Below the pieces are notes generated by a model. It was given only the letters and a program-made list of their open reading frames with translations. It ran no database searches and had not been told where the DNA came from. Source: a virus. Taken from it: a DNA stretch of 64,000 nucleotides. Where the stretch lies: positions 320,001-384,000 of IMG/VR virus record IMGVR_UViG_3300028840_006907. One strand, 5' to 3'. How positions within the stretch are numbered: the first letter of the stretch is position 1; every line of letters starts with the position of its first letter. Of this stretch, positions 1 to 64,000 are shown one piece after another. Made by a program: the position numbers and the translations under genes.

Positions 1-615
1 TTATTCCTCTCGTTTTGGTGTTATTATCATATATCCTTGTGATTGGAAATCTCTAGTAAGAGAATGTGTCTTTCCGAATGCATCAAAAAGGAATTTTGAT
101 CCGGAGGTAGGAGATATTTCATGGGCTAAAGTATTCGGTCCATCTGTAAAGGGGCCACTCTCATAAAGGCGTAAATCATCAGTTATAATTATATCATTTG
201 TGACATCTTTTAAAGATGTGATTACTTCTACTTCTTTCTCACATGGGAGTCTCGTATTATAATCAGGTTCACTATTATAATAGGTATAATGGAAGTCAGC
301 TCCTGGGAAATGAGCATCTAAAAAGAACAGTGTGTTGCCTTTCAAGTCCTTTATGATTTCGGGCAGAATTTTAAATGAGTTACCGTGATAAATTTTACAA
401 TTTTTCCCTTTTTCTTTTGATAGAGCATCAAATTTTTTTACTGCTTTTTTATATATCTGATCATAAATCTCTATTGAATAAAAATTTTCAAAGGAATAAT
501 TTAATGCATATTCCAAGCAATCACCTTCACCGGTACCAGTTTCAACATAATTTTTGAGGTTAAACGATTTAATCCATTTTTCCATTTCTGTAATAACTTG
601 ATTTATGTGTCCCAT
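1..615 (-). CDS. SAM-dependent methyltransferase-like protein (TylF/CmcI-like O-methyltransferase fold)
   Basis: Complete ORF (stop at 1-3 on minus strand). Motifs VETGTGEGDC and LFFLDAH resemble SAM-binding/metal-binding motifs of macrocin-type O-methyltransferases. By-eye motif call only. Confidence 0.45.
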   Translation of the reverse strand: MGHINQVITEMEKWIKSFNLKNYVETGTGEGDCLEYALNYSFENFYSIEIYDQIYKKAVKKFDALSKEKGKNCKIYHGNSFKILPEIIKDLKGNTLFFLDAHFPGADFHYTYYNSEPDYNTRLPCEKEVEVITSLKDVTNDIIITDDLRLYESGPFTDGPNTLAHEISPTSGSKFLFDAFGKTHSLTRDFQSQGYMIITPKREE

Positions 616-623
616 TTAATTCC

Positions 624-1286
624 TTATCTATAATTGTAATTGACTTTGAATAAGTCTTTGAGGTGGTAATAGTTCTTTGGTCCCCATCTTGAAAAGAGAT
701 CAATCTTTTTTGCCTTTAAAGTAAGCTTTTCCATTATGTAATTAAACACTGTATCGATTAATTGAATCTCTTCAGCATTTTCAATTACTTTGGACCAATC
801 AATTACATTAAAACCTTCATAAAGAGTATTATCTATTATTCTTAAATTAGTGGTAATTGGTATGGGAAAACATTTACTATGAGGAGGAGTACCATAATGA
901 ATATTTCTAAAGACATATCTCTCATTATCTTTTAAACCTAGTATTTTATAATAAAGTTCATTTTCTTTCTTAGGGAATCTTTTAAAATTAAAGTAATTGG
1001 TCCAATCCCTGTGATCCAGTCCTACTAATTTATACTTTCCTTCCATGATAGGACCTGGAATTATTTGATCCGCATTTTGTAGATCTACATAGAGGTCTAT
1101 ATTATCGGGTTGGCCAAGAGGTACGAATTCGACTCCTGGGCTTATGAGGTAATCATTATACCATAAAAATTCTTTTCTGACGGGCCATTTTACTTGATAG
1201 CCTTGGTGCACAAAGTGCTGACCAATTTTTTGACAGAAAAAGACATCTCCAATGCCAGCCGGTTGATTTATTACGCATAGTTTCAT
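624..1286 (-). CDS. hypothetical protein in glycan-modification operon
   Basis: 220-aa ORF tightly packed between methyltransferase-like genes; no motif recognised. Confidence 0.35.
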   Translation of the reverse strand: MKLCVINQPAGIGDVFFCQKIGQHFVHQGYQVKWPVRKEFLWYNDYLISPGVEFVPLGQPDNIDLYVDLQNADQIIPGPIMEGKYKLVGLDHRDWTNYFNFKRFPKKENELYYKILGLKDNERYVFRNIHYGTPPHSKCFPIPITTNLRIIDNTLYEGFNVIDWSKVIENAEEIQLIDTVFNYIMEKLTLKAKKIDLFSRWGPKNYYHLKDLFKVNYNYR

Positions 1287-2090
1287 TTATCCAATAATAT
1301 CCTTTAAGTATTTGTCGTATAAGATATCTTCAATTATGTCATACTGTAAGGCAATTTTGAAATTATTCTCAATATATTCCATCAAGGAATAATACAATTC
1401 AGGGGATAAATCCGATACATCAAAGTCATCTTTTAATGTTATGATACCACGACTATCAAAAAACTCTCCTACATCGGGACTCCCATGATATACTGGAACT
1501 GTACCAGTAGTAAAACAGTCCAATATTTTTTCAGTCCAGTAAGTTTCATATTGTGAATTTTCAATTGTAACGGAGAACATGTAATCTACCAGAGCAATTT
1601 CTTTTTTCTCTATTTCATTAAACCCTCTGCCGTAAAGATCTAATTTATCTCTTAATTTATTTACCCATGCTAGTCTGAAATTATGGCCAGCACACATCCT
1701 TTTAGCAGAACTCATCATTGAGGCTAATTTAGTCTTCTTATAAATTTTAGGTTCCTTTATCCAGTACCCGTGAGAGGTGATGTAATGGAAATTATCTGCA
1801 AGGCTGTAGATTCTTTTGTCATGGGTAAATAGGAGAGGATAGGATTCTGAAATTTCTTTTGCATGGGCTATTATGTTGTCTATTACATTAGGAATAATTG
1901 AACTGGATTCTACTACCCAGGCAATTTTATTCGTTTTATTATTTATGTTCGGAACTATTTGTTCATCTACGAAAAAAGTCAGATCTTCTTGTTTACCTTT
2001 AGACCAATCAAAGTACGTAGGTTTTTTCCATAGTGTAGAAGAATAAGCATGTTGGAACCAACCACCTATAAGTCCTATTTTCTTTTTCAT
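1287..2090 (-). CDS. hypothetical protein, possibly glycosyltransferase-associated
   Basis: 267-aa ORF abutting neighbours with no intergenic gap; no firm motif. Confidence 0.35.
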   Translation of the reverse strand: MKKKIGLIGGWFQHAYSSTLWKKPTYFDWSKGKQEDLTFFVDEQIVPNINNKTNKIAWVVESSSIIPNVIDNIIAHAKEISESYPLLFTHDKRIYSLADNFHYITSHGYWIKEPKIYKKTKLASMMSSAKRMCAGHNFRLAWVNKLRDKLDLYGRGFNEIEKKEIALVDYMFSVTIENSQYETYWTEKILDCFTTGTVPVYHGSPDVGEFFDSRGIITLKDDFDVSDLSPELYYSLMEYIENNFKIALQYDIIEDILYDKYLKDIIG

Positions 2091-2710
2091 TACAGACCGC
2101 CCTTGATATAGAATGCATCACCCCATGTCCCTCCATCCCATGTGGTCTCAGCTCTTTCAAAACCGTATTTTGAAAGGAAAGAATCCAACTCAGTTACCAT
2201 GCAACAATTTTCATAGACTTGATCACGATTTACTTCAGCAATGATATAGTCAATCTTTCTTAATGTCTCTGTGCCCCCTTTAAAAACTTCCAGCTCAAAT
2301 CCCTGGACATCAATATTAATGAGGTTGCTAAAATCAGAAAAATAAAAGTTGTCTAATTTTTCTACTCTTATCTCATCCGATTCTTCAAACTTAATATGTG
2401 GGTACTGTCTTAAATGTATCAGTGGTTTTAATAAGGAGCTAGATTCTCCTTGATTGGATGATTTATAGAAAGTCTTAAAACATTCTTCCGGACCTAAAGC
2501 AATGTTATAAATTCTTACTCTAGAGTCGTCTTTGATATTCTCGTATAGTACTTTAAAGGAATCTGGATCGGGTTCGAAAAAGTTCATCTCTTTTATTGAA
2601 TCATATTTTATATAAATTTTATATTCTTCCCCATAATGGGCTCCTATATGAATGATCCCAGTAACATTCATGTCGTATTTGTTTATTAATCTATCGAAAT
2701 CAAGTAGCAT
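2090..2710 (-). CDS. FkbM-family methyltransferase-like protein
   Basis: 206 aa; N-terminal GIIHIGAHYGEE resembles the FkbM-type SAM-binding region; operon context with other transferases. Confidence 0.45.
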   Translation of the reverse strand: MLLDFDRLINKYDMNVTGIIHIGAHYGEEYKIYIKYDSIKEMNFFEPDPDSFKVLYENIKDDSRVRIYNIALGPEECFKTFYKSSNQGESSSLLKPLIHLRQYPHIKFEESDEIRVEKLDNFYFSDFSNLINIDVQGFELEVFKGGTETLRKIDYIIAEVNRDQVYENCCMVTELDSFLSKYGFERAETTWDGGTWGDAFYIKGGL

Positions 2711-4765
2711 TTAATCCTCCCACTTAAGTTCAATCTCTTGATGTGGGGAAATATTTTTTACCCCTTTAATATTTCTGATAGATAGTTTACGGCCTTCCAA
2801 ATATTTCTGATTAAATTCTCCTGCTGAAATATTACCATGTCTGTTAGGGTAAGCTCCAACAAGATTTACAGGTATATTAACAATTTTAGATTCGTCATAA
2901 CAGAGCATCATAGGTCTTTCTGGAATCTGTTTCATAAGAGCATCTTCGAAAGTATTAGGATTGTTATAGGTACCGTTTTTTATTGCACTCATTAAATCAG
3001 GTGTACGATAGATATTTCCATCAACACTCATGGGATACCCCCAATCCCCGGCATAATTTTTCCATTCCCATTTATTTTCTGAAGAAAGATCGGGAGGCGG
3101 AGATGGTATGTTTTGGGGATAACAGAAATTGATCCTAGAGCATAATCTCAAAGAGATGCTTAAGATCTCATCTGGATTTAATTTGTCAAAGTCATTTCTT
3201 AATTTGTACGGTTCTTTGAATACAATGTCATCAACTAAAAACATTGTATATTCTTTTTCGGTATTTACAGCATTTATAACTGAATCTTTAAAATCATTAG
3301 TTTGTTTATAAAAGTAGAATCCTGGATGATCTGAGATAACTTTATCATAACCAGCTTTAAAATCATCGTTACTGTATGTCCATATAATAGTTATTTTGAA
3401 TTCGTACCAGTTTTCCCAAAGTTCCTTTATACTTCTTAATAATAAATCTAGTTGACATGCCCGATCTTTACTGAAAATAACAACATTCATATTTTTTAGT
3501 CTTTTATAGGGAGGTCTTTGGAAGATCCCATGAGCACAGTCCCTCTGTGTAGACCCTCTTTTATGGTCATTGACATCACTTTCAGTATTATAGATGTAGT
3601 TAAATGAAGTTAATAATTTAGCGTGTGAAGGACCTGCCATTTCGAGCATGGGTATCATGAATGACAAATCTCCTGCCATATGCCAGAAAGTGTCACCAGA
3701 GATAAAATCTCTTTTATCTATTTTTCTAAACAGCCATGTTTTAAAGGTCCTTAAATGAGTGGCTCTCCAGTCGGTGGTTTTTCTGAGAAGGTCCCAATTG
3801 GGCATTTTTGCCCATCCATCTCGTTCACCTCTTCCATTATATTCTCTAAATTGTCCGAATGAGATCCAGGTATCCGGGTCTTTATAAGCTTCAAGGACTC
3901 TTTCAAAAACCTTATTGTCATCTGGTAGCCAGTCATCTCCATCAATATTTATACAAATATCTTGATTATTAATTTCGGGTCTATGTAAAGTATGATAATA
4001 ATTTCCGCTGACATATCTTTTTTCGGTATTATTTATAATAACAAATCGATCATCTCCGTAAGTATGCCTTTCAATAAAATCAAGACTGTTATCTGTAGAT
4101 AGGTCATTACAGATATAACATTTCCAGTTTCTTACTGATTGGTTTTTTATACTGTTGATACATCGGATAATGTATTTACCTGCATTCCAACATGGAGTGA
4201 CAATTCGTAATGTATTTTTTTCTTCTTGATATTCTTGTAACACTTTGACTTCAGGTTTGGTCTCTTCTTTTTGGATACTCTTTTTTCGAACAACAATTTC
4301 GAAGGACCATTCTCCGTACATTTTTAAGTCGTAACGTTCATGATGGATAAGTTCTACACCACCTATTTTTTGAAGAATTTCCCAGAGATCTTCCCAGCCA
4401 AAATGATGGATATGTTTTTTGTTACATCTTGGATCATCTAATGGATGATAATATTCTTTGTCTACTTGGTAGAGGACTAGATATCCATCATCTTTGAGTA
4501 TTCTGAGCCACTCTCTGAGGGTTGCTTCGGTATCATATATTTCTTCCAATAAATGACTGGAATAGACATAATCAAAATGTTTATCAGGGTAGCAGGGCAT
4601 GAGACGGGCGTCTATGGGCATGTCTGCGAAAGGACTTAAAAGATCTATCCCTATAGCATCAATTTTTATTTTTGTATTACCACAGCCTAAGTCAACTCCT
4701 TGACCTTGACAGTATTTGAGTAATCTATTTCTGCAATTATCTGTTTCTCCTTTATGTCTTTCCAT
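2711..4765 (-). CDS. bifunctional class I SAM methyltransferase / GT2-like glycosyltransferase
   Basis: 684 aa; N-terminal motif I GVDLGCGN plus acidic post-I region; central KCYICNDLSTDNS resembles the GT2 DxD region. Confidence 0.55.
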   Translation of the reverse strand: MERHKGETDNCRNRLLKYCQGQGVDLGCGNTKIKIDAIGIDLLSPFADMPIDARLMPCYPDKHFDYVYSSHLLEEIYDTEATLREWLRILKDDGYLVLYQVDKEYYHPLDDPRCNKKHIHHFGWEDLWEILQKIGGVELIHHERYDLKMYGEWSFEIVVRKKSIQKEETKPEVKVLQEYQEEKNTLRIVTPCWNAGKYIIRCINSIKNQSVRNWKCYICNDLSTDNSLDFIERHTYGDDRFVIINNTEKRYVSGNYYHTLHRPEINNQDICINIDGDDWLPDDNKVFERVLEAYKDPDTWISFGQFREYNGRGERDGWAKMPNWDLLRKTTDWRATHLRTFKTWLFRKIDKRDFISGDTFWHMAGDLSFMIPMLEMAGPSHAKLLTSFNYIYNTESDVNDHKRGSTQRDCAHGIFQRPPYKRLKNMNVVIFSKDRACQLDLLLRSIKELWENWYEFKITIIWTYSNDDFKAGYDKVISDHPGFYFYKQTNDFKDSVINAVNTEKEYTMFLVDDIVFKEPYKLRNDFDKLNPDEILSISLRLCSRINFCYPQNIPSPPPDLSSENKWEWKNYAGDWGYPMSVDGNIYRTPDLMSAIKNGTYNNPNTFEDALMKQIPERPMMLCYDESKIVNIPVNLVGAYPNRHGNISAGEFNQKYLEGRKLSIRNIKGVKNISPHQEIELKWED

Positions 4766-4788
4766 TTTATTCCTCTAATTTAAATATG

Positions 4789-5337
4789 TTATCTGTTATC
4801 TTTTACAATCTGTTCTAATTGAGCTATACGATTTTTTAACTCAGTATTTTCAGTTTTTAATTTTTCTAATTCTTTCTCTTCTTCAATTTCGGTGTCTTTT
4901 ATCATAATGGAAAGAATTTCAATTTCAGCAGGTTTAATAATTTCTGGAAAATGTTCGAAATTAATTAAATAGAAATCTATTTCGATTTCTTCCTCCAGAA
5001 TTGAGTTGATTTCAGTAAAGAGTTTTTCATATTTATTTTTTAAATCAATAAGTTCAATTTTGAATTGAGGATTTTCTGCAACACCTTTAAATTCTTCGTT
5101 CTCGATGATGGGGGCATTATTTTCGTCTCTATCCACATATTTGGCACAAAGGTTTAGTCTCTTTTCTTCAAATTCATTTAAATCTTTTTGAAGGTTATCT
5201 AATATTTCGAGTTCTTCTTTTATCTTGTTTTTATTTTTTAATAAACCTAGTCCAAACCATTTGGATGCATCTATAATACTAACTCTTTGTATTGATTCGT
5301 TAATTTTTTTGATTTCTCCTCTTTTTATTTTAGCCAT
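4789..5337 (-). CDS. coiled-coil hypothetical protein
   Basis: 182 aa, K/E-rich heptad-like sequence (ELKNRIAQLEQIVKDNR). Confidence 0.4.
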   Translation of the reverse strand: MAKIKRGEIKKINESIQRVSIIDASKWFGLGLLKNKNKIKEELEILDNLQKDLNEFEEKRLNLCAKYVDRDENNAPIIENEEFKGVAENPQFKIELIDLKNKYEKLFTEINSILEEEIEIDFYLINFEHFPEIIKPAEIEILSIMIKDTEIEEEKELEKLKTENTELKNRIAQLEQIVKDNR

Positions 5338-5344
5338 TTTTTTC

Positions 5345-5842
5345 TCACTCTGTCCTTGTTATGTTGTAAACTTCAGTTTTTATCTTATCTAATTTTTTAA
5401 GAGTATCTTTTAAATTTTTCTCTATATCAAAGATTTCTTTCACAAATACTTCACTAGCGTTATATTGACCTTTTTTTATTTGCATTATAGCTATTTGTCT
5501 ATGTTCCGGTTCTGAAAGTACAAGAACGGTATTATCAGGAATTTTTCTTGAAATTATAACAGTAGCTCCCCACATATAACCCATAATACCATTTCTTATA
5601 GATTCTTTTCTTGTCTCCATATCAATTGAATCTTTACAAAATTTTCTAATATCAACATAAGATCTAGAATTCATTAAAACTTCATTTACTCTATTTTCAT
5701 GTTTTTCTATTTCTGCAAATCCATCAGCTAAAATATCGGGTATAAAATTAGGAATAGGGCTTTTAATAATTTTCCTAATATTTAATGACTTGATGAATTC
5801 TTCATATTCTATGTCTTTTAATTCTTTCGATAGGTATGCCAC
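5345..5842 (-). CDS. hypothetical protein
   Basis: 165-aa ORF in operon. Confidence 0.4.
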   Translation of the reverse strand: MAYLSKELKDIEYEEFIKSLNIRKIIKSPIPNFIPDILADGFAEIEKHENRVNEVLMNSRSYVDIRKFCKDSIDMETRKESIRNGIMGYMWGATVIISRKIPDNTVLVLSEPEHRQIAIMQIKKGQYNASEVFVKEIFDIEKNLKDTLKKLDKIKTEVYNITRTE

Positions 5843-6393
5843 TATTCATCCCCTTTAAAGATAGTATCTAAAAGTGAACCTTTATTATCCGATAATATGC
5901 AATTTTCGAAATAGGTTTTGAAAGATAAAGCATTTATTAATCGTTGAAAATCGACTCTTATTATTTTAAAGAAATAGTCATAAGCACAAGATGGGCATAT
6001 ATGATATATTTCAGGTTTTCCAGAGTTTTCTGAAACAATATCATATTTAATACATGTACTCTTAGCAGGGATATTACATCCTTTGATAGAACATTTTTGA
6101 GCCCATTCAATTATCTCTATGAATACTCTTCCTTTTTCACCATTATAGAAATTTGTGTAGAAAGGATTTATTTTCATATAAGTAATAGGGAATATATTAT
6201 ATACAGTAAGAACCGTATGGGGCTCTTTCATTGTTGCATCGATATCTTCTGAATTTCGTGAAATATATAATTCAGAGTCACATTGCATAATTTCTTTAGC
6301 CTTATTTTTATCACTAGTGGCTATTACTACTCTGTATGAGAAATTCAAAAGATTATCAAAATATTTATCAGTTGTAAATACTTCTAAATTCAT
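5842..6393 (-). CDS. hypothetical cysteine-containing protein
   Basis: 183-aa ORF with several Cys (CNIPAKSTC, CPSCAYDYF). Confidence 0.4.
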   Translation of the reverse strand: MNLEVFTTDKYFDNLLNFSYRVVIATSDKNKAKEIMQCDSELYISRNSEDIDATMKEPHTVLTVYNIFPITYMKINPFYTNFYNGEKGRVFIEIIEWAQKCSIKGCNIPAKSTCIKYDIVSENSGKPEIYHICPSCAYDYFFKIIRVDFQRLINALSFKTYFENCILSDNKGSLLDTIFKGDE

Positions 6394-6731
6394 TATAATC
6401 CTAATCTTTTAATAGTATGAGCTATATTTGGGAAATCCTCTTTTAATATATTAAATTGATTTTTACTATATGCTTTGATTTCGGTTGCTTCAGGAGCTAT
6501 CCAAATTTGAGCACCCCATATTTTTGCACAACATCCTTTTTCAAAACGTTCCTTATTTTTTTCAAAATCAAAAAAATTGTATACTTCTCTTGCGTAAAAC
6601 CAGTCTTGTGGGCCTATAATTATATGATCAACTTCTTCTTTAGCGCTTCGTATTTTTGAAAATATCTGTCCAAAATATCCGATTATATCTTCTTCATTCA
6701 TTTTTTTTAAAATTGACATGTCTACTCCCAT
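6393..6731 (-). CDS. hypothetical protein, tandem paralog A
   Basis: 112 aa; C-terminal APEATEIKAYSKNQFNILKEDFPN matches the neighbour's IEEATEVKVYHEGNFSDMKKDFPN. Confidence 0.4.
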   Translation of the reverse strand: MGVDMSILKKMNEEDIIGYFGQIFSKIRSAKEEVDHIIIGPQDWFYAREVYNFFDFEKNKERFEKGCCAKIWGAQIWIAPEATEIKAYSKNQFNILKEDFPNIAHTIKRLGL

Positions 6732-7081
6732 CGTACTTTTTGTAATAATAGATTGTTAGGGAAGTCTTTTTTCATATCACTGAAATTTCCTTCGTGGTAA
6801 ACTTTGACTTCAGTTGCTTCTTCAATTAATAATACAGGGGTTTTCCATAGGAAACCCACTAGTCCATCTTGAGAGTGTTCATGTTTTTCGATAGAGTCGG
6901 TGTCTAAATATTCTCTGATACCTGATAAGGATGTGAGATAATCCCAATCAATTCGATTTATTATCATATAGCGTGGTTTTTTCTCTTGTCTGATAAAGAG
7001 CAAAGAGATGTGATTAATTACTTTATTCTTTTTAGTATTTTTATTACCGGTTTTTCCAGCGATTTCTTTTAAGCTTGGCAT
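6722..7081 (-). CDS. hypothetical protein, tandem paralog B
   Basis: 119 aa; shares the EATE-K-Y...DFPN motif with 6393-6731. Confidence 0.4.
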   Translation of the reverse strand: MPSLKEIAGKTGNKNTKKNKVINHISLLFIRQEKKPRYMIINRIDWDYLTSLSGIREYLDTDSIEKHEHSQDGLVGFLWKTPVLLIEEATEVKVYHEGNFSDMKKDFPNNLLLQKVRWE

Positions 7082-7084
7082 TTA

Positions 7085-7759
7085 CTATTCCCGGTAAAAA
7101 GGTGGAAAGGAAACCCAATCTTTCATTCCTTTTAGAACGAGTCCATCTACATCTACCTGCATTCCTCCTACTATTTGGATCATGGGTTTGAACTTTTCAC
7201 AAATTCTTTTTATAAATCGGAAATCATGTTCAGGTTCATGTCTCCAAGGTTCTTCGATGGCCCATTCTCTTTTTACTATATAACAAGGAGTACCTACGTG
7301 GCATATGATAGGAAACATATGAATATCAATTTCAGGAACAAGAACAATTGTCTCGGGATCTCCATCTTTATACATCCGGGATTGCTGACATGACATCTGT
7401 ACTATACCAATCATGTTGTCACGGCAATTTGAGATGAGTGTTTCGAGATAAGTATCTTTGTAACGATCATCATCATCACAAAATACTAGGTATTGTCCCC
7501 GAGAAATTTTTATACCGTGATTTCGTGGTTTCGTTCCTGGAGAGATATCCATATTACCGTAATCTTTTTCGATATTACAGAATTGTGTCCAGGGTCCAGC
7601 AGTTTTCATTAAGTTAATGACATCTACAGGAGGTGGTCCATCATATACTATTATATGTTCAAAATTTTTAAAAGTTTGGTTTTTGAAATCGTTAAGTAAA
7701 TTTGATAGTTCTCTTACACCGCGAGAAGCAGGGGTAATAACACTGATAGTTGGTCCCAT
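7085..7759 (-). CDS. GT2-family glycosyltransferase-like protein
   Basis: 224 aa; N-terminal ISVITPASRG...FEHIIVYDGPPP resembles the GT2 N-terminal region; CDDDD acidic cluster. Confidence 0.5.
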   Translation of the reverse strand: MGPTISVITPASRGVRELSNLLNDFKNQTFKNFEHIIVYDGPPPVDVINLMKTAGPWTQFCNIEKDYGNMDISPGTKPRNHGIKISRGQYLVFCDDDDRYKDTYLETLISNCRDNMIGIVQMSCQQSRMYKDGDPETIVLVPEIDIHMFPIICHVGTPCYIVKREWAIEEPWRHEPEHDFRFIKRICEKFKPMIQIVGGMQVDVDGLVLKGMKDWVSFPPFYRE

Positions 7760-8011
7760 TTTGTCTCCAAGCCAATTTTAAAAAAGATAAATAAAAATTA
7801 GGTCTCATCATAGTAAAAAATATTAAAAGAATATTAAAATACCCTTTACATGCCATATAAATACTTTTTTCTTTTAGAAGTCCTTATAGTCCAGTAGGTT
7901 ATATATCAATTTAATTATCTTTTAATACAAAATTCCTTTGTATAGATCTAAATTTTCTTTAAAATAGAGATATTAAATTCAAATCTAAATCAAATAGTGA
8001 AAGGATTCCTA
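7760..8011. promoter_or_regulatory. divergent intergenic promoter region between minus-strand operon and plus-strand block
   Basis: ~250-bp AT-rich non-coding gap between divergently oriented gene blocks; several TATAAT-like boxes. Confidence 0.3.
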
Positions 8012-9475
8012 ATGGTAACAGAGTTTACAAAAGGCAAAAATCAAAAATTTGTAGCAACTATATCCTTCAGTCTTAATTGGGATGATAGAGATATTAAATC
8101 TATTAAGATAAAAGAGGGTCAGGAACTTTTCTATGATGGTGAAGTAGCTACTGTAGAAAATGGTGCTGGACAAGTAAAAGGTCGGTGTATGGGGTTAAAA
8201 TCAGCCATTAATGTTATGAATTGGTTGGTTCCTGTGGAAAATGGGGGGTCTTCAAAAACTCCTGAAGTACCAAAAATAGTTAGTGATAGTTTATTTGAGA
8301 ATGATGATTATAAACCAGGAATAGGTGGAAATCTTGACACTTATATCGAACGAACTAATGAAATTGGTGGGAAACGAGAAATTATCAAGGAAGAAGATTT
8401 GATTGTTAAAACTGTCTCACCTATTAATAAGAGAGAAGAGCAACCTAAGAAAGGAAAATTGGAAATAGCAGGAGATCAAGTTGAAGTCCCTAAAGACCGC
8501 CTTTTAGTAAGTAGTACCACTATAAGAACAAAGTCGAGTAAAAGAGATGTCACAATAACCAGAGCTGATGAAATGGGAGCTGATTCGGTACAACCTCTTA
8601 AAAAGGTTAAAGGAACAACTGCTAAAAAAGAAAAGAAAAAAAGTTTTACAGTTGATGATACTACTCCAAGACAAATTCATGAAGATATGAAATTGGATGA
8701 GATCCATCGTATCACTAAAGTTGTAAATGCTGATGAGTCTCAAGATGCTAAAGTTGTAAAGAAAATCGATAGATCTAAAGTAGAAGTCAAAGAAATTGAG
8801 GGAGTTACATTAAAGAGAACCGATTCTCCAAAAGATGTTAAGTTTAATAAAACAACTTCTCCTACTGAAGTTTCTATAAAAACTACTGTTGGTTCTGGAA
8901 GTAATTATTCCGCAGGAGATCAAGGTGGTGTGGTTGTAGGTAGATCTAAAGTTGCTAAAACTGGAGTTGAGAAAAAAGGTCAAGATTTAATTGATGATAT
9001 TTTTGAGGAAGCTCCAGTAATTACTGAAGAGGAAAAACAAAAACAAGCTAAAAAATTAGCTGAGAGAACAAAAAAAGCCCAAGAACGAGCGGCCAGCAGG
9101 AAAAAAAGTTCTAAAGAAACACAGAAAATGATGGAAAAGGAGAAAGAAGTTCAGAATGTAGAAGTTGAAATCCCTGCTGATAAGGCACCTGATCTTATTG
9201 AAGAAGTAAAAGCAGATGATTTAACAAAAATTACATCAGTGGAAATAGATGGTGATTTAACTGAAATAACTTCTGTAAAAGAAGATACTGTTGATTATCT
9301 ATTAATGTTGCCCGATAATTGGAACAAACTACATTGGGTAAAGAAGGAAAAATTTATAAAAGAAGTAACAGATGCTTCCTTTATAAGGTTTATTCTTTCT
9401 ATGGAAATAACCAAAGCAGTCAGAAATGCTTGTTTAGAAAGGTTAGAAGAACTTGGACAGAAAGAGTCAGGCTAA
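8012..9475 (+). CDS. lysine/glutamate-rich hypothetical protein (possible scaffold or internal structural protein)
   Basis: ORF track begins at a GTG at 7997; in-frame ATG at 8012 has a GAAAGGA RBS upstream. Highly charged low-complexity sequence. Confidence 0.5.
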   Translation: MVTEFTKGKNQKFVATISFSLNWDDRDIKSIKIKEGQELFYDGEVATVENGAGQVKGRCMGLKSAINVMNWLVPVENGGSSKTPEVPKIVSDSLFENDDYKPGIGGNLDTYIERTNEIGGKREIIKEEDLIVKTVSPINKREEQPKKGKLEIAGDQVEVPKDRLLVSSTTIRTKSSKRDVTITRADEMGADSVQPLKKVKGTTAKKEKKKSFTVDDTTPRQIHEDMKLDEIHRITKVVNADESQDAKVVKKIDRSKVEVKEIEGVTLKRTDSPKDVKFNKTTSPTEVSIKTTVGSGSNYSAGDQGGVVVGRSKVAKTGVEKKGQDLIDDIFEEAPVITEEEKQKQAKKLAERTKKAQERAASRKKSSKETQKMMEKEKEVQNVEVEIPADKAPDLIEEVKADDLTKITSVEIDGDLTEITSVKEDTVDYLLMLPDNWNKLHWVKKEKFIKEVTDASFIRFILSMEITKAVRNACLERLEELGQKESG

Positions 9476-11231
9476 ACGAATACTTGCGAATGTTGTCGAT
9501 TTTGATATGCATAACCTTTTTCCTCCACGAACCTTTATGGAGAATCTGGAAGATGCATCATCAGGAGAGTTTACATCTCAGCCTCAAAAAACTCTTAGGG
9601 AACGCCCTTATGGTACTCAACCATTAATGGTAACCCCTAAGTATGAGGGTGATTTCCTGAAAAAGTTACGGAAACCCGAACTAGAAGGCAAACCTGTAAT
9701 GCCTTTGGAAAATGTCGTGAATGTTTATGCTGCAAATCCAAATAATTTATGGGATTTCAGTATGCCTTCTGAATGGTTAAAACATCAGGAACGGCCTTTT
9801 CCCCGTAACCTCGTGGATCTCTATTATGAAACAAATAGGCCAGGTGAGGGTGTTGGAGAAAAAACTCTTGATGAATACCATGATCGGGGTTGGGATGCAG
9901 ATGATGCTCCTGAAATGTCAGAAGACAAACCTATTCGTAGAGGACCTTTTCCTGGGAAACCTTTAAAAGTTCCTTTTCATTCGGCATCAAAAAGAGTGGT
10001 GGCGTCATATTTATCTGAGTTTACGGAAAAAGATGAATGTTGTGGACCGAATGTAGGGATAGTTGTAGCATCATATTTAATGAATTGTGTTCCTTCTGAA
10101 TTTATTGTTAATTTTGAAAATATTAAAACCGCTATGTTATTAGAGGGGTTAGAAGAAAGTCGGATTGATAGTAAAACAAAAGGACTTCATAAATTAGAGA
10201 CTGGGGATGTGGTTGTAAGACCTTATAGAAATAGCCCTAAACAGGGTAAATGGATTTTTAAAACATTCTCAGGTCCAAGACCACCTGCAGCAATAGAGTG
10301 GCCTTATACTACAACTTTTGAGTTTATACCACATGGAAGAGAAAAACGAGTAAATAAACTTCATGTAAGAACGAGTTGCACTTGTCCTTCCTGGCTTTTT
10401 TGGGGTGCTCAATATAATGCTACTATGCAGGATTATAGGTATGGTCCTATAAGACCTAAGTTTGCTCCTCCTGACAAAAGAGATAAAAGGCGTAAGTTTT
10501 TAGCCTGTAAACATATCATAGCTTGTATTCCATATTTAGTTGGAACAGGACAACGTGGTAAATTTACCGATGAAGGTTTTTCTCTTCATATGATTGATGT
10601 TCCTGTAGAAAAGAGAAAACGGATCATAAAAGCTCCTAAATTTCAAATAATGAAAAAGGCTCCGATAGAAGAGTTAAGAATACCCCAGGAATTAATGAAA
10701 GCAGGTAAGAAGCCTGAAGTAAGATCTATTGTTTCTGAGTGGAAAACTGCTACTCCGCGTTTAAGAAAATCCATGTTGAAAAAGTTGGATGATGTTCAGG
10801 ATGTCTCTTACATAGCTCATAGGTTTCCTGAATCAGCTACTCATTTAGTTGCTGAGAGATTGAAGGAAATTGGTGATAAGACAAAACAGATGGATGTCAA
10901 GAAAGATGCGGTGGAGGAAATAAAAGTAATAGAGAAGATTGAGGATAAAGTTGAAAAAGCTCTTCCAGAAGTTCCGGCTGAATTGAGTCATTTTGAAGAT
11001 GATGAGAAGATCCAAAATTTATTAAAGGACATTAAAGAAACTCCTGGTTGGGAAAGAAAAAGTACACTTTTGAAGGAACAGGATGATGCTGATGCTCTTG
11101 CATATATGGCAATAGCTTTATATCGAGAGGATTTTGATGAAAGTGTTAATATTATCCTTGAAAAATTAAGTGATATGGTTAAGGAAAAGGGTGATCCAAA
11201 AGCCAAGAAATGGTCGGAGTATATTTATTAA
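9453..11231 (+). CDS. hypothetical protein with SWIM-type zinc finger
   Basis: 592 aa; CTCPSW...CKHIIAC fits the CxCxnCxH SWIM pattern. Start uncertain (TTG at 9453 or ATG at 9507). Confidence 0.5.
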   Translation: MDRKSQAKRILANVVDFDMHNLFPPRTFMENLEDASSGEFTSQPQKTLRERPYGTQPLMVTPKYEGDFLKKLRKPELEGKPVMPLENVVNVYAANPNNLWDFSMPSEWLKHQERPFPRNLVDLYYETNRPGEGVGEKTLDEYHDRGWDADDAPEMSEDKPIRRGPFPGKPLKVPFHSASKRVVASYLSEFTEKDECCGPNVGIVVASYLMNCVPSEFIVNFENIKTAMLLEGLEESRIDSKTKGLHKLETGDVVVRPYRNSPKQGKWIFKTFSGPRPPAAIEWPYTTTFEFIPHGREKRVNKLHVRTSCTCPSWLFWGAQYNATMQDYRYGPIRPKFAPPDKRDKRRKFLACKHIIACIPYLVGTGQRGKFTDEGFSLHMIDVPVEKRKRIIKAPKFQIMKKAPIEELRIPQELMKAGKKPEVRSIVSEWKTATPRLRKSMLKKLDDVQDVSYIAHRFPESATHLVAERLKEIGDKTKQMDVKKDAVEEIKVIEKIEDKVEKALPEVPAELSHFEDDEKIQNLLKDIKETPGWERKSTLLKEQDDADALAYMAIALYREDFDESVNIILEKLSDMVKEKGDPKAKKWSEYIY

Positions 11232-11578
11232 TGAAAATCGTTCCAGACATAATTTATTCAAAATGTAAAACTAGCTTGTATTGTAAAGGAGGAGAGACTC
11301 TAAATGATTCTTTGAATTACGGTTTCGCCTATATAGAACAACAGGATCATATCGTTGAATACATTGTGGCAAACAATCGTGTGATGAAAAGGATTTTGGG
11401 AGAAATCGGTGATTCAAAATTGAAACCTGAAAAACAATTTATTGGAGAACTCTGGACAGCAAAATTATTATTGTCGAATAAATTGCATGATTCACAAATA
11501 CTTTTTTCTAACAGTGTTTTTTCAATAGTTATAAATCTAAATCTAAATCCAAAGGAAGTTGACAATGCCTACATATGA
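11231..11578 (+). CDS. hypothetical protein
   Basis: ATG at 11231 overlaps the upstream stop (TAATG), suggesting translational coupling; track start 11210 is an alternative. Confidence 0.4.
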   Translation: MKIVPDIIYSKCKTSLYCKGGETLNDSLNYGFAYIEQQDHIVEYIVANNRVMKRILGEIGDSKLKPEKQFIGELWTAKLLLSNKLHDSQILFSNSVFSIVINLNLNPKEVDNAYI

Positions 11579-11954
11579 CTATTCCTGTTCTTCTTGTAAG
11601 GTAGTAGAAGAGCATATACACCCAATAAATGATGAACCAAAATATAAATGCCCTAAATGCGGTAAAGTAATGAAAAAAATAATTTCAGGTAGTTTCGGAG
11701 GATTTATAATGAAGGGTGGAACACCTGCTATTCATTATAGAGAGAAACAGCAACGCTTAAAAAATAGTGAAAAAATGGAGAAAAAACAGAGGCAAACATG
11801 GGGAGACTCTGGGCCTAAGATAGCCCCCAATATAGCGGGTGTGAGAACTGATTCTTGGTCAGATGCTCAGAAGATGGCTAAAGAGGCAGGAATGAATCAT
11901 GAGAGTTATACACCATATGTAGAGAAGGAAAAGAAGAAAAAAATCATCATTTAA
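11565..11954 (+). CDS. FmdB-family zinc-ribbon protein
   Basis: N-terminus MPTYDYSCSSC...CPKCG is the characteristic FmdB pattern; RBS AAAGGAAG upstream of ATG 11565. Confidence 0.6.
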   Translation: MPTYDYSCSSCKVVEEHIHPINDEPKYKCPKCGKVMKKIISGSFGGFIMKGGTPAIHYREKQQRLKNSEKMEKKQRQTWGDSGPKIAPNIAGVRTDSWSDAQKMAKEAGMNHESYTPYVEKEKKKKIII

Positions 11955-12005
11955 GTCTTAATAATCTTTTGATATCGGTTTTATATTAAAATAAGGAATT
12001 TATCT

Positions 12006-12647
12006 ATGAATAGTTTTATTGAACCTCTTTATAAAGCAGTCGATTTGATCAAATTTGGTTGGAGTCGAGAAGCTGGTGCAGTCTCATATAATATGTATGT
12101 AGGACAGACTTCAGGGTCTTTATCACAACTTTACACAGATATACCTGATGTAGCAAGCAAACAACCCGTTGGACTAGGGAAAGTTATCCGTGATGCAACG
12201 ATAGAAGATGTAAGATCGACTTTAAGTCTAGCAAGTACAGTTAATTTTGGTAATAGGACGTTGTATTTTGCCATCACTTATGTAGACTCAGTAGGAGCAG
12301 AAAGTGCCCTAGCTGATTCCAGAATAGTAGAAGTACCCCCAGTTGGCATAACTCCAAAAACTATGAAAGATGATCCAACAATCAGAAGACAGGGATTTGT
12401 CTATAGTGAGGATTTATTAAAATGGGTAAAAATGGCTGGTTCCGCAAGTGGTGCTTTAATTACAAGTGAATCGAGTTTTTATTCAGATAATATTACAACT
12501 GAATATACTTATGACGGAACAAATCTATCGACTGAGAAGTCTTATTTAAGTGATGCCACGACTGCAGGGTCACCGGCAAAATTAAAGACATATACTTATT
12601 CTGGGAGTGATTTAATTAAGGTTGTAGTAACGGACAGCACCGTTTAA
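12006..12647 (+). CDS. hypothetical protein with fibronectin-III-like pattern (possible structural protein)
   Basis: 213 aa; W...Y..Y...L...YFAITYVDSVGAES spacing resembles an FN3/Ig-like beta-sandwich. Confidence 0.45.
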   Translation: MNSFIEPLYKAVDLIKFGWSREAGAVSYNMYVGQTSGSLSQLYTDIPDVASKQPVGLGKVIRDATIEDVRSTLSLASTVNFGNRTLYFAITYVDSVGAESALADSRIVEVPPVGITPKTMKDDPTIRRQGFVYSEDLLKWVKMAGSASGALITSESSFYSDNITTEYTYDGTNLSTEKSYLSDATTAGSPAKLKTYTYSGSDLIKVVVTDSTV

Positions 12648-12723
12648 TAATCTATTGATACGGAAAAAATAGTATATCTCAGGATTATAATGACAATTTA
12701 TTAATAGCTAAGGAGGAAATACC

Positions 12724-12990
12724 ATGGCAATTCCTACAGTAATAGTCAACTATGATGGTACTGATTACGGCAGAGTTTATCTAGGTGATGTTGGTCGAAG
12801 ACATCAGCTCGGAGGTGCGAAGGGCCTTTATTCTTTAGGTCAAGATCGTTATCTCAGTAGTGGTCAAGATGCAACATTTATCGCTACAAGTGATGTAATC
12901 ATGAGTGCCACATATGCCGGAGCAGATAGAACCGGTCAGATTAAGAACATGGAAGACAGGGGTGCCTTTACAGTTACTGACACCTTTTAA
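12724..12990 (+). CDS. small hypothetical protein, likely highly expressed
   Basis: 88 aa; strong RBS AAGGAGG; followed by a strong intrinsic terminator. Confidence 0.5.
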   Translation: MAIPTVIVNYDGTDYGRVYLGDVGRRHQLGGAKGLYSLGQDRYLSSGQDATFIATSDVIMSATYAGADRTGQIKNMEDRGAFTVTDTF

Positions 12991-13033
12991 ACGGTCATAA
13001 AGATGTAATGTATTAGAAATCAGCCCTTAAGAA

Positions 13034-13067
13034 GGCCACCGTTATTTTTAAGGGTGGCCTTTTTTTA
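13034..13067 (+). terminator. rho-independent terminator
   Basis: GGCCACC - 12-nt loop - GGTGGCC followed by a T7 tract. Confidence 0.55.
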
Positions 13068-13113
13068 TAAGATATTAGATAACAGATTTAAATATTAGAT
13101 AAGAGAGTTTTTT

Positions 13114-13410
13114 ATGGACGAAAATGAAATTATTACTGATGACAGTTTTGATGCTTCATCTGGCTATCAAACATGTGATTTATATTTGGCAGCTTTTTTT
13201 CTTTCTGCTGGATGTGAAATGATGAAATCAGTACGGAATAAGAGAACAAAAAGAGTTTATTTTCTTTTTGAAAAGAATCCAACACTGAAAGATTTAAAAT
13301 TAGATTACTTTAGCCGTAAAGCTAAAATTGATGCTTTAACATTTGCTGATAATGTGAAATCTCTTAAAAGTCTATGCCATAATATATCGACTATGAGGGA
13401 TATGAGTTAA
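13114..13410 (+). CDS. hypothetical protein
   Basis: 98-aa ORF with ATG start. Confidence 0.4.
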   Translation: MDENEIITDDSFDASSGYQTCDLYLAAFFLSAGCEMMKSVRNKRTKRVYFLFEKNPTLKDLKLDYFSRKAKIDALTFADNVKSLKSLCHNISTMRDMS

Positions 13411-13427
13411 ATCTAAAAGGGGGCATA

Positions 13428-13598
13428 AATGGCTACCACTATTGTAAATCAAGAAAGAGAAAAGGTGATTTCTCCTACTCTAGGAGATAAAATGTCTTCA
13501 TCAGAGCCTAGTGTTTATTATGTTACACATAAATGGGTTCTTGATTCTACGAGCAATGTGCCTGTTGGTACTCAAGTCGAAATAAGTTTTCCTTCTTA
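13428..13598 (+). CDS. small hypothetical protein (56 aa), absent from ORF track
   Basis: ATG preceded by AAAAGGGGG RBS; fills an otherwise unexplained gap between 13410 and 13614. Confidence 0.3.
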
Positions 13599-13613
13599 AA
13601 AGGTTTATAATAT

Positions 13614-14051
13614 ATGTTGCTAAATGATTTTGTTCGAGTTGTCAATGCAGCGAAAAAATTCAAAATAAAAGATAAATTTGAATTTATTTCGTTTGATGAT
13701 ATTACTCATGAAACAGGTGGATTGAAAGATGATCCCGAAAGTATTGAAATTTGGGCTGCTGTAAAAATCTTTTATGAAGGCGAACTCCCCGATAGTTATA
13801 AAGCACTCAATCTTATTATCGGGGATTGGGTAGAAAAGAATAAAAGTGAATTAACAAAAGTCCTTCATTCTGAATTGAAATATCACTTTAAAGAAAAATA
13901 TAAAGACAGTGATTCGGAAGAACTGGATAAACTTGATGATTCAGCTATATGGGCGGATCAACTAGATTATATGCCTGCTACAGTTGAAGGTGAAAAAGCA
14001 TTAATGATTGAAATTGAACTTGTTCTTCACGCTGAACCTATCGAGGAATAA
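13614..14051 (+). CDS. acidic hypothetical protein
   Basis: 145-aa D/E-rich ORF. Confidence 0.45.
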   Translation: MLLNDFVRVVNAAKKFKIKDKFEFISFDDITHETGGLKDDPESIEIWAAVKIFYEGELPDSYKALNLIIGDWVEKNKSELTKVLHSELKYHFKEKYKDSDSEELDKLDDSAIWADQLDYMPATVEGEKALMIEIELVLHAEPIEE

Positions 14052-14053
14052 TT

Positions 14054-14431
14054 ATGAGGAAATCTAATGAATCTACTGATAGAGCATGTAATGCTGTTGT
14101 TGACTATATAGATGAAGGATCATTATACTCTGCCGGTAGATTGGTTATTTATCGGCAAGATTCTAGTGTCATGTCAATTCATAGCCTTTCTGATCCAGCA
14201 TGTATAGACTCAACTGATGGGACCGCAGTATTTAATACTATCTATGATGCTACAGCTATGCTAGACGGTACAGCAACAACATTCGATGTATTAAATAAAG
14301 ATGCAAGTAATGTCTTTGATGGAAGCGTATCCTTAACAAATGGCTCAGGTGATCTGAAATTACCTGCTACAACCATATATCAGGATTCCACCATTAATAT
14401 CTCATATGCCTTTTACTCTGTCCCACGGTAA
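14054..14431 (+). CDS. hypothetical protein
   Basis: 125-aa ORF, tight spacing. Confidence 0.4.
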   Translation: MRKSNESTDRACNAVVDYIDEGSLYSAGRLVIYRQDSSVMSIHSLSDPACIDSTDGTAVFNTIYDATAMLDGTATTFDVLNKDASNVFDGSVSLTNGSGDLKLPATTIYQDSTINISYAFYSVPR

Positions 14432-14437
14432 GGTCCT

Positions 14438-15013
14438 ATGGATATTTATGACGGAAAACTATCCCTTGTTGATAGTACCCATATTAGTGAATTTATAGGG
14501 AGTATTACTCTTACTAGTTCTCTTCGACTTGTTGATACCACTCATACCGTTTCCCTTACTGGGTATGTCTTAAATGACTCAACTTATCTCCCTGGTGATG
14601 CTACCTTTGCTCAAGGCAGTGAGCTAACTTCTGCTGATATGACGGTTGTCTTTGCTGACTGGACATATGCTCACGGTGTTCCGAATATTGATGGTACCCT
14701 TGTAGATGGGACTTTAGGTTATAGATGGTTTGATCCATATAGAATTCATTACAGTATTTATTATATGGATTATGATACCTCTGATTTTAATCTTATCGGA
14801 TATAGGTATCGAGAACCAGGTCGTCAAAATGTAGGTTTATATTTTGCCCCTATGATAGTAGGGCAACCTGGTCATTACGAAAATAGATGGGTATATCAAA
14901 GAGAAGTATTGGGCTATTCTCAAGAAATAAGACAAAAATTTACTTCTATGTCCAGTGGCCTGGACGCTATGAGAGATTACCCAGTGGATTCCACTAGTGG
15001 TGACAGTACGTAA
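14438..15013 (+). CDS. hypothetical protein
   Basis: 191-aa ORF. Confidence 0.4.
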   Translation: MDIYDGKLSLVDSTHISEFIGSITLTSSLRLVDTTHTVSLTGYVLNDSTYLPGDATFAQGSELTSADMTVVFADWTYAHGVPNIDGTLVDGTLGYRWFDPYRIHYSIYYMDYDTSDFNLIGYRYREPGRQNVGLYFAPMIVGQPGHYENRWVYQREVLGYSQEIRQKFTSMSSGLDAMRDYPVDSTSGDST

Positions 15014-15027
15014 ATGGAGGATTTAAA

Positions 15028-15807
15028 ATGAAAATATCGAATTTAACTTTAGAACTTGATAAAATAGCGGATGAAATCCAGGTCCAGGATCCTACTATAG
15101 CCCTTGCTATTGATAAAATATCTGATGCTTTGGAGAATCCTAAAAAGAAAATCGATCCTTCAACTTTAACAGATGAACAAATTAAAAAGATGAAAGTTCA
15201 TCTTAGAGTCAGAACTGCTCGATATGTTATTAGTAGTGAAACTTTGCATATGTTAAAGGAAGCAGGTCTTAAGGAAGATTTTGATAAAATATTCAGTAAA
15301 GGTAAAGCCACATGGTTTAATTTATGGAATAAAATTAAAGATAAAACTCTTATGGCTGAAATAAAAGCTTTAAATTCTGTCCATGCTATCAAAGAATTCC
15401 TTAAAAAAAATCCTGCAATGAAATGGACTGTATTAAGTGCTATTGCCTTAGGTCTCATATCTTTGCCTTTGGCAGCGAATGTCGATATCATATCTCCAAG
15501 TAATTTAATTGATCTTGTCACTAGTATCGATATTGATATAGTGATGGATCCATCTGGATTCCCTTCTCTTGAAATCACTATTGATGATTCATGGATACAG
15601 GAAGTAGCTCAAGAAAGTATGATGGATGCAAAATCTAAAGAGCAGTTAAAATCCAATCTTAAAGATAGTCTTATGGAGATTTTAACTGAAAAGTATGAAA
15701 GAAGTCCTTTGAAAAAAGTTATTAAAAAAGAACAGATAATTCCACATCTCCAACGAATTATTAAAGAGCAATTATGGCCAAAAATTTTAAAATATTTAGT
15801 TATATAA
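15028..15807 (+). CDS. hypothetical membrane-associated protein
   Basis: 259 aa; GGAGGA RBS; hydrophobic segment WTVLSAIALGLISLPLAANV. Confidence 0.45.
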   Translation: MKISNLTLELDKIADEIQVQDPTIALAIDKISDALENPKKKIDPSTLTDEQIKKMKVHLRVRTARYVISSETLHMLKEAGLKEDFDKIFSKGKATWFNLWNKIKDKTLMAEIKALNSVHAIKEFLKKNPAMKWTVLSAIALGLISLPLAANVDIISPSNLIDLVTSIDIDIVMDPSGFPSLEITIDDSWIQEVAQESMMDAKSKEQLKSNLKDSLMEILTEKYERSPLKKVIKKEQIIPHLQRIIKEQLWPKILKYLVI

Positions 15808-15822
15808 TAAAGGAGATATAAG

Positions 15823-15966
15823 ATGCCTACTAGAAAAGTTTATGGTGGTAAAAATTATGATTGGAATTATGGTAGAACCAGAGATGATTTAAAAGCTGAA
15901 GCAAAATGGAAAGAATCAAAAGACCGGAAAGAACGTCAAGAACAAGACAAAAGAAATAAGAAATAA
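15823..15966 (+). CDS. small basic hypothetical protein (47 aa), absent from ORF track
   Basis: AAAGGAG RBS then ATG; K/R-rich; stop directly abuts the next gene's ATG at 15967. Confidence 0.3.
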   Translation: MPTRKVYGGKNYDWNYGRTRDDLKAEAKWKESKDRKERQEQDKRNKK

Positions 15967-16536
15967 ATGTTTTATAGAAGAGAATTAATTGATCTAAATT
16001 CTAGTGAAGGAAAGACTCTAATGGAATGTATGTTGCCAGGTTGTCAGGGCAATGAGTTTAAAGAGACTGTTGCCAATAGATTAAGAAAAGTCTCACGGAT
16101 ACTTAAGGCTCAATTCTATGACATCGATCCTGAAATGCTCCTGAGACTATATCAGGATTATCTCGAAGAAATGCCTGATAATTGGAATTATATCCTTCCA
16201 CCTGAACTTAATGAAATTATAAAAAGTGGTCAGGCTAGTAATTATTTTCTACTTGATATTCGGAAACCTGAAGATTTTCAGGAAGTTCGTATACCAGGTA
16301 CAGTAAATATCTATTGGCAAGATGTATTGAAAAAAGAAAATTTAAATAAATTGCCTATTGATAAAGAAATAATAATTATTTGTTATCTTGGTCATACAAG
16401 TTCTCAGATCTTGGTTATTTTGTCCACATTAGGTTACCGTTGTAGATCTCTGAAGTTCGGGATGGGTAAAAGTCCCGATGTAAAAGTACTTATAAAGGGT
16501 TGGTTGGATTATAATTTCCCAGTGATAAAACAATAG
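15967..16536 (+). CDS. rhodanese-like domain protein
   Basis: 189 aa; IIIICYLGHTSSQ matches the rhodanese active-site loop (CxxGxxS) after a hydrophobic strand. Confidence 0.55.
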   Translation: MFYRRELIDLNSSEGKTLMECMLPGCQGNEFKETVANRLRKVSRILKAQFYDIDPEMLLRLYQDYLEEMPDNWNYILPPELNEIIKSGQASNYFLLDIRKPEDFQEVRIPGTVNIYWQDVLKKENLNKLPIDKEIIIICYLGHTSSQILVILSTLGYRCRSLKFGMGKSPDVKVLIKGWLDYNFPVIKQ

Positions 16537-16543
16537 ATTTATT

Positions 16544-17032
16544 ATGAATAAGCAATCGTTTAATAAAGAAAATGTTACAGAACTTCTTAGTCAATTGAAA
16601 AAAGTAGTTAATCGGGATTTGGGTGATGAATATAATCAGGAATTAATAGAATTAAGTAGGAAAATAGACCGAAATTTTAAAAAGAGAAAATTAGTAATGC
16701 GGGTGGCTTCTAATTTTTTAAAAACTATTCTTGCTACAATGGCATATAGTACTCATGGTAAATGGTCACCTTCAAAAGAGATTTATAAAACTGAAAAAGA
16801 ACGTGGTAATAAAGTTGATAAACTTCTTTTACAAGAAAATTATGACGCTATTTGGGTATGCCCTAAACCAGAAGATTGTGTAAGATATAATAGAAGTAGT
16901 GATGAAGAAGATGATCCTGTAACACAGGAAGAAATTGATGAACTCGTCAAAGTCAATTTGAGTGGAGCTACACACGTAAAATCTATGGATGATGGTGATG
17001 GCGGGGAATTATGGATTAGAAAGGCAAAGTAG
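16544..17032 (+). CDS. hypothetical protein
   Basis: 162-aa ORF between rhodanese-like and sulfotransferase-like genes. Confidence 0.4.
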   Translation: MNKQSFNKENVTELLSQLKKVVNRDLGDEYNQELIELSRKIDRNFKKRKLVMRVASNFLKTILATMAYSTHGKWSPSKEIYKTEKERGNKVDKLLLQENYDAIWVCPKPEDCVRYNRSSDEEDDPVTQEEIDELVKVNLSGATHVKSMDDGDGGELWIRKAK

Positions 17033-17610
17033 TGATTTGTTCTGATGAATATCAATTCATATTTTATGCAGTCCCTAAAACCGGTTCTCGATCCATGCAA
17101 AATTTTCTTCAACGTTACGGTCGTCGCTCTGTAACTGGCTGGTCACCTAATCATAATAATTATGAAGAAGTAAAAAGTGATGTAGGTATAGAAAAAAGTA
17201 ATAAATATTTTAAGTTTGCTTTTTTCAGAAATCCATGGGCTATGCTTGTATCCATGTATTTCTATAATATGCATATATGGGGACTAAATGCCAAAAAAGA
17301 TTCTGTTGTAAATTGGCTTAATACATATAAAGGCGGGGATCCTTATATTCCTTATATTTTTGATAATGAAGGAAATGCCATTTTGGATTTTATGGGTAAG
17401 TTAGAAAATTCCAGAGAAGATTTAAAAACTGTCTGTAAAATGTTAAAGATCCCGATCTCAGGAGAATTGTCCCATATAGGAAAACAACATGTAAAAGGAA
17501 GATTGGATTATAGAGCGTATTATGAAAGTCCAGTACTAGTGGAAAAAATAAGAAAGATATTTTCAAAAAGTCTTAGTGTGTTAAATTATGACTTTAATGA
17601 AGGGGTTTAA
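17032..17610 (+). CDS. sulfotransferase-family protein
   Basis: 192 aa; N-terminal AVPKTGSRS (5'-PSB-like) and FRNPWAMLVSMY (3'-PB-like) motifs. Apparent GTG start overlapping the upstream stop. Confidence 0.6.
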   Translation: MICSDEYQFIFYAVPKTGSRSMQNFLQRYGRRSVTGWSPNHNNYEEVKSDVGIEKSNKYFKFAFFRNPWAMLVSMYFYNMHIWGLNAKKDSVVNWLNTYKGGDPYIPYIFDNEGNAILDFMGKLENSREDLKTVCKMLKIPISGELSHIGKQHVKGRLDYRAYYESPVLVEKIRKIFSKSLSVLNYDFNEGV

Positions 17611-17673
17611 CTTAAATATAAAGCTAGGGTCTTATAAGTTGTGATGGGCTTATATATGACTAAAGTGTGGTAA

Positions 17674-17715
17674 GTGGTCAAGGTTCTTAGAGAGGTCCCT
17701 TGACCACTTTTATTT
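17674..17715 (+). terminator. rho-independent terminator
   Basis: GTGGTCAAGG - loop - CCTTGACCAC followed by TTTTATTT. Confidence 0.5.
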
Positions 17716-17765
17716 AATTTAAGTATATTAATTTCCCAGAGAGCATAACTAATGCAAAGAAGTTT

Positions 17766-17808
17766 AGGTTGTGGGACCAAGGTCAGGGTTCTGCAACCTA
17801 TTTTTTTA
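17766..17808 (+). terminator. terminator-like hairpin with T-tract
   Basis: AGGTTG ... CAACCT stem followed by ATTTTTTTAT; second of several hairpins in a 340-bp non-coding gap. Confidence 0.4.
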
Positions 17809-17949
17809 TCCTATAATACCTCCCATAATTTATGCCCATTAAAGAGGCCAGTAAAAATTTATTTTCTGGCATTTTTTGTAATAAACTTCTAATATCTGTA
17901 ACCTCCGATAAAGGGAAAGCGACTATTACCCTAAAAAGGAGGTCCGTTT

Positions 17950-18816
17950 ATGGACAAAAAATATGAAGACCGAATGCTTGTCGTTTTTATCTTAGTGGGT
18001 CTAGTTGGTGGGTCACTGTTCTATTTCCTTAAAGATGGTCAGCCTCTCAGCTCAATTTTCATGACTTTCGCTCTATCAAGTATCCTCTATCGATTCCTGG
18101 GTGGAATTGGCCAAGGCACAAAATTCAGTGTCGGAGCATTTCGGTTAGGTGGTAGTGCAGCCTTCATGATCGGCTGTATCTTTTTTATCAACGAGTACAT
18201 TTTCCCAAAACCAGAAATCAACACCATTGTTTTAAGTACTCCCCAGGATCGATGGGTTCCTGTTAAATACCCTACAGGTGAGTATGTGAATGTTAAGGTA
18301 TTAACTCCTTCTGGAGATACTATTATTCATGGTATAAGTAGTGTAGAAATGGATGCTTTAAAAAAAAGGGAATACTGCATCACAAAAGAAGGGGAGAATT
18401 TTTATATCTGTTCTAATGCTGATTCAACGGTAATAGGCCATCTTAAGTTTGAAGATGTTTTTAAAGCTATTGAAAATGATATCCATATCACAGTCCAAGA
18501 TTTTCGGGTTTTTAAATTATACCCTAATCCTATAAATGACCCAAAAGATCAAGAAAAGAAATATAAAACTACTGATTCACTTGATGCTGTAAGTCAGACT
18601 TTTCCCATAGTAATCGAAGTCGATAAAACTAATATGAATATAAAGACAAAGGATGACAGTTTATTAACATCAGATGTACCTCGTAGTGAAAAATTCTATT
18701 TAGTTGATATTGAAAATGAGTATTTTATAGTTACAATATTACATGCTAATTTAGAAACATCAGAAAGTAAATGGTATTCTGAGTTTCTTGTTGGAAAAGT
18801 ATCTATTAATCGATAG
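17950..18816 (+). CDS. hypothetical membrane protein
   Basis: 288 aa; AAAGGAGG RBS; ~3 N-terminal hydrophobic helices. Confidence 0.45.
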   Translation: MDKKYEDRMLVVFILVGLVGGSLFYFLKDGQPLSSIFMTFALSSILYRFLGGIGQGTKFSVGAFRLGGSAAFMIGCIFFINEYIFPKPEINTIVLSTPQDRWVPVKYPTGEYVNVKVLTPSGDTIIHGISSVEMDALKKREYCITKEGENFYICSNADSTVIGHLKFEDVFKAIENDIHITVQDFRVFKLYPNPINDPKDQEKKYKTTDSLDAVSQTFPIVIEVDKTNMNIKTKDDSLLTSDVPRSEKFYLVDIENEYFIVTILHANLETSESKWYSEFLVGKVSINR

Positions 18817-18823
18817 AGGTAAT

Positions 18824-19252
18824 ATGAGCAATATGAAAATTGCAATAGCTTCTTATATGCGTTATACAGTTGTTTTAGCCAACTTGAAAGAGCATTTCAA
18901 AAGAGAACTCGATCTAGCTGGCCTATTTGATAAAGACTCCGATTATAATGGAATGATAGGTAACGCTGTTATGGACCTGTGTAAAGTCTTCTCTGATCAG
19001 GGCCATAGCGGGTTCTCCGCGAACTGGGTTCTGAAATTGTTCGATACTCTTGGTCACTATAAAACGTTGACTCCTATTACAGATAATCCGAAAGAGTGGA
19101 TGAAGGTTACAGATGGCCTCGGTAGAGATGAACCGGTCTGGCAGAGTAATCGAAATCCTTCCCTTTTTTCTAATAATGGTGGAAAGAGTTATTATGATGT
19201 AGACGATAAGAAGCGTAAGAAGATCCGCTCTAAAAAGTTTAAAAAGAAATAA
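18824..19252 (+). CDS. hypothetical protein
   Basis: Track start 18788 is TTG; in-frame ATG at 18824 has an AGAGGT RBS. Confidence 0.4.
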   Translation: MSNMKIAIASYMRYTVVLANLKEHFKRELDLAGLFDKDSDYNGMIGNAVMDLCKVFSDQGHSGFSANWVLKLFDTLGHYKTLTPITDNPKEWMKVTDGLGRDEPVWQSNRNPSLFSNNGGKSYYDVDDKKRKKIRSKKFKKK

Positions 19253-19312
19253 TTTTTCTGAATAAATCAGGTTTTTTTCTTATTCTTTCGATAATTTCTC
19301 TTCTCTTTTTTC

Positions 19313-19327
19313 TCATAATTTATTATA
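19313..19327 (+). promoter_or_regulatory. candidate leader promoter motif TTATAATTATATATA
   Basis: 15-bp motif in the AT-rich leader ~90 bp upstream of the first repeat; identical 15-mer recurs at 56411-56425. Confidence 0.35.
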
Positions 19328-19414
19328 ATTATATATAGTATCTATAGCTCTTTGAAATTGGTAGAAATTTACTGAATCCGTAAGCCCTTGATCTTATGAT
19401 ATTTATGTTTTAGT

Positions 19415-20311
19415 ATATTCCCCGCGTATGCGGGGCTGGGCCGATAAATCTTAAAATGGGTAAGATAAAAACCTGAATATTCCCCGCCCATGCGGGGCTG
19501 ATGCGTAATATAAATAATTTTTGATCAATTATAGGACATATTCCCCGCCCCTGCGGGGATTCCCCGAAAATATTGATGTTTTTTTGTATATATCAAAAAT
19601 ATTCCCCGCCCCTGCGGGGTTGATGCGAATACCGAACAAGTGCAGGGCCTGCAGATTATATATTCCCCGCGTATGCGGGGCTGGCGCGTAGGAGGTAAAA
19701 ATGAAATCGAAACATATTCCCCGCGTATGCGGGGCTGGTTCTAGAATTGAATGAAGCGCTGAATTTTCCCCGCCCATGCGGGGCTGAACCGACCGGGAAA
19801 TCATATCTATCCATAAATCTTGCATATTCCCCGCGTATGCGGGGCTGAACCGATACTAGATTGGGACATGTGTTTACCCAGAACATATTCCCCGCCCATG
19901 CGGGGCTGAACCGATTTCAAAAAACACGACCAGATAAAGATGAATATTCCCCGCGTATGCGGGGCTGTGTCAGGGTGAGAGGCTCGTGACGAATAATTTT
20001 TCATATTCCCCGACTCTTCGGGGTTGCCCCTCAGGAAGCTATTGAATTGCAAAAAACTGTATTCCCCGTCTATGCGGGGCTGTCTCTCCACATGCAAATG
20101 TAAGTAGTAAATACTGAATATTCCCCGGCATTCCGGGGCTGATCCCGTCTGGTAAAAACATAAAATGGTTCATCATAAGTATTCCCCGCCCATGCGAGGT
20201 TGGGCCATCCAGTACTGCTACTGCTAGGACCGTATTCCCCGCCCATGCGGGGCTGATCCTACGACTGGGACAGAAGTATTCATTGGTTTCACCCCGGCCT
20301 TTCCGGGGTCT
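19415..20311 (+). CRISPR. CRISPR-like array, 16 palindromic repeats with type I-E-like repeat sequence; non-canonical (degenerate 3' ends, variable spacing); no cas genes in window
   Basis: Consensus ATATTCCCCGCGTATGCGGGG(CTGAACCG) with repeat starts at 19415, 19477, 19538, 19599, 19660, 19714, 19764, 19824, 19885, 19944, 20003, 20059, 20118, 20179, 20232, 20288. Periods 50-62 bp (mode 61). Unique intervening sequences; AT-rich leader upstream; last repeat degenerate. Confidence 0.55.
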
Positions 20312-20316
20312 AAAAT

Positions 20317-20355
20317 AAGGATCTGAGATTTTTTTCTTAGATCCTTATATTTTTA
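20317..20355 (+). terminator. terminator-like hairpin downstream of the array
   Basis: AAGGATCTGAG - 8-nt loop - CTTAGATCCTT (one G-U wobble) followed by a T-rich tract. Confidence 0.35.
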
Positions 20356-20409
20356 ATAATGTATTTATATTATTCCTTTAAATAATATCAAAATAAAAAA
20401 GGAAAAAGT

Positions 20410-21315
20410 ATGGCAATTGCGTTTATGAGAGGAAGCACCACTAATCAGAATGATTTGACCATAACGGTACGTGATACATCCAATAATTTGATCGACCCGT
20501 ATTCGTTGGAGTATGCTGTCTTCGATTACACTAGTGGCACTGAGGTCCTCATCGGATCCCCTGTTAATACTCCGCTCAAGTTGTCAACAGGAGAATATTG
20601 GGCGGAGGTTGTAATAGCAGCCGATGCCAATATAGGTCTCTGGCGCATCCGTTGGACAATTCAAGAAACAGCAGTCAGTCCTGTTTATCAATCGGTTCAG
20701 GAATTTCAAGTAGTAGGTTCCAGTGTTGTGACGAGTGTAACCGGAGATGCAAATTTTGATGCATTGGTCCATTCTTTACGAGTGATACTCCGAGACAACA
20801 ATCCGGACCGCAACTACAGATTTCGTCCCCCAGCTTCCGAGAAATTTATCCAAGGTCAGACCCAAGTCTTTGGATTCATTTGGGAAGATGAAGAGCTTGT
20901 AGAGTATATATACATGGCTATTGACGACTTCAATTCACGCCCCCCGACTACAGGTATAGATGTGGCCAATCTTTGGGGAACTGAGAGACGGTGGAGAACT
21001 ACAATTATTTTAAGAGCAGCAGCTTTTGCATGTTTCGCTATAACAATGAATTGGATCGCTGACGAATTTTCTTATTCAATTTCTGGAGTATCTCTTGACA
21101 TTGAGAAATCTTCGAAGTATCAATCTATGAAAGAGAATTATATCAATGAATATGACAAGCTTGTCGAGGCCAATAAGAGATCCATAAAAATTATAAAAGG
21201 TCTTAGGCAATATCGGTACGGGGTGGGCATCACGAGCGCCCTGGGACCCATGAACAGACCTGGAGTTCAAAGTAGAAGAAACCTTATAAGTCCAAGTTAT
21301 GGCCCTTATTTCTAA
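20410..21315 (+). CDS. hypothetical protein
   Basis: 301-aa ORF with AAGGAAAAAG RBS. Confidence 0.45.
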   Translation: MAIAFMRGSTTNQNDLTITVRDTSNNLIDPYSLEYAVFDYTSGTEVLIGSPVNTPLKLSTGEYWAEVVIAADANIGLWRIRWTIQETAVSPVYQSVQEFQVVGSSVVTSVTGDANFDALVHSLRVILRDNNPDRNYRFRPPASEKFIQGQTQVFGFIWEDEELVEYIYMAIDDFNSRPPTTGIDVANLWGTERRWRTTIILRAAAFACFAITMNWIADEFSYSISGVSLDIEKSSKYQSMKENYINEYDKLVEANKRSIKIIKGLRQYRYGVGITSALGPMNRPGVQSRRNLISPSYGPYF

Positions 21316-21408
21316 TGAGTTATGGAGATGATAGCTTTTTCTGTAAATCTAAATTATTCTATATGATTTTATAAAGAATATTTGTAGACTTGGACCTAGG
21401 GCAGTACC

Positions 21409-23859
21409 TTATATTTTATTATTTTTTCTAAGGAGAGCTATCTGACGTTTAATCCATCGAGGAGTTTCTTCAAGAGTTTCAGCCATTTGATTTCTTGTCA
21501 TCTTTCCACGATTATCTATTATGAATTGGAGCTTTTCTTCAGTCTTTCTATCTTTGGTACAACCAATAGGGTTTTTTGTAGATAATGTACCTTTTTTTTG
21601 TAAGAATTTTATTTGAGATTTAACCCATCGCTCTGTTTCATTGAGAGCTTTAGATAATTCTTTTTTAGTTTTATTTTTATAATTAGTGATTATATACTGC
21701 GTTTTTTCAGGGGTTCTTCTACATTTTGTTGAGAATTTAGAAATCTCTTTTAAATAGGTAAATTTCTCAGTGGGTTGTTTAATATTTATATCTTCAATAC
21801 ATTTTGAATTATATATTTCTTTTTCTCTTTTAGGATAAGGTTTAGTAACATAATTTTTTAATTTGTTAATTTTTTTCTTATCTCTTTTATTTTCACCTAT
21901 TAATAAGACATATTTATGTTTTCTTTCAGTAATAAATTTTTGAGCTTCAGATAATATATTTTTATTCCAATTATTCCATTGAACTTTAATTCCTTCTGGT
22001 ATGGTACTCATATTTTTAAAACCATTTTCTTTAAACCATTCCTTTTGAGAAATAATCCCTTGATTTTTACACCATTTTTTAAATGCTGATGTACGTTTTA
22101 GAGATTGAGCTGAAAAAGTCCTATTATTTTTAATGGAAGGATGTTTATATAAGTATGAACTTCCAAAGTTATTTCCTAGATAATCAAATCCACAAGCTTG
22201 GTAAATAGTCCCTATTTCAAGAGCTTTAGGATCAGCATAACCTATGAAAGCTCTTTTAGAAGTGTTATTAGCCATCCAATTACAAGCAAACCTTATAAGA
22301 CGGCTACCCAGGTTTTTCGGGGTCCATGAGGCAGTGGCACCTCTTTGAATTAAAGCTTCATATTTGGGAGTATCTTTACCTAGAATTTTGGAATATGCTG
22401 TGGGTTCATTTATAAATAATACTCCTGCGAGAATATTATTGTATCTGGCTGTGAAGCACCATTTTGGTATTACTCCAATTGTTCCTAACCATTCATATTT
22501 TTTTATAAATTGGACCATTTCATTATTAAATTTTTCTTCAGATAATGTAAAAGAAGTAGCTTTTAAAGAAGAGTGATTGAAATCGATATTTTTTTTATCT
22601 TCATCAATCCATTGAAGTTTCTTTTTATATTGGTGGCATATAAAAGTGGTCTTGTTTTTACTGTTAATTTTATTTTTTATTAAATCAATGATAATACCTT
22701 TTCGGATAGCTTCTTTTACATCATCAGACCAAAATCTAATCAAATTGGGTATATTTTTATTTTGGATTTCATCATTCTTAATATTTTCTTTTATTTTTAA
22801 TGCCCTTGGAGACGTATCATTTTCTCTTATTTCTTTACCATGCCAATAATTACCATCATATTGTACCCATAAGTTATAGCGAGGCATATAGAAATCAATT
22901 ACATGTTTAATAATTGGGTGCATAACTTGATGTTCTACAAAAGGATCAAATACAATAAGATAATTAAAAAAGTTATTTTCTTCATCTGAGGATGAGAAGG
23001 AATTATTTAGTTTAACTGTTTTATATGTTTTTTCTTTTATTTCAACATTCTGTTGGGGATTTTCAACGCCATATCTTTCAATATTAGTTTCAGTGATTTT
23101 TTTCTTAATCTCTGGAGATTGGAATACATTGTCAACCCCGTATCTTGATTGTACTGTTACTTTAACTTTTCTTTTTACTTCTTTAGATTGAGAGGGGTAT
23201 TCTACTCCTCGTTTTTCAATATTAGATTGACGGGATTTTTCTTTCATTGAGTTTAGTTGAGTAGAATATTCTACGCCATAACGTTTTTTAATAGTTTCGT
23301 TATTATGTTTAACTATATCTTCATTTATTTTATCTCGATTCCTTCTTAATCCTAGTTTAATAGCTCTTTCTCGGATGGCTTTCCAGGTCCTGTTTTCAAA
23401 GTAGAGCATAATAAATTCCATAGAATTCTTTTCATATACTTCTTTTAAAAGATCATCTTCTTTGGGTGACCAGAAGTCTTCCCTAGCAGGAGCGCTTTTA
23501 CCACCATCAATCATTTCTTGTTTAATTATTTCAGGATTTCTTTGAAGGTTTAATTTTTGAGCATTACTTCGGATGCTTTGCCATGATCGATTCTTGAATT
23601 TAGAAAGGATAAATTCTTTTGAATTATTTTCATATATATTTTTAAGAATATTTATCTCTTCGGTTGTCCAGGAATCTTTTCTTGGTCCTCTTTTTTTACG
23701 GTCTTCATTTATAAGGTCAGGATTACGGTGAAGATTTAGCTTACGTGCTTTTCTACAGATGGTTGTCCAAGATTTATTTAATTTGGAGATAATAAATTCT
23801 TTTGAATTATTTTTATATATTTCTTTTAATAAATTTTCTTCTTCTATTTTCCAACGCAT
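21409..23859 (-). CDS. multidomain hypothetical protein: N-terminal triplicated helical repeats, YGV(E/D)N repeats, possible Vsr/PD-(D/E)xK-like nuclease core
   Basis: Start set at second Met (MRWKIEE) with AAGAGG RBS; track start is 23916. Three ~50-aa repeats (SWTTEEINILKNIYENNSKEFI...); three RYGVxNxxQ repeats; VIDFYMPRYNLWVQYDGNYWHG resembles a Vsr/DUF559-type core. Only minus-strand gene in the plus-strand block. Confidence 0.5.
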   Translation of the reverse strand: MRWKIEEENLLKEIYKNNSKEFIISKLNKSWTTICRKARKLNLHRNPDLINEDRKKRGPRKDSWTTEEINILKNIYENNSKEFILSKFKNRSWQSIRSNAQKLNLQRNPEIIKQEMIDGGKSAPAREDFWSPKEDDLLKEVYEKNSMEFIMLYFENRTWKAIRERAIKLGLRRNRDKINEDIVKHNNETIKKRYGVEYSTQLNSMKEKSRQSNIEKRGVEYPSQSKEVKRKVKVTVQSRYGVDNVFQSPEIKKKITETNIERYGVENPQQNVEIKEKTYKTVKLNNSFSSSDEENNFFNYLIVFDPFVEHQVMHPIIKHVIDFYMPRYNLWVQYDGNYWHGKEIRENDTSPRALKIKENIKNDEIQNKNIPNLIRFWSDDVKEAIRKGIIIDLIKNKINSKNKTTFICHQYKKKLQWIDEDKKNIDFNHSSLKATSFTLSEEKFNNEMVQFIKKYEWLGTIGVIPKWCFTARYNNILAGVLFINEPTAYSKILGKDTPKYEALIQRGATASWTPKNLGSRLIRFACNWMANNTSKRAFIGYADPKALEIGTIYQACGFDYLGNNFGSSYLYKHPSIKNNRTFSAQSLKRTSAFKKWCKNQGIISQKEWFKENGFKNMSTIPEGIKVQWNNWNKNILSEAQKFITERKHKYVLLIGENKRDKKKINKLKNYVTKPYPKREKEIYNSKCIEDINIKQPTEKFTYLKEISKFSTKCRRTPEKTQYIITNYKNKTKKELSKALNETERWVKSQIKFLQKKGTLSTKNPIGCTKDRKTEEKLQFIIDNRGKMTRNQMAETLEETPRWIKRQIALLRKNNKI

Positions 23860-23962
23860 ATGAGTACCTCTTTTTAGTATATTACTTATTATAACAGGTA
23901 TTAGAGTTATTGTCAATATTTCATTTAATAAATATGGAATTCATTAATTTATAGGGAAAAAG

Positions 23963-24316
23963 ATGGAAATTGAAATTTATGGAAAAGAATTTGTTTCTTG
24001 TAATATTTTAAGGGCTGAAGTAGGTACAAATTGCCCACAGGGGGGAGATACAGGACATGGTGGTCGAACTATTTTAAGATTGATTGATGAAGCAGCTACT
24101 GATATAAGTATAAAAGTAGATGGTCAGCCTTTAGGTAGTATAAAAACTTTGGAAATATTATTAGGTGGCGATACTGAGTGCGACACTTTTATGAATGCTC
24201 TTAATTTTGCCTTGAATGTATTAAAAGATCATAATCCAAATTATGAAATGGATCCACATATAAGAGGTTCTGGGAAGGGATTGATACAAAAAGATTATAA
24301 AATAGAAACATTATGA
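23963..24316 (+). CDS. hypothetical protein
   Basis: 117-aa ORF; stop overlaps next start (ATGA). Confidence 0.4.
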   Translation: MEIEIYGKEFVSCNILRAEVGTNCPQGGDTGHGGRTILRLIDEAATDISIKVDGQPLGSIKTLEILLGGDTECDTFMNALNFALNVLKDHNPNYEMDPHIRGSGKGLIQKDYKIETL

Positions 24317-24861
24317 TTACAAAGATAGAATTATTAGAAAAATACAGAACTTTAAAACCGTTTGTTATGGAGCCTAATCTAGGAGTCAATCTTATTGTTG
24401 GTGAGAATGGTTCGGGTAAATCCTCATTGTTAAATATTATAAAGGAAAATGCTCCTGAGGTAAGATTAGAAATTGAAGGTACTATAAATTATTACCATTT
24501 TGATACGGAAAAGGACAATCCTCGAACTCAAGGCACTCTTCCATTTAATGCTCCTGGTGATGTTTATGCCTATCATCTGACGTCACATTTCCAGAGTCAT
24601 GGTGAAGTACTATTTCCTATTTTAAATCTTATGAGAACTTTTGAGAACAGGATTTTATTCTATGATGAACCGGAGAGTGGGGTCTCGATTAATAATCAGT
24701 TAAAGGCATGTACTGCGATAAGAAAAGCGGTAAGGAATGGTTGTCAACTTTTTATTGCGACTCATTCTTATATATTTATAAAAAAATTTAAAAAAGTCTT
24801 TGATTTAAAGACATATCAATTTGTAAAATCAGAGGATTGGTTATCTCAATTTAGGATATAA
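24313..24861 (+). CDS. small P-loop NTPase (ABC/AAA_21-like ATPase fragment)
   Basis: 182 aa; Walker A GENGSGKSS and Walker B-like ILFYDEPESG; short for a full ABC ATPase. Confidence 0.5.
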   Translation: MITKIELLEKYRTLKPFVMEPNLGVNLIVGENGSGKSSLLNIIKENAPEVRLEIEGTINYYHFDTEKDNPRTQGTLPFNAPGDVYAYHLTSHFQSHGEVLFPILNLMRTFENRILFYDEPESGVSINNQLKACTAIRKAVRNGCQLFIATHSYIFIKKFKKVFDLKTYQFVKSEDWLSQFRI

Positions 24862-25073
24862 CATGATACCAGAATGGGTTTATAGATTAATGGTTGAAGA
24901 TCGAGAACGATGTATGATAAATCATTTAGAAAAAAGGAATTATATTGACGAGGAAGAGATAAAAGAGAATACTCTTTCTGATATCTCTGAAAAGGATTAA
25001 AATATGACTCTCATGGATTTACATAAATAAATTTTATTTCACATATTTTTTAACTTTACATAAGGAGACATAC

Positions 25074-25913
25074 ATGCACAAAATAATAGTCTTATTATTA
25101 GTTTTGTTAGTGAATGTTTTTTCTGTAACGCCTGAATATTTGTGGGTAGGTTCCTACACTATTGAGCATTACAATAATGGTGTTTATTTGGCTTATAGTC
25201 ATAAGCAAGCTTCTGCTTTTACTTCTCTAATGAGTTGGCTTATTAATTGGAAAAATCTTGATATTGATTATAAGTGGAATCATAACTATAAGGATGCTGC
25301 TGTTAATGAGACAGTATTCGAAGGACAGGATTTTAATATTAATGAATTTCTCATTTTTGTTAGTCATGGTTATCGGGGAGGAATGGTCATTAATAAATAT
25401 AATACTTCGACTACTTATGCAATGGATATCTCTAATCAATATCCTAATACCAGATCATGGGATTTTGGTAATTCTTATACCAAATGGATTATCATGGGTT
25501 CTTGTCATACAATCCTGGATGAGCATGTGACTGTGTGGGGGACCACTTTTTATTTTTACGATCAGATTTTTGATGGTGTGCATAGTATTATGGGCTATAA
25601 ATCTGATGGTAGAAACGTTTATGATGGTGGTCCGATAGGAAGATTCCCATTAGAGTGGGTTCATAATCGACGTTCTATTTGGAATGCATGGCGTGTGTCG
25701 GTCCGGGAAGAAGTATATGAAGGTTGCAACCAAGATGTGACACCTTCCATGGTAGGTGTTTGGGGAACTGTGAATGGGCAAGATTGGGATGCAGATACTG
25801 AATTGTTTTATGCTGTGTATGATGCCTTAACACCTCATAATGAAACTTTGGGGGCTTGGATAGGTTATGGTATGATGTATCGTCATGTTGAATATGGCGA
25901 TCCGGAATATTAA
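25074..25913 (+). CDS. secreted hypothetical protein
   Basis: 279 aa; N-terminal signal-peptide-like MHKIIVLLLVLLVNVFSVTPE; AAGGAGA RBS. Confidence 0.45.
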   Translation: MHKIIVLLLVLLVNVFSVTPEYLWVGSYTIEHYNNGVYLAYSHKQASAFTSLMSWLINWKNLDIDYKWNHNYKDAAVNETVFEGQDFNINEFLIFVSHGYRGGMVINKYNTSTTYAMDISNQYPNTRSWDFGNSYTKWIIMGSCHTILDEHVTVWGTTFYFYDQIFDGVHSIMGYKSDGRNVYDGGPIGRFPLEWVHNRRSIWNAWRVSVREEVYEGCNQDVTPSMVGVWGTVNGQDWDADTELFYAVYDALTPHNETLGAWIGYGMMYRHVEYGDPEY

Positions 25914-25930
25914 AAAAGGGAGATAAAGAG

Positions 25931-26848
25931 ATGAAAAAAGTATTTATTATAATAGTATTGTTTTGTGCTTATGGATTTTCAGAAATATCTGTGTCAGATA
26001 TTGTTAAATCATTTGTGGATAATCCAAAGACTTTCAGATCTAGATTGTTGAAATATGAAGTTATTCCAGACCATGTTGATTTACCAATAGAATTTGTCGA
26101 TGATGAAGATGAAAGTTTATGGAAAACTAAGAAAAAGGTTAATTATATAATAGATTATTCAAAGATGTCGAAATGTGCTGATAAATTTAGAGATCTTTTT
26201 GCATATGAAGGATTGACTGAATATCAGTATATGGATCAGTCAAACCTTTTGGTATTTAATCATCCTAATGGTGGCCGTGAAGTATCCGCACAGATTGTCA
26301 GGGATTTGATTAATACTAGAACAGAGGCAGAATTAAAAAATATAGGATTGACTTTAGGTGAAAAGCTCTTTGCCATTTTTAAGAATAAAATAGAATTTCA
26401 ATGTACGGAAATAGAGTATACAAGGGGTCATACGAATTTAAACCAAATAAGTAAATACTCTATTCGATATAGGCGTATTTTTAATGATGGTATTGTCTTA
26501 CAGAATATTTCCTATATAATGTTAACTCTGGAAGGACTTGGTGATTTGATTGAAGTCGAGATTAAATGGCCTAAATTTAAAAAATGTGAAAATATAAAGA
26601 ATGGCATTTTAATTAAGGACGCTTTAATATTAGCTAAACAAGAGTATAATGAAATCGCTTCTCGAAAAGTTGATGAATTCTTAAATATTGAAGCTATCGA
26701 TAGACTTTCTATAACTGGATCTTGTTTTGGATGGACTCATGAGATCATTGATGGTGTTAATTTATTAAAACCTAGTTATGGGTTTGTGGGAATAGCTGAA
26801 ACAAAGAATGGTAAAAAAGAACATCATTATATAAATATCGATAAATGA
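25931..26848 (+). CDS. secreted hypothetical protein
   Basis: 305 aa; signal-peptide-like MKKVFIIIVLFCAYGFSEIS; GGGAGA RBS. Confidence 0.45.
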   Translation: MKKVFIIIVLFCAYGFSEISVSDIVKSFVDNPKTFRSRLLKYEVIPDHVDLPIEFVDDEDESLWKTKKKVNYIIDYSKMSKCADKFRDLFAYEGLTEYQYMDQSNLLVFNHPNGGREVSAQIVRDLINTRTEAELKNIGLTLGEKLFAIFKNKIEFQCTEIEYTRGHTNLNQISKYSIRYRRIFNDGIVLQNISYIMLTLEGLGDLIEVEIKWPKFKKCENIKNGILIKDALILAKQEYNEIASRKVDEFLNIEAIDRLSITGSCFGWTHEIIDGVNLLKPSYGFVGIAETKNGKKEHHYINIDK

Positions 26849-26888
26849 TCTATTTTTTTGATACAGTTTTGTAGAAATGGGCTAAATC

Positions 26889-27614
26889 TTGCAACAACAA
26901 ATTTTCGGGTGTTTAAAAGATACTCTTTCGATTCTGATTGTTTTAAAAGATCCTACAGTTGTTAAAAAGATTATAAGGTTTATTCAGCCTACTTATATTT
27001 ATAATATCACAATAGTTAATTCGGTTAAAGGAGCACAGGAAGTTCTTGACAAAGAAAGAGTTCATCTCTGTCTTCTGGGTTCTGAATTTAAAGAATTTGC
27101 TATTATAAATAAATATTTATATACTTCGTTTATAATATTTGTAATTGATGATATAAATTATCATGAGATTTTTAATTATGTGAAATTAGGAGTTAAGACT
27201 CTAATTGACAAAGGTAGTATTAACTTCTCTTTGATAAAAATAATTAATCATTTTTCTCTTAGGAATGTTATTAATCCATTCTATAGAAGAGGTTTCGAAG
27301 ATATTTTATCTGTTTCCACTGAAAAATTAATTGAAAGAAATCCTAGTGGAGTAACTGACTGGGCTTCTGATTGTGGTATATCAGAAAGACAATTAAGATG
27401 GATATGGAATATAAGATTTAAAGTAAAAACTAGAATCGTATTATTTATTTATAAAATTTATAAAACTGCTTTTGATGTTAAAAACCCTTTAGACAAAAAG
27501 ACCTTCGAACAATTAACTTTTTTCTTTATTTCCCATAAAAATGAAATAATAGATTATATCAATTACTTACAATTAAAAGATGTTCCTGTCTACAAAATGT
27601 TCTTTCAATCGTAA
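26889..27614 (+). CDS. possible pseudo-receiver/HTH regulatory protein
   Basis: 241-aa ORF with no in-frame ATG near the 5' end (TTG start); receiver-like FIIFVIDD...KLGVKTLIDKG and HTH-like GISERQLRWIW; low-complexity. May be degenerate. Confidence 0.3.
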   Translation: MQQQIFGCLKDTLSILIVLKDPTVVKKIIRFIQPTYIYNITIVNSVKGAQEVLDKERVHLCLLGSEFKEFAIINKYLYTSFIIFVIDDINYHEIFNYVKLGVKTLIDKGSINFSLIKIINHFSLRNVINPFYRRGFEDILSVSTEKLIERNPSGVTDWASDCGISERQLRWIWNIRFKVKTRIVLFIYKIYKTAFDVKNPLDKKTFEQLTFFFISHKNEIIDYINYLQLKDVPVYKMFFQS

Positions 27615-27695
27615 TAAACTTCTAATACTCTATTCAATGTAATAATCAATTGATATTTAGCTCTGTTTTAAAGACTATCTGATAAGGAGCAAAAA

Positions 27696-27941
27696 ATGGC
27701 TTTTGAAGTTGAATATTTTGAATTGTCACCGAGCGATGCAACAAATGAGTATGTCTCATTAGGGGGTGTTCCAGTGGTTGCTGATAATGTTGCAATAGAT
27801 CTTGTGGGAGGTACAGCCCAAGCATTAACGAATGATTTTGCCGTTGATGGAACAAGAATTGTATGGGATAGTACATCCTATAATTTAAATGGACTGCTTG
27901 CTACTGGTGACAAAATGAGAGCTATCTACGATAGATCCTAA
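27696..27941 (+). CDS. small hypothetical protein upstream of fibre genes
   Basis: 81 aa; AAGGAG RBS; immediately precedes the fibre gene pair. Confidence 0.4.
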   Translation: MAFEVEYFELSPSDATNEYVSLGGVPVVADNVAIDLVGGTAQALTNDFAVDGTRIVWDSTSYNLNGLLATGDKMRAIYDRS

Positions 27942-27978
27942 CACCTATAACTAATCGATTTTAAAGGAGTTAGAGCAA

Positions 27979-30900
27979 ATGGCTCAAGTAGAAAGAAAAT
28001 GGATCCAGGACCAAGCAATTTCCAATGAAAAAGTAGATCCCACTGATATTTATACCATTACAGGTTTAAGAGTTGATGAAACCAATGCCATTGGGAGAGT
28101 AGGAATAGGTTTATCTAGCCCTTTGGATGCTCTTCATATTCAACGAACTGATTCTTCTTCTGGAATGATGCTGGATCTTAGTGATGGTACAAATGGTAAA
28201 CTTTATAAGATATATTCAGGAGCTAATGGTTTACTGAATTTTACTGATGCTACAGATGGGGGCATATTCACCTATGGTGAATCAGGTTCGATAGGTCGAG
28301 TTGGTATCAATACCGCATCTATCCAAGATCACCTTCATGTAAGTTCCCCTTTAACAGATGCTGCGTTAAGACTTGATTTAGATGATGGACTCAATGGTCG
28401 AGCTTATCGTCTTGTCTCAGATACAGATGGAGCTTTTAGGATAATTGATGTTGATGCGGGTAATGTAAATAGACTTCAGATTGCTAATACAGGAACTTTA
28501 ACTGTCTCAGGTGATGCAACTTTTGATAGTAATTTTCAAATTAATGGTACTGTTACAGTTATTAATACTGAAATTGTCATTGCAGATCAATTAGAAATAA
28601 ATCAAACTGACAATCAGGCAGCATTGATAGTAAGTCAAGATACAGGTGGTGCTACAGCCACTGTAATGAGAATTGAAAATGCTGGCACAGGCCATGCTTT
28701 AACCGTAGATTCTGGTAATGTAGGTATTGGTACTTTAACTCCGGCTGCTCCTCTTCATGTTCAAGGTGATATAATTACTGCCAATGGGTATAATATCGGA
28801 GACACCACTCATAGAATTGGTACTCTTTGGATGGCTTCTACTGTAGATTATTTGACTGACCTTAATTTTAGTTCAGGTGGAACAAATGTTACTTTTGCAA
28901 CCGGTGGAAATGTCGGGATAGGTTCTGGTACTCCTACCCAGGCCCTGGATGTGGTTGGAACTATAGAAAATACAGGTGATATCATAACAACTGGTTCTTA
29001 TCCTTCCGGTTTAATAAGAGGAGCTTATTTAACGATAACTACTGGAAATTCGACTTTCCAAGGAAGAGTGGGAATTGGTGTTACAAGTCCGTCTTATCCT
29101 CTTCATGTTGGTGGAGACATTTATTCCAATACAGGTAATATTGTAGCCACTGCTGGAACTGTGACAGGTGGATCTGGTTTAATAGCTACTACAGGTGGTG
29201 TTATAGCCTCTGCTGGAAATATAACAGCGACCTTGGGTGATCTCATCGCTTCTGCGGGTTCTGTAACTGCTAATACAAATGTAACTGCTACGAATGGAAA
29301 TATAGTTGCTTCTAATGGAAATATTTCTGCTACGAATGGTACAGTAACAGGAGGCACCGGTTTAATAGCTACCACAGGGGGTGTGACCGCTACGAATGGA
29401 AATATAGTTGCTTCTAATGGAAATATTTCTGCTACGAATGGTACAGTAACAGGAGGCACCGGTTTAATAGCTACCACAGGGGGTGTGACCGCTTTAGCTG
29501 GTAATATCTCTGCTTCGGCTGGTTCTGTAACTGCTAATACTAATATAACAGCCACGAATGGTAATATTGTTGCTTCTAATGGAAATATTTCTGCTACAAA
29601 TGGTACGGTAACAGGAGGCACCGGTTTAATAGCGACTACAGGTGGTGTAACCGCTACGGCTGGAAATATCACTGCTTCAAATGGTAGTTTTGTCGCTCCA
29701 AATGGAATTGTAAGTGTAGGTTTTGGCGTTATAGCAGCAGGGGGTGATATATTTGCCCAAACGGGTAAAGTAGGAATTTCAACCAGTTCTATTGCAGGAG
29801 GTTATGTATTACATGTTCAAGGAAACGCTTATTGTTCAGGTCAAGTAGATACAAATACTTTGGATGTAGGTAGTGGCAGTTTTACTGTAAGTGCAATTGG
29901 TGCAACAAATATCGGACCAGGCTGGTTAACTTTCGGTCAACATATGTCTGGTGGAGGACAGATTGGATCTGCTTCTACCGTAAATATTGTTTCAACCAGT
30001 GGTGCAACTATGTCAGGAGGTTCAGGCGCTGTCTCAATTACTACTAATAACAGTGGTACGCCAAGTGCGATTAATGTGACCTCTGGAAATAACACCGGAT
30101 CAGGAGTTGGTGGAGCACTCAATCTGAATGCAGGTGATTCGGGAGGAGCTGGTACAGGTGGTGCAGTAACTATTACTGGAGGAACGGCTTCAGGTGGTGG
30201 ATCTACAGGAGGAGACATTTTGCTGCTTCCTGGAAGTGCTGTCTCAAATGGGCGCGTTGAGGTAGGCACAGGTGCCTCTTCGAAAAATTTATGGGTTTCA
30301 GGTAGTGTAACTATAGAAGGAGCTAATTCTGCTTTTGCTCTTTCGATTAATAATACGAATTATGTAGGAGCTTATTGTGCAATAGCAGGAGCATCAACGG
30401 TAGCTGGCTGGTTTGAAAATAGTGGTTCAGATTCAACATCTATGTTTGTGCAACAATTAAATACTGGTAAAGGGCTTTTCGCTACTGGATTAGGATTAAA
30501 TTCTTTTGCAGGATTTTTCCAAAGTACGGGCTATACAACTCTTAGGTCAGAAGTGAGTGGTACTGGAGGTGGTGATTATGCTGTACATGCAATATGTACA
30601 AATGCTGGATCGAGTGCCACTTCAGCAGCAGTTTTTGCTCAAAATTGGGGAGGTGGAAAAGCTATTCAGGCAACCGCAGGAACTGGAACTACTATTCAAG
30701 GGTCAAACACTAATGGTACTGCTATTTATGGGTCTCAAGCAGGAACCTCTGGTAGAGCAGGACGTTTTAGGTGTAATGCTGGATCTTATGCATACAATGC
30801 TGTTGAGGTAGAAGTGACTTCAGGTACAGGAGCTTCAAAAGGGATCTTAGTTAATTATACCGGTTCTGGTAATGCTATAGAAGTAAACGGTGGTAGTGGC

Positions 30901-31665
30901 TATGGTATTGAAGCATACCAAAGTGCAGGAACAGTTTATCATGGGACTAATTCAGGAACTACAGGTAGAGCTGCTTTATTCGAAACTTCTAATACCAGTT
31001 TTAATGGTACTATAGTTGAAATAAGTAGTAATACAACATCACTGAATAATAATTGTTTAGTTTGCAATCATTCAGGTAGTGGTACAGGTCTTACTGTTAA
31101 CTCCAATGCAGCGGGTGCTAGTTTTGGTATTAACAGCTTTATGCCGGGTGTCTCTGGAACTGGAAGAGCTATTAATGGCTACTGTGTTTCAGCATCAGGA
31201 TTTGCCGGTTATTTTACTGGGAATGTACATATTGCGGGTACTCTTTCTAAAACTGCGGGTGGTTTTAAAATTGATCATCCAATTGAACCTGAGACAAAGA
31301 ATTTAGTTCATAGTTTTGTTGAAAGCCCTGAGATGAGGAATGTCTATTATGGACGGGCTGTGACTCATGATGGGACAGCATCTATAGGTCTTCCGGATTG
31401 GTGGGTTACATTAAATGGGTCTAATAAGGAAGAGTATAATTATAGTTTAACTACTATTGGTAAATACAGCAGATTATTTATTAGTAAAGAAATAGAGAAC
31501 AATCAATTTGAAGTCTCTTCATTGGATGGAGACTGTACTTTTTCCTGGACTATCTCAGCCATTCGCCATGATACTTATGCTGAGAGCAACAGAATACAAG
31601 TAGAAAAGAACAAAACACAAGAAGAAATAGATGATTATAAAAAAGAGCATGGCATTTCTGTCTAA
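27979..31665 (+). CDS. glycine/threonine-rich fibre-like structural protein (tail-fibre-like), paralog 1
   Basis: 1228 aa; AAAGGAG RBS; long G/T/S/N-rich beta-rich repeats; N-terminal ~300 aa closely match 31696-35172. Confidence 0.6.
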   Translation: MAQVERKWIQDQAISNEKVDPTDIYTITGLRVDETNAIGRVGIGLSSPLDALHIQRTDSSSGMMLDLSDGTNGKLYKIYSGANGLLNFTDATDGGIFTYGESGSIGRVGINTASIQDHLHVSSPLTDAALRLDLDDGLNGRAYRLVSDTDGAFRIIDVDAGNVNRLQIANTGTLTVSGDATFDSNFQINGTVTVINTEIVIADQLEINQTDNQAALIVSQDTGGATATVMRIENAGTGHALTVDSGNVGIGTLTPAAPLHVQGDIITANGYNIGDTTHRIGTLWMASTVDYLTDLNFSSGGTNVTFATGGNVGIGSGTPTQALDVVGTIENTGDIITTGSYPSGLIRGAYLTITTGNSTFQGRVGIGVTSPSYPLHVGGDIYSNTGNIVATAGTVTGGSGLIATTGGVIASAGNITATLGDLIASAGSVTANTNVTATNGNIVASNGNISATNGTVTGGTGLIATTGGVTATNGNIVASNGNISATNGTVTGGTGLIATTGGVTALAGNISASAGSVTANTNITATNGNIVASNGNISATNGTVTGGTGLIATTGGVTATAGNITASNGSFVAPNGIVSVGFGVIAAGGDIFAQTGKVGISTSSIAGGYVLHVQGNAYCSGQVDTNTLDVGSGSFTVSAIGATNIGPGWLTFGQHMSGGGQIGSASTVNIVSTSGATMSGGSGAVSITTNNSGTPSAINVTSGNNTGSGVGGALNLNAGDSGGAGTGGAVTITGGTASGGGSTGGDILLLPGSAVSNGRVEVGTGASSKNLWVSGSVTIEGANSAFALSINNTNYVGAYCAIAGASTVAGWFENSGSDSTSMFVQQLNTGKGLFATGLGLNSFAGFFQSTGYTTLRSEVSGTGGGDYAVHAICTNAGSSATSAAVFAQNWGGGKAIQATAGTGTTIQGSNTNGTAIYGSQAGTSGRAGRFRCNAGSYAYNAVEVEVTSGTGASKGILVNYTGSGNAIEVNGGSGYGIEAYQSAGTVYHGTNSGTTGRAALFETSNTSFNGTIVEISSNTTSLNNNCLVCNHSGSGTGLTVNSNAAGASFGINSFMPGVSGTGRAINGYCVSASGFAGYFTGNVHIAGTLSKTAGGFKIDHPIEPETKNLVHSFVESPEMRNVYYGRAVTHDGTASIGLPDWWVTLNGSNKEEYNYSLTTIGKYSRLFISKEIENNQFEVSSLDGDCTFSWTISAIRHDTYAESNRIQVEKNKTQEEIDDYKKEHGISV
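29287..29490 (+). repeat. perfect 102-bp tandem duplication inside fibre CDS, plus a third imperfect copy to ~29650
   Basis: Unit GCTACGAATGGAAATATAGTTGC...GGGGGTGTGACC repeated identically at 29287 and 29389; in-frame, 34 aa (ATNGNIVASNGNISATNGTVTGGTGLIATTGGVT). Confidence 0.8.
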
Positions 31666-31695
31666 ATTTCTTTTGTAAAAAGGAGTTAAATACTC

Positions 31696-34600
31696 ATGTC
31701 ACAAGTGTTGAGAAAATGGATAGCTGATCAAGCCGTTAATAATGATAAAATAGATCCTACCGATACCTATACAATTACAGGATTGAGAGTCGATGAGACG
31801 AATGCCGTAGGAAGAATAGCAATGGGATTAAGCAGTCCATTAGATGCTATTCATATTAGGAGGACTGATACTTCTGCTGGTATAATAATGGATCTTGATG
31901 ATGGAGGTTCAGGACGATCTTATCAAATAACTTCAGATCAAAGTGGCTTTTTAAATGTAAGAGATAGAGATCTCGATGTTGATCGATTGACTTTATATTC
32001 TGTTCCTTCAGTAGGGCGCTTAGGAGTAAATAGTTATTCTCCTCAAGACACTATTCATGCACGATCAACTGTACTTGCTTCAGCTTTACGATTAGATACC
32101 GATGATGGATTTGCAGGAAGATCTTATCGTGTCGTTTCTGATACCGATGGTGCTTTTAAGATTATCGATGTTGATGCAGGTAATGTGAATAGATTTCAAA
32201 TTGCTAATACAGGTACTTTGACAGTTTCAGGTGATGCAACTTTCGATAGTAATTTTCAGATTAACGGTACTGTTACTGTAATAAATACAGAAATAGTAGT
32301 AGCTGATCAGCTCGAAATTAATCAAACAGATGATCAGGCTGCGTTAATAGTAAGTCAAGATAATGCAGGTGCCACGGCTACTGTAATGAGAATCGAAAAT
32401 GCAGGTTCGGGTCATGCTTTAACCGTAGATTCTGGTAATGTAGGTATTGGTACTTTAACTCCGGCTGCTCCTCTTCATGTTCAAGGAGATATAATTACTG
32501 CTAATGGGTATAATATCGGAGACACCACTCATCGAATTGGTACTCTCTGGATGGCTTCCACTGTAGATTATCAAACAAATTTAAATTTTTATTCTGGTGG
32601 AAATAATGTTACCTTTGCCACGGGTGGTAATGTTGGTATAGGTTCGACTATTCCTACTCAGGCCCTGGATGTGGTTGGAAATATTTTAGGTAGTGCAAAT
32701 ATACAGGGTGCAACATTAACTATAAATACAGGACCTTCCCAGTTTACTGGAAATGTTGGTATCGGGATTTCTCCTTCATATCCTCTTCATGTAAGTGGTG
32801 CTATTGTAGGAACTACGACAGTAACGGGTGGTACAGGTATTATTGCTTCAACTGGTAATATTACAGCTTCTACAGGAAATATAATAGCAACCTTGGGAGA
32901 TATGACAGCGGTTGCAGGGGATATAGCTGCTCCATTAGGTACAATTACGGCATCGAGTTTAAATATAACCTCAGGGCCAACTTCACTTGCTGGCCCTTTT
33001 TCAGTTACGACCCCAGCTACAACTGATACTTATATGGAAATTAGTAGAGCTGGTTTTCCTGCATTCAAAGTCCAGACTTATTATGTTGCTTCACCTACTA
33101 CAAGCAGAATTGTGGAAATGGGTGCTACTGACGGTGGACAGACACATATTACTTATGGTAGTGGCGGTCCAACACGTCGAGCCATTTCGATTTTAAGTGC
33201 TGGTGCTACTTTAGGTTATGTAGGTATAGGTACTCAAACCCCCGCACAAAGACTTCAAGTTCAAGGTAATATTCAAGTAGAAGGTGATTTTTTAGGAAAG
33301 CCTACTGCAAGTGCTTCGAATATAGGTAGTTCTACTCGTCGGATTGGTACTATTTATATGGATTCGACAGTTAACACAGGTTCTACGGGTTTAACAATAG
33401 CGCCTAGTGGGAGCCCGATGTTATATGTCACTCCAAGTGGAGTAGGTATAGGAACAGATTTTCCTGTCAATTTATTAGATGTGAGAAGTTCTGGTGCTGT
33501 GGCTGCTCAGCTTCAGGCTGGTTCTGGTGGAAACAATGCATTTTTTAGAGTGAGAGCAAATGGTATTGGTGGAGATGCATCTATAGTAGTGGATTCAGGG
33601 GATGCTGCTAATGCTTCTACAGTAGATTTTTATTTTGCTGGTAATCCTGGTGGTTCGATAGAATATAAGGGTTGGAATATGAATATAAACAACTCTATAG
33701 GTTATACGAGCGTGAATATTGGGAGTCAACCAGTATTAAAAGTGGACTCACCAGGAGTCGATGTTAGTACATCAGGTAATTTAACAATGAATCTTCGAGG
33801 TGGTCCAACTAATAGCATAAATTTAGACTTTGGTAATACCTTTTTAGCTTATGCAGGTATTCATCAACCTCATTTTCTTGATACTACGGTATATAATAAT
33901 ATTGGCAAGATCATTTTAACGCCCAGTACTAACATGCTTTATGCAACAAGTACTGGTGTTGGTATATTTCAAGCGGATGTCCCTAGCGCTTTTCTACATG
34001 TAAAGAGTACTGTAGGGGCTGCTGATGCTAAGATTGAATCGACAGTAGGAAATGCTCAATTAGATCTTACTCCTCAATTTAATGCTAATGCTATTCTAAA
34101 TATGACTGCATTTTCCGGTATTCAGCAGACAGGTGCTACAGACATGACCATGTTTAATAATATCGGAAGAATTGTTTTAACTCCAAGTTCTAATATGCTT
34201 TATGCTACAAGTACAGGAGTTGGAATTTTTCAAGCTGATGTTCCTACCGCTTTTTTACATGTTAAGAGTACAGTTGGACTAGCTGATGCGAAAATTGAGT
34301 CCACAGTAGGAAATGCTAAATTAACATTTACTCCGCAATTTAGTTCTAATGCAATTATCGAATTTGGAGCATTTGCAGGTATTCAACAAACTGGTTTTAC
34401 TGATACTACTGTGTTTAATAATGCAGGTCAGATTGTTTTGTCTCCTAGTTTAGGAGTGTTGCGTGCTTCAAGTGCAGGTGTAGGTCTTACTTATGGTGAT
34501 ACTTTTACACCAGGTTATTTGTTGCATATGTATAGAAGTTCTGGATCTACTGAAGCAAAAATTGAATCAGATGATAATAATGCCCGATTAAGGCTTGATT

Positions 34601-35172
34601 GTGGTAATAATCAGGAGAGTGAAATATTTTTTCAAGAACAGGGTAATAATGAAGCGTCTATTCAATATAATGCCACTAATCAAAGATTATACATTCGTGG
34701 TTCAGATGGCCTCAGATTTGGGACATATCCATCAACCAACACAATGAATTTATATAGTAGTGGTCTTATCCATTATTCAGCATACGAAGCTCATCCTTAT
34801 ACAGGTGGTGGAGATGGTTATCATTTCGATCTATGTGTTGATAGTGCAGGAGATATGACTACAAATAGAGTTCAGAATATTGAAGTTTATGGGACTCTTG
34901 GTTCAGGAACTAGTGGTTTAATAGATTTAAGTGGTCGCAGTAGTCAGATTAACAATAATACTTTTATTGCTTTTGACTTATCTGTTAAACATCTTGGTTT
35001 TGGAGATGTCTGGTATCCACCAGGTTATGATTCGTCTGGTACTATCAAACATTATGATGCACGTTTTCAAATTCCAAGTGGCCCTGCTGTTATTCTTATT
35101 AATCGTGGAGCTGATATGGATGGTGCTAATCCTTATAGGTTACTCGTTTGGTTTCGTACTGTAAGTCATTAA
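31696..35172 (+). CDS. fibre-like structural protein, paralog 2
   Basis: 1158 aa; AAAGGAG RBS; N-terminus MSQVLRKWIADQAVNNDKIDPTDTYTITGLRVDETNAVGR matches paralog 1; divergent C-terminal two-thirds. Confidence 0.6.
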   Translation: MSQVLRKWIADQAVNNDKIDPTDTYTITGLRVDETNAVGRIAMGLSSPLDAIHIRRTDTSAGIIMDLDDGGSGRSYQITSDQSGFLNVRDRDLDVDRLTLYSVPSVGRLGVNSYSPQDTIHARSTVLASALRLDTDDGFAGRSYRVVSDTDGAFKIIDVDAGNVNRFQIANTGTLTVSGDATFDSNFQINGTVTVINTEIVVADQLEINQTDDQAALIVSQDNAGATATVMRIENAGSGHALTVDSGNVGIGTLTPAAPLHVQGDIITANGYNIGDTTHRIGTLWMASTVDYQTNLNFYSGGNNVTFATGGNVGIGSTIPTQALDVVGNILGSANIQGATLTINTGPSQFTGNVGIGISPSYPLHVSGAIVGTTTVTGGTGIIASTGNITASTGNIIATLGDMTAVAGDIAAPLGTITASSLNITSGPTSLAGPFSVTTPATTDTYMEISRAGFPAFKVQTYYVASPTTSRIVEMGATDGGQTHITYGSGGPTRRAISILSAGATLGYVGIGTQTPAQRLQVQGNIQVEGDFLGKPTASASNIGSSTRRIGTIYMDSTVNTGSTGLTIAPSGSPMLYVTPSGVGIGTDFPVNLLDVRSSGAVAAQLQAGSGGNNAFFRVRANGIGGDASIVVDSGDAANASTVDFYFAGNPGGSIEYKGWNMNINNSIGYTSVNIGSQPVLKVDSPGVDVSTSGNLTMNLRGGPTNSINLDFGNTFLAYAGIHQPHFLDTTVYNNIGKIILTPSTNMLYATSTGVGIFQADVPSAFLHVKSTVGAADAKIESTVGNAQLDLTPQFNANAILNMTAFSGIQQTGATDMTMFNNIGRIVLTPSSNMLYATSTGVGIFQADVPTAFLHVKSTVGLADAKIESTVGNAKLTFTPQFSSNAIIEFGAFAGIQQTGFTDTTVFNNAGQIVLSPSLGVLRASSAGVGLTYGDTFTPGYLLHMYRSSGSTEAKIESDDNNARLRLDCGNNQESEIFFQEQGNNEASIQYNATNQRLYIRGSDGLRFGTYPSTNTMNLYSSGLIHYSAYEAHPYTGGGDGYHFDLCVDSAGDMTTNRVQNIEVYGTLGSGTSGLIDLSGRSSQINNNTFIAFDLSVKHLGFGDVWYPPGYDSSGTIKHYDARFQIPSGPAVILINRGADMDGANPYRLLVWFRTVSH
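33895..34416 (+). repeat. imperfect in-frame tandem repeat (2 x ~261 bp) within fibre paralog 2
   Basis: Two ~87-aa units starting NNIGKIILTPSTNMLYATSTGVGIFQADVP and NNIGRIVLTPSSNMLYATSTGVGIFQADVP, roughly 80% nt identity. Confidence 0.5.
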
Positions 35173-35250
35173 TAATTTAATAATCATTTAATATTTAACA
35201 TATAGGTAAATATCTAAATTTAAATTTAAATAAAATAAGTGAGGTTTTAT

Positions 35251-35553
35251 ATGTCTGGTGATCAAAGAGAACAAATACCACCTCCAACAGTGGTTGATGG
35301 CCCAGGAGTGGCAGAAGAGAAGCAAGAAACAGTTAACAAGACAGTTGATTCCAAAGTAAATTTGAATGTGGATCCAATTACTGCAATCAATTTAAATGCT
35401 TTGGAATATGATAGAAAGATAAGAGAGGCTGAGGCAGTTGTAGCCCAGTTAAAGAGTGAGAGAGCTGCTTACATTTATGATGCAAATGTAAAGAATCTTG
35501 TGGCTCAAGCTCAGGCTCAACAAAATCAACCTCAAAACCCAGTACAAAATTAA
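35251..35553 (+). CDS. hypothetical Q/A-rich protein
   Basis: ATG at 35251 preceded by GTGAGG RBS (track start 35239). Confidence 0.4.
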   Translation: MSGDQREQIPPPTVVDGPGVAEEKQETVNKTVDSKVNLNVDPITAINLNALEYDRKIREAEAVVAQLKSERAAYIYDANVKNLVAQAQAQQNQPQNPVQN

Positions 35554-35555
35554 TT

Positions 35556-35834
35556 ATGAATCCAATTGTAAATTATATTGATCTCAAGACACCTTTTGGA
35601 ACAAATATTCCGTTAGTTCAAAAAAGGTTATCAAAAAATTCTACGAGGAATTTTAATGATAAGCAGGAATTTATTGATCATATTGATTCGATAAAGCCTT
35701 CTCGAAGAGTTGATACTTATCTTGTGATAAAATGTAGCTGTGAAAAAGAATATGAATATAAAAATAAGGATGAAGTACCTTCTTCTGGTTTAGTTTGTGG
35801 TTGCAAGAGAGTTTTACTCAAATACGGTAACTGA
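35556..35834 (+). CDS. small cysteine-containing hypothetical protein
   Basis: 92 aa with CSC...CGC pairs. Confidence 0.4.
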   Translation: MNPIVNYIDLKTPFGTNIPLVQKRLSKNSTRNFNDKQEFIDHIDSIKPSRRVDTYLVIKCSCEKEYEYKNKDEVPSSGLVCGCKRVLLKYGN

Positions 35835-35912
35835 CTCTCGATGATGTGTTTCATAGGTTTTTCATTTTTTCCTTCTTATTTAAAAATGTAGAACTTTGAG
35901 GTTAAAGAATTA

Positions 35913-35945
35913 AAAAAGGGCGATTGGTGAGTCGCCCTTTTTTAA
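35913..35945 (+). terminator. rho-independent terminator, possibly bidirectional
   Basis: A-tract, GGGCGA - loop - TCGCCC, then T6. Confidence 0.55.
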
Positions 35946-36008
35946 TTTTCTTCTAATATCATAATACTCTATAGAATCAATTTAATATCTATTATAAAAG
36001 GTATAATT

Positions 36009-38234
36009 ATGTCTTACATGTTTCGATTGACTGTTGATAGTAGCAAAATAATAGGAACTGATAAAACAGATTTTCCTGTTTTATTTAATGAAAATTGTTC
36101 GAATATACCATCTTCTTTTTGGTCTAATATCACTGATGTAACAGATGGATTAGATGTTCGTTTTTATGATAGTACATCAAAATCAATTGAATATTCAAGA
36201 GAAGTTGTATCAGTTGATGCTACTGGTGAAACTATTGAATCATGGGTACAAATACCTTCTTTAAGTGTTAGTGCAGATACTGATCTTTATTGTGAAGTTG
36301 GAGGTGGTGATCGAACAAATGATACTGATATATGGACTGATTTAGGGGCACTTGGAATTTATCATATGGAAAACACTGCTAGTTCTGTTGATAATGGAAA
36401 AGATGCAACAAATAGTGATGCCACTTCCATAACTGGAAGAATAGGAAGATGTTACGATTTTGACGGTACAAGTAATTATATGGTAATGGATAATTATACC
36501 TTTTTAACTTCTAATCCTTACTATGTTTCTGCCTGGATTAATATGGATAACACTAAAGTAACTGATCCAAGTTGGGAGGATCAATTCGCTACCATATTTA
36601 ATAGATTAGAGAAGTGTAATGAATCTGTATCAGGAAGAGGATCATGCTCATTTGATTTTGGTGTTGATAGAGATGCTAAAGTAGGCTTTTTTGTTGGAGA
36701 TAATTTAACTAATGTATGTTCTAATGCAGGTTATCATCAAGATAGGTATACCACAGATAGCACTATTAATATGAATACATGGTATCATGTTGGTGTCTGG
36801 ATTGAAGATATTTCACAAACAACACCTAACCGTATTGTGAAATTTTATATAGATGGTCAATTGGTCTCTTCTACAGAGAATATTAGTGCCGCTGTTGACT
36901 ATTCGAATACTCATAGACCAGGTGAACAAACTCGAATTGGTAGTGGATATAGAATAGGGGGAGCACACTATCAAAATTTTAATGGTCGAATAGATGAATT
37001 AAGAATATTTAATGGTTCAGATTTTGATTCTAGTTGGATTGAGACAAGTTATAATACTCAAAGTGATCCAGCTTCATTTCTTTCTGGTAGTACCCTTCCA
37101 TTTCAATTTAATGTGAATGTCATATCAGATTATGTCCCTGGTTCAGATAAAACGAATTTTCCAGTAATGTTTACTCAAGATTGTAGCAATGTACCCTCCG
37201 AGTTATGGGATCATGTTTCGGATACGACAAATGGATTAGATATTAGATTTTATAGTGATTCTGGAAAGAGTGTTGAATATGATCGTGAAATTGTTCTTTA
37301 TGATCGGACTGGTCAAAAAGTAGAAGCTTATATAAAAGTACCTACATTAAATGCTTCTTCAAATACAACTTTTGTATGTGAAATAGGGGATGCTACAAAA
37401 GCTAATGATCAAATTTGGGCCGATTCTAGCGCTAGAGGTATATACCATCTTCAAAAGAGTTTAATGGATTATTCTCCAAGAGGACTGGATGGTACAAATA
37501 ATGGTTCTTTAGACTCAACAGGAAAAATAAATGACGCTTATTCATTTAATGATAGCCATGTCCAAATTTATGAGAGTACTGCTTATAATGATACTGTAGC
37601 AATAAGTGCATGGATAAATCTTAATTCTTATCCGCCAAATAATTCTTTAACAGGTTCTCCGAACTATGGCCGTGCAAGTATTTACAATACGGCAGTTATC
37701 TGTTCAACCACTTATAGAGGTTGGATTCCCATGAGTTTTAATATTACACCAACTGGTGAACTTGATTTTTGGGTTAGGACAAGTGTTAGTTGTGGTGGTG
37801 GAGCAACTACATGGGGCTATCGAACGGATAGTACACATATCAGTCTTTATAATTGGCATCATGTCATGGCTGTTATAAATAATTATACAGATGGTGCAAC
37901 AAGATCTCTGACATTTTATGTAGATGGTCAATCGGTAGCTGCTACAAAAGTTTATACTGCAGAATTTGCCCCGGTATACGCTGGTGGTATTCAAACAAGA
38001 ATTGGGTCCCAGTATAAAACTTCAGGTGTTAATGAGTGGCGAATAGATGGTATTATTGATGAATTGCGGATTCATGATGGTTGGGAGCCTCCTGATACTG
38101 ATTGGATAGAGACTGATTATAATAATCAAAATGATCCGAATACGTTTATTATTTGCGGGGATGTTCCAACTCCTCCTTCTACTTCTGTACCTGTAATGCG
38201 AAGAAGACAAAAAGTGAACAGTAGTGGTTTTTAA
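36009..38234 (+). CDS. surface/adhesin-like protein with two tandem DUF2341-like + LamG-like modules
   Basis: 741 aa; module 1 TDKTDFPVLF...GLDVRFYDSTSKSIEYSREV and GRIDELRIFNG; module 2 SDKTNFPVMF...GLDIRFYSDSGKSVEYDREI and GIIDELRIHDG. Confidence 0.6.
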   Translation: MSYMFRLTVDSSKIIGTDKTDFPVLFNENCSNIPSSFWSNITDVTDGLDVRFYDSTSKSIEYSREVVSVDATGETIESWVQIPSLSVSADTDLYCEVGGGDRTNDTDIWTDLGALGIYHMENTASSVDNGKDATNSDATSITGRIGRCYDFDGTSNYMVMDNYTFLTSNPYYVSAWINMDNTKVTDPSWEDQFATIFNRLEKCNESVSGRGSCSFDFGVDRDAKVGFFVGDNLTNVCSNAGYHQDRYTTDSTINMNTWYHVGVWIEDISQTTPNRIVKFYIDGQLVSSTENISAAVDYSNTHRPGEQTRIGSGYRIGGAHYQNFNGRIDELRIFNGSDFDSSWIETSYNTQSDPASFLSGSTLPFQFNVNVISDYVPGSDKTNFPVMFTQDCSNVPSELWDHVSDTTNGLDIRFYSDSGKSVEYDREIVLYDRTGQKVEAYIKVPTLNASSNTTFVCEIGDATKANDQIWADSSARGIYHLQKSLMDYSPRGLDGTNNGSLDSTGKINDAYSFNDSHVQIYESTAYNDTVAISAWINLNSYPPNNSLTGSPNYGRASIYNTAVICSTTYRGWIPMSFNITPTGELDFWVRTSVSCGGGATTWGYRTDSTHISLYNWHHVMAVINNYTDGATRSLTFYVDGQSVAATKVYTAEFAPVYAGGIQTRIGSQYKTSGVNEWRIDGIIDELRIHDGWEPPDTDWIETDYNNQNDPNTFIICGDVPTPPSTSVPVMRRRQKVNSSGF

Positions 38235-38400
38235 AAAAATTCTTCCTTTATTAATCTATTAATATTCATCCTTCTTTAATAGCCTTAATAATAAGAAAGG
38301 GCTGTGATTTATCAATTGTTGATAAGGTCCCTTAATCTTTTTTTGTTATGGCCATGAAAAAAGAATCAAATGGCTTTTATATAATTAAGGAGCTGATACT

Positions 38401-41400
38401 ATGCCTGAAAGAGTCCTAAGAAAATTTGGTGTGGCAGCATCAGTTGATTTTACCCTATTCGAAACAGATGGAATTAACTTTAAAACTGATGCAACGCATG
38501 CCTCCGGTGACACAAAAATAAGAAAAGACACGAGTGCTGAAGTAAATACAACAAATGGATTTACAGATCAAACTACATCATATGCAATAGCATTTACCTC
38601 TGCTGAACTGTCTGCTAAGAGAATATTTGTTGGAATTGTTGATCAAGGTACAAAAACTTGGCTCGATGATTATTTAATGATTGAGACTTACGGACATCCT
38701 CAAGCAATGCACCCCTTTGATCTTGGTGCTGATTTAACTGATTATAATGAGACCTGGAAATTTAAACAAATCGATATCCAGAATGATTCAGGATCTGCAT
38801 TTAGAGCACATTCAACGGGTAGTAGTGGCCATGGTATCGATGCCTCTGGATATGATTTAGGTCACGGTATATATGCCAAAGGTGGTAATACGGATGGTGT
38901 TGGAATTTTTGCTAAAGGTGGTGAAACCGGGCATGGCTTTTATGGAGAAGGAGGTGCTGATTATGGAGATGGTATTCATGGTGAGGCTGTTGGTATCGGT
39001 ACAGGATCTCGTAAGGGTATAGTAGGTATCGGAGAAGGTGGAAACGCTGGGATTTATGCTGAAGGTGGTAGTACTGGTCATGGGTTTAGTTGTGAGGGTG
39101 GTACCGGTGGTGCTGGTATATCTTGTCTTGGAGGTACAAATGGCCATGGTTTTCTGACTTCAGGTACTGGTACTGGAGAAGGTATTTATGCTGTTGGAGA
39201 TATAGGGATTTTTGCTCAAGGTAATGGAAATCCAGGTCATGGTATGAGCCTATTTGGAGCTTCTAATGGCCATGGATTACAGATCTCTGGATCTGGTTCT
39301 AATTTTAATGGAATCAATGTAGTATCTGCAGTGGGTGTAGGTATTGAAGTAAATGCTGGTACAAATCAAAATGCTATTGAGATTTATGGTAATGGTACCG
39401 GAAACGGTGTTAATATAGTTGGTGGTGGTACATCAGGTTCAGCTATGAATCTTACTGCAACGTCTGGTTATGCTATAGATGCTTCAGGAGGTGGAACTTT
39501 TGCTGCTGTTCATCTACAAGGTGGTACAGGAAATCCTGGTTTAAAAGTTCTCGGAGATGGTACAGGTGAAGGTCTCTATGCTGAAGGAGGAGCAACAGCT
39601 AATGGCATTATTGCTAAAGCGGGTTCTACCTCTGGAACAGGTCTTGTTTGTCAATCCCCTACTGCTGGAGATGGTGTAGCAATGTATGGAAAGAGTACTG
39701 GCAAAGGTCTTAGAATTACTGCTGATCAAGAAGCAGTGGCAATTTCTGCCGGTACCGGTATTGGAATTAATGTTATAGCTGGTACTCAAGGTATCAGTTT
39801 AACGGGTCTTGCAAATGAAGGATTAAAGATATTAGGTGCAACACATGGAATTAGTACAGCATCATTTGGAACTGGACATGGCATAGATGCTTCTGGTGGT
39901 GGTGCTAATGCAGCGGTTCTTCTAACAGGTGGAACAGGTCAGGCTGGTTTGAAATTGGTAGGTACGGGCACAGTTGGGCTGGATACGGCTGAAATCGGAA
40001 CGCCTCCAGCTATCTTTGATGGTACTGCAAGTCCAAGCATATATGCGATGCTTACGGCAATGTCTGATGCAAGTGGTGGTTCTGATTTCACTGCTAGTAT
40101 CGATAGTTTAGTTGCTATTTCTAGTCAGGTTGGAGGAATGTCCACAGATGTAAATGTAGTCTCTATTGATGGTCAGGCTACAAGTGGTAACAATGCAACT
40201 CTTAATTTGAAACAATTAAATATCGTTAATAATTCAGGATCAGCCATTGTCGCTCACTCAACTGGTTCTGATGGTCATGGTTTGGATGCTTCAGGTAATA
40301 ACAATGGTAGCGGAATATATGCCTATGGTGGTAATAATAGTAGCGGAAGCGGAATATATGCTAATGGTGGCTTACAGGGAACCGGTTTCCATATAATTTC
40401 TTCAGGAGATAATGCCTTACATATTGAAACTAGCGGATCAGGTTCTAATGGAATCTATGCTAAAGGATTTGGTTCTGGGCATGGCGTGAACTTTGTTGGA
40501 GGAGCTTCATCTGGGTCAATCGGTCTCAGAGCTTCAGGTGAGACAGCGGGTATTTACGCAAGAGGAGAAAATTCTACGAGTGGTGACGGTATAAAAGCTG
40601 AATCTGTAGAACATGGGCATGGTATAAATGCCCTTGGTGGTGAAGGTGGTGCTCCTCCAAGCGGTGACGGTATTCATGCTGAAGCCCGTCATGGAGACCA
40701 TTATGGTATTTACGCGGGTGGTTTTGGCTCTGGAAGTGGCATGTATAGTAAAGGTGGTTTATGGGGTCATGGAGTTGAGTTTAGAGGTGGGGATAATTCT
40801 GGTGCAGGTTTACTTCTTGCAGTAGATGGAACCAATTCTAATGGCTTGAGTATAACGGGTTCTGATAATAGTTCAGGTGTCTATATTGAAGGTGGTACAT
40901 CAGGACATGGAGTTGAAATAATAGGAGGATCAACATCTGGAAGTGGTATCTATACACGTGCTCTAAATAACGGAATGGGTATCTATGCAATAGGTGGTAA
41001 TTCAGCAGGTGATGGTATAAATGCTCAGTCCCCGGTAGCAGGTAACGGAATTTCAGCAACTGGTTCTCTTATTACGGGTAAAGGAATAGTCAGTACGGGT
41101 GGTATAGCAATGCAACTAGTAGGATTGACTGGAAATGCGCTTGATATGACAACAACTACTGGACATGGTATTCAAATAGATGCTCATGGGTCTGGGAAGA
41201 GTGGTATGTATATACAATCTACTTCATCCTATGGTATGACCGTTGTCGGAACCACTGGAGTAAGATTCCAAGGATTATCAGGTCCAGGTATTGATGTTAA
41301 TGCTATAGGTGGTAATGGTTTAAATATCATAAGTACTGACAATGATGGAGTACATATTGAAGCTGGTGGAAGTAATCCTGGTTTCTACAGTCAAGGATCG

Positions 41401-42318
41401 GGATCACAAGCAGGTATGGAAATTCGTGGTGGTAGTTCTGATGGAAGAGGTTTGTTGGTCCAAGGTGGTGGAAATAGTGAAGGTGCTCGGATTTTAGCTG
41501 GTGGCTCTTTCGATGCCGGTCTCCATATTATGGGCGGTGGGCATGGTTTACAAATTGAAGCTCAAGCCGGTAATTATAATGGTGTTAGAATTCAAGGAAA
41601 TGGGACTGCAAGTGGCCTATATGTTGCTGCTCAATTTGCTGGTTCTGGTAGTGGTGTGGAAATCAGAGGAGCTAGCAATACTGGTGGCCATGGTGTCAAT
41701 ATAACAGGTTTTGGAGGACAAGGGTTAATTGCTACAGGTGATTTGGGTGGTATGAATATAACATGTAGTGGATCAACAGGTGACGGTTTTTATGCTGAGG
41801 GTGGAGATCATGGCCACGGAATCCATGCTGTCGGTGGTGCTGGTGCTGCTCCTCCTCCAAGTGGCCACGGTATTCTGGCTGAAGCCGTCCACGGTGATTA
41901 TAATGGTATTTGTGCCATTGGTCATGATTCCAGTGCTGGTATCGCTGCTATTGGTGGATCTACTGGTCATGGTATTGAGGCAATCGGTGGAGATACAACA
42001 GGTGATGGTATTAATGCTTATGCTCAGACAGGTGACGGCGCTGGAATGCGCTTAAGAGGAGTTGGTACAGGCCATGATCTTGATGCTACTGAAGTCCTTG
42101 GTGGTGGAGGAGGAGGTACTCTAAATGCCTTAACTCTGGATACTGTAGTTGATGGCACCACATTAGAATATGCCTTTATGTTAATGATGGCACGAGTAAA
42201 TGGTAAATATCTTGTTAATGATCCAACGGGAGGAGATATAAGATTCTTCAGACGTGATAATACGACAGAATTAACTCGGGTTCATGTGGATACCGCAGGT
42301 AGAACAAGAACATTCTAA
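38401..42318 (+). CDS. giant glycine-rich repeat protein with recurring G-H-G motifs, predicted beta-solenoid fibre
   Basis: 1305 aa; AAGGAG RBS; dozens of ~12-14-aa degenerate repeats (TGHGFYGEGG, SGHGIDASG, GHGVEFRGG); larger duplicated segments around 38.95, 40.64 and 41.82 kb. Confidence 0.55.
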   Translation: MPERVLRKFGVAASVDFTLFETDGINFKTDATHASGDTKIRKDTSAEVNTTNGFTDQTTSYAIAFTSAELSAKRIFVGIVDQGTKTWLDDYLMIETYGHPQAMHPFDLGADLTDYNETWKFKQIDIQNDSGSAFRAHSTGSSGHGIDASGYDLGHGIYAKGGNTDGVGIFAKGGETGHGFYGEGGADYGDGIHGEAVGIGTGSRKGIVGIGEGGNAGIYAEGGSTGHGFSCEGGTGGAGISCLGGTNGHGFLTSGTGTGEGIYAVGDIGIFAQGNGNPGHGMSLFGASNGHGLQISGSGSNFNGINVVSAVGVGIEVNAGTNQNAIEIYGNGTGNGVNIVGGGTSGSAMNLTATSGYAIDASGGGTFAAVHLQGGTGNPGLKVLGDGTGEGLYAEGGATANGIIAKAGSTSGTGLVCQSPTAGDGVAMYGKSTGKGLRITADQEAVAISAGTGIGINVIAGTQGISLTGLANEGLKILGATHGISTASFGTGHGIDASGGGANAAVLLTGGTGQAGLKLVGTGTVGLDTAEIGTPPAIFDGTASPSIYAMLTAMSDASGGSDFTASIDSLVAISSQVGGMSTDVNVVSIDGQATSGNNATLNLKQLNIVNNSGSAIVAHSTGSDGHGLDASGNNNGSGIYAYGGNNSSGSGIYANGGLQGTGFHIISSGDNALHIETSGSGSNGIYAKGFGSGHGVNFVGGASSGSIGLRASGETAGIYARGENSTSGDGIKAESVEHGHGINALGGEGGAPPSGDGIHAEARHGDHYGIYAGGFGSGSGMYSKGGLWGHGVEFRGGDNSGAGLLLAVDGTNSNGLSITGSDNSSGVYIEGGTSGHGVEIIGGSTSGSGIYTRALNNGMGIYAIGGNSAGDGINAQSPVAGNGISATGSLITGKGIVSTGGIAMQLVGLTGNALDMTTTTGHGIQIDAHGSGKSGMYIQSTSSYGMTVVGTTGVRFQGLSGPGIDVNAIGGNGLNIISTDNDGVHIEAGGSNPGFYSQGSGSQAGMEIRGGSSDGRGLLVQGGGNSEGARILAGGSFDAGLHIMGGGHGLQIEAQAGNYNGVRIQGNGTASGLYVAAQFAGSGSGVEIRGASNTGGHGVNITGFGGQGLIATGDLGGMNITCSGSTGDGFYAEGGDHGHGIHAVGGAGAAPPPSGHGILAEAVHGDYNGICAIGHDSSAGIAAIGGSTGHGIEAIGGDTTGDGINAYAQTGDGAGMRLRGVGTGHDLDATEVLGGGGGGTLNALTLDTVVDGTTLEYAFMLMMARVNGKYLVNDPTGGDIRFFRRDNTTELTRVHVDTAGRTRTF

Positions 42319-42322
42319 AATT

Positions 42323-42358
42323 ATGGGGTAAGGAAACTTGCCCCATATAACTGTTTTT
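42323..42358 (+). terminator. terminator-like hairpin with GAAA tetraloop
   Basis: ATGGGGTAAG - GAAA - CTTGCCCCAT followed by ATAACTGTTTTT. Confidence 0.4.
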
Positions 42359-42382
42359 AACAAAGGCTTATTGGATTAGCTT

Positions 42383-44431
42383 ATGGCAGCATTTATGTTC
42401 AGACTTTGTGTACCTTACACACAAGTTCCAGGTGCAAATAAAACTAATTTCCCAGTACTTTTTAATGAGAGTATATCTGCAATTCCTGCCGGATTTTGGC
42501 CTAATATTTCTGATTCTTGTGCTTTAGATGTCCGGTTTTATTCAGATCCATTAAAAACTGTTGAATATAAAAGAACGATTGAAGAATATACTCCTTCAAC
42601 TTCTATTCGGGCATGGGTACAAGTTCCTACTTTATATGGGTCTGATAGTAGCACTAATAATAATATCTTTTGTGAAGTAGGTTCTGGTACTACAGCAAGT
42701 GATAATTCTATCTGGACAGATTTAGAAGCACAAAATATTCAGCATTTTGAAGATGATGTTTTAGATGATTCAACTAATGCAAATAATGGAACTTTAGTAA
42801 ATAGCCCTACTTATACTACAGGGAAACTTGGTAGAGCTTTAGAATTTGATAAAGATTCTACTCAATATGTAGTCTTAGATAATAATATCATGTTTAATGA
42901 TGATATTGTTGCGGAAGCTTGGGTTTATTTAAATTCTTATCCAGTCCATGTCCCAAATCCTAATTTTGAATATGCCACAATTGCCTCAAGAGGTACATAT
43001 TGCGTTAATTGGTATAGGGGTAGATCTCAATTTATCTTTGCAATAGATTCAACTGGACATCCATTTTTTCAATTAAATTATTCTACAGGATGTACTGCAG
43101 GATCTCGAACTAATTCTTATACTTCAGATGCAATAGTCCCTTTATCAACATGGACTCATGTAGCGGTTGTCTCTCAAGATAATACTTCGTTTTCAAGACA
43201 AGTAGATTTTTATGTTAATGGAGAAAAAAGAACTGATGCATCAAATGTTTTAATAGCTTTGACTTTTGATACTGTTACTAATCATCAAACACAAATTGGT
43301 GCAACATTTGAAGAGTGGGGTGGAGGAGGTCCTAGCCAAAGATGGCCTTTTGATGGTCGTATTGATGAATTGAGGATATATAGACAGAATCCATTGTTAT
43401 TTGATGATGGATGGATGCAAGCCACTTATAATTCTCAAAATGATCCTGATACTTTTTTTACTTGTGGTACTACACCCTTTTATGTTTTCTCAGATAGAAT
43501 TGCACAAGATGGTTTTAATCCTCCTGCTGATTCTACTTGGTTAGCTACATTTGGTGAATGGAATATCGGGGAGGAACCTCCATATATAATTACAGATCCT
43601 CGATATTGGGTTGCTCTATCGGATTCCACATGGAATGATACCGCTAATTGGTCGTATTTTTCTGGAGGTCCAGGAGGAGCACCAGTTCCTATTTCCAATA
43701 ATACTGTTGTATTTGATAATGGTGGAATAGGTAGATGTGATATAGATACTTCGGTTGATGTAAATGGATTTTATTGTTCAGGTTATGGAAACACTATCAG
43801 TCAAAATGGTTTTCCCATTTCAGTGGATTCATGTGGGGCTCTGTTTTGGTCTGGAGTTTTTGAAGGTAGTGGAGATGATATTAGGATAGCAGGAAATCTT
43901 TATATAGGAGGAGCTGCTAATTTTACCAGTACTGACCAAACTCTTTCTTGCGACTCTACATTTACTTATTATCCTACTGCATTTTTCGAACATAATAGTG
44001 GTATTATATCTCTTGATAATAGTGGTTGTATGATCGAAGCTCCTAGTATGAGAGCATCTACTTTACAATTTAATGCGGACCAAGCCCGTGTCAGTCAGAG
44101 CATGGATGTGAACGATCTATTGGTTTTAAATAGTGGAAGTGCCCGTCATCTTGGTGTGGGTGCCTCTATTAATTTAAAAGGAGATGCATCTTGTAGATCT
44201 GGTTATAATCAGTGGAATAATTTTAATAATTTAACGATATATTTAGATGGGACAGAACAACAGCAAATTAAAAATGAAATAGGTTGTATAGTTCCAACAC
44301 TTTATGTAAATAAAAATGTCACTGAACAAGTTGTATGTGATGGTGGTAGCCCTTTGAGAGTAAAAGGGGATTTTTGGGTTCTTGATGGGACCTTTAATAT
44401 GAATGGATTAAATGTACAAGTAGGGCTTTAA
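42383..44431 (+). CDS. surface/adhesin-like protein with DUF2341-like + LamG-like module
   Basis: 682 aa; N-terminus FRLCVPYTQVPGANKTNFPVLF...ALDVRFYSDPLKTVEYKRTIE and GRIDELRIYRQN. Confidence 0.6.
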   Translation: MAAFMFRLCVPYTQVPGANKTNFPVLFNESISAIPAGFWPNISDSCALDVRFYSDPLKTVEYKRTIEEYTPSTSIRAWVQVPTLYGSDSSTNNNIFCEVGSGTTASDNSIWTDLEAQNIQHFEDDVLDDSTNANNGTLVNSPTYTTGKLGRALEFDKDSTQYVVLDNNIMFNDDIVAEAWVYLNSYPVHVPNPNFEYATIASRGTYCVNWYRGRSQFIFAIDSTGHPFFQLNYSTGCTAGSRTNSYTSDAIVPLSTWTHVAVVSQDNTSFSRQVDFYVNGEKRTDASNVLIALTFDTVTNHQTQIGATFEEWGGGGPSQRWPFDGRIDELRIYRQNPLLFDDGWMQATYNSQNDPDTFFTCGTTPFYVFSDRIAQDGFNPPADSTWLATFGEWNIGEEPPYIITDPRYWVALSDSTWNDTANWSYFSGGPGGAPVPISNNTVVFDNGGIGRCDIDTSVDVNGFYCSGYGNTISQNGFPISVDSCGALFWSGVFEGSGDDIRIAGNLYIGGAANFTSTDQTLSCDSTFTYYPTAFFEHNSGIISLDNSGCMIEAPSMRASTLQFNADQARVSQSMDVNDLLVLNSGSARHLGVGASINLKGDASCRSGYNQWNNFNNLTIYLDGTEQQQIKNEIGCIVPTLYVNKNVTEQVVCDGGSPLRVKGDFWVLDGTFNMNGLNVQVGL

Positions 44432-44432
44432 T

Positions 44433-44780
44433 ATGAGTACAACATATATAAACGGTCATCTTCTTTTAGATGGGGATCTCTCTTGTGATGGTGATATCAC
44501 AGTGAGTCCTGCTGGAATTGTCAATCCAATTCCTGATCCGGATTTAATGAAAACATTCTTTTCATATCAATCTAATTCTTATATCACGGCAAATGGGAAG
44601 AGTAGAACTATGACCTCAACTACGGGAGATATTATTGTAAATGGGCTAATTGATGGGGAAGGATTTGGTTTTGAGTCTGACAGAGGTCCTGGAGCGAATA
44701 GTGCCTTAAAGGATTCTTCAGGAAATTTATTACCTGGATTCGGGGCTTCACATGCAAATCTTGGCGCTTTAAGAACATAA
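44433..44780 (+). CDS. hypothetical protein
   Basis: 115-aa ORF between two DUF2341-like genes. Confidence 0.4.
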   Translation: MSTTYINGHLLLDGDLSCDGDITVSPAGIVNPIPDPDLMKTFFSYQSNSYITANGKSRTMTSTTGDIIVNGLIDGEGFGFESDRGPGANSALKDSSGNLLPGFGASHANLGALRT

Positions 44781-44800
44781 CTAAAAGGTGGATCTAATCT

Positions 44801-47800
44801 ATGGCTTTTATGTTTAGACTAACAGTTGACAAGGATATGGTCGCCGGAACGGATAAGAGTAATTATCCTTTACTTGTTGATGACCGAGTAGCTAATTTTC
44901 CATCTTCATTCTTTTCGAATGTTGTTGATGCTAGTGGTTTAGATATTAGATATTATTCTGATGCAGCAAAATCAGTAGAGTATAGTAGGGAAATAGTAAC
45001 AGTTGATACTACTGCTCAAACATTTGAATCTTGGGTTCAAATACCATTATTATCTGCTTCCAGTGATTCTACTTTTTATTGTGAAGTGGGGGATGCCACA
45101 TCAGCTAATGATTTTACTATTTGGGATTCTCAAAACCATTATCGTGTATTTCATTTACAAGATGCTTCTGATTCAGGAACTTTACACGATCCTTTAATTG
45201 TAAATAATGCCTCATCTGTATCGAGTAAAATACAGAAAGGTTATGATTTCAGTGGAACCACTCATCATTTACAATGTACTACTAATCCTGATTTTCAGCA
45301 AACATACCCATTTTATATTTCTTCTTGGGTAAACTTAAGATCTCTTATAGTATCGCCTACATTTATTGATAGTGTCTCGTGTATATTTAGTCGTGAAGTA
45401 ATTTGTCAGACGACACTTAGGAATTGGATAGCTTTCAATTTTGGTATTGATAGTTCTCAAAGACTGTCTTGGATGTGTGGAGAAAATCTTTCTGGATGTG
45501 TATTGCCCGGACAACATACTGATTGGTATACTTCTGATAATACGGTTTCATTAAATCAATGGATCCATGTAGGAGCATATATTGAAAATTTATATACAGC
45601 TACTCCAAATCGTGTCGTAAAGTTATTTGTTGATGGGAGTCAGATACCTTCTACAGAAGGTAATCTTGGAGATATTGTAAATTATCACAATACACATAAT
45701 CTAGCTCAATTATCAAGGATTGGTGCTGGGTACCGGCAAACAGGTATACCAATACAAAATTTTGATGGTATTATTGATGAAGTAAGAATAGTCAGTGATG
45801 CAACTATATATTCTAATGGTGACTGGCAACAAACGGAATTTAATAATCAAAATGATCCTTCAACTTATATCTTGGCACCTGATACTACGGGGGTCTATTT
45901 TATTAATGCCGCTGGATCAAGTACTTATCCCTACGATACTGAAGCAAAAGGAGCTGTTAATTTAAAAGATTTACTTGATAGTGTTTCTCTTAATGATGGT
46001 GATATAATAGAAGTCTCTGATGCAGGTGGTACAATAGATGACTCTGCTGCTAGTCCGGGTAATATAAATGCCTCAGTAACAATTAGGTCTTATTCTGGAA
46101 ATACAGGTAATCCAACTTTTAAAGTTCGTGATAGTAGTTATTTATTTTTATTTAATGGTGTGACAGTAGATGGCGTTTATATTCAAAACATAGATATGTA
46201 TAAAGCCGGAACTGGTTCTACCTCTATCGCTTTCATTTGGTTTTTAACTTGTGATATATCAAATTTTGAAGTAACTAATTGTAACTTCTCAATAACCGGA
46301 ACTGCTGGCTCGGTAGCTGCTGTGGAATTAGACACTTCTGATCTTCATGGAACTTCCAGGTTTGAATATAATACAATAACTAAGATGAGTGCTGGACTAT
46401 ATATCAGAGACAATTGTTCTGTCTTTGAAGATTTTAGTGCTTCTTATAATACGTATAATGATATTAGTTATGGTAGTATTAAAGCTTTTCTTCTTGTCGG
46501 AACTCTAAGTACTATACAAAGAATTGTTGTTGATAATAATTATGGTACTGATAGTGGACTAACTTTTGTCTTTATGGCAGGTACTGCAGGTCAAACCTGT
46601 GATGACATTAAAATAAGAAATAATGTTATTAACTCAATGGATTCATTTCATTTTAATACCATAAATTTAGCTGCTCCTACTTTGACGAATTCAAGTGTTG
46701 TTAATAATTCATTATTTCAAGCTGGGGGTATATTTGTAAATAATGCTGATGCTAATCTAGTTGTAGCTAATAATACTCTAAGTCGAGGCTCGGAATCTTG
46801 GTTCATTTATGCTATTCAAGTTACTGCTGCAGCAGGAGCTTCTTTCAATAACAATAATATTTATGGTTATACAAACCCATATTTTGTAAGTGGTGGCATT
46901 ACATATGGTACAAGTAATACACAATTGGATCCTCTTTATGATAGCACTTCTAATCTCCATCTCCAAGCTGGAAGTCCTTGTATAAAAACCGGTGCAAGTT
47001 ACGGAGTCTATTCTTCAGTACCTACAACAGGTTATGATGGTACTGCCCGACAGAGTCTTGTCTGTGATATTGGTGCTTATGAAACTACTCCTAATACTTA
47101 TTTTGTAAATAATGGTGGATCTGCTACATATCCTTTTGATACTGAAATAAAAGGTGCTGTTAATTTCAATCAATTACTTGGTGTTATAACTTTATCAAAT
47201 TGGGATACAGTTGAAGTAAGTAATGCTGGTGGTACAATTGATGATTCGACTGCTTTTCCTAATTTTATTAATGCTGCGGTAACAATTAGATCATATGCTA
47301 ATAATACAGCCAAACCTGTTATTCATGTAAAGAATACTGGAGCTTCAAGAGAGAGCCAGTTTCGTTGGGACAACTATCCTACTGTTTATTCATCAGATGC
47401 TGTAACAATACAAAATTTACAATTATATAAATCAGGTCCAAGTCCAAGTCAGCCCTTTATAAACGCCCGAACATGGGATTTCGATACTTTAGAAGTTACT
47501 GGATGTGATTTTTCAGTGACTGATCCAACTGGTGCTGTAAGTGCTGTACAAGGAGTTTATCTTGATGATTGTAATATCAATCAGAGTTTTACTTATCAGG
47601 ATAGTGACTCTTCCGGTGTAGACGGTGCCCTTTGGATTACTGATACTACTACTAAAACTATACAGGGTGTAAATATATCAGATCATATTTTTGAAGGGAA
47701 ATATTTATTTGTTTATATACAACCCGATACTCTTTCTGATGCTACTATTGAAACTAATGATGTAGGAGGATCAATTTTATGTGCTGGAACTTCTATAAAT

Positions 47801-50800
47801 AGTAGTGTAGCTATTAGGAATAATGTCGTTCGAAGTGTTTCAAGTTTGGCACCTTTAGGAATTTATACCACTGGAGCTGGTCAGAGTGTTGTAAATAATA
47901 CGATCAGAAATATCCCAGTTGGTGGTTATGGTATAAGATATCTTAGTGGTGGTGCAAATAGTTATGTTCTCAATAATATCGTTTATAGAGATGATACTGT
48001 GGGAGCTGCCACTGGAATCGAAACTTCATTTACAGCCGGTGTCATTGATTATAACAATGTTTATAATTTTGGCACACCTTATGTTTCTGGAGCAGTCACT
48101 CCAGGACCAAATAGTATTCAAGTTGATCCAATTTTTATTAGTTCTACAAATCTCCGTTTACAAAGTAATAGTCCTTGTATAAGAACTGGTATAGGTAGTG
48201 GGACTTATTCTGTAGTTCCATCGGTTGGATATGATGGTAATCCAAGATCTTCTGCTACTGTTGATATGGGAGCTTATGAATCTCTTTTACCCTCTGGACT
48301 TTTTCCTCCTCCCCTACCTATTTACGGTAATTATGAAACACCTGTTTCCTTAGGAAGTGGATCAGGTTATTACCACAAGCCTGCTGATTATTTAGGGCAG
48401 GAAACTAAAGGTGGTGGAGCTATTAAATTAGTGGCAAATTCAGGTAATGTTAGTATTAATGGTAGAATCAGAATGGATGGTCAGGATGGGACTATGACCG
48501 GGGGTGCCGCTGGAGGAAGTGTCTGGCTTATTGGTTGGAGAATAGATGGGACTGGAACAATAAGCGCAGATGGTGGAAGGACTCAATTGGTAAGTAATTC
48601 CGGTGGTGGAAGTGGTGGCTATATTTCAATGTGGCATCATAAAACTATAACTTATGATGGAACTGCAACTGTTGATGGTTATGATGGTGCCGGAGATGGA
48701 AAGATATTTATAAAAGAAATTGAGCCCATTTTAGAAGAGCCTTTTACAGGTGATATTTTAAATATAAAATGGTGGGATACTACGAATTCTGTAACCATAG
48801 ATAATGAACTCACTTTTGATTCACCAAATGATAATTATAATTTCCCGGAGACTTTATCGGAATTTAATATTTCAGGAAAAGAAATAAATGTTGAAGCAGA
48901 TTATACTTCACTCACTCCAGACTCATCTCAGAATACGGCAGCATTTCTATTGTGGGTCGATGATTTAAATTGGGCAGGAGTGGCACGGAAATTTAATGGC
49001 TTTTTTGGAATATCCTCTATAAATGGGGCTGTCTCTGTTTCAGGAGTGCCTTTTGATAATACGAATGTAACTTTCCGTATTCTTAAAAATGATAGTACTT
49101 TTACATATCAATTTTGGGATGCCACATCAACTCCTCAAACTATTTATATGGATTATCTGCCAGAATTGGCAAATAGTGTATTTAAAGTGAAGTTAACAGT
49201 TGATAAACCTCCACTGGGTGATTCACTACGTACAAGATATCAAAGATTAACTGCATTTGATATTTCAAATCAATATCTTTATATGGATGGGATTCCTATA
49301 GATCAATCAGCCGTTGCTATGAATTCTATTACTGGTACATCTCATTACTATGGAGAAGATTTTTATGTAGATAATTATCTTTTGAAATGGGATTATACAG
49401 CTTCTAATTTTGCTTCCCTTGCAGCGTGGGGTGATGTTGTCAGATATCAATATGAATATAATGCTCCGCCAACAAATGAGGTTACTGTAGCTTTCGATAA
49501 TGTAAGAGTATATGAAGGAGTTTTAAGTAATGCAGAAACAACTGAACCGGTTATCTATGTTGATCCTAATTATGGCTCAGATACCTGTTCTGGAAGACAG
49601 CTTGATCCTTTGAAAAATTTATTTGTAGCCACGGCTTGGGCTAAAAAAGGAAGTACAGTTGTATTGTATGATGGAACTCATAATCCTACTAAAGTATCCC
49701 GCAAAGACCTGACCATACGAGGAGCTGAAGGAAGTATTGCTGGAATTACTTCGAAAAATGTCCAGGATTCAACAGGTTCTAATTGGGAAAGAGATGCTCT
49801 TTCATTTTATGGCAGTCAAGGTATCGTAGAAAATGTGCATATTTTTGATAGTAGTAGAGGTATTGTAGTTGAGAATGGTAATTATGAAATATCTCGAAAC
49901 ACAATTACAGATACAAGTAATGCTGTAACCTTCGTCAAATGTGATCCTAGAATTATCCGAAATAAAATTTTGGATGTAGATTTTGGTCTTGATTTTACAT
50001 CTTGTCGAATTGCTCCTTATGCTTATGCTAATATTATATCAAATGCAGATGTAGCAGTTCGAGCTAATTTAACAACTGATATGACTTTTTCATGTAATAC
50101 TTTTGACAATGATCAGACCCATTTCTTGATTGATTCAAGTTCATCAATTATTATGTCGTCAAATAATTTGACATATAGTGTTATGCCAGTCATTGTTTCA
50201 ACAGATTCATGGTTTGGTTCTTATTATAATAACTTTTATCCTAATACGACACAATATAATAGGACCCCAGATGATGCTACTAACAATATTGTTGCAAATC
50301 CTTTATACTATGACCGAATTGGAAAGGATTTCCATTTAAATACTGGATCTCCTAATATAGGAACAGGGTCACTTACATATAATGATTATCTCTATGATTT
50401 TGATGGGGCTGATATTCGTAGTGCTGAAATAGGAGCATACCAATATATTGACAGTACTAAAATAACAAGTGACTATTATGTATCAAGTCATGGTAATGAT
50501 TATTGGAATTTCGGAAGACAGACTGACCCATTCCGGACTTTAGATAGAGCTATGGTAGATGCTGATTCTACTGTCCGTATTGATGGTGGTCATTATGATT
50601 CATTCTATCTTAATCTGAGATCACAGGATATACATTTAAATCAACTCTATATTTATTTAGGACCGGAACAACAATTTGTCTCATATATCACTTTAGATGC
50701 AGAAGATGCTTCAAATAAATATGTTCCTTTGCCAAGTTTTGTTGCACCAGATGATGCTTCCCATGTAGCTATGAATATCATAGGAAGTTCGGCACAAATT

Positions 50801-52126
50801 CAGGGAGAGGATTACATAGTAGAATGGGGTCATCTTGTATGGGATACTTATGATCTTGATGGTTTCCTTTCAGCGGGAGATACTTTAAGAGTAATTTTCT
50901 ACGGTCCTTTACAAAAGAAAGCATTAAATAATTTTGTTCTTCATGGGCATTATAGTAACTATAACCAGAATCAGGCAATTTTTGTATCACCGAGTGGAAG
51001 TGATAGCACTGATCTGGGAGGGGACGGGACCAATACAGGTGGAACTGGATCAAGAGATTTACCATACAGAACTATTAGTATGGCTCTGTCTCAATCAAAT
51101 TCGGGTGATAACATTGTAGCTATGGCTGGAGAGTATCCAGTATTTGATGGCCTTCAGGATCGGGTAATCGTTCCTGCCTTTGACCGGACCGCTGCAGTCA
51201 ATAGTTCAAAAAGGGTTTATGAGGATTTCTTTGCACAAAAAGATTTTAGAGCTTATGGTACAACTGAATATGATCCAACACCATGGGAATTTGATTATAC
51301 AGGAAATTCAGAAGTATTCGCAGGAGGAGGATTCTTAAACTTTACCTATGACGGATCGAACAGTGCTACAGCCACATCGACTTTTCAATTTACCAGTGAT
51401 TTTGAAGTAAGGGCTAATTTAAGAAATGCTGTGGATCCAATAACTCTTAGAGTAACTTCACCTGATACAACAGCCTTTATTAGTTATAACGAATCACAGT
51501 TTACTGCTGGTGTTATAAATACTGATAGTACAGTTATATGTAGTGCTGTGGCACATAGTGGTGATACTACTGAATCAGATGTTTTTGTTGTAGAATATAT
51601 TCCTGTAACATCGGATCATACTCGAAATAAATATGCCGAATTATCATATATTCCAGAGGGATCTGATTGTACCAATTTAGCTCTTAATGTTGTTGGGGGT
51701 AATACGCAGGATTTCGGTGAAGATTTCTATGTCCAAGATTCTAAAATTAAATGGGATGGTATGACAATGGATGGTGAAATAGAACCAGGTGAAGTTTTAA
51801 GAGCTGTTTACTTGGATCGACCTTTATCATTGGCTGTTACTGCTTCCATCACTCTTGAGAATGGTCTCTTTACTCTAAAGGCTTATGATGGTACTTGGAA
51901 TACTTTAATGAATAGAAGTTTGGTAGGAGATTATACCGGTAACTGGAATGTATCATTTACAATGGATACACCTAACGAAGAATTTAGTCATAATTGCATT
52001 TATGGTAAAGGATATGCGTCTCAATTCTTGGCAATAGCTGATTCTTTTGAGAATATTCAAGGTTTAGATAAGCCTTTGGCTGTCTCAACTGAGAGACGTA
52101 ATTTAGTTATATATGAAGAGAGGTAA
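44801..52126 (+). CDS. giant (2441-aa) surface protein: N-terminal DUF2341-like + LamG-like module followed by three right-handed beta-helix-like modules
   Basis: N-terminus FRLTVDKDMVAGTDKSNYPLLV...GLDIRYYSDAAKSVEYSREI; GIIDEVRIV; three modules ending NLHLQAGSPCIKTG...DIGAYE, NLRLQSNSPCIRTG...DMGAYE and FHLNTGSPNIGTG...EIGAYQ; N/T/S-rich repeat ladders. Confidence 0.6.
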   Translation: MAFMFRLTVDKDMVAGTDKSNYPLLVDDRVANFPSSFFSNVVDASGLDIRYYSDAAKSVEYSREIVTVDTTAQTFESWVQIPLLSASSDSTFYCEVGDATSANDFTIWDSQNHYRVFHLQDASDSGTLHDPLIVNNASSVSSKIQKGYDFSGTTHHLQCTTNPDFQQTYPFYISSWVNLRSLIVSPTFIDSVSCIFSREVICQTTLRNWIAFNFGIDSSQRLSWMCGENLSGCVLPGQHTDWYTSDNTVSLNQWIHVGAYIENLYTATPNRVVKLFVDGSQIPSTEGNLGDIVNYHNTHNLAQLSRIGAGYRQTGIPIQNFDGIIDEVRIVSDATIYSNGDWQQTEFNNQNDPSTYILAPDTTGVYFINAAGSSTYPYDTEAKGAVNLKDLLDSVSLNDGDIIEVSDAGGTIDDSAASPGNINASVTIRSYSGNTGNPTFKVRDSSYLFLFNGVTVDGVYIQNIDMYKAGTGSTSIAFIWFLTCDISNFEVTNCNFSITGTAGSVAAVELDTSDLHGTSRFEYNTITKMSAGLYIRDNCSVFEDFSASYNTYNDISYGSIKAFLLVGTLSTIQRIVVDNNYGTDSGLTFVFMAGTAGQTCDDIKIRNNVINSMDSFHFNTINLAAPTLTNSSVVNNSLFQAGGIFVNNADANLVVANNTLSRGSESWFIYAIQVTAAAGASFNNNNIYGYTNPYFVSGGITYGTSNTQLDPLYDSTSNLHLQAGSPCIKTGASYGVYSSVPTTGYDGTARQSLVCDIGAYETTPNTYFVNNGGSATYPFDTEIKGAVNFNQLLGVITLSNWDTVEVSNAGGTIDDSTAFPNFINAAVTIRSYANNTAKPVIHVKNTGASRESQFRWDNYPTVYSSDAVTIQNLQLYKSGPSPSQPFINARTWDFDTLEVTGCDFSVTDPTGAVSAVQGVYLDDCNINQSFTYQDSDSSGVDGALWITDTTTKTIQGVNISDHIFEGKYLFVYIQPDTLSDATIETNDVGGSILCAGTSINSSVAIRNNVVRSVSSLAPLGIYTTGAGQSVVNNTIRNIPVGGYGIRYLSGGANSYVLNNIVYRDDTVGAATGIETSFTAGVIDYNNVYNFGTPYVSGAVTPGPNSIQVDPIFISSTNLRLQSNSPCIRTGIGSGTYSVVPSVGYDGNPRSSATVDMGAYESLLPSGLFPPPLPIYGNYETPVSLGSGSGYYHKPADYLGQETKGGGAIKLVANSGNVSINGRIRMDGQDGTMTGGAAGGSVWLIGWRIDGTGTISADGGRTQLVSNSGGGSGGYISMWHHKTITYDGTATVDGYDGAGDGKIFIKEIEPILEEPFTGDILNIKWWDTTNSVTIDNELTFDSPNDNYNFPETLSEFNISGKEINVEADYTSLTPDSSQNTAAFLLWVDDLNWAGVARKFNGFFGISSINGAVSVSGVPFDNTNVTFRILKNDSTFTYQFWDATSTPQTIYMDYLPELANSVFKVKLTVDKPPLGDSLRTRYQRLTAFDISNQYLYMDGIPIDQSAVAMNSITGTSHYYGEDFYVDNYLLKWDYTASNFASLAAWGDVVRYQYEYNAPPTNEVTVAFDNVRVYEGVLSNAETTEPVIYVDPNYGSDTCSGRQLDPLKNLFVATAWAKKGSTVVLYDGTHNPTKVSRKDLTIRGAEGSIAGITSKNVQDSTGSNWERDALSFYGSQGIVENVHIFDSSRGIVVENGNYEISRNTITDTSNAVTFVKCDPRIIRNKILDVDFGLDFTSCRIAPYAYANIISNADVAVRANLTTDMTFSCNTFDNDQTHFLIDSSSSIIMSSNNLTYSVMPVIVSTDSWFGSYYNNFYPNTTQYNRTPDDATNNIVANPLYYDRIGKDFHLNTGSPNIGTGSLTYNDYLYDFDGADIRSAEIGAYQYIDSTKITSDYYVSSHGNDYWNFGRQTDPFRTLDRAMVDADSTVRIDGGHYDSFYLNLRSQDIHLNQLYIYLGPEQQFVSYITLDAEDASNKYVPLPSFVAPDDASHVAMNIIGSSAQIQGEDYIVEWGHLVWDTYDLDGFLSAGDTLRVIFYGPLQKKALNNFVLHGHYSNYNQNQAIFVSPSGSDSTDLGGDGTNTGGTGSRDLPYRTISMALSQSNSGDNIVAMAGEYPVFDGLQDRVIVPAFDRTAAVNSSKRVYEDFFAQKDFRAYGTTEYDPTPWEFDYTGNSEVFAGGGFLNFTYDGSNSATATSTFQFTSDFEVRANLRNAVDPITLRVTSPDTTAFISYNESQFTAGVINTDSTVICSAVAHSGDTTESDVFVVEYIPVTSDHTRNKYAELSYIPEGSDCTNLALNVVGGNTQDFGEDFYVQDSKIKWDGMTMDGEIEPGEVLRAVYLDRPLSLAVTASITLENGLFTLKAYDGTWNTLMNRSLVGDYTGNWNVSFTMDTPNEEFSHNCIYGKGYASQFLAIADSFENIQGLDKPLAVSTERRNLVIYEER

Positions 52127-52128
52127 TA

Positions 52129-53496
52129 GTGCCAGTATATCATTCAGGAAATTTAAGAGATACTGATAGGCCAGAATGGAATTATCCATTAAGACCTCAG
52201 GTTGCAGATTTAACAAAGCCTTTGGCTCCCCGAAATCTTATGGTAACAAGTCCTTATGATGTTGGAAAATTGGATATTCGTTGGGATAATCCTAATATTC
52301 TTCCACAAAATAGTGGATTAAATATTGTAGGATGTAATGTATACCGTTCTATTGATAGTCCTTTCAGATTTGTAAAAATTAATGAGACACCCGTTACCGT
52401 ACTTTTTTATCGTGATGAGACAAAAGAAACTTTGGTAACAAATGAAAATGCTACTCCTACAATACGTCATGATTTAGTTCCAGAAGAGAAATGGTCTGTA
52501 TGGGCTCAAAGAAGACCTATAGTAAGACCTGATTCAAATGGTGTTACAACTGATAGAGTTCAAGATATTTTACTTGAAATAGATAATGGTGATGGTACAT
52601 TTCTTGAAGTACCAGCTTTTTCTGTAAATGGAAAAACAGGTGAAATTGTACTTATAAGAACTCCTGTTTATAATTACGAAGTTAGCCAAATAGTTCCTCC
52701 ACGTTTACCATATCCACCTAATGGTCGCGTCAGAATTACATATAGATATTTAGAACATTCGGTAATTACTGTATTAAATCAAAGAATTTATTATAAAGTG
52801 ACAACAGTAGCAGTAGATCCGGATGATCCTGCTTCTTTTATTGAAACTCCGTTGGATGAGGTTTCATCACGTACTGCTTTTGATGTAGAATCGATTGATT
52901 ATATTTGGAGAGAAGGAATTTTACGTAATCGTTGGTTATTAGAGCAGAGCGGTGAAAGAGTGAAGATATTTATACGTAGATGGATGGGAGAAAAGTGTCC
53001 ATCTCATCAGACAAATTATGGACAAAGCTATAATGATTGTACTGATTGTTATGGTACTAATATTGTAGGTGGGTATGATGGTCCTTATGATGTGATAATA
53101 GCACCACCAGAGTCAGAGAAGATGATAGAATTAGCGGACATGGGACTTCATATTACTTACGATTGGGCAACTTGGATGGGTCCCTATCCGCTTCTAAATG
53201 AACGTGATGTTATTGTTCGTCAGAATAATGAGCGTTATGTTGTAGGTCCTGTGACTCCTCAGGGATCACGAGGATGTATTTATCAGCATCATTTTACTAT
53301 GAGCTATATTGACCAAGGAGATATTAGATATCAGATACCGATTGAAGGTGGGGAAACTAGTGTGCCTTCTTCATATGATCCTTATCGTGAAACTGCTCCG
53401 ACTGATGCAAGTCCAGCAATAAACGATAAGCCTGAAATTCCTGATGACAAGATCATTAGAGGCCGTACAGTAACCTTCGAAAATATTACCTATTAA
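52129..53496 (+). CDS. hypothetical protein
   Basis: 455 aa; apparent GTG start with AGAGAGG RBS, immediately after the giant gene. Confidence 0.45.
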   Translation: MPVYHSGNLRDTDRPEWNYPLRPQVADLTKPLAPRNLMVTSPYDVGKLDIRWDNPNILPQNSGLNIVGCNVYRSIDSPFRFVKINETPVTVLFYRDETKETLVTNENATPTIRHDLVPEEKWSVWAQRRPIVRPDSNGVTTDRVQDILLEIDNGDGTFLEVPAFSVNGKTGEIVLIRTPVYNYEVSQIVPPRLPYPPNGRVRITYRYLEHSVITVLNQRIYYKVTTVAVDPDDPASFIETPLDEVSSRTAFDVESIDYIWREGILRNRWLLEQSGERVKIFIRRWMGEKCPSHQTNYGQSYNDCTDCYGTNIVGGYDGPYDVIIAPPESEKMIELADMGLHITYDWATWMGPYPLLNERDVIVRQNNERYVVGPVTPQGSRGCIYQHHFTMSYIDQGDIRYQIPIEGGETSVPSSYDPYRETAPTDASPAINDKPEIPDDKIIRGRTVTFENITY

Positions 53497-53613
53497 CTAA
53501 TTGATTTTGAAGAAGTTACAAGAACTGCTCAAAAAACATCTTAATTTATCCTTCGCTCATTCAGTATATATAGTATAAGGATCTATATAAAAAATAATAG
53601 AAAGGAATAATAT

Positions 53614-55116
53614 ATGGATGTAACATTAGCAGGATTTAATGTCGATACAAATGTCCTTAGGGAGATGGAAGAAATCACCGGTAAACGGGATGATCTTACC
53701 CCAGAAGTTTTATCTGCCTCATATGCCCGGATAAGTCGGGATCCTCGGCCAATTGGTGAATTAAGATTAGATTCTAAAAACGAAGTAGAAAAAGCTCGGA
53801 AATCAAATTCAAGTATCATTTTTAAAATGGGCCATCATTCTGTAGCGGAGCATGCTGTATTTAATCTTGATGTTGTAGGACTTTCTCGATATGCTATTGA
53901 AGAGTTGGAAAAATTTCGATTATGTTCATATACAGAAAAATCTCAACGTTATATAACCCTTGATGATGACTATGTTGTTCCTCCTGAGATTGCTGGATCA
54001 AAGTTTGAAGATGAATTTAGGGAAACTATTAAAATGCAGAATGAAGCATACCATGAATTTTACGGTGCTTTAAAAGAACATATCTTTAAAAAGCATGCTG
54101 ATCTTGCCAGTGATCCAAAGAATAAGAATTTATTAGAAGGTTGGGCAAAGGAAGATGCCAGGTATTTAGTAAGCATTGCGACTGAAGCTCAGGTTGGAGT
54201 GACCGTCAATGCCCGAAACTTGGAACTGATGTTAAGAAGATTTGCTTCTAATCCGTTGCAGGAAGTCCAGGAACTGGGGAGAAAAATTTACCAGGAGGTG
54301 GAAAAAATTGCCCCTTCTATAATTATTTTCCATGAAGGTAATGAGTATGACCGTGATACATATCCTAGACTTGAAAAAGTAGGACGTGATTTATTTAATG
54401 GAAGCCATGTCTCATTTTTGGAAGGAGATGTCTCATTAATTGAATTTGATGAAGAAGCAGATGAAACTATAGCTGCATCATTACTTTATAAAGGTCTGAA
54501 TATCCCTTATAAAGATGTCATAACATTTGTTTATGATATGAGTGAAGAGGATACTGATAAAATTGTTAATGCTGTTTGGGAAGATGCCCAATTATATGAT
54601 TCGGCCCTCAGAGAATACGAATTTGCCAATCTTACCTATGAAGTCTGTTTATCTTCCTCTTGTTTTGGTCAACTAAAACGTCATCGTATGTCTTCTATTA
54701 TTGCTCAACCATACAATCCGAACAGAGGTGTGACTATTCCAGAATCGATTAAAGAGATTGGTATGGAAAAGAGATTTCAGGAGATTATTAAAAAGACAGA
54801 TGATGTATTTTTTAAGGTATACGAAGATTTACCATTGGTAGCTCCTTATATATTAACAAATGCTCATAAAAGACGGGTCATAATTCGGGTAAATGCTCGT
54901 GAGTTATATCATATGTCCCGATTAAGAGAGGATAATCACGCTCAATGGGATATAAAAAATGTGGTGACTAGAATGTGCATGTTGGCTCAGACAGAGATGC
55001 CATTTACATTTGCTCTTCTTTGTGGTAAAGACATGTATAATATGACATATAAAAATCATTTCGGTAATGAACCAAAAGTGAAAGAGGTGAAATTACCAGG
55101 TAAGCGTAAATTTTAA
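53614..55116 (+). CDS. thyX: ThyX-like flavin-dependent thymidylate synthase, double-length (two ThyX-like halves)
   Basis: 500 aa; N-half has ARISRDPRP, HHSVAEH and SYTEKSQRY with RHR replaced by FRL; C-half carries KRHRMSS. Roughly twice the usual ThyX length. Confidence 0.6.
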   Translation: MDVTLAGFNVDTNVLREMEEITGKRDDLTPEVLSASYARISRDPRPIGELRLDSKNEVEKARKSNSSIIFKMGHHSVAEHAVFNLDVVGLSRYAIEELEKFRLCSYTEKSQRYITLDDDYVVPPEIAGSKFEDEFRETIKMQNEAYHEFYGALKEHIFKKHADLASDPKNKNLLEGWAKEDARYLVSIATEAQVGVTVNARNLELMLRRFASNPLQEVQELGRKIYQEVEKIAPSIIIFHEGNEYDRDTYPRLEKVGRDLFNGSHVSFLEGDVSLIEFDEEADETIAASLLYKGLNIPYKDVITFVYDMSEEDTDKIVNAVWEDAQLYDSALREYEFANLTYEVCLSSSCFGQLKRHRMSSIIAQPYNPNRGVTIPESIKEIGMEKRFQEIIKKTDDVFFKVYEDLPLVAPYILTNAHKRRVIIRVNARELYHMSRLREDNHAQWDIKNVVTRMCMLAQTEMPFTFALLCGKDMYNMTYKNHFGNEPKVKEVKLPGKRKF

Positions 55117-55126
55117 AGAGAATCAT

Positions 55127-55804
55127 ATGAATATAAATCTGAATATTGTCCAACCACCTCATGTAGTCTTTCTCCTTTCAGGGGAATCTTTTCCAGCTTT
55201 GTTTTTCGATTGTTTTTTTAATTTATTGGATTATTGTAACAGGCAGAATATCGGATATACAATAATTAGGCGGTATTCTCCTGTTGTTTATTTTGTTCGA
55301 AACATGTGTTTAGGTGGAAATGTTTTGAGAGGGGAGAATCAGAAACCCTTTGATGGTAAGATAAACTACACACATTTAATGTGGATTGATAATGATATTG
55401 CATTTAAACCCGCTCAATTTCAATCTTTGTTGAACTCAAATATGGATATTATAGCCGGGGCTTATAAGATGGCTGATGGGAGACATTATGCCATTGTTGA
55501 AAATTGGGATGAAGAATATTTTCAAAAAAATGCTTCTTTTAAATTTCTTACTGATGAAGACATCAGGGGTAGAAAAGGTTTTATTGATGTAGATTATACT
55601 GGTTTAGGTTTTATGCTTGTAAAAAAGGGTGTTTTTGAATCTTTGAAATATCCTTGGTTCAGACCTAAATTCTATAAATTTGGTGATTGTTTTGATTTCT
55701 GTTCGGAGGATGTCGGGTTCTGTCGGGATATAAAAGAAAAGGGTTATAAAATCTATATCGATCCGAGAATAATTGTGGGTCATATTAAAGATATTGTTAT
55801 TTAA
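55127..55804 (+). CDS. hypothetical protein
   Basis: 225-aa ORF. Confidence 0.4.
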   Translation: MNINLNIVQPPHVVFLLSGESFPALFFDCFFNLLDYCNRQNIGYTIIRRYSPVVYFVRNMCLGGNVLRGENQKPFDGKINYTHLMWIDNDIAFKPAQFQSLLNSNMDIIAGAYKMADGRHYAIVENWDEEYFQKNASFKFLTDEDIRGRKGFIDVDYTGLGFMLVKKGVFESLKYPWFRPKFYKFGDCFDFCSEDVGFCRDIKEKGYKIYIDPRIIVGHIKDIVI

Positions 55805-55894
55805 TTTCAATTAATAATCTTCTAATACGCTGATAGTAGCATATTGCCAATATTGATTATAAATAACTAAATTGTATAATTCTAGGAGGTATAT

Positions 55895-56269
55895 ATGTCA
55901 TTAAAAGAGGCATCCCAGGAACTTCTAAAACTTGCTGATGAAATTGAAAAAGAAGCAAATGAAGTGACTCAATTTGTGTGTGATAAGTGTAATCATACTG
56001 CAACTCTGGCAACAATAAATCAGAAAAGAGAAGCTGTAGCAAAAGAAGCTGGTGAAAAGATAGTTGTAACAGCTTTGACAGTTGAGGACAAAGTGCATTG
56101 TCCTGCATGTGAGGGTGTCATGGCTTACAAAGAAACAGAAGCCAGTGCTCCTTATTATCTTGACACTGAAAAAAAGGCTGAGGATGATAACGGTGAAGAA
56201 GAGGAAGAGAAAGAAAAGAAAGCTTCCGAACCTATCGATTATGATTCACTAAAAAGATATTCAAGCTAA
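55895..56269 (+). CDS. acidic zinc-ribbon protein
   Basis: 124 aa; CDKCNH...CPACEG Cys pairs; E-rich C-terminus; TGTATAAT extended -10 and AGGAGG RBS upstream. Confidence 0.45.
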   Translation: MSLKEASQELLKLADEIEKEANEVTQFVCDKCNHTATLATINQKREAVAKEAGEKIVVTALTVEDKVHCPACEGVMAYKETEASAPYYLDTEKKAEDDNGEEEEEKEKKASEPIDYDSLKRYSS

Positions 56270-56320
56270 TTTAGCTAGATTTTCTCTTACATACAGTTTT
56301 TAAAAAGATGGTCTTCTAAT

Positions 56321-56350
56321 GGAGGGAGTGGTTGCCCTCCATTTTTCTTT
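56321..56350 (+). terminator. rho-independent terminator
   Basis: GGAGGG - loop - CCCTCC followed by ATTTTTCTTT. Confidence 0.5.
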
Positions 56351-56410
56351 CTTATAGTGGTTTTTCACTTCTTCATTGTAGTATTTATTTGTATTCCATT
56401 TAGAAATTAG

Positions 56411-56512
56411 TTATAATTATATATACTTCTCCCCGTCCTTTTACGGGGCTGTCTCACACACACAGATTCTCAAGTACGGAAAATGATTAAATACCCTCGG
56501 CTCTTTCCGGGG
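56411..56512 (+). ncRNA. candidate promoter-driven small RNA carrying two CRISPR-repeat-like hairpins (mini-array or repeat-mimic RNA)
   Basis: TTATAATTATATATA at 56411-56425 (identical to 19313-19327) directly followed by hairpin CCCCGTCCTTTTACGGGG+CTG (56431-56451) and a second degenerate copy at ~56494-56512, 63 bp apart; between a terminator and the next gene. Confidence 0.4.
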
Positions 56513-56605
56513 ATTCAGGGAAAGATTCACAATTTTTCCCTTTTCTTTTACCTCCTCCAATTTGATAATGTATTAATATTTCCCTGACTATATATAGGAG
56601 TATAT

Positions 56606-57166
56606 ATGGTCAGAATATTAGGAAACTCCCCGGAACGGATTGAAATACGTGATCTGCAAGATGTAGTTTATTACCGTCAAATCAAAGAGTTTACAGATCA
56701 ACAGTATGAACTTTCTAAAGATTTAAAACGGGAAATAGATAAAGGCCGTTTAATCAAGATAGATAAAAATGAGATCTATCGAGGTTCGGGAGAAATATCT
56801 GTCCATCAAATAGTTGAGAGTAACAATTCACTTAGTATCAGTGATCTTAAGACAGCGATACGTGAAGTCCTCCCTGAGATGAAAGGGAACAATGGGGCTA
56901 CTGAGAAATCAGTAAAGGATGCTGTCAGAGAAGTTATTCCTGTATTAGTCGAAATGGTTCGGCAAGAAGTTTCTAAAGTGAGTGTAGTCAGGGAAGAAGT
57001 AAAACCAAAGAAAACAACGACAAGTAGTGAATTCCTATTTCCGACTTATACTCCAAGTATCTCTGATACAGGTCTTAAGAGTAACATAAAAATAAAGGAA
57101 AAAGAAGTCTCTGGTGATTCAGTAGCAGATAGTCTTGCTATTCTTCGTCAGATTAAGAAAAAATAA
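56606..57166 (+). CDS. hypothetical protein
   Basis: 186 aa; ATAGGAG RBS. Confidence 0.45.
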   Translation: MVRILGNSPERIEIRDLQDVVYYRQIKEFTDQQYELSKDLKREIDKGRLIKIDKNEIYRGSGEISVHQIVESNNSLSISDLKTAIREVLPEMKGNNGATEKSVKDAVREVIPVLVEMVRQEVSKVSVVREEVKPKKTTTSSEFLFPTYTPSISDTGLKSNIKIKEKEVSGDSVADSLAILRQIKKK

Positions 57167-57216
57167 CAAATAATAAATCTAAATAAAATTTTTTAATCAA
57201 TCAAGGAGGTTATAGT

Positions 57217-58233
57217 ATGAGTTGTGGCGTGGATATAGGAACATGTTTCCTTGTAAGTGCTAGAAATGATGATAATAATCAAATTCAAATAAAGTCTATT
57301 CGGGATGCTTTTCTTGACATGGAGAACAACCCCCAAGTCAAAAACATGATGAAAATGTCAGGTGCAAATTTTATTGAATCTGACGACATTCTTTACATAA
57401 TTGGTGATTCCTCAGTGGTAGTAGCAAACATATTCCAGAAAGAAGCTCGTAGACCATTGAGTCGGGGTGTTATTTCTCCTGGTGAACTTGAAGCTGAGAA
57501 AATTCTGTTGGTTTTGATAAAGGATATATTGGGGAATTGTAAAGTGCAGGATGAAACTTGTTATTATTCGGTTCCTGCCGAGCCCATAGATCATGAAGCT
57601 GATGTGATCTATCACCAAGCTATGTTTAGTAAACTTATTGGTTCATTAGGTTACAAGCCAGTTGCTTTAAATGAGGCAGCAGCAATCATTTATAGCAATT
57701 GTGGAAAGGAAAAATTTTCGGCGATATCTATTTCTTTTGGTGCCGGTTTAACAAATGTTTGTCTTATGTATCAAACGATTATTGGTATGGCTTTTAGTGT
57801 AAATAAAGCTGGAGATAATATTGATGACGGTGCTGCTCAGGCTCTGGGAACTACTTCCAGTAGAATACAGTCAATAAAAGAAAAGGGTATAAATCTTCTT
57901 GATCCTAATGAAGGTGATCCGAAGACTTTCCGGGAACGTGAAGCTATTATCATTTATTATAAAAGTTTGGTTTTATATGTACTTGATAAAATCAAAGAGG
58001 AATTTTTGAAACGTCAAGGTACGATTGAATTACCTAATGCTATTCCGATTGTGCTTTCAGGTGGAACTAGTTTGCCGAAGAATTTTAAAGAGTTTTTTGA
58101 AGCCGGTTTTAATGAAGTAAAGGATAAATTCCCAATTCCGATTTCAGAGATTAGAATGGCAGAACAACCATTAAATGCAGTAGCACAGGGTCTATTAATT
58201 GCCGCTATGAACCATGATGAAGGGTCAAAATAA
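57217..58233 (+). CDS. actin-fold ATPase (MreB/ParM/Alp-like, ASKHA superfamily)
   Basis: 338 aa; AAGGAGG RBS; N-terminal GVDIGT phosphate-1-like motif, VLSGGTS and C-terminal NAVAQGLLIAAM. Confidence 0.55.
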   Translation: MSCGVDIGTCFLVSARNDDNNQIQIKSIRDAFLDMENNPQVKNMMKMSGANFIESDDILYIIGDSSVVVANIFQKEARRPLSRGVISPGELEAEKILLVLIKDILGNCKVQDETCYYSVPAEPIDHEADVIYHQAMFSKLIGSLGYKPVALNEAAAIIYSNCGKEKFSAISISFGAGLTNVCLMYQTIIGMAFSVNKAGDNIDDGAAQALGTTSSRIQSIKEKGINLLDPNEGDPKTFREREAIIIYYKSLVLYVLDKIKEEFLKRQGTIELPNAIPIVLSGGTSLPKNFKEFFEAGFNEVKDKFPIPISEIRMAEQPLNAVAQGLLIAAMNHDEGSK

Positions 58234-59579
58234 TGTATCAACGCTTGATGTATGCAATAAAAAGACGGATTTTGGATGAGAGTGAAGATGCATTCAAAGA
58301 ACATCCTGCTTTTTCTGAAAAAGTAAGAGTTTACAATAAATTTCCCTATGATGAACGGGTTCAATTTGGGATAATTCTCCGAAATGCTTCTTCTTCATTG
58401 ATACGTCTTTCTGCTGATAATTTTATGTCAGATCTTTATTCTCATGTCAAAATAGCTAAACAAGGAACTCATCCTGGAATAGCTATTGAATGGGTGAGAG
58501 AGAATGAAGGAAATATTACTGAATATGTTGAGGAGGATGTTTCTTCTCAGTTAGATCCGACTAGAAGGATATTTACAACGAATTATCCTATTACTGCCGG
58601 ACCAAATAATACTGATTATGCTACTAGTCCGGGACAGGTCAGAGTGACTCTAGATGGTACTAAGGTGATGCCTCAATTTGTTTATGGTGAAGATAGCGAG
58701 GTATGGTTAACACAGGCTCCGAATGCTGGGACGGTTGCGAAGATATGGTATAATCGTCGTGCTATTGTACCACCTAGTATTCATATTGTTGAATTTACTG
58801 AGGATAATCAGTTTATAGTAGGTATGATTTATGTGATTGATAATGAACTTTTGATAGAAGAAACGACTGGGCTTGAGACTACGGTTAATTTGGTTAATAG
58901 TAATGTTGATACTAATTCTGAAGAAATTTGGTTGACCTATAAAAATGGTACAAAAATAGTGGCTTTGGAAAATGGTGTTGATTACAGTATTAATTATGCT
59001 ACTGGATTGATTACTTTTCTTCAACCATTACAAAGCAATTATAGTATTTACGCTGATTATCGTTATCAGCCTCCTGGAAATGTTACAGGTCCTTATGTAT
59101 TTACTGAGTATCAAGAAAATCATGAGGCAATTCCAGGAGTAGTCCTCTCAATTGGTCGTCGGGCTAAGAAGGGTGATAAGCAGGCTGTTATTGTTTCTCA
59201 ATCGAATGAACTGCAGGCTAAAATTTATGGTGGTCATTGGGAAATTTCATTGGATTTAGCGGTGATTGCTAAAGATCCGATGCAGATGGAACAAATGACT
59301 GATCATATTATCTCTTATTTGTGGGGTGAGAGAAAAAATAGGTTGGAGTATGAGGGAATCGCTTTAAATTCAGTAGAGCCTACTGGAGAGACAGAGGAGA
59401 CTCATGTAGAATCAACTGGTGATCTTTATTACGAATCGGGTGTTTCCATAAATCTTCAATCTGAATGGCAGAGATTTGTGCCATATAATCCGATTTATCG
59501 ATTAAGAGATATTAACATGATAGCTGATTTAAGACCAGTCATAAAGGGTCCGATCATCAATTTCGAGAGGTTAACTTGA
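58233..59579 (+). CDS. hypothetical protein (possible structural protein)
   Basis: 448 aa; start overlaps upstream stop (TAATG); Ig-like segment GQVRVTLDGTKVMPQFVYGEDSEVWLTQ resembles repeats in 60157-62958. Confidence 0.45.
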   Translation: MYQRLMYAIKRRILDESEDAFKEHPAFSEKVRVYNKFPYDERVQFGIILRNASSSLIRLSADNFMSDLYSHVKIAKQGTHPGIAIEWVRENEGNITEYVEEDVSSQLDPTRRIFTTNYPITAGPNNTDYATSPGQVRVTLDGTKVMPQFVYGEDSEVWLTQAPNAGTVAKIWYNRRAIVPPSIHIVEFTEDNQFIVGMIYVIDNELLIEETTGLETTVNLVNSNVDTNSEEIWLTYKNGTKIVALENGVDYSINYATGLITFLQPLQSNYSIYADYRYQPPGNVTGPYVFTEYQENHEAIPGVVLSIGRRAKKGDKQAVIVSQSNELQAKIYGGHWEISLDLAVIAKDPMQMEQMTDHIISYLWGERKNRLEYEGIALNSVEPTGETEETHVESTGDLYYESGVSINLQSEWQRFVPYNPIYRLRDINMIADLRPVIKGPIINFERLT

Positions 59580-59624
59580 TTTAATTATCTTTTAATAATT
59601 GATACATATTGTTAGGAGTTTATA

Positions 59625-60044
59625 ATGCCTCTTTATGAATATAAGTGTAAAAAATGTGAATTTGAATTTGAAGAACTCATCCTGAATAAGGAAGGTAGTC
59701 TTTTAATAAAATGTAGGAGATGTGGAGCTGAAGCTGAAAGAAAGATGAGTTCATTTTCATCAGTAGTTCAGGGAAGTTCCAATGAATCGGTTGATGTTAA
59801 AATCGGTCGGGAGGCAGATAAAAGATGGGAATTATACCATAATCGCCAGGAAAAGAGGCGTGCTGGTAAAGAGTTAAAAGAAGTAAAGTTATCAAAAAAA
59901 GGTGGTCAGTATAGACCTGTGATGGCTTTAGGAAGTGAAAAGACAATTGAAAATAGAAATAAGTATTCTGAGTCCCTGCAACAACATAGGCAGGATAGAG
60001 AAAAACGTGGTCAGTCTCAATTTAGTGAAACTGGCTCATTTTAA
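59625..60044 (+). CDS. FmdB-family zinc-ribbon protein
   Basis: N-terminus MPLYEYKCKKCEFEFE...CRRCG; second FmdB-type gene in the window. Confidence 0.6.
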   Translation: MPLYEYKCKKCEFEFEELILNKEGSLLIKCRRCGAEAERKMSSFSSVVQGSSNESVDVKIGREADKRWELYHNRQEKRRAGKELKEVKLSKKGGQYRPVMALGSEKTIENRNKYSESLQQHRQDREKRGQSQFSETGSF

Positions 60045-60156
60045 CCTCTTAAATAATAAATAATATATCAAATAAAATTTTATTAAATCCAAATAAGATA
60101 AGAGATAAAAAAATTTAATTAAAATTGTAAAAACAAAAATATGTAGGAGGTTAACT

Positions 60157-62958
60157 ATGGGACTTGGCCCTTTTGATTCGTTTTCGTTTCCTGATGTGTA
60201 TACGAAAACATTGAATGAAGCGCCTACCGTAACTGCGTCTGGAGATATCCGCATTCCTGCTTTTATTGGAGTAGCTGATGAAAATGTTCCTGTTAATAAC
60301 TATGAAATGATTCGCGGTTCAAGTGCATTGGCCGATAATAAAATAGTTAGGGAAAATGTTTCCAGTCAGGTAACAGGTAGTAACCGTAATTTTAGAGTCT
60401 CTTACTATCCTATTGTAAAAGGGGATGGTAATGGTACCACTACGACAGATCCAAACGATGTAACGGTTGAGGTTGATGGAGAAGCAGTTGCAGTCTCATC
60501 AGTTGACGGAGAGAATGGTTGGATTTATCTAGTAGGTATCCCACCAACAGGAAGTACAGTGCTTATCACTTATTATTTCAAACGTAATGATACATTACAT
60601 ACATTGGAAGATCTCAGTGATCAGGTTGATGGTACACGTACTGTTTTTCAAACACATTATACTCCGATTGTAACAGGTGATGGTAGTGGTACAACTACAA
60701 CAACTACTTCTCATGTTACAGTTTTAGTAAACAATTCAGCGGTTACTGTTTCTGCAGTGGATGGAGATTCAGGTCAAATTACTCTAGCTTCTGCACCATC
60801 GGTTGGTCAGACAGTGAAAGTAACTTATTATTCTAATGAATGGCAAGATACGGCAGATATCTTACCTTCACCTTATGTTACAGAAGTAACACAGGTAGGT
60901 TATAGCCCAGGTACATCTGATTTTATTGATGAGACAGACTATGTTCTTGATACAACAGGGAATTTTAGTACAATAAACTGGGGCCATTCAGTAAAAGTTA
61001 GTGCCGGTACAACAACAACAGGTGGTGAAGCTTTTGATGATACACAAATCACTACTACTCTGTTTGATAATCGGACATTTCGTAGAGCTATGACAGGTAC
61101 TGTTGATGGTACTAATGCAAATTTTGTGATGGAAGCTACTCCGAAGAGTGGTGAAGGTCGTGGTATTGATACTGATGATCCCGATCTTGTTACAGCTTAT
61201 TATGGTACTAATCCAACAGATGCTACAGTTATAGATGTAATTCAATTAACAGCTTCTTCAAGAACGGCTGTTTTGGCATCTGCTCCTCCAGCAGGAAATA
61301 ATGTCTATATCACTCAATATAGCAATTTACTTCCTGATGATACTTGGACTTTAACTGATAAGACTTCCGGTGCTACAGGTATTGGAGTTTATGATGTTGA
61401 GGGTACTAATGCTGGTACGGCTATGGACGTTCAGTGGTCAACAACTGATACAACAGTTGCTGATCCAGATTTCTCTTCTGAGAATGTGACTTATCCGAAT
61501 GGTACCGGTGCAGGTAACAGTGATGCTCAAGTGTCGCCTGGATTTGCTGTTCAAGAAACGGTATCTTTAACTTTTGCCGATGCTACCACTTATACTGTAA
61601 GTTCAGACCAGACAAGTACTGGTTCTGGTTCAGGTGGCGATAATACAGGATATTTAAATCAAACTTACATTGACAGTGTAACGGGTTTCCGTATTACTGT
61701 TAATGAGGGTACATTAGTTATATATCAGGCGGGTGATAAATTAGGTTATACTGTTAATCCTGATTTTGTCACTTCTACGACACCAACAAGAGCAATACCA
61801 GGTGTTCGTGTAAGAGTATCTAATACTACTGATGTAGTGGTAGGAGATACAGGTTTAGTAAAAACGTATAATTTATCAGGACAAGAACCGAATGTTGGAG
61901 ATTTCTATTATGTCTCTTTTACTGAAGCTGTACAATTTGATTCTGATGGTATTCTCATAGGTGGAGCTAAATTATACAGTCAGGAGAAAAATGTAATAGC
62001 TGATACAGGTCCTTTATCTATAACAAATAATCTTGGAATGGCCGCTCATCTTGCTTTTTTGAACGGTTCAAGTTTAATTGCCTTACTACAGATAGAGAAG
62101 ACATCCGGTGCTGATGATGCCCCTGATTCAAGGTATATTGCGGGTATTGATTATTTCAATGAGCCCATGGAAGGTGGTACAAGACCAGCTCTTATGCAAC
62201 CAGTAACAACTTCATCTGCGGTTATCAATTATTTGAGAACTTCAAATACCATTCAATCTGGTATACGTTATGCGAATGAACGTTTCTCTTATTTTGGTTT
62301 CCCGACAAATACGTTACCAACGAGTGCTCAGACTTTTGCTCGATCAATGAATAATGAGTTGATGGTAGCTGTTTATCCTGATGGTGCTGTGACAACTATC
62401 ACGGATGAATTAGGTAATGAGACTGAATATTTGGTAGATGGAGCTTATATGGCAGCAGCGATTGCTGGAAGAGATACTTCACCTGCTTTCGATGTAGCAG
62501 AACCATTGACAAGAAAACCTATTGTAGGATTCCGTCGTTTATTCCGTAGAATGGATTCGGTAACTGCTGCACAAACGGCAAATGCTGGTATAACTCTTCT
62601 TGAAGAGTTAGCTGCAGGTATTGAGGTTAGATTTGCTTTGACAACTGATATATCATCGGTATTAACGAGAACTCCTTCAGTTATTAGAATAAAGCAATTT
62701 GTTCAGAGAGGGGCTCGTTCGGTATTACAGCCTTATATTGGTTCCAAGCTATTAGTTCAACGTAGAGCAGAAATAGAGCAGACTCTTAAGTCTTATCTAG
62801 CTGCCTTACAGCAAGCTAATATTATTACTGGTTGGACAGGTGTAAAGGCTGAACTGGATCCGAATGATCCGACGATTATTAATGTGGAAGCTTTTTATAG
62901 CCCAGTATTTCCGTTGTTATGGATTGTGATTACTTTTAATCTTCGTTCTAATATATAA
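60157..62958 (+). CDS. large structural protein with two tandem Ig-like insert domains; weak resemblance to phage tail sheath C-terminal region
   Basis: 933 aa; AGGAGG RBS; two ~70-aa repeats (VSYYPIVKGDGNGTTTTDPNDVTVEVDG..., YTPIVTGDGSGTTTTTTSHVTVLVNN...). The sheath resemblance is recalled by eye and is low confidence. Confidence 0.5.
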   Translation: MGLGPFDSFSFPDVYTKTLNEAPTVTASGDIRIPAFIGVADENVPVNNYEMIRGSSALADNKIVRENVSSQVTGSNRNFRVSYYPIVKGDGNGTTTTDPNDVTVEVDGEAVAVSSVDGENGWIYLVGIPPTGSTVLITYYFKRNDTLHTLEDLSDQVDGTRTVFQTHYTPIVTGDGSGTTTTTTSHVTVLVNNSAVTVSAVDGDSGQITLASAPSVGQTVKVTYYSNEWQDTADILPSPYVTEVTQVGYSPGTSDFIDETDYVLDTTGNFSTINWGHSVKVSAGTTTTGGEAFDDTQITTTLFDNRTFRRAMTGTVDGTNANFVMEATPKSGEGRGIDTDDPDLVTAYYGTNPTDATVIDVIQLTASSRTAVLASAPPAGNNVYITQYSNLLPDDTWTLTDKTSGATGIGVYDVEGTNAGTAMDVQWSTTDTTVADPDFSSENVTYPNGTGAGNSDAQVSPGFAVQETVSLTFADATTYTVSSDQTSTGSGSGGDNTGYLNQTYIDSVTGFRITVNEGTLVIYQAGDKLGYTVNPDFVTSTTPTRAIPGVRVRVSNTTDVVVGDTGLVKTYNLSGQEPNVGDFYYVSFTEAVQFDSDGILIGGAKLYSQEKNVIADTGPLSITNNLGMAAHLAFLNGSSLIALLQIEKTSGADDAPDSRYIAGIDYFNEPMEGGTRPALMQPVTTSSAVINYLRTSNTIQSGIRYANERFSYFGFPTNTLPTSAQTFARSMNNELMVAVYPDGAVTTITDELGNETEYLVDGAYMAAAIAGRDTSPAFDVAEPLTRKPIVGFRRLFRRMDSVTAAQTANAGITLLEELAAGIEVRFALTTDISSVLTRTPSVIRIKQFVQRGARSVLQPYIGSKLLVQRRAEIEQTLKSYLAALQQANIITGWTGVKAELDPNDPTIINVEAFYSPVFPLLWIVITFNLRSNI

Positions 62959-63016
62959 GGGTTTAACGAGGTATTAGGGGACTTTTCGGAGTCCCCCTTA
63001 AACAGGAAATAATCAA

Positions 63017-64000
63017 ATGAATATACAAGAAATGAAAACTAAAGTTGCAAATAACATTTTGGAGTTTTTAATTGATCCGACGGTATATCCACCTGAACGT
63101 CATATCTATTTTCGTCCGGAAGAAATCCTAGACAATAGTTTTTATGAAAATGCGAAGGCGGATTCAAATAAAGCCTATGGTGATCAAAGACATAACTCCG
63201 ATTTTTATCCAAACCGACCAATTAGGGAGGCGTCATCGATGGAACGTAAAACTATTATAGCAAGTTTGGATGTGCTCTCTCAAACCTTTAACGAGAGCGA
63301 TCCTATAGCTAAAGATCTCAGAACGATGGCTTATGCCGTTGCGAAAATGAGTGAAGAAGAACTTAAAAATAGACTGGTAGAATCGAAGGAAAAAATGGTT
63401 AAATGCCCCAAGTGTGGTGGTAATGTCATGGAAAAAACCGGTTATTGTTTAGCTTGTAAGAAAAAGATTTCTGAAATGAAAAAAGCTGAAGAAGAAGTAC
63501 CGGTTGAAAAAGAAGCTGGAAAGGTAAAAGGTCCAGGAGTTCCGGATGGGACCGGTCCCATGAAAGATAGTCCAGAGTGCCCATATTCTGAAAAGAAAAA
63601 GGAAGCTGAGATAAAGGATTTTTGGAATAAGGAAGCTACTGATGCTGTGAGAAAATCTCTTATCGCTGAAGTTTCTGATGCTTGTGATGATAAAGAAGAA
63701 AAAGAGGAGAAAGAGGCCAAAGAAGCTCCTGCTGAAGAAAAACCTGAGGAAAAAGAAGTAGAAGCTAAAGAAGCTCCTGCTGAAGAAAAACCTGAGGAAA
63801 AAGAAGTAGAAGCTAAAGAAACTCCTGCTGAAGAGAAACCTGAGGAAGAAGAAAAATCAGCTACAGAGAAAAAAGTAGCTGAAGAAAAACCTGAGGAAAA
63901 AGAGGCTAAAAAAGCTCCTGCTAAAGAGGAAGTAACTGAAGAAGTTGTTGAAGAGGTGGAAAAGAATGCTTCTTCTTGTGGTACTAAAAAAGAAGAAAAA
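63017..64000 (+). CDS. 3'-partial CDS: zinc-ribbon protein with K/E/A/P-rich tandem repeats (runs off window end)
   Basis: ATG at 63017; open frame to position 64000 with no stop (328 codons); CPKCGG...CLAC ribbon; not in ORF track because incomplete. Confidence 0.5.
   Translation, partial: MNIQEMKTKVANNILEFLIDPTVYPPERHIYFRPEEILDNSFYENAKADSNKAYGDQRHNSDFYPNRPIREASSMERKTIIASLDVLSQTFNESDPIAKDLRTMAYAVAKMSEEELKNRLVESKEKMVKCPKCGGNVMEKTGYCLACKKKISEMKKAEEEVPVEKEAGKVKGPGVPDGTGPMKDSPECPYSEKKKEAEIKDFWNKEATDAVRKSLIAEVSDACDDKEEKEEKEAKEAPAEEKPEEKEVEAKEAPAEEKPEEKEVEAKETPAEEKPEEEEKSATEKKVAEEKPEEKEAKKAPAKEEVTEEVVEEVEKNASSCGTKKEEK
63719..63853 (+). repeat. in-frame 48-bp tandem repeat (about 2.8 copies) encoding KEAPAEEKPEEKEVEA
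   Basis: Units at 63719-63766 and 63767-63814 are identical; a third diverged partial copy follows. Confidence 0.75.

Follow-up and report, generated by a model that had tools for sequence, protein, structure and literature searches.

The soluble enzyme A064R of chlorovirus PBCV-1, which joins two glycosyltransferase (GT) domains to a methyltransferase (MT) domain, finishes the capsid glycan (PMC9614988). Glycosylation cluster content differs among related clades of Megavirinae, giving clade-specific surface glycans (PMC10117803, PMC9614988), and mycobacteriophage GTs modify capsid and tail-tube subunits to create a surface glycan shield (Freeman et al. 2023, as summarized in PMC12619734). 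For homologous cyanophage cassettes, the usual interpretation is a role in LPS or the cell surface (PMC3037559, PMC12801897), and intact DNA-modification pathways commonly cluster (10.1101/2023.12.21.572611).

The locus described here lies at the edge of the window, the whole 64,000-nt stretch of viral DNA that we analyzed. It covers two thirds, the promoter-proximal part, of a ~12.8 kb, 19-gene island in an uncultured huge phage, with one and the same protein also present on contigs of up to 470 kb. The most likely role of the island is building and methylating a sugar chain.

Organization of the island

The interval 1..7759 is filled by eleven ORFs that all run on the minus strand and are either separated by 0-23 nt or overlap by 1-10 nt (Table 1). 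This agrees with the tightly packed operon of the preliminary description. Position 1 is the window edge and not the operon end; the full contig holds 8 further genes past it, including an MT, an MT-like protein, a split E1/transketolase-like (thiamine-dependent) enzyme and a radical SAM enzyme. The sign of the GC skew switches at ~8000, the same spot as the gene-orientation flip, and island GC content equals that of the remaining window. The divergent intergenic region presumably holds the promoter(s); scans for sigma-70-type sites and terminators found it no richer in sites than shuffled sequence.

Six of the eleven genes encode sugar-chain enzymes (two GT2, one GT10-like, one GT9-like fold, one FkbM and one marginal class-I MT-like protein). 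Domain searches confirmed the transferase folds, with five GT and two to three MT domains in 1..7759. The other five genes (g6-g10) gave no transferase signal, and no nucleotide-sugar synthesis gene was found inside 1..7759.

Table 1 Features of the island and adjoining sequence, in window positions.
Feature	Positions	Strand	Length or extent	Assignment	Evidence
g1	1..615	-	204 aa	class-I SAM methyltransferase-like (marginal)	PF02390 25.9 bits (cut-off 24)
g2	624..1286	-	220 aa	compact GT-B fold, GT9 heptosyltransferase-like	no Pfam family
g3	1287..2090	-	267 aa	GT10 (alpha-1,3-fucosyltransferase)-like	PF00852 38 bits (cut-off 23.9)
g4	2090..2710	-	206 aa	FkbM-family SAM methyltransferase	PF05050 64.8 bits; TIGR01444 61 bits; phrog_8156 1.9e-31
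g5	2711..4765	-	684 aa	MT + GT2 + second GT-A domain	Pfam
g5 domain 3	2714..3496	-	aa 424-684	GT-A fold	invariant VDD; no Pfam family
g5 domain 2	3497..4240	-	aa 176-423	GT2	PF00535 70.3 bits; DGD at aa 275
g5 domain 1	4256..4765	-	aa 1-170	class-I SAM methyltransferase	PF08241 32.8 bits; PF13489 32.4 bits; motif VDLGCGN
g6	4789..5337	-	182 aa	acidic protein	weak phrog_1401 match, E = 0.0029
g7	5345..5842	-	165 aa	capsid-protein segment	phrog_2522 E = 7.9e-10
g8	5842..6393	-	183 aa	cysteine-rich (C-x4-C ... C-x2-C)	no family matches
g9	6393..6731	-	112 aa (108 aa from ATG at 6719)	g7/g10 paralog	alignment A1; HMM E = 2e-38
g10	6722..7081	-	119 aa	g7/g9 paralog	weak similarity to phage G MCP aa 135-228, E = 3e-5
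g11	7085..7759	-	224 aa	GT2 glycosyltransferase	PF00535 43.3 bits; DDDD at aa 95-98
intergenic region	7760..7996			divergent, AT-rich	between island and conserved plus-strand block
g14	11210..11578	+	122 aa	fourth capsid-fragment family member	HMM E = 2.8e-7

Glycosyltransferases and methyltransferases

The island's first gene, g11, was kept in every related locus. It shared 61-87% identity across L003-L006, L010 and L011, two additional loci had a GT2 of 226-230 aa in the equivalent place, and its PDB matches included TarP (E = 1.7e-7) and GalT1 (E = 2.1e-7). Pfam bore out both this second GT2-like protein and the fused methyltransferase/GT2 protein of the preliminary description, g5, in which a third catalytic domain (domain 3) had been missed. 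The best BFVD structural matches of domain 3 were giant-virus GT2 proteins, at fold level only. The three g5 modules were found separately and in different orders among homologs, and full-length homologs shared 39-79% identity. Among the island's modules, conservation was highest in domain 1 (62-85% in full-length homologs, 64-67% in L010/L011); domain 2 shared merely 25-30% in distant full-length homologs.

The GT10-like g3 and the GT-B fold of g2 had also been overlooked. LPS heptosyltransferases WaaF and WaaC were among the best structural matches of g2, a likely glycosyltransferase. g3 contained the motif FSVTIENSQYETYWTEK at aa 177, matched FucTA (9s6a, E = 1.6e-9) and H. pylori FucT (2nzw, E = 3.4e-8) in the PDB, and was 42-46% identical to cyanophage genes labeled 'putative transferase' or GT10. 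The three SAM-methyltransferase-like proteins claimed earlier reduce to two stand-alone ones detectable in the window, g4 and the marginal g1. The latter had a glycine-rich ETGTGxGD and a conserved LDAHFPGAD motif, its family profile (A4) matched nothing but class-I methyltransferases among PDB entries (E = 0.004-0.1), homologs were present in L003, L004 and L005, and a paralog with 35% identity (x3) lies beyond the window edge.

Capsid-derived and orphan genes

Three of the five non-enzyme genes (g7, g9 and g10) are small paralogs from a segment of a phage major capsid protein (MCP). The g7 segment is homologous to the MCP of phage G-type jumbo phages, with 41.5% identity to aa 161-251 of the Tunturi_5 major head protein and 36.8% to aa 159-243 of phage G gp27, and the family profile matched aa 155-235 of PDB 6wkk_A (E = 9.6e-25). 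The g7 tail after this segment may be a coiled-coil. g9 and g10 matched each other by blastp (E = 1.5e-9) and had homologs in L011 (43% identity to g9) and L004 (53% to g10). In the conserved flank, g14 was found in all six other DNA-searched loci (L003-L006, L010 and L011), at 54-67% identity to the L010/L011 homologs. Four phages in total had capsid-derived small genes in or beside the island. Because two relatives were without such genes inside it, the co-location may be coincidental. Neither g6 nor g8 had a homolog in the same six loci, and family searches with g8, whose cysteine motifs are possibly zinc-binding, were empty. By eye, g6 looks coiled-coil.

Related loci

The island occupies a fixed position in a huge-phage clade. 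Seven related loci, some on contigs of 88-590 kb and others on 10-28 kb fragments, shared the upstream flank, the GT2 and the conserved methyltransferase domain at the matching position, and conserved genes flanked the island upstream in 7/7 loci and at its other end in the 3/3 checked there. Downstream of this conserved head, gene content varied strongly across the seven loci and included GTs (GT1-like, GT47, GT10 and Galactosyl_T), MTs, FdtA, DegT, a hexapeptide acetyltransferase, an NTP_transferase (sugar nucleotidyltransferase) and a B12-radical SAM protein. Since the first genes are conserved and the others are swapped among relatives, the glycan would come in a different version in each phage. 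g11, the MT domain, g3 and g5 domain 3 were strongly conserved across relatives with 35-50% flank identity. The nearest flank genes were less conserved (35-44% for g12 and 37-49% for g13) than g11 and the MT domain, which therefore behave as clade core genes and not recent host-derived cargo.

No multi-pass membrane protein was apparent in the six loci scanned with hydropathy windows, a crude membrane predictor by which a few single segments reached 1.6-2.0. No flippase, polymerase, ligase or phosphoglycosyl transferase was matched by Pfam in any of the seven loci. The closest isolate-phage homologs of g2, g3 and g4 were in cyanomyovirus sugar islands, where they adjoin nucleotide-sugar epimerases, heptose-pathway genes and transketolase. 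Given these neighbors and the sugar enzymes of the relatives, the dedicated glycan synthesis or modification pathway proposed earlier is well supported, as it is by the transferase folds and the syntenic islands.

Proposed pathway and its acceptor

In the pathway that we infer, including its step order, sugar donors and acceptor, soluble island enzymes would link sugars from nucleotide-sugar donors into an oligosaccharide and O-methylate the product. The conserved GT2 g11 would put an early sugar on the acceptor, g5 would contribute two sugars and one methyl group, g3 a fucose-type deoxyhexose, and g2 another sugar, possibly heptose. g4, g1 and the downstream methyltransferases could then methyl-cap hydroxyls, and the off-window split thiamine-dependent enzyme and radical SAM enzyme could tailor a sugar. 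As acceptor, a virion protein that receives its glycan in the cytoplasm is modestly favored over a host envelope glycolipid, and we give cytoplasmic glycan assembly and O-methylation with a virion protein as preferred acceptor about an even chance, judging from sequence. At 6 kb from the island there is a homolog of a virion structural protein. Also in favor are the conservation of g11 and the MT domain above g12 and g13, the matching GC content, the lack of multi-pass membrane proteins, the capsid-derived genes in or beside four islands, and the chlorovirus and mycobacteriophage precedents. For the giant proteins at 28-52 kb, there is no specific link to the island.

The GT2, GT9-like and GT10 families are also typical of LPS and O-antigen synthesis, and as those GTs are themselves soluble or peripheral, the missing membrane proteins are compatible with host lipid-linked intermediates. 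Modification of host envelope glycans (LPS core/O-antigen, capsule or S-layer intermediates) at the cytoplasmic face during infection is a possible but less likely alternative, and would alter the cell surface, perhaps so as to block superinfection or prevent progeny adsorption to debris. It is consistent with the cyanomyovirus homologs of g2, g3 and g4 and their heptose, epimerase and transketolase neighbors, with the WaaF and WaaC matches, with the membership of the LPS-fucosylating H. pylori FucT in GT10, and with TarP, a prophage wall-teichoic-acid transferase, as the best PDB match of g11. Hypervariability inside conserved flanks recalls bacterial O-antigen loci, and cell-surface modification is the literature reading of comparable clusters (PMC3037559, PMC12801897), although the function of the cyanophage clusters was itself never demonstrated (PMC3037559). 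However, host-tuned accessory genes seldom form a conserved clade core of the kind seen in g11 and the MT domain, the loci lack the flippase, polymerase, ligase and initiating phosphoglycosyl transferase, and only 3 of the 120 g5 homologs listed were named bacterial, most being without an organism name and several on contigs of 150-590 kb.

Hypermodification of the phage's own DNA, in which a hydroxymethylated base bearing a methylated glycan would protect against host nucleases, is improbable. Phage GT-A and GT-B enzymes do place mono- to oligosaccharides on 5hmC (10.1101/2023.12.21.572611), the island proteins are all soluble, and the window has further genes for DNA modification or nucleotides, namely a Mom-like fusion (21409-23916) and a 500-aa ThyX-type protein (53614-55116), behind which comes one with weak GT similarity. 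Yet ThyX is a dTMP synthase family and lies 46 kb distant, and no 5mYOX/TET, C5-MT or ThyA-type hydroxymethylase was found in the island or ~10 kb either side at any locus; in published work, most new GT contigs lacked a neighboring base-modification gene and were judged less likely to be DNA-acting (10.1101/2023.12.21.572611). The many GT and MT domains, the GT10 and GT9-like enzymes and the FdtA, DegT and acetyltransferase of relatives also point to a complex glycan and not a base adduct. Least probable of all is unlinked cargo or 'stuffer' DNA gained piecemeal, an idea proposed for cyanophage LPS clusters (PMC3037559), or production of a soluble small glycoside instead of macromolecule decoration. 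The great differences in gene content among relatives and the orphans g6 and g8 would fit, but the closely spaced ORFs are intact and leave hardly any non-coding sequence, and catalytic motifs (DxD, ENS..Y.TEK and the glycine-rich SAM motif) are kept. Also against it are how strongly g11, the MT domain, g3 and g5 domain 3 are conserved despite divergent flanks, and the position kept in seven loci.

Comparison with known systems

The mycobacteriophages with glycosylated virions are reportedly small siphoviruses whose glycosylation genes are far fewer than those of the island, and in contrast to them, virion glycosylation here is predicted from genes alone. Phage DNA sugar-hypermodification clusters (10.1101/2023.12.21.572611) also use soluble GT-A and GT-B enzymes, and TarP, the top PDB sequence match of g11, was a top structural homolog in that work; the island differs in having no adjacent 5mYOX, ThyS-type hydroxymethylase or C5-MT, many more transferases, and GT10 and GT9-like enzymes. 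Megavirinae glycosylation clusters (PMC10117803, PMC9614988) similarly combine virus-encoded sugar-nucleotide tailoring enzymes, GTs and MTs, but belong to eukaryotic giant viruses with fibril glycans, and the likeness here, in g5 domain 3 by BFVD, is at fold level.

Large T4-like cyanomyoviruses (S-SM2, P-SSM2, S-SSM7, S-T4 and S-SCSM2R; PMC3037559, PMC12801897) share the GT10-like transferase (42-46% identity), the g2 family (35-37%), an FkbM methyltransferase and a transketolase/E1-like enzyme, and in their clusters a type-11 methyltransferase adjoins the g2 homolog. The lineage differs, with capsid fragments here that are phage G-type MCP-like and not T4-type, as does the fixed locus with its conserved GT2 and MT head. 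The cyanophage clusters examined contained neither the three-domain enzyme nor the capsid-fragment genes, and this window has no heptose or epimerase genes. The capsid glycosylation enzymes of PBCV-1, A064R and A061L (PMC9614988), offer a further parallel. A064R, like g5, places two GT domains and one SAM MT domain on one soluble polypeptide, and PBCV-1 shares with the island stand-alone methyltransferases nearby, a fucosyltransferase in the system and a cytoplasmic glycosylation machinery of the virus's own.

Extent and gene content of the island

The minus-strand island at 1-7759 is part of an operon that is cut by the window edge and in full spans ~12.8 kb and 19 genes. Its eleven ORFs (g1-g11, numbered from the window edge and transcribed from g11 to g1) are separated by gaps of 0-23 nt or overlap by 1-10 nt, in agreement with the tight packing reported in the preliminary description. 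They are real genes, and all except g6 and g8 had homologs in related contigs. Island GC content was 30-34%, like the remainder of the window, and a 237-nt AT-rich gap (7760-7996), where GC skew flips sign, divides the island from the plus-strand genes. Contigs as long as 469,617 bp encode an identical 684-aa g5 product, which places the window in an uncultured huge phage. A search of viral contigs with g5 returned a single spurious 1.4-kb match, and at the nucleotide level positions 1-8000 resembled isolated phages only over short stretches (120-330 nt) of cyanophage sequence. Scans of positions 1-8200 for sigma-70 promoters and intrinsic terminators gave no excess over shuffled sequence, and the window contained no tRNA genes.

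Within the window, the island encodes five glycosyltransferase (GT) domains and two to three methyltransferase (MT) domains. The 388,651-bp JGI contig that carries the whole island (L001) has eight further genes after g1 in the same direction. These off-window genes probably act in sugar tailoring, such as addition of a two-carbon branch or C-methylation. One of them, x2, has an N-terminal GIGD motif in common with g2, but was rejected as a g2 paralog (hhalign probability 0.8%, E = 0.07).

Features of the island, its flanks and related loci, with predicted products (coordinates are those of the window unless a contig or protein is named)
Feature	Location	Strand	Description
g1	1-615	-	Marginal class I MT, 25.9 bits against a cut-off of 24
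g3	1287-2090	-	GT10-like, 267 aa, motif ENSQYETYWTEK
g4	2090-2710	-	Predicted FkbM methyltransferase
g5	2711-4765	-	Three predicted modules: MT, GT2, second GT-A
g5 module 1	g5 aa 1-170		Class I MT
g5 module 2	g5 aa 176-423		Predicted GT2, PF00535 70.3 bits
g5 module 3	g5 aa 424-684		Second GT-A domain, without a Pfam family
g11	7085-7759	-	Predicted GT2 with DDDD motif, PF00535 43.3 bits
Capsid-fragment genes, island	5345-5842, 6393-6731, 6722-7081	-	
Capsid-fragment gene, flank (g14)	11210-11578	+	
Capsid-fragment genes, relatives	L004 2329-3227; L011 8674-10008; L010 6638-7210		
g5-type MT-domain homologs without a g5-type GT2	L010 10001-11251; L011 10001-11215; L012 10001-11173		Same island position as g5
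Conserved flank protein	9453-11231	+	592 aa
Virion structural homolog	14054-14431	+	125 aa
Sulfotransferase-like protein	17032-17610	+	192 aa
HNH/Mom-like fusion	21409-23916	-	835 aa
Very large proteins	27979-52126	+	1228, 1158, 741, 1305, 682 and 2441 aa
ThyX-type protein	53614-55804 (with the following phrog_1574 protein)	+	500 aa
Actin-like protein	57217-58233	+	338 aa
Tail-sheath-like gene	60157-62958		
Off-window genes together	L001 14765-19818	as g1	Eight genes
Off-window MT	L001	as g1	162 aa, paralogous to the g5 MT domain
x2	L001	as g1	285 aa, no assignment
x3	L001	as g1	205 aa, paralog of g1
Split E1/transketolase-like thiamine enzyme	L001	as g1	174 + 208 aa, on either side of the radical SAM gene
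Radical SAM enzyme	L001	as g1	349 aa, between the thiamine-enzyme halves
Zinc-ribbon protein	L001	as g1	
Methyltransf_24-like protein	L001	as g1	Weak match

Glycosyltransferases and methyltransferases

GT2 genes. Both g5 and g11 exceeded the cut-off of 23.3 for PF00535, the GT-A-fold GT2 family, and both carry a DxD-type metal/nucleotide-binding motif (DDDD at aa 95-98 of g11, DGD at aa 275 of g5). The best PDB matches of g11 were TarP and GalT1. From family membership we predict that g5 and g11 are GT2 glycosyltransferases that would transfer nucleotide sugars. The fused MT/GT2 protein and the second GT2-like protein of the preliminary description are thus upheld as g5 and g11, respectively. 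With its third module, g5 places two GT domains and one MT domain in a single soluble polypeptide (maximum hydrophobic segment ≤1.03). At least ~60 of the homologs listed (within P0027-P0101) contained the 165-aa g5-type MT domain at 50-76% identity to g5, and in them neither a GT2 nor a third domain of the g5 type was detectable. Most were ~400 aa, and their unannotated C-terminal half may represent an unrecognised transferase family; some of 600-690 aa carried other GT or MT Pfam domains.

Other enzymes. The product of g4 scored above curated thresholds for both PF05050 (64.8 bits vs 22.7) and TIGR01444 (61 bits vs 37.7). Residues 118-229 of g3 matched PF00852, the GT10 C-terminal nucleotide-binding domain (38 bits vs a cut-off of 23.9), and g3 matched solved alpha-1,3-fucosyltransferases in the PDB at E = 1.6e-9 to 1e-3. 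The GT10 signature motif is F-x-x-x-F/I-E-N-S-x4-Y-x-T-E-K. In g3 it occurs as FSVTIENSQYETYWTEK, with ENS at aa 177, and aligns with the same motif in 9s6a. A GT10 N-terminal acceptor domain gave no match in g3 at E ≤ 0.1, and at 267 aa the protein is shorter than the typical >350 aa; by sequence it is best named GT10-like. The 220-aa g2 had no Pfam or NCBIfam match, no PDB match by sequence or by a 33-sequence profile, and fell outside the GT9 profile; its predicted fold was GT-B, closest to GT9 structures. The family profile of g1 matched only methyltransferases (E = 0.004-0.1). Rhizobial Nod factors undergo fucose transfer and then O-methylation; that the GT10-like g3 neighbours the FkbM-type g4 suggests an analogy with these steps, which we take only as a lead.

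Capsid-fragment genes

The remaining island genes, g6-g10, were rejected as glycan enzymes since they gave no transferase signal and were missing or replaced in relatives. Two of them are orphans, g6 with a coiled-coil look by eye and the cysteine-rich g8, while g7, g9, and g10 are paralogs that resemble the major capsid protein (MCP) of Bacillus phage G and Tunturiibacter phage Tunturi_5. Against the Tunturi_5 major head protein (aa 161-251), residues 20-113 of g7 were 41.5% identical; against phage G gp27 (aa 159-243), g7 was 36.8% identical. When 32 small g7-like proteins were combined into a profile, the one solved structure matched significantly was 6wkk_A, the capsid protein of phage G (aa 155-235; E = 9.6e-25), and the C-terminal part of the profile gave only weak matches to helical coiled-coil proteins. 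An exhaustive search recovered 397 representative clusters at E ≤ 0.001, the best matches being mostly proteins of 120-190 aa interspersed with full-length capsid proteins. The family can be described as proteins of ~110-190 aa built on a segment of ~80 residues homologous to aa 155-243 of phage G-type MCPs, frequently with a helical tail.

Capsid-fragment genes lie inside the island in this phage, L004, and L011, and beside it in L010; a fourth paralog in this phage, g14, sits in the conserved flank. The isolated phages G and Tunturi_5 have the full-length capsid gene only. A tblastn search for the phage's full-length capsid gene in the window and six other loci, with the MCPs of phage G and Tunturi_5 as queries, matched the small fragments alone.

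Conserved head and variable tail in related loci

We compared the island with seven related loci (L003, L004, L005/L006, L010, L011, L012, and one more) on contigs of 10-590 kb, and the layout was the same in 7/7. One strand carries homologs of the plus-strand flanking genes g12-g16 (~490 aa, ~590 aa, capsid-fragment paralog, Zn_ribbon_8, and ~215 aa) and then DUF5659. The other strand carries a GT2 of 224-233 aa, then a protein beginning with the conserved MT domain, and a variable set. Transferases in that set included GT1-like, GT47, GT10-like, Galactosyl_T, FkbM, and other MTs; sugar and tailoring enzymes included FdtA, DegT, a hexapeptide transferase, Zn-ADH, and PfkB; and B12-radical SAM, a fused E1/transketolase, and an NTP_transferase encoded on the strand opposite to the rest of the set also occurred. 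In the three loci checked at this end, the far flank had a UbiE/CMAS-like methyltransferase of ~270 aa, also opposite in strand to the island.

Identity to relatives was 61-87% for g11 and 62-85% for the g5 MT domain, but dropped to 25-30% in the g5 GT2 module and was 35-44% and 37-49% for the flanking g12 and g13. The head of the island thus behaves like core genes of the clade, and the remainder like an exchangeable cassette. Within the flank, the 592-aa protein has a SWIM-zinc-finger-like pattern by eye (CTCPSW...CKHIIAC) and no Pfam match, and the 125-aa protein of the conserved block matched phrog_3758 'virion structural protein' at E = 6.9e-10.

Other genes in the window

About 9 kb from the island, a 192-aa protein matched a PHROG galactose-3-O-sulfotransferase (E = 9.8e-8) and may be another glycan-modifying enzyme, judging by this similarity. 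The only other long minus-strand gene encodes an 835-aa fusion in which a region similar to DUF7487/HNH-type endonucleases is joined to a Mom-like DNA-modification domain. L012 has a comparable Mom fusion next to its conserved block. None of the very large plus-strand proteins matched a PHROG, and two contained Laminin_G_3 (concanavalin-like lectin) domains. The set presumably corresponds to the 'large surface proteins' of the preliminary description; we saw no link between it and the island. After the ThyX-type protein, in which two stretches match ThyX (198.5 bits), comes a 225-aa phrog_1574 protein weakly similar to glycosyltransferases; the pair may serve as a nucleotide or DNA-modification unit apart from the island. 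An end-to-end Pfam Volactin match (216 bits) identified a phage actin-like protein beside a 448-aa protein without assignment; Volactin is an actin homolog described from archaea. A tail-sheath-like gene lies toward the far end of the window.

Proposed pathway and acceptor

Functional statements on the island all rest on homology and predicted structures. In the proposed pathway, g11, both GT domains of g5, g3, and g2 would carry out stepwise transfer of nucleotide sugars in the cytoplasm; the g5 MT domain, g4, probably g1, and the downstream MTs would methylate hydroxyls; and the thiamine and radical SAM enzymes would tailor a sugar. Multi-pass membrane proteins were absent, with hydropathy maxima <1.6 in this phage and, in relatives, a few single segments of 1.6-2.0 within soluble enzyme families.

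We favour a virion protein as the acceptor, which we hold to have close to an even chance of being correct. The core behaviour of the head genes, the association of capsid-fragment genes with the island, the nearby virion structural homolog, and the lack of encoded lipid-carrier machinery all argue for it, as do precedents in the soluble GT+GT+MT enzyme A064R of chlorovirus PBCV-1 (PMC9614988) and in mycobacteriophages, as cited in PMC12619734. Remodelling of the host envelope by the same enzymes is a strong rival, if on balance unlikely: GT2, GT9, and GT10 are classic LPS enzymes active at the cytoplasmic face, and homologous cyanophage clusters have been read in this way, with function there unproven (PMC3037559, PMC12801897). 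Glycan hypermodification of DNA is very improbable. Intact pathways for sugar hypermodification of DNA are commonly clustered (10.1101/2023.12.21.572611), yet in every locus the island lacks a neighbouring 5mYOX, ThyA-type hydroxymethylase, or C5-MT.

A more specific form of the virion reading, which we offer as speculative and quite doubtful, is a glycosylation system core to the huge-phage clade. The conserved GT2 and MT domain would act on a capsid-related acceptor; g7, g9, g10, and g14 would be acceptor or adaptor, as glycan-carrying mini-capsid proteins docking on the giant capsid; and the variable tail would give each phage its own methylated glycan coat.

Chloroviruses, mimiviruses, and a small number of mycobacteriophages are the viruses in which self-made virion glycan coats have been documented so far. 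Decoration of virions by the island would extend such coats to tailed phages whose genomes reach hundreds of kb, in a strain-specific and heavily methylated form that would matter for host range, for how stable and sticky the particles are, and for their recognition by grazers or immune systems. Should the host envelope be remodelled instead, the island would be a conserved host-takeover function of the clade. In both cases, it offers compact soluble enzymes outside existing family profiles as candidates for glycoengineering (the GT9-like-fold g2, the GT-A domain without a Pfam family, and the three-activity fusion g5), and is a concrete locus for the long-standing question of the role of phage 'LPS clusters'.

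Comparison with known systems

Outside the clade, homologs of g3, g2, g4, and the small MT or MT domain are adjacent in the cyanomyovirus 'LPS' sugar islands of S-SM2, S-T4, Sf-CH8, and Mel-JY01, where they adjoin nucleotide-sugar epimerases, transketolase, and heptose-pathway genes; by sequence homology, the island is a gene-level relative of these clusters. A064R has the same content as g5, two GT domains and one MT domain in one soluble polypeptide, but it arranges its domains in another order, and neither homology in sequence nor close homology in structure was detected, so g5 may be likened to A064R in function by analogy and is not a member of its family. PBCV-1 expresses its GT genes early. 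The GT2 cores are weakly PHROG-similar to GtrB-like families of Gtr-type serotype-conversion modules (GtrA/GtrB/GtrV), but the island has no transmembrane proteins and hence no Gtr-type flippase or membrane-anchored transferase. Across eight loci including this phage, no 5mYOX/TET, ThyA-type hydroxymethylase, or C5 cytosine methyltransferase was found in the island or its flanks. The population pattern is like that of the clade-specific glycosylation clusters of Megavirinae and of bacterial O-antigen loci. What is new is the organisation of the locus in huge phages, fixed in place with a conserved head and a variable tail, together with the MT-GT-GT fusion of g5, two transferase folds missed by existing profiles, and capsid-fragment genes embedded in the island.

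Follow-up and report, generated by a model that had tools for sequence, protein, structure and literature searches.

A rhodanese and a minimal sulfotransferase in a hypervariable island of a huge phage are most likely independent accessory enzymes

Phages and giant viruses commonly encode proteins of the sulfotransferase family, with examples in Ralstonia phage phiRSL1, roseophage SIO1 (gp5.1), several cyanophages, Stenotrophomonas phage DLP6, pithoviruses and mimivirids. The function of the phage sulfotransferases remains unclear (PMC10580990), and in the literature searched no functionally characterised example was found. Rhodanese has already been reported as an auxiliary gene on viral contigs, where it was read as support for sulfur metabolism (PMC8226683; PMC7300365). 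These reports use KEGG or Pfam labels alone, whereas the subfamily described here is defined in the present analysis. A link between rhodanese and sulfotransferase was not found in the literature searched either; all that turned up were descriptive mentions of auxiliary genes.

The window analysed here is a stretch of 64,000 nucleotides from an IMG/VR virus record. Three open reading frames were verified on its plus strand, encoding a rhodanese of 189 aa (15967–16536), an orphan of 162 aa (16544–17032) and a minimal PAPS-type sulfotransferase of 192 aa (17032–17610). The first two are separated by a gap of 8 nt and the last two overlap by 1 nt, the GTG start of the sulfotransferase having one base in common with the stop of the orphan. 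A small plus-strand reading frame of 47 aa (15824–15966), which is called as a gene in the near-identical contig L092, ends directly against the rhodanese start codon (TAA-ATG) and thereby ties the run to upstream co-directional genes. Downstream, 155 nt past the sulfotransferase stop, a terminator-like hairpin begins on the same strand (17765–17810; 14-bp stem with six G-C pairs, then a run of seven T) that probably ends the transcription unit. Because of the abutting small frame, the short gap, the overlap and the strong hairpin, the three genes are predicted to be the last of one long rightward transcription unit. An Rfam scan of the window gave no family reaching its gathering score.

To judge from its sequence, the first gene encodes a rhodanese with one domain, in which the six-residue Cys loop is intact. 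The match to PF00581 reaches 39.5 bits (gathering cutoff 22.2, E 8.4e-10), and the PDB profile matches are rhodanese domains, among them PspE at 32 bits. The active-site loop runs from C139 to T144 (C-Y-L-G-H-T) and is followed by S-S-Q; in an alignment with 16 homologs C139, Y140, G142, H143, T144, S146 and Q147 are invariant. Position +6 is not an Arg, and the loop is of the six-residue type, not the seven-residue CX5R type of the Cdc25/Acr2 phosphatases. The protein resembles E. coli GlpE and PspE in having one rhodanese domain and a six-residue loop that starts with Cys. The active loop of GlpE is CYHGNS, against CYLGHT here. Unlike GlpE and PspE, it has some 55 additional residues at the N-terminus, an extension specific to the clade, and the signature DNWNY ... 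CY[LV]GHT[SA]SQ ... LKFGMG, and it scores far under the equivalog cutoffs (19.8 and 23.2 bits for NF001195 and NF007627, cutoffs 102), so membership of these families was rejected. Membership of NF045521 ('rhoda_near_glyco'; 27 bits, cutoff 145) and of MoeZ (score far under cutoff) was rejected as well.

This rhodanese subfamily is rare. It has no PHROG and no tblastn match in 50,697 GenBank phage records, and only 8 loci were found in 185,579 species genomes. When the whole library was searched with a profile of the rhodanese alignment, tandem-rhodanese proteins dominated the results, and the 205 representatives obtained at E<=1e-30 are a rough upper bound only on the size of the subfamily. 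The subfamily is conserved in a clade of huge phages and shared with genomes of CPR (Candidate Phyla Radiation) bacteria and DPANN (episymbiotic) archaea and with a giant-virus-like contig.

From residues and fold, the product of the third gene is predicted to be a minimal sulfotransferase, only about 190 aa long. The protein matches PF03567 (Sulfotransfer_2) with 38.6 bits (cutoff 22, E 1.7e-9) over residues 2–77 only, and 16 of 17 homologs carry a precomputed PF03567 label. The putative 5'-PSB loop is PKTGSR (residues 15–20), in which K16 is the expected catalytic Lys; P15, K16, T17, S19 and R20 are invariant among 16 sequences and G18 is found in at least 90%. In the 3'-PB region R66, P68 and S74 are invariant and align with the RNPKDxxVS motif of SULT7A1. 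His41 is also invariant and, in a weak alignment (E 0.18), corresponds to the His of the SULT7A1 PTHL motif, which makes it a candidate catalytic base. The 192-aa protein also has the alpha/beta fold of sulfotransferases. No signal peptide or membrane segment was evident by eye. Since both enzymes exceed curated thresholds, the sulfotransferase fold has the profile support that could have been missing, and the original prediction of a rhodanese-type Cys loop protein and a protein with 5'-PSB and 3'-PB motifs is borne out.

In length (~190–220 aa), full-length profile match, PAPS-binding motifs, fold and accessory character the protein is like the PHROG 3347/PF03567 phage family, which includes the proteins of DLP6, phiRSL1, SIO1 (gp5.1) and cyanophages. 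It differs from them in its low identity (25–26%), its restriction to a metagenomic huge-phage clade and the nearly constant adjacency of a Tad3 gene. The name galactose-3-O-sulfotransferase attached to PHROG 3347 was rejected and should not be transferred, because no PF06990 match appeared even at E up to 1. The clade is tight, comprising 17 clusters exclusively from metagenomic huge-phage contigs; a tblastn search of GenBank phages gave only two weak matches, with the nearest proteins at the identity just given, and a scan of IMG/VR with the sulfotransferase alignment found no relatives. There was no significant sequence-level match in the PDB. Compared with the structurally solved cytosolic and Golgi PAPS sulfotransferases SULT7A1 (5x2b), StaL (2ov8), heparan sulfate 3-OST-5 (3bd9) and TPST1 (5wri), to which it is 12–18% identical, the protein is about 60–100 residues shorter and thus lacks most of the acceptor-binding cap.

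The protein encoded between the two enzymes had been described as an unknown, and family searches indeed gave no match. Only three homologs were found among 5.8 billion proteins. Its N-terminal half is helical, and a conserved alpha/beta domain of roughly 95 aa makes up the C-terminal part, which ends in KSMDDGDGGELW. The gene is not kept at its position in sister phages, which have unrelated genes there instead; neither BLASTP nor profile-profile comparison revealed homology between the orphan and the small same-position proteins. A 'DGDG' string common to them was dismissed as coincidental.

The genome is that of a very large phage of at least about 390–470 kb. This follows from contigs of 388,651 bp (Ga0180437_10000019) and 469,617 bp that encode the same proteins and from the presence in the window of a connector homolog, Volactin, ThyX and a weak, sub-threshold match to a tail-sheath C-terminus. 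DNA near-identical to the window was not found in GenBank phages. Gene maps of 11 related lineages place the three genes in a hypervariable accessory island. Its left border is a conserved 191-aa gene (14438–15013, plus strand) with homologs of ~50% identity in sister phages, which directly precede the island in L001, L002, L004, L009–L012, L019 and L020; for L090 we infer the equivalent from conserved position and gene size. The right border is a head-tail-connector-like gene (20410–21315, plus strand) that is 75–81% identical among sister phages and was recognised by tblastn matches to the 'head-tail connector protein' of Tunturiibacter phage Tunturi_5 and to gp165 of Bacillus phage G. Between the sulfotransferase and the right border lie a gene for a 288-aa protein with a hydrophobic N-terminus and no Pfam match (17950–18816, plus strand), which of all compared loci only those of this phage contain (window and L092), and a homolog of Tad3, a type I Thoeris inhibitor family (18788–19252, plus strand; PF25185, 113.8 bits).

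The distribution of the two enzymes over the lineages bears directly on the functional pair that had been proposed. Both genes are present in 6 of the 11 lineages (window/L092, L001, L004, L009–L012, L020, L090), the sulfotransferase alone in four (L002, L019, L015, L018/L021) and the rhodanese alone in one (L104). These frequencies are biased, as all lineages except L104 were found via the sulfotransferase. Outside the clade, a rhodanese of this subfamily was absent from the 8 kb around each of 67 distant sulfotransferase loci, and the 8 cellular loci of the rhodanese subfamily had no sulfotransferase of this type nearby. The co-inheritance expected of an obligate two-gene module, in which related genomes have neither gene without the other, was not found. 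Because each enzyme occurs alone, the middle gene is never conserved and distant relatives are unpaired, a functional pair is unlikely. Since either gene can be present in a sister phage that lacks the other, the rhodanese and the sulfotransferase are most likely independent additions to the genome and not parts of a coupled pathway for sulfur.

The explanation that we tentatively favour as a whole is that of independent accessory enzymes, with a sulfotransferase that most probably acts on a carbohydrate and a rhodanese with an unrelated role. The two would then work independently. The sulfotransferase would O-sulfate its acceptor in the cytoplasm with the sulfuryl group of host-made PAPS. Lys16 and the PSB loop would grip the 5'-phosphosulfate and Arg66 and Ser74 the 3'-phosphate, while His41 would serve as base. 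The acceptor would most probably be a precursor of a host envelope glycan or a glycan made by the phage's own glycosyltransferases. The rhodanese would form a persulfide at Cys139 and, in a process unrelated to the sulfotransferase, donate the sulfane sulfur to some thiophilic acceptor. A search for PAPS-synthesis genes had been proposed; within the 64 kb, Pfam detected no PAPS-synthesis or PAPS-reductase family in the ORFs tested, which were the large majority of those of at least 90 aa, on either strand, once frames that simply overlap a longer one are discounted.

Glycan sulfation by the phage enzyme is plausible. The Pfam match is to a carbohydrate-sulfotransferase family, but it says little about the substrate because it is limited to the PAPS-binding N-terminal 77 residues. 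In sister islands two GT4 genes, a GT2 gene, a sulfatase-like gene and an FGE-sulfatase-domain gene are found at distances of up to about 5 kb from the sulfotransferase. In L090 the latter is followed by the two GT4 genes, one Acetyltransf_6 gene and the FGE-sulfatase-domain gene; in L021 the same run contains, some 3–5 kb upstream of the sulfotransferase, the GT2 gene and one of the sulfatase family. These genes give better support for a glycan link than does the transferase operon in the window to which the original prediction pointed. That operon exists (1–7759, minus strand; two GT2 genes, a GT10-like gene and three methyltransferases), but it is 8 kb away and on the opposite strand. Against a carbohydrate acceptor also stands that glycosyltransferase neighbours occur in just 2 of the 10 sulfotransferase-bearing lineages, and their adjacency may be incidental within a variable island. 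The most constant neighbour, Tad3, is a gene for anti-defence rather than for glycans, and distant bacterial homologs adjoin TPR-sulfotransferase fusions and Asp/Arg beta-hydroxylases, not glycosyltransferases.

The association with Tad3 raises the alternative that at least one of the enzymes serves in counter-defence or host takeover, the island then being an anti-defence island. The sulfotransferase might, for example, sulfate and so inactivate an immune signal or protein of the host, or it might use up PAPS and thereby raise pAp. Tad3 is adjacent to or at most two genes from the sulfotransferase in 8 of the 10 lineages that carry it, and this closeness persists in L002 despite inverted gene order. 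The island and its flanks further contain two AdoMet decarboxylases (L021), a Mom-family protein and a CRISPR-like array (19406–20260); the sulfotransferase of phage DLP6 lies among small early hypothetical genes; and in two CPR genomes a gene of the rhodanese subfamily is directly followed by one for a SIR2_2-like protein, at marginal scores. However, adjacency is weak evidence in a hypervariable island, which moreover holds glycan genes too, and PADLOC detected nothing significant in nine island or flanking proteins and the Mom-family protein. The literature searched contained no anti-defence sulfotransferase or rhodanese, nor do we know of a precedent for either. We consider a counter-defence role unlikely, though slightly less so than the readings that follow.

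A single pathway formed by the rhodanese and sulfotransferase, possibly with the orphan, in which a sulfur relay feeds or completes sulfation, is improbable. The genes are co-transcribed and tightly packed; in the six lineages with both, the order is always rhodanese before sulfotransferase at a distance of 0.5–1.2 kb; and sulfur chemistry is common to both enzymes. Also, a protein of ~111 aa that often lies between the two genes is fused to the rhodanese in P0024/L089. These points have to be weighed against the five lineages with one enzyme only, the variable gene in between and the fact that the two never occur together outside this clade, including in GenBank phages. The chemistry differs as well: a rhodanese transfers sulfane sulfur as persulfide, while a PAPS sulfotransferase transfers a sulfuryl group at the oxidation state of sulfate. 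We know of no pathway that links the two.

It is comparably doubtful that the enzyme sulfates peptides or proteins, for example on tyrosine, with a protein of the phage or the host as its target. In L004 the gene after the sulfotransferase encodes a C39 peptidase, which hints at a peptide substrate.

In a further reading, the island could be a hotspot for counter-defence and host-surface remodelling in a subclade of huge phages. The target of the sulfotransferase, which is almost always linked to Tad3, would then be a host molecule important for immunity or adsorption, such as an envelope glycan, a receptor or even a nucleotide signal, and the rhodanese would be a second, sulfur-based host-manipulation factor of a subfamily that can adjoin SIR2-like genes in CPR/DPANN genomes. 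Taken jointly these proposals have a slim chance of being correct; if they were, the sulfatase-like, FGE-like and glycosyltransferase genes of sister islands would mark a phage toolkit for sulfated glycans. That the genes are decaying passengers without current function, as their hypervariable location and absence from 79 of 80 wider relatives might suggest, is highly improbable in view of intact reading frames, homologs of equal length, and catalytic and cofactor-binding residues that are invariant at 50–60% overall identity in many lineages.

The rhodanese and the sulfotransferase are additional members of already known protein kinds, and current understanding is not overturned. The view that such genes are unusual in viral genomes holds for this rhodanese subfamily but not for sulfotransferases, which are common; viral rhodanese genes as such had been reported before. 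A minor curiosity of evolution is the odd spread of the subfamily, which occurs in huge phages, in CPR/DPANN genomes and on a giant-virus-like contig. The main value of the analysis is that the two genes should not be read as a coupled 'sulfur pathway'. Phage sulfotransferases are widespread, and this clade provides a compact enzyme, with every predicted catalytic residue conserved, in a defined variable island. What surrounds the gene there varies from one sister phage to the next (glycosyltransferases, genes of sulfatase-like or FGE-like type, C39 peptidase, Tad3). The enzyme is thus a reasonable entry point to the question of what phages sulfate.

The rhodanese (15967-16536, 189 aa), an orphan protein of 162 aa (orphan-162, 16544-17032) and the sulfotransferase (17032-17610, 192 aa, GTG start) are encoded by three tightly packed plus-strand ORFs, exactly where the original prediction had placed them. 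The rhodanese ATG directly abuts the stop of a 47-aa ORF on the same strand (15824-15966; TAA-ATG), an 8-nt gap separates the rhodanese and orphan-162 ORFs, and the orphan-162 stop shares one base with the sulfotransferase GTG. Beyond the sulfotransferase ORF, at a distance of 155 nt, comes a 14-bp hairpin with a run of seven T after it. Because of this packing and the downstream hairpin with its T run, the three genes are the last of a long co-directional transcription unit running through 13114-15807. Both predicted enzyme domains were recovered in profile searches, and the middle protein, predicted to be of no recognizable kind, indeed gave no family match. Only three homologs of orphan-162 were found among 5.8 billion proteins, the conserved portion being about 95 aa at the C-terminus, and a moderate model revealed nothing informative.

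The sulfotransferase matches Pfam Sulfotransfer_2 (38.6 bits, cutoff 22) and, across its full length, PHROG 3347. The PHROG label galactose-3-O-sulfotransferase was rejected, as there was no PF06990 match. The 5'-phosphosulfate-binding loop P15-K-T-G-S-R20, the 3'-phosphate-binding motif R66-N-P...S74 and H41 show no or almost no variation across 16 homologs (52-62% identity). With 60-100 residues fewer than sulfotransferases of solved structure, the protein has a minimal acceptor-binding cap. Distant homologs on bacterial metagenome contigs (L022-L088; 22-27% identity) share a conserved, recurrent cluster with a TPR and Sulfotransfer_3/1 fusion (about 670 aa) and an Asp/Arg beta-hydroxylase (about 330 aa); 32 of 137 neighbouring proteins match the hydroxylase family and 29 match Sulfotransfer_3.

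The rhodanese call rests on a Pfam Rhodanese match (39.5 bits, cutoff 22.2) and on the loop C139-Y-L-G-H-T followed by S-S-Q, which is invariant across an alignment of 16 homologs. A six-residue active loop is typical of sulfur-transferring rhodaneses such as GlpE, in contrast to the CX5R loop of Cdc25-type phosphatases. Scores far under the NCBIfam cutoffs exclude the enzyme from the named families GlpE, PspE, MoeZ/MoeB and 'rhoda_near_glyco'. Its subfamily, with the signature DNWNY, CY[LV]GHT[SA]SQ and LKFGMG in alignments, occurs in the island-bearing phage subclade, on a giant-virus-like contig (L007) with cyclin, KilA-N, Ras/Arf and ankyrin genes, on a bacterial contig (L006/L099) and in a few metagenome-assembled genomes of CPR and DPANN. 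Some members (P0025, P0027) have an N-terminal membrane anchor. In two CPR genomes, one of Patescibacteria (L093 5920-7318) and one of Saccharibacteria (L098 1124-2486), the rhodanese is directly followed by a 305-aa SIR2_2-like protein; the two copies are 68.5% identical and reach only marginal Pfam scores (25.8 and 23.8 bits, cutoff 24.5). In a phage variant (P0024, L089 2133-2876) the rhodanese N-terminus is fused to a 111-aa protein with the motifs ECNDTEG...GNIGHSFD...WDGDGAD, which is a separate gene between rhodanese and sulfotransferase in other sister phages and is missing from the window.

When related contigs are mapped gene by gene, a conserved block (homologs of 13614-15013) precedes a variable stretch, which is followed by a head-tail-connector-like gene (20410-21315; 75-81% identical). 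In the window and the near-identical L092 the variable stretch encodes proteins of 259 and 47 aa, rhodanese, orphan-162, sulfotransferase, a 288-aa hydrophobic protein and the Thoeris inhibitor homolog Tad3 (18788-19252, plus strand; PF25185, 113.8 bits), followed by a CRISPR-like array. The corresponding order is 96 aa, 337 aa, rhodanese, 99 aa, 111-aa protein, sulfotransferase and Tad3 in L001; 72 aa, rhodanese, 111-aa protein, sulfotransferase, C39 peptidase and Tad3 in L004; rhodanese, 62 aa, 86 aa, 111-aa protein, sulfotransferase and Tad3 in L009-L012; and rhodanese, three small ORFs and sulfotransferase in L020. L090 carries rhodanese, 200 aa (minus strand), sulfotransferase, two small ORFs, two GT4, Acetyltransf_6, 174 aa and an FGE-sulfatase-domain protein; in this region (5070-10970) the Acetyltransf_6 protein is FemAB-like and the FGE-sulfatase-domain protein is large. 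Rhodanese is missing from L002 (Tad3, sulfotransferase), L019 (sulfotransferase, 111-aa protein, 73 aa, Tad3) and L015, L018 and L021 (GT2, sulfatase-family protein of 26.8 bits, InlB-repeat protein, 91 aa, two AdoMet decarboxylases, sulfotransferase, small ORF, Tad3). In the latter three (L021 1758-6491) the InlB B-repeat protein has 734 aa and the decarboxylases are tandem paralogs. L104, with a connector 74% identical, has rhodanese, a 138-aa ORF, a 519-aa protein that is CCA-adding/HD enzyme-like by eye, and Tad3, without sulfotransferase. By lineage, six carry both genes, four only the sulfotransferase and one only the rhodanese. Eighty IMG/VR loci gathered through the connector protein, and thus independently of the sulfotransferase, were scanned with HMMs for sulfotransferase, rhodanese, Tad3 and the 111-aa protein; only the closest, L104, had any of them and the other 79 had none. 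The island is restricted to a narrow subclade. In L104 (9001-11380) some 440 aa are inserted into the connector between ...NWIADEFS and TYSISGVSLD, the insert itself ending ...LVHN; the connectors of L016 and L018 are likewise interrupted (pieces of 171 and 537 aa). The boundary is intein-like, a homing-endonuclease insertion being the alternative. No such break occurs in the connector of the window.

Contigs of 388,651 and 469,617 bp carry the same proteins as the window, the source of which is a huge phage. GenBank phages include no close DNA relative, and the connector is related to those of Tunturiibacter phage Tunturi_5 and Bacillus phage G. The window encodes lectin-fold fibre-like proteins and, on the plus strand, a 500-aa ThyX with two matched stretches (53614-55116), the actin-like Volactin (57217-58233, 216 bits) and a 933-aa protein (60157-62958) whose match to a tail-sheath C-terminal domain is weak and below threshold. 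Just past the connector on the opposite strand lies a gene (21409-23916) for an 835-aa protein with DUF7487, Mom-family and weak HTH matches; Mom enzymes modify DNA. The array (19406-20260) has 15 repeats with the core TATTCCCCGCGTATGCGGGGCTGA, which resembles type I-E style repeats. The spacing is mostly 61 nt, with 49-59 nt in six intervals, and in several repeats both stem sides are changed in a compensatory manner (CCCCGA/TCGGGG, CCCCGG/CCGGGG). No cas gene was found among the window ORFs tested, Rfam gave no match to the array, and the minus-strand ORFs listed there are artefacts of the repeats.

The most likely acceptor class of the sulfotransferase, judged from sequence and gene context, is carbohydrate. 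This is suggested by the Pfam match to a carbohydrate-sulfotransferase family, by two GT4, acetyltransferase and FGE-like genes (L090) or GT2 and sulfatase-like genes (L021) within about 5 kb of the sulfotransferase, and by the phage's own glycan-building operon (1-7759, minus strand). This operon comprises Methyltransf_4, a GT10 fucosyltransferase-like gene, an FkbM methyltransferase, two GT2, one of them within a 684-aa methyltransferase and GT2 fusion, and several unknowns, a composition reminiscent of chlorovirus glycosyl/methyl-transferases with multiple domains. In the sulfotransferase the predicted cofactor and catalytic residues are all conserved, and by eye the sequence shows neither a signal peptide nor a membrane segment. 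The enzyme would be cytoplasmic and draw on host PAPS; no PAPS-synthesis family, which the original prediction had suggested looking for, was found among the ORFs tested within the 64-kb window. Glycan sulfation, as proposed originally, is a plausible role. Other neighbours point away from a carbohydrate. Tad3 is the most constant one, beside the sulfotransferase in 8 of the 10 lineages that bear the latter; this phage inhibitor of type I Thoeris binds the TIR protein ThsB (PMC13402655). A C39 peptidase adjoins the sulfotransferase in L004, and the distant bacterial homologs cluster with the TPR-sulfotransferase fusion and the beta-hydroxylase. In phage DLP6 the homolog lies among small early genes. 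Counter-defence and peptide sulfation are therefore kept as rivals of carbohydrate sulfation.

That rhodanese and sulfotransferase act as a pair, the remaining part of the original prediction, is improbable: each occurs without the other in sister phages, the gene between them differs and is not conserved, no subfamily rhodanese lies within 8 kb at any of 67 distant sulfotransferase loci, eight cellular genomes with the subfamily rhodanese have no window-type sulfotransferase nearby, and no GenBank phage record contains that rhodanese. The chemistries also differ, since rhodaneses carry sulfane sulfur in persulfide form and a PAPS sulfotransferase transfers a sulfuryl group, and we know of no pathway that couples them. 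Their recurrent order is best explained by common descent inside one island. Phages and giant viruses commonly have genes of the sulfotransferase family, the role of the phage enzymes being acknowledged as unclear (PMC10580990), and rhodanese was previously listed among viral auxiliary genes (PMC8226683, PMC7300365). Thus, these are two enzymes of already known kinds that share one variable island.

What the first reader, a model, noticed from the sequence alone, without database searches (positions are those of the whole stretch)
19260..27620. Accessory island around the array: reverse-strand nuclease-like gene, mini ATPase pair, secreted proteins, degenerate regulator
Between two long plus-strand structural blocks lies a block with different character. 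It holds the array, a 301-aa unknown, the only minus-strand gene of the region (a multidomain protein with triplicated helical repeats, YGVxN repeats and a Vsr/PD-(D/E)xK-like core), a two-gene overlapping cassette ending in a truncated-looking P-loop ATPase, two signal-peptide proteins, and a receiver/HTH-like ORF lacking an ATG start. This is the kind of neighbourhood where defence, anti-defence or homing-endonuclease cargo accumulates.
Basis: inference. Interest (0 to 1): 0.6.

Follow-up and report, generated by a model that had tools for sequence, protein, structure and literature searches.

The report
Counter-defence cargo slots in huge phage
In a huge phage (contig about 390 kb), two fast-changing cargo slots flank one conserved virion gene and carry counter-defence genes: a Thoeris inhibitor, a CRISPR-repeat-like hairpin array, and a large enzyme that joins a Mom-type DNA-modifying domain to a Vsr-like nuclease, a kind of fusion already predicted for jumbo phages.

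Summary
The block is real, and most of it is variable among related phages. It is not one island. It is two hypervariable slots (about 15.0-20.4 kb and 21.4-27.6 kb) on either side of a core gene. The 301-aa protein is present in 80 of 80 related huge-phage loci and is probably a head-tail connector.

These units have degenerate tails and irregular spacing.

The "truncated" ATPase is a full-length member of a mini ABC-ATPase family. The receiver/HTH call could not be verified. g279 is an ORFan; g305 and g241 match no family library and none of the related loci.

Novelty is moderate.

The parts
15028..17610 (+). Outer part of the left variable slot: g259, a rhodanese-like protein (15967-16536), g162 and a sulfotransferase-like protein (17032-17610).
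   Evidence: These genes have no relative, or one only in L006, within 10 kb of g301 in the 80 related loci. Rhodanese Pfam E 8e-10. Sulfotransferase PHROG E 1e-7.
17765..17800 (+). Terminator-like hairpin with a 14-bp stem and a T-run.
   Evidence: Consensus scan.
17950..18816 (+). g288: a predicted membrane protein with hydrophobic N-terminal segments; function unknown.
   Evidence: ORF. No family hit. Absent from the 80 loci, but 63% identical in the closest relative L217, again upstream of Tad3.
18824..19252 (+). Tad3-family protein (142 aa counted from the ATG), a candidate inhibitor of the Thoeris TIR protein ThsB.
   Evidence: Pfam PF25185 E 5e-33, 113.8 bits against a cut-off of 27, profile positions 2-115 of 119. 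JGI called the same gene. Homologues are 50% identical in L006 and 68% in L217. Tad3 function is taken from PMC13402655 and PMC13243611.
19260..19414 (+). AT-rich, leader-like stretch upstream of the first repeat.
   Evidence: Sequence. It contains only weak promoter-like matches.
19415..20260 (+). Array of 15 hairpin units with a 29-nt repeat, ATATTCCCCGC-N4-GCGGGGCTGAACCG, of the type I-E CRISPR repeat class. The canonical GAACCG tail is present in 3 of 15 units. Spacers are 32-33 nt in 8 units and 20-30 nt in 7. A 16th, degenerate hairpin lies at about 20289-20308.
   Evidence: The core plus tail exactly matches arrays with a 61-nt period in more than 120 stretches of bacterial genomes; the best host repeats are 26-27 of 29 identical. 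Stem covariation across 40 units from two phages is supported. There is no Rfam hit and no protospacer was found.
20315..20348 (+). Terminator-like hairpin (14-bp stem and T-run) that closes the array.
20410..21315 (+). g301: a conserved core gene, probably a head-tail connector. It is not cargo; it is the anchor between the two variable slots.
   Evidence: Present in 80 of 80 related IMG/VR loci at 40-74% identity, and 86% identical in L217. Ten of 42 family members weakly hit phrog_17327, 'head-tail connector protein'.
21409..23859 (-). g835, really 816 aa: a Mom-type DNA-modification enzyme fused to a Vsr-fold nuclease and to arrays of DNA-binding modules.
   Evidence: The sub-domains are listed as separate parts below.
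23350..23859 (-). g835 residues 1-170: three Myb/SANT-like three-helix modules.
   Evidence: Three 3-helix bundles in the AF2 model. Pfam Myb_DNA-binding E 0.003. Weak profile match to c-Myb repeat R3. The copy number varies from 1 to 4 across the family.
23005..23304 (-). g835 residues about 186-285: DUF7487 'YGV' helical repeats.
   Evidence: Pfam PF24308 E 5.6e-17. PHROGs labelled 'homing endonuclease' at E 1e-14 to 5e-15. The copy number varies from 4 to more than 10 in the family.
22654..22947 (-). g835 residues about 305-402: Vsr-fold (PD-(D/E)xK superfamily) nuclease domain.
21856..22554 (-). g835 residues about 436-668: Mom-like GNAT domain.
21412..21717 (-). g835 residues about 715-816: two C-terminal HTH modules.
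   Evidence: Pfam HTH_11 and CggR_N at E about 1e-3. Helices in the model. The same modules are 42-55% identical at the N-terminus of the LAGLIDADG-methylase fusions of L011 and L025.
23888..23916 (-). Perfect sigma-70 consensus promoter (TTGACA, 17 nt, TG-TATAAT), followed by an AAGAGG ribosome-binding site before the ATG at 23859.
   Evidence: 12 of 12 hexamer matches plus an extended -10. Sequence read.
23963..24316 (+). g117: a small protein of unknown function with an invariant GGDxGHGGRT loop.
   Evidence: 61 homologous clusters, none with a Pfam domain. AF2 pLDDT 87, with no PDB neighbour. Elsewhere it lies in phage replication modules or bacterial islands without an adjacent ATPase.
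24313..24861 (+). g182: a complete mini ABC-type ATPase with Walker A GENGSGKS, an SHGE signature, Walker B ILFYDEP and an H-loop ATHS.
   Evidence: Pfam AAA_15, AAA_21 and AAA_23 above their cut-offs. Family of 296 representatives, 175-205 aa. 68% identical copy beside the g835 homologue in L217.
24863..25000 (+). 45-aa ORF called by JGI; unverified.
   Evidence: Gene call in L001.
25074..25913 (+). g279: an ORFan with a signal-peptide-like N-terminus.
   Evidence: Only the protein itself was found among 5.8 billion clusters. No family or PDB sequence hit.
25931..26848 (+). g305: signal-peptide-like N-terminus; function unknown.
   Evidence: No family hit. Absent from related loci.
26889..27614 (+). 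g241: TTG start; function unknown. The 'receiver/HTH' label is unverified.
   Evidence: No hit in Pfam, PHROGs, NCBIfam, PADLOC or PDB sequences. Absent from related loci.
27696..27941 (+). g81: a conserved small protein that precedes the fibre genes and marks the right boundary of the variable slot.
   Evidence: It lies directly after g301 in L005 and L007-L009, and is present in L006 (57%) and L218 (68%).

Best explanation
The region is a pair of hypervariable cargo slots on either side of a conserved virion gene (g301, connector-like) in a huge phage. Both slots are loaded mainly with counter-defence functions.

Left slot. A Tad3-family protein would block the host Thoeris TIR sensor. This is inferred from family membership. 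Next to it, a terminator-bounded array of 15 hairpins of the type I-E CRISPR repeat class is transcribed. Selection visibly preserves the hairpin, but not the crRNA handle or the spacer length. I therefore think the RNA more likely engages host type I-E Cas proteins (Cas6e or Cascade) as a decoy, or as a few usable guides, than works as a regular adaptive array. This step is an inference.

Right slot. It opens with an independently transcribed gene that has a perfect host-type promoter. Its 816-aa product combines sequence-reading modules (three Myb-like, DUF7487 repeats, two HTH), a Vsr-fold nuclease, and a Mom-type GNAT domain. By analogy with Mu Mom, that domain would transfer an aminoacyl group from charged tRNA to N6 of adenine in double-stranded DNA. 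The phage DNA would thereby be protected from restriction. The attached nuclease would cut or nick unmodified DNA of the host or of competing phages. This is the modification-restriction logic proposed for jumbo-phage Mom-REase fusions by Iyer et al. 2021.

What is shown: the domain identities, the conservation of the catalytic residues, the promoter, the family size, and the presence/absence polymorphism. What is inferred: the chemistry, the targets and the biological role.

The remaining genes (a mini ABC ATPase with an exchangeable partner, two secreted-looking proteins, g241) are lineage-specific cargo with no assignable function.
For: Variability:
- Of 25 window proteins tested against 80 related loci, g301 is in 80 of 80 and g81 is adjacent in several.
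- g288, g117, g182, g279, g305 and g241 are in 0 of 80.
- Gene maps show the g835 homologue present in L003 and L004 but absent in L047 at the same junction.
- The closest relative, L217, keeps g288, Tad3, an array, g301, g835 and the ATPase. L218 (g301 77%) keeps only g301, g835, g81 and the fibre gene.

Tad3: Pfam E 5e-33.

g835:
- Pfam and PHROG Mom hits.
- hhalign to Mu Mom, probability 89.5%.
- Invariant R506, S519, D543 and Y553 match Mom R111, S124, D149 and Y159.
- Invariant D322, D335, H340 and D363 in the nuclease core.
- More than 100 clusters share the architecture, on contigs up to 589 kb.
- Perfect promoter plus ribosome-binding site.
- Prior prediction of Mom-REase fusions in jumbo phages (PMC7824862). 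Mom mechanism (PMC13219725).
- Analogous couplings sit in the same slot of relatives: an HTH-LAGLIDADG-N6/N4-methylase fusion in L011 and L025, and a LAGLIDADG gene next to a stand-alone Mom gene in L027.

Array:
- The repeat class matches genuine type I-E arrays.
- 99.2% of stem cells pair, with compensatory changes; 0 of 500 shuffles reach the observed covariation score.
- Tails are degenerate and spacing is irregular.
- L217 has a 51-54-nt period and shares no spacer.
- No Cas domain was detected in any window protein that was scanned.
Against: - No activity has been measured for any gene here.
- Mom's essential R151 is not conserved. It is K545 here, in a column that varies across the family, so the chemistry or substrate may differ from Mu Mom.
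- The nuclease segment gives no Pfam Vsr or DUF559 hit on this protein.
- The presence/absence pattern and the PHROG 'homing endonuclease' labels fit a selfish homing element as well as a restriction role.
- No protospacer, no cas gene and no transcription data exist for the array. The Tad3-array adjacency is limited to two closely related phages.
- Three genes have no functional evidence at all, so 'counter-defence' is not shown for the whole right slot.
- Only 64 kb of the 389-kb contig was examined.
Confidence: 0.62

Rival explanations
1. g835 is primarily a selfish free-standing homing endonuclease. It has a Vsr-type (EDxHD-like) nuclease and repeat DNA-binding modules, it has settled beside its target gene g301, and it spreads by cutting g301 loci that lack it. 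The Mom domain is then either a passenger or immunises the carrier's own site.
For: - The gene is present in L003 and L004 and absent in L047 at exactly the g301 | 100-aa gene junction.
- It is on the opposite strand and has its own promoter.
- The DUF7487 and nuclease part hits PHROGs annotated 'homing endonuclease' or 'HNH endonuclease'.
- In about 10 other loci a DUF7487 ORF sits immediately after g301.
- In L006, g301 itself is interrupted by an element with an intein-splicing motif and a DUF559/MTES_1575 nuclease.
- Matches to the DUF7487 and nuclease part occur in phages I know to be rich in homing endonucleases, such as Dickeya, Lak and E. coli jumbo phages.
- Vsr-like homing endonucleases are known (I-Bth0305I; from my own knowledge).
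Against: - More than 100 clusters keep the Mom fusion full length, with invariant Mom catalytic residues. A passenger would not be maintained like this.
- g835 identity falls together with g301 identity (86/75, 77/63, 74/45, about 55/45%), which suggests largely vertical descent.
- Mom also occurs alone or with a different nuclease (LAGLIDADG) in relatives. That points to a functional pairing of modification and nuclease rather than to one particular homing element.
- The two readings are not mutually exclusive.
Confidence: 0.25
2. The array is a working phage-borne CRISPR array. Its transcripts are processed and used by the host's type I-E Cas proteins to target competing phages or host genes, as proposed for orphan arrays of huge phages.
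For: - The repeat is of the type I-E class, and three units are fully canonical.
- Eight of 15 spacers are 32-33 nt.
- It has an AT-rich leader, degenerate distal repeats and a terminator, a layout typical of CRISPR arrays.
- Orphan compact arrays with host-like repeats are documented in huge phages (PMC7162821).
Against: - Twelve of 15 units lack the conserved handle sequence, and seven spacers are 20-30 nt.
- The homologous array in L217 has a 51-54-nt period, one sub-array with repeated 'spacers', and shares no spacer with the window, although the flanking proteins are 68-86% identical.
- No protospacer was found in the window, in 80 related phage loci or in GenBank phages.
- No Cas domain was detected in any window protein that was scanned.
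Confidence: 0.25
3. The block is ordinary, conserved structural-module content whose proteins are merely too divergent to annotate.
For: - g301 and g81 are conserved and probably structural.
- The flanking genes include very large fibre-like proteins with Laminin_G_3 domains.
Against: - Six of the block's genes have no relative next to g301 in any of the 80 loci.
- The slots hold different genes in L006, L218, L011/L025 and L047.
- The identified domains (Tad3, Mom, Vsr, ABC ATPase) are not structural.
Confidence: 0.03

Closest known systems
Mom-REase fusion proteins of jumbo phages (computational prediction; Iyer, Anantharaman, Krishnan, Burroughs and Aravind 2021, Viruses 13:63, PMC7824862)
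   Same: A Mom-family GNAT domain is fused to a restriction-endonuclease-fold nuclease in a very large phage. The proposed logic is that the Mom domain protects the phage's own DNA while the nuclease attacks unmodified DNA.
   Different: - Here the nuclease is specifically Vsr-fold.
- The protein also carries three kinds of DNA-binding repeat modules, whose copy number varies across the family.
- No phage in the GenBank collection has the full-length architecture: 0 records cover 80% or more of the query.
- The activity remains untested in both cases.
Bacteriophage Mu Mom (PDB 8bv8; Gly-tRNA-dependent N6-adenine carbamoylmethylation; PMC13219725)
   Different: - Sequence identity is only about 15-18%.
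- The essential R151 is not conserved.
- Mu Mom is a stand-alone 231-aa protein under Com/Dam control, whereas this one is one domain of an 816-aa fusion with its own sigma-70 promoter.
Vsr endonuclease, and Vsr-like (EDxHD) homing endonucleases such as I-Bth0305I
   Different: - There is no Pfam Vsr or DUF559 hit on this protein.
- It is fused to a DNA-modifying domain.
- It lies outside any intron or intein.
- Cleavage has not been tested.
- My comparison with I-Bth0305I is from memory, not from a tool.
Tad3 (Thoeris anti-defence 3, Pfam PF25185)
   Same: Strong full-length profile match (E 5e-33).
   Different: Inhibition of ThsB has not been tested for this homologue. The host, and whether it has a Thoeris system, are unknown.
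Orphan compact CRISPR arrays of huge phages (Al-Shayeb et al. 2020) and RNA anti-CRISPRs, or Racrs (Camara-Wilpert et al. 2023)
   Same: The phage carries repeats that mimic a host CRISPR type, with no adjacent cas genes. As with Racrs, the repeats sit beside an anti-defence gene.
   Different: - There are 15 units (45 or more in L217) rather than a solitary repeat.
- Unlike regular arrays, the handle is degenerate, the period is irregular or short, and one sub-array in L217 has repeated spacers.
ABC-type ATPase heads of defence systems (AriA of PARIS, GajA of Gabija, PtuA of Septu, HEC-02A, MAD3)
   Same: g182 matches their Walker A and signature/Walker B segments (E 1e-14 to 1e-9).
   Different: Only the two ends of those profiles match. 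g182 is 182 aa, has no insertion, Toprim or partner domains, and belongs to its own family of mini ATPases.

Membership tests
Mom family (PF25680) | Profile HMM match above the curated cut-off | tested here: met
   41.8 bits against a cut-off of 27.1, E 1.2e-10. PHROG 1384 E 4.7e-18.
Mom family (PF25680) | GNAT fold closest to Mu Mom rather than to generic acetyltransferases | tested here: met
Mom family (PF25680) | Catalytic residues R111, S124 and D149, plus Y159 | tested here: met
   hhalign with numbering. S519=S124, D543=D149 and Y553=Y159. R506 lies one column from R111, with the same 13-residue spacing to the Ser. All four are invariant in 32 sequences.
Mom family (PF25680) | Essential R151 | tested here: not met
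   The aligned position is K545 here, and the column varies across the family (K, R, M, S, A, E and others).
Mom family (PF25680) | Transfer of glycine from Gly-tRNA to N6-adenine of dsDNA | not testable with these tools
   Needs biochemistry or nucleoside mass spectrometry.
Vsr-like PD-(D/E)xK nuclease | Vsr fold | tested here: met
Vsr-like PD-(D/E)xK nuclease | Catalytic Asp/His/Asp (Vsr D51, H64, D97) | tested here: inconclusive
   D322, H340 and D363 are invariant and fall in register.
Vsr-like PD-(D/E)xK nuclease | Pfam Vsr, DUF559 or MTES_1575 profile match | tested here: not met
   No such hit on g835 at E<=0.1. A partial homologue, P0109, carries PF04480, and two homologues are named 'very-short-patch-repair endonuclease' by JGI.
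Free-standing homing endonuclease | Sporadic presence or absence at one site among related genomes | tested here: met
   L003 and L004 have the gene. L047 lacks it at the same junction, with the same flanking gene series.
Free-standing homing endonuclease | Cleaves the cognate locus that lacks the gene; biased inheritance | not testable with these tools
   Requires cleavage assays or co-infection experiments.
Tad3 (PF25185) | Profile HMM match above the curated cut-off over the full domain | tested here: met
   113.8 bits against a cut-off of 27, profile positions 2-115 of 119.
Tad3 (PF25185) | Binds ThsB and inhibits type I Thoeris | not testable with these tools
   The function is known only from the literature on other members.
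Type I-E CRISPR array | 29-nt repeat of the type I-E sequence and hairpin class | tested here: met
   The core plus tail pattern matches arrays with a 61-nt period in more than 120 stretches of bacterial genomes. The best host repeats are 26-27 of 29 identical.
Type I-E CRISPR array | Repeats conserved over their whole length, with a regular 32-33-nt spacer | tested here: not met
   The tail is canonical in 3 of 15 units, and 7 of 15 spacers are 20-30 nt. L217 has a period of 51-54 nt.
Type I-E CRISPR array | Adjacent cas genes | tested here: not met
   No Cas domain was detected in the window proteins scanned. The rest of the 389-kb contig was not examined.
Type I-E CRISPR array | Spacers that match foreign DNA | tested here: inconclusive
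   None in the window, the 80 related loci or GenBank phages. The source metagenome was not searched.
RNA anti-CRISPR (Racr) | Solitary repeat mimic downstream of a promoter, often beside anti-defence genes | tested here: inconclusive
   It is a repeat mimic beside Tad3, but it has 15 units, not one. Only weak promoter-like matches lie upstream.
ABC-type ATPase (AAA_15, AAA_21, AAA_23) | Walker A, signature, Walker B and H-loop, with profile matches above the cut-offs | tested here: met
   AAA_15 40.8 bits (cut-off 32.1), AAA_21 31 (27), AAA_23 30.8 (27). The motifs are visible in the alignments.
PARIS, Gabija or Septu ATPases | Full-length match and the partner gene (AriB, GajB or PtuB) | tested here: not met
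   Only terminal segments of those profiles match. No partner domains are present in the neighbouring genes.

The most novel reading that the evidence does not exclude
The locus is a compound counter-defence centre with two uncharacterised mechanisms.

(1) The hairpin array may be a multi-copy RNA decoy. Only the Cas6e-type stem-loop is under selection, so it could titrate host type I-E processing or Cascade assembly. That would be a tandem, rapidly turning-over form of RNA anti-CRISPR, encoded beside a protein anti-Thoeris gene.

(2) The 816-aa protein may be a single-chain, tRNA-dependent 'momylation-restriction' enzyme. Its sequence specificity would be set by exchangeable Myb, DUF7487 and HTH modules. 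It would thus be a non-methyl analogue of single-chain (type IIG-like) restriction-modification enzymes, and it may double as a homing element for the connector-gene locus.
Probability: 0.25. Interest if true: 0.75.

Novelty: new member of a known kind. Interest (0 to 1): 0.48.

Why it matters
Mom was only recently shown to use charged tRNA to hypermodify DNA. Here it occurs in a family of more than 100 uncultured huge-phage proteins, with its catalytic residues intact. In that family it is welded to a Vsr-fold nuclease and to modular DNA readers. This gives a concrete, clonable candidate for testing the predicted 'momylation plus restriction' strategy, and possibly a source of sequence-specific adenine-hypermodifying enzymes.

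The comparison also shows how huge phages organise accessory genes. Two slots next to one conserved virion gene repeatedly collect nuclease-plus-modification fusions, inteins and anti-defence genes.

The hairpin array keeps the CRISPR stem-loop while losing array regularity. It is a testable candidate for a repeat-based decoy.

Tried and rejected
- Nucleotide search of the block against GenBank phages found nothing. An Rfam scan at E<=1 found nothing. There are no tRNAs in the window.
- PHROGs and Pfam on the flanking 'structural' genes were almost blank: only Laminin_G_3, a sulfotransferase and a rhodanese. The 'structural block' premise therefore rests on gene size and conservation.
- A profile search of the g301 family against PDB sequences gave only chance hits.
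- I asked whether g117 and g182 form a conserved two-gene system, and rejected the idea. g117 homologues elsewhere lack an adjacent ATPase. Mini-ATPase homologues have different upstream partners. In L217 the partner is unrelated to g117.
- The g117 model is confident but has no PDB neighbour.
- A homology search found only g279 itself. g279 and g241 gave no PDB sequence hit even at E 10. From the sequence I suspected a caspase-like His/Cys dyad in g279, but nothing supports it.
- I considered a link between g182 and the GNAT-plus-ABC-ATPase modification systems mentioned by Iyer et al. I set it aside, because the ATPase accompanies g835 only in L217 and not in L003, L004, L006, L010, L012 or L218.
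- Spacer searches found only chance matches of 14 nt or less.
- The exact repeat pattern gave 5 single hits in IMG/VR, about the number I estimate from chance.
- Arrays are not found beside other Tad3 homologues.
- The roughly 1.2-kb g301 matches in L027, L028, L031 and L074 are a duplication of the N-terminal domain, not an intron or intein.

Full report
SOURCE AND CONTEXT

The window is part of a 388,651-bp JGI metagenome contig (3300017963, Ga0180437_10000019). Identical proteins also occur on a contig of 469,617 bp. It is a huge phage of low G+C content (about 0.29-0.45), with no close relative among GenBank phages. From about 8 kb to 63 kb every substantial gene is on the plus strand except one.

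The flanking blocks are poorly annotatable. Only Laminin_G_3 domains in two large fibre-like proteins, a sulfotransferase-like protein and a rhodanese-like protein were recognised. The minus-strand block at 1-7759 encodes glycosyl- and methyl-transferases and no Cas proteins.

Largely yes. The array, the 301-aa ORF, the single minus-strand gene with triplicated helical modules, the YGV repeats and the Vsr-like core are all present. So are the 4-nt-overlapping gene pair ending in a P-loop ATPase, two proteins with signal-peptide-like N-termini, and a 241-aa TTG-initiated ORF. Four details needed correction; they are covered in the sections below.

ONE ISLAND OR NOT?

I fetched 80 viral loci that encode relatives of the 301-aa protein (40-74% identity, many on contigs of 100-450 kb). 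I then ran 25 window proteins against them.

- g301 is present in 80 of 80 loci.
- Ten of 42 g301 family members weakly hit a PHROG named 'head-tail connector protein'.
- g81, the small gene before the fibre genes, lies directly after g301 in L005 and L007-L009.
- g288, g117, g182, g279, g305 and g241 have no relative in any of the 80 loci.
- Upstream, g259, g162 and the sulfotransferase also have none.

So g301 is a core virion gene, not cargo. The 'island' is really two hypervariable slots on either side of it: about 15.0-20.4 kb and 21.4-27.6 kb.

Three closer relatives, found through the g835 family, refine this.

- L217 (g301 86% identical) keeps g288 (63%), Tad3 (68%), an array, g301, g835 (75%) and the mini ATPase (68%).
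- L218 (g301 77%) keeps only g301, g835 (63%), g81 and the fibre N-terminus. Seven small ORFs fill the slot between g835 and g81, and there is no Tad3 or array.
- L006 (g301 74%) has Tad3 but no array. Two unrelated ORFs fill that slot instead.

THE LEFT SLOT

The gene at 18824-19252 is a strong Tad3-family member (Pfam E 5e-33). Tad3 proteins bind the ThsB TIR protein and inhibit Thoeris (PMC13402655 and PMC13243611).

The array consists of 15 units of a 29-nt repeat, ATATTCCCCGC-N4-GCGGGGCTGAACCG. The core plus tail exactly matches arrays with a 61-nt period in more than 120 stretches of diverse bacterial genomes. The best host repeats are 26-27 of 29 identical. The repeat therefore belongs to the type I-E class.

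The array is irregular, however.

- The last 6-7 nt, which form the crRNA 5' handle in type I-E (from my own knowledge), are canonical in only 3 of 15 units.
- Seven spacers are 20-30 nt instead of 32-33 nt.
- The homologous slot of L217 holds 45 or more units with stem CCCCAC/GTGGGG instead of CCCCGC/GCGGGG and a modal period of 51-54 nt.
- One L217 sub-array has near-identical 'spacers', so it is a plain tandem repeat.
- No spacer is shared with the window.

Across 40 units from both phages the 6-bp stem pairs in 99.2% of cells. Pair 11-18 is A-U in 24 units and G-C in 15, and two window units carry further compensatory changes. No shuffle out of 500 reaches the observed covariation score, and the slid controls are far lower. 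Most of the A-U versus G-C signal comes from one change inherited by many copies, so I count about three independent compensatory events.

Selection therefore acts on the hairpin, not on the handle or the spacer length. I found no protospacers and no Cas domain in any window protein scanned. A 14-bp terminator closes the array.

Orphan compact arrays with host-like repeats are known in huge phages (PMC7162821). Solitary repeat mimics act as RNA anti-CRISPRs, including against type I-E (PMC10651486). I consider a decoy or competitor role somewhat more likely than a regular targeting array, but this is an inference. The Tad3-array adjacency is confined to this phage and L217.

THE MINUS-STRAND GENE

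The ORF's TTG 'start' at 23916 is the -35 hexamer of a perfect TTGACA-17 nt-TG-TATAAT promoter. An AAGAGG ribosome-binding site and the ATG at 23859 follow. The product is 816 aa, as in the public protein collection.

Pfam and PHROGs find DUF7487 (the YGV repeats, E 5.6e-17), Mom (E 1.2e-10; PHROG 'Mom-like DNA modification protein', E 4.7e-18) and weak Myb and HTH matches.

A family alignment of 32 homologues shows variable copy numbers of the N-terminal Myb-like modules (1-4), the YGV repeats (4 to more than 10) and the C-terminal HTH modules (0 to 2 or more). Two domains stay constant and are rich in invariant residues.

The AlphaFold model, built with that alignment, is confident (mean pLDDT 83.8).

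- Foldseek agrees for Mom (E 6e-8).

A profile comparison with the real Mu Mom sequence (probability 89.5%, E 2e-6) aligns the invariant S519, D543 and Y553 with Mom S124, D149 and Y159. R506 falls within one column of R111. These residues are essential or important for momylation (PMC13219725). The essential R151 is not conserved.

In the nuclease domain, D322, D335, H340 and D363 are invariant and fall in the Vsr D51/H64/D97 register. That sequence alignment is weak.

More than 100 protein clusters at 40-75% identity share the DUF7487+Mom architecture, on contigs up to 589 kb. No phage in the GenBank collection has it full length.

WHAT IS ALREADY KNOWN

Iyer et al. [quoted passage not shown] They proposed that momylation protects phage DNA while the nuclease attacks host or superinfecting phage DNA. 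g835 fits that known, though untested, kind. It adds the specific Vsr fold and the modular DNA-binding arrays.

THE SLOT AS A HOTSPOT

- L003 and L004 carry the g835 homologue. L047, with the same flanking gene series, lacks it at the same junction.
- In L011 and L025 the slot holds a plus-strand fusion of HTH modules, a LAGLIDADG endonuclease and an N6/N4 DNA methylase. It shares HTH modules with g835.
- In L027 and L031 a stand-alone Mom gene follows an HTH-LAGLIDADG gene (E 3e-32) and precedes a DUF7487 protein.
- About ten loci have a 425-560-aa DUF7487 ORF directly after g301.
- In L006, g301 is interrupted by about 1.5 kb encoding an intein-splicing motif and a DUF559/MTES_1575 nuclease.

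This recurrent pairing of a nuclease with a DNA-modifying enzyme supports the modification-restriction reading. The sporadic distribution, and the targeting of g301 itself, support a homing component. I rank the former first, because the Mom fusion is maintained with intact catalytic residues over a large family, and because g835 identity declines together with g301 identity. The two readings are compatible.

THE REST OF THE RIGHT SLOT

g182 has all the ABC-type motifs. It aligns end to end with a family of stand-alone 175-205-aa ATPases, 296 representatives at E<=1e-10. It is therefore compact, not truncated. Matches to defence ATPases (HEC-02A, AriA, GajA, PtuA) cover only the ends of those profiles.

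Its upstream, translationally coupled partner differs from place to place: g117 here, a Tpt1/KptA-like gene or unknowns elsewhere, and an unrelated 104-aa protein in L217.

g117 belongs to a 61-cluster family with an invariant GGDxGHGGRT loop. Other members lie in phage replication modules or bacterial islands. Its confident model has no PDB neighbour.

g279 is an ORFan. g305 and g241 match no family library and none of the related loci. The receiver/HTH idea for g241 could not be supported by any library.

VERDICT

The finding is a good example of accessory-gene hotspots in a huge phage, and it contains a member of a previously predicted class of Mom-nuclease fusions. The most interesting open points are the activity and specificity of the 816-aa enzyme and the role of the hairpin array.

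Noticed in passing
L006:10001-12380: The g301 homologue of this relative is interrupted after about residue 221 by roughly 1.5 kb. The insert encodes an intein C-terminal splicing motif (Pfam Intein_splicing E 4e-6, below the cut-off) and a DUF559/MTES_1575 Vsr-type nuclease. The N- and C-terminal g301 parts are in different reading frames, so there may be a frameshift, an assembly error or a decaying intein.
   Followed up: partly
L011:10968-13253 and L025:10864-13194: In the slot directly after g301, these relatives carry a 761/776-aa plus-strand fusion of HTH modules, a LAGLIDADG_2 endonuclease and an N6_N4 DNA methylase. Its HTH modules are 42-55% identical to the C-terminal HTH modules of g835. 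I did not resolve whether the LAGLIDADG part is an intein within the methylase.
   Followed up: partly
L027:4354-8387 (also L031): A minus-strand operon runs HTH+LAGLIDADG endonuclease (300 aa, E 3e-32), stand-alone Mom (274 aa, 55% identical to the g835 Mom domain), a 163-aa unknown, and a 611-aa DUF7487 protein. It looks like a 'split' counterpart of g835.
   Followed up: partly
L027, L028, L031 and L074, about 10001-11233: The g301 homologue is 410 aa in these loci because its N-terminal domain (query residues about 2-105) is duplicated in tandem.
   Followed up: partly
L217:5494-5896: A sub-array of at least 7 units with a 53-54-nt period has a different, longer stem (about GCCCCCGGCC...GGCCGGGGG) and near-identical linkers. 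It is a tandem repeat rather than a CRISPR-like array, and it adjoins the main hairpin array.
   Followed up: partly
window:1-7759 (minus strand), 15967-16536 and 17032-17610: A cluster of glycosyltransferases (GT2 twice, GT10-like) and methyltransferases (FkbM and others), plus a rhodanese-like and a sulfotransferase-like gene further on. This suggests phage-encoded glycan synthesis or modification.
   Followed up: partly
L094:3483-4555 and L095:13-878: A homologue of the mini ABC ATPase is translationally coupled to a Tpt1/KptA-type RNA 2'-phosphotransferase gene and followed by a class-I aminoacyl-tRNA-synthetase-like gene. This hints that some members of the family work in RNA or tRNA transactions.
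   Followed up: no
L083-L086, about 4577-7609: The g117 family member P0174 is seen on at least 319 contigs. It always sits between a DNA polymerase A/DUF7768 pair and a D5_N primase-helicase in phage contigs of about 50-90 kb. It is thus a widespread, unnamed small protein of phage replication modules.
   Followed up: partly
window:27979-31665: The 1228-aa fibre-like protein contains long, near-perfect internal peptide repeats (...TATNGNIVASNGNISATNGTVTGGTGLIATTGGV...), which also create a spurious 183-aa antisense ORF at 29121-29672. Its N-terminal 240 residues are 53% identical in L218, while the rest diverges.
   Followed up: no
L092:6810-8483: On a 648-kb contig that carries a mini-ATPase homologue, a 557-aa protein with a faint Cas12f1-like TNB hit (TnpB/Cas12-like) lies 2 kb downstream.
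   Followed up: no
L006:6778-8337 and 15453-15983: A CCA-adding enzyme/poly(A) polymerase+HD protein lies just upstream of Tad3. A small SAM methyltransferase (Methyltransf_24) lies immediately upstream of, and co-oriented with, the g835 homologue.
   Followed up: no
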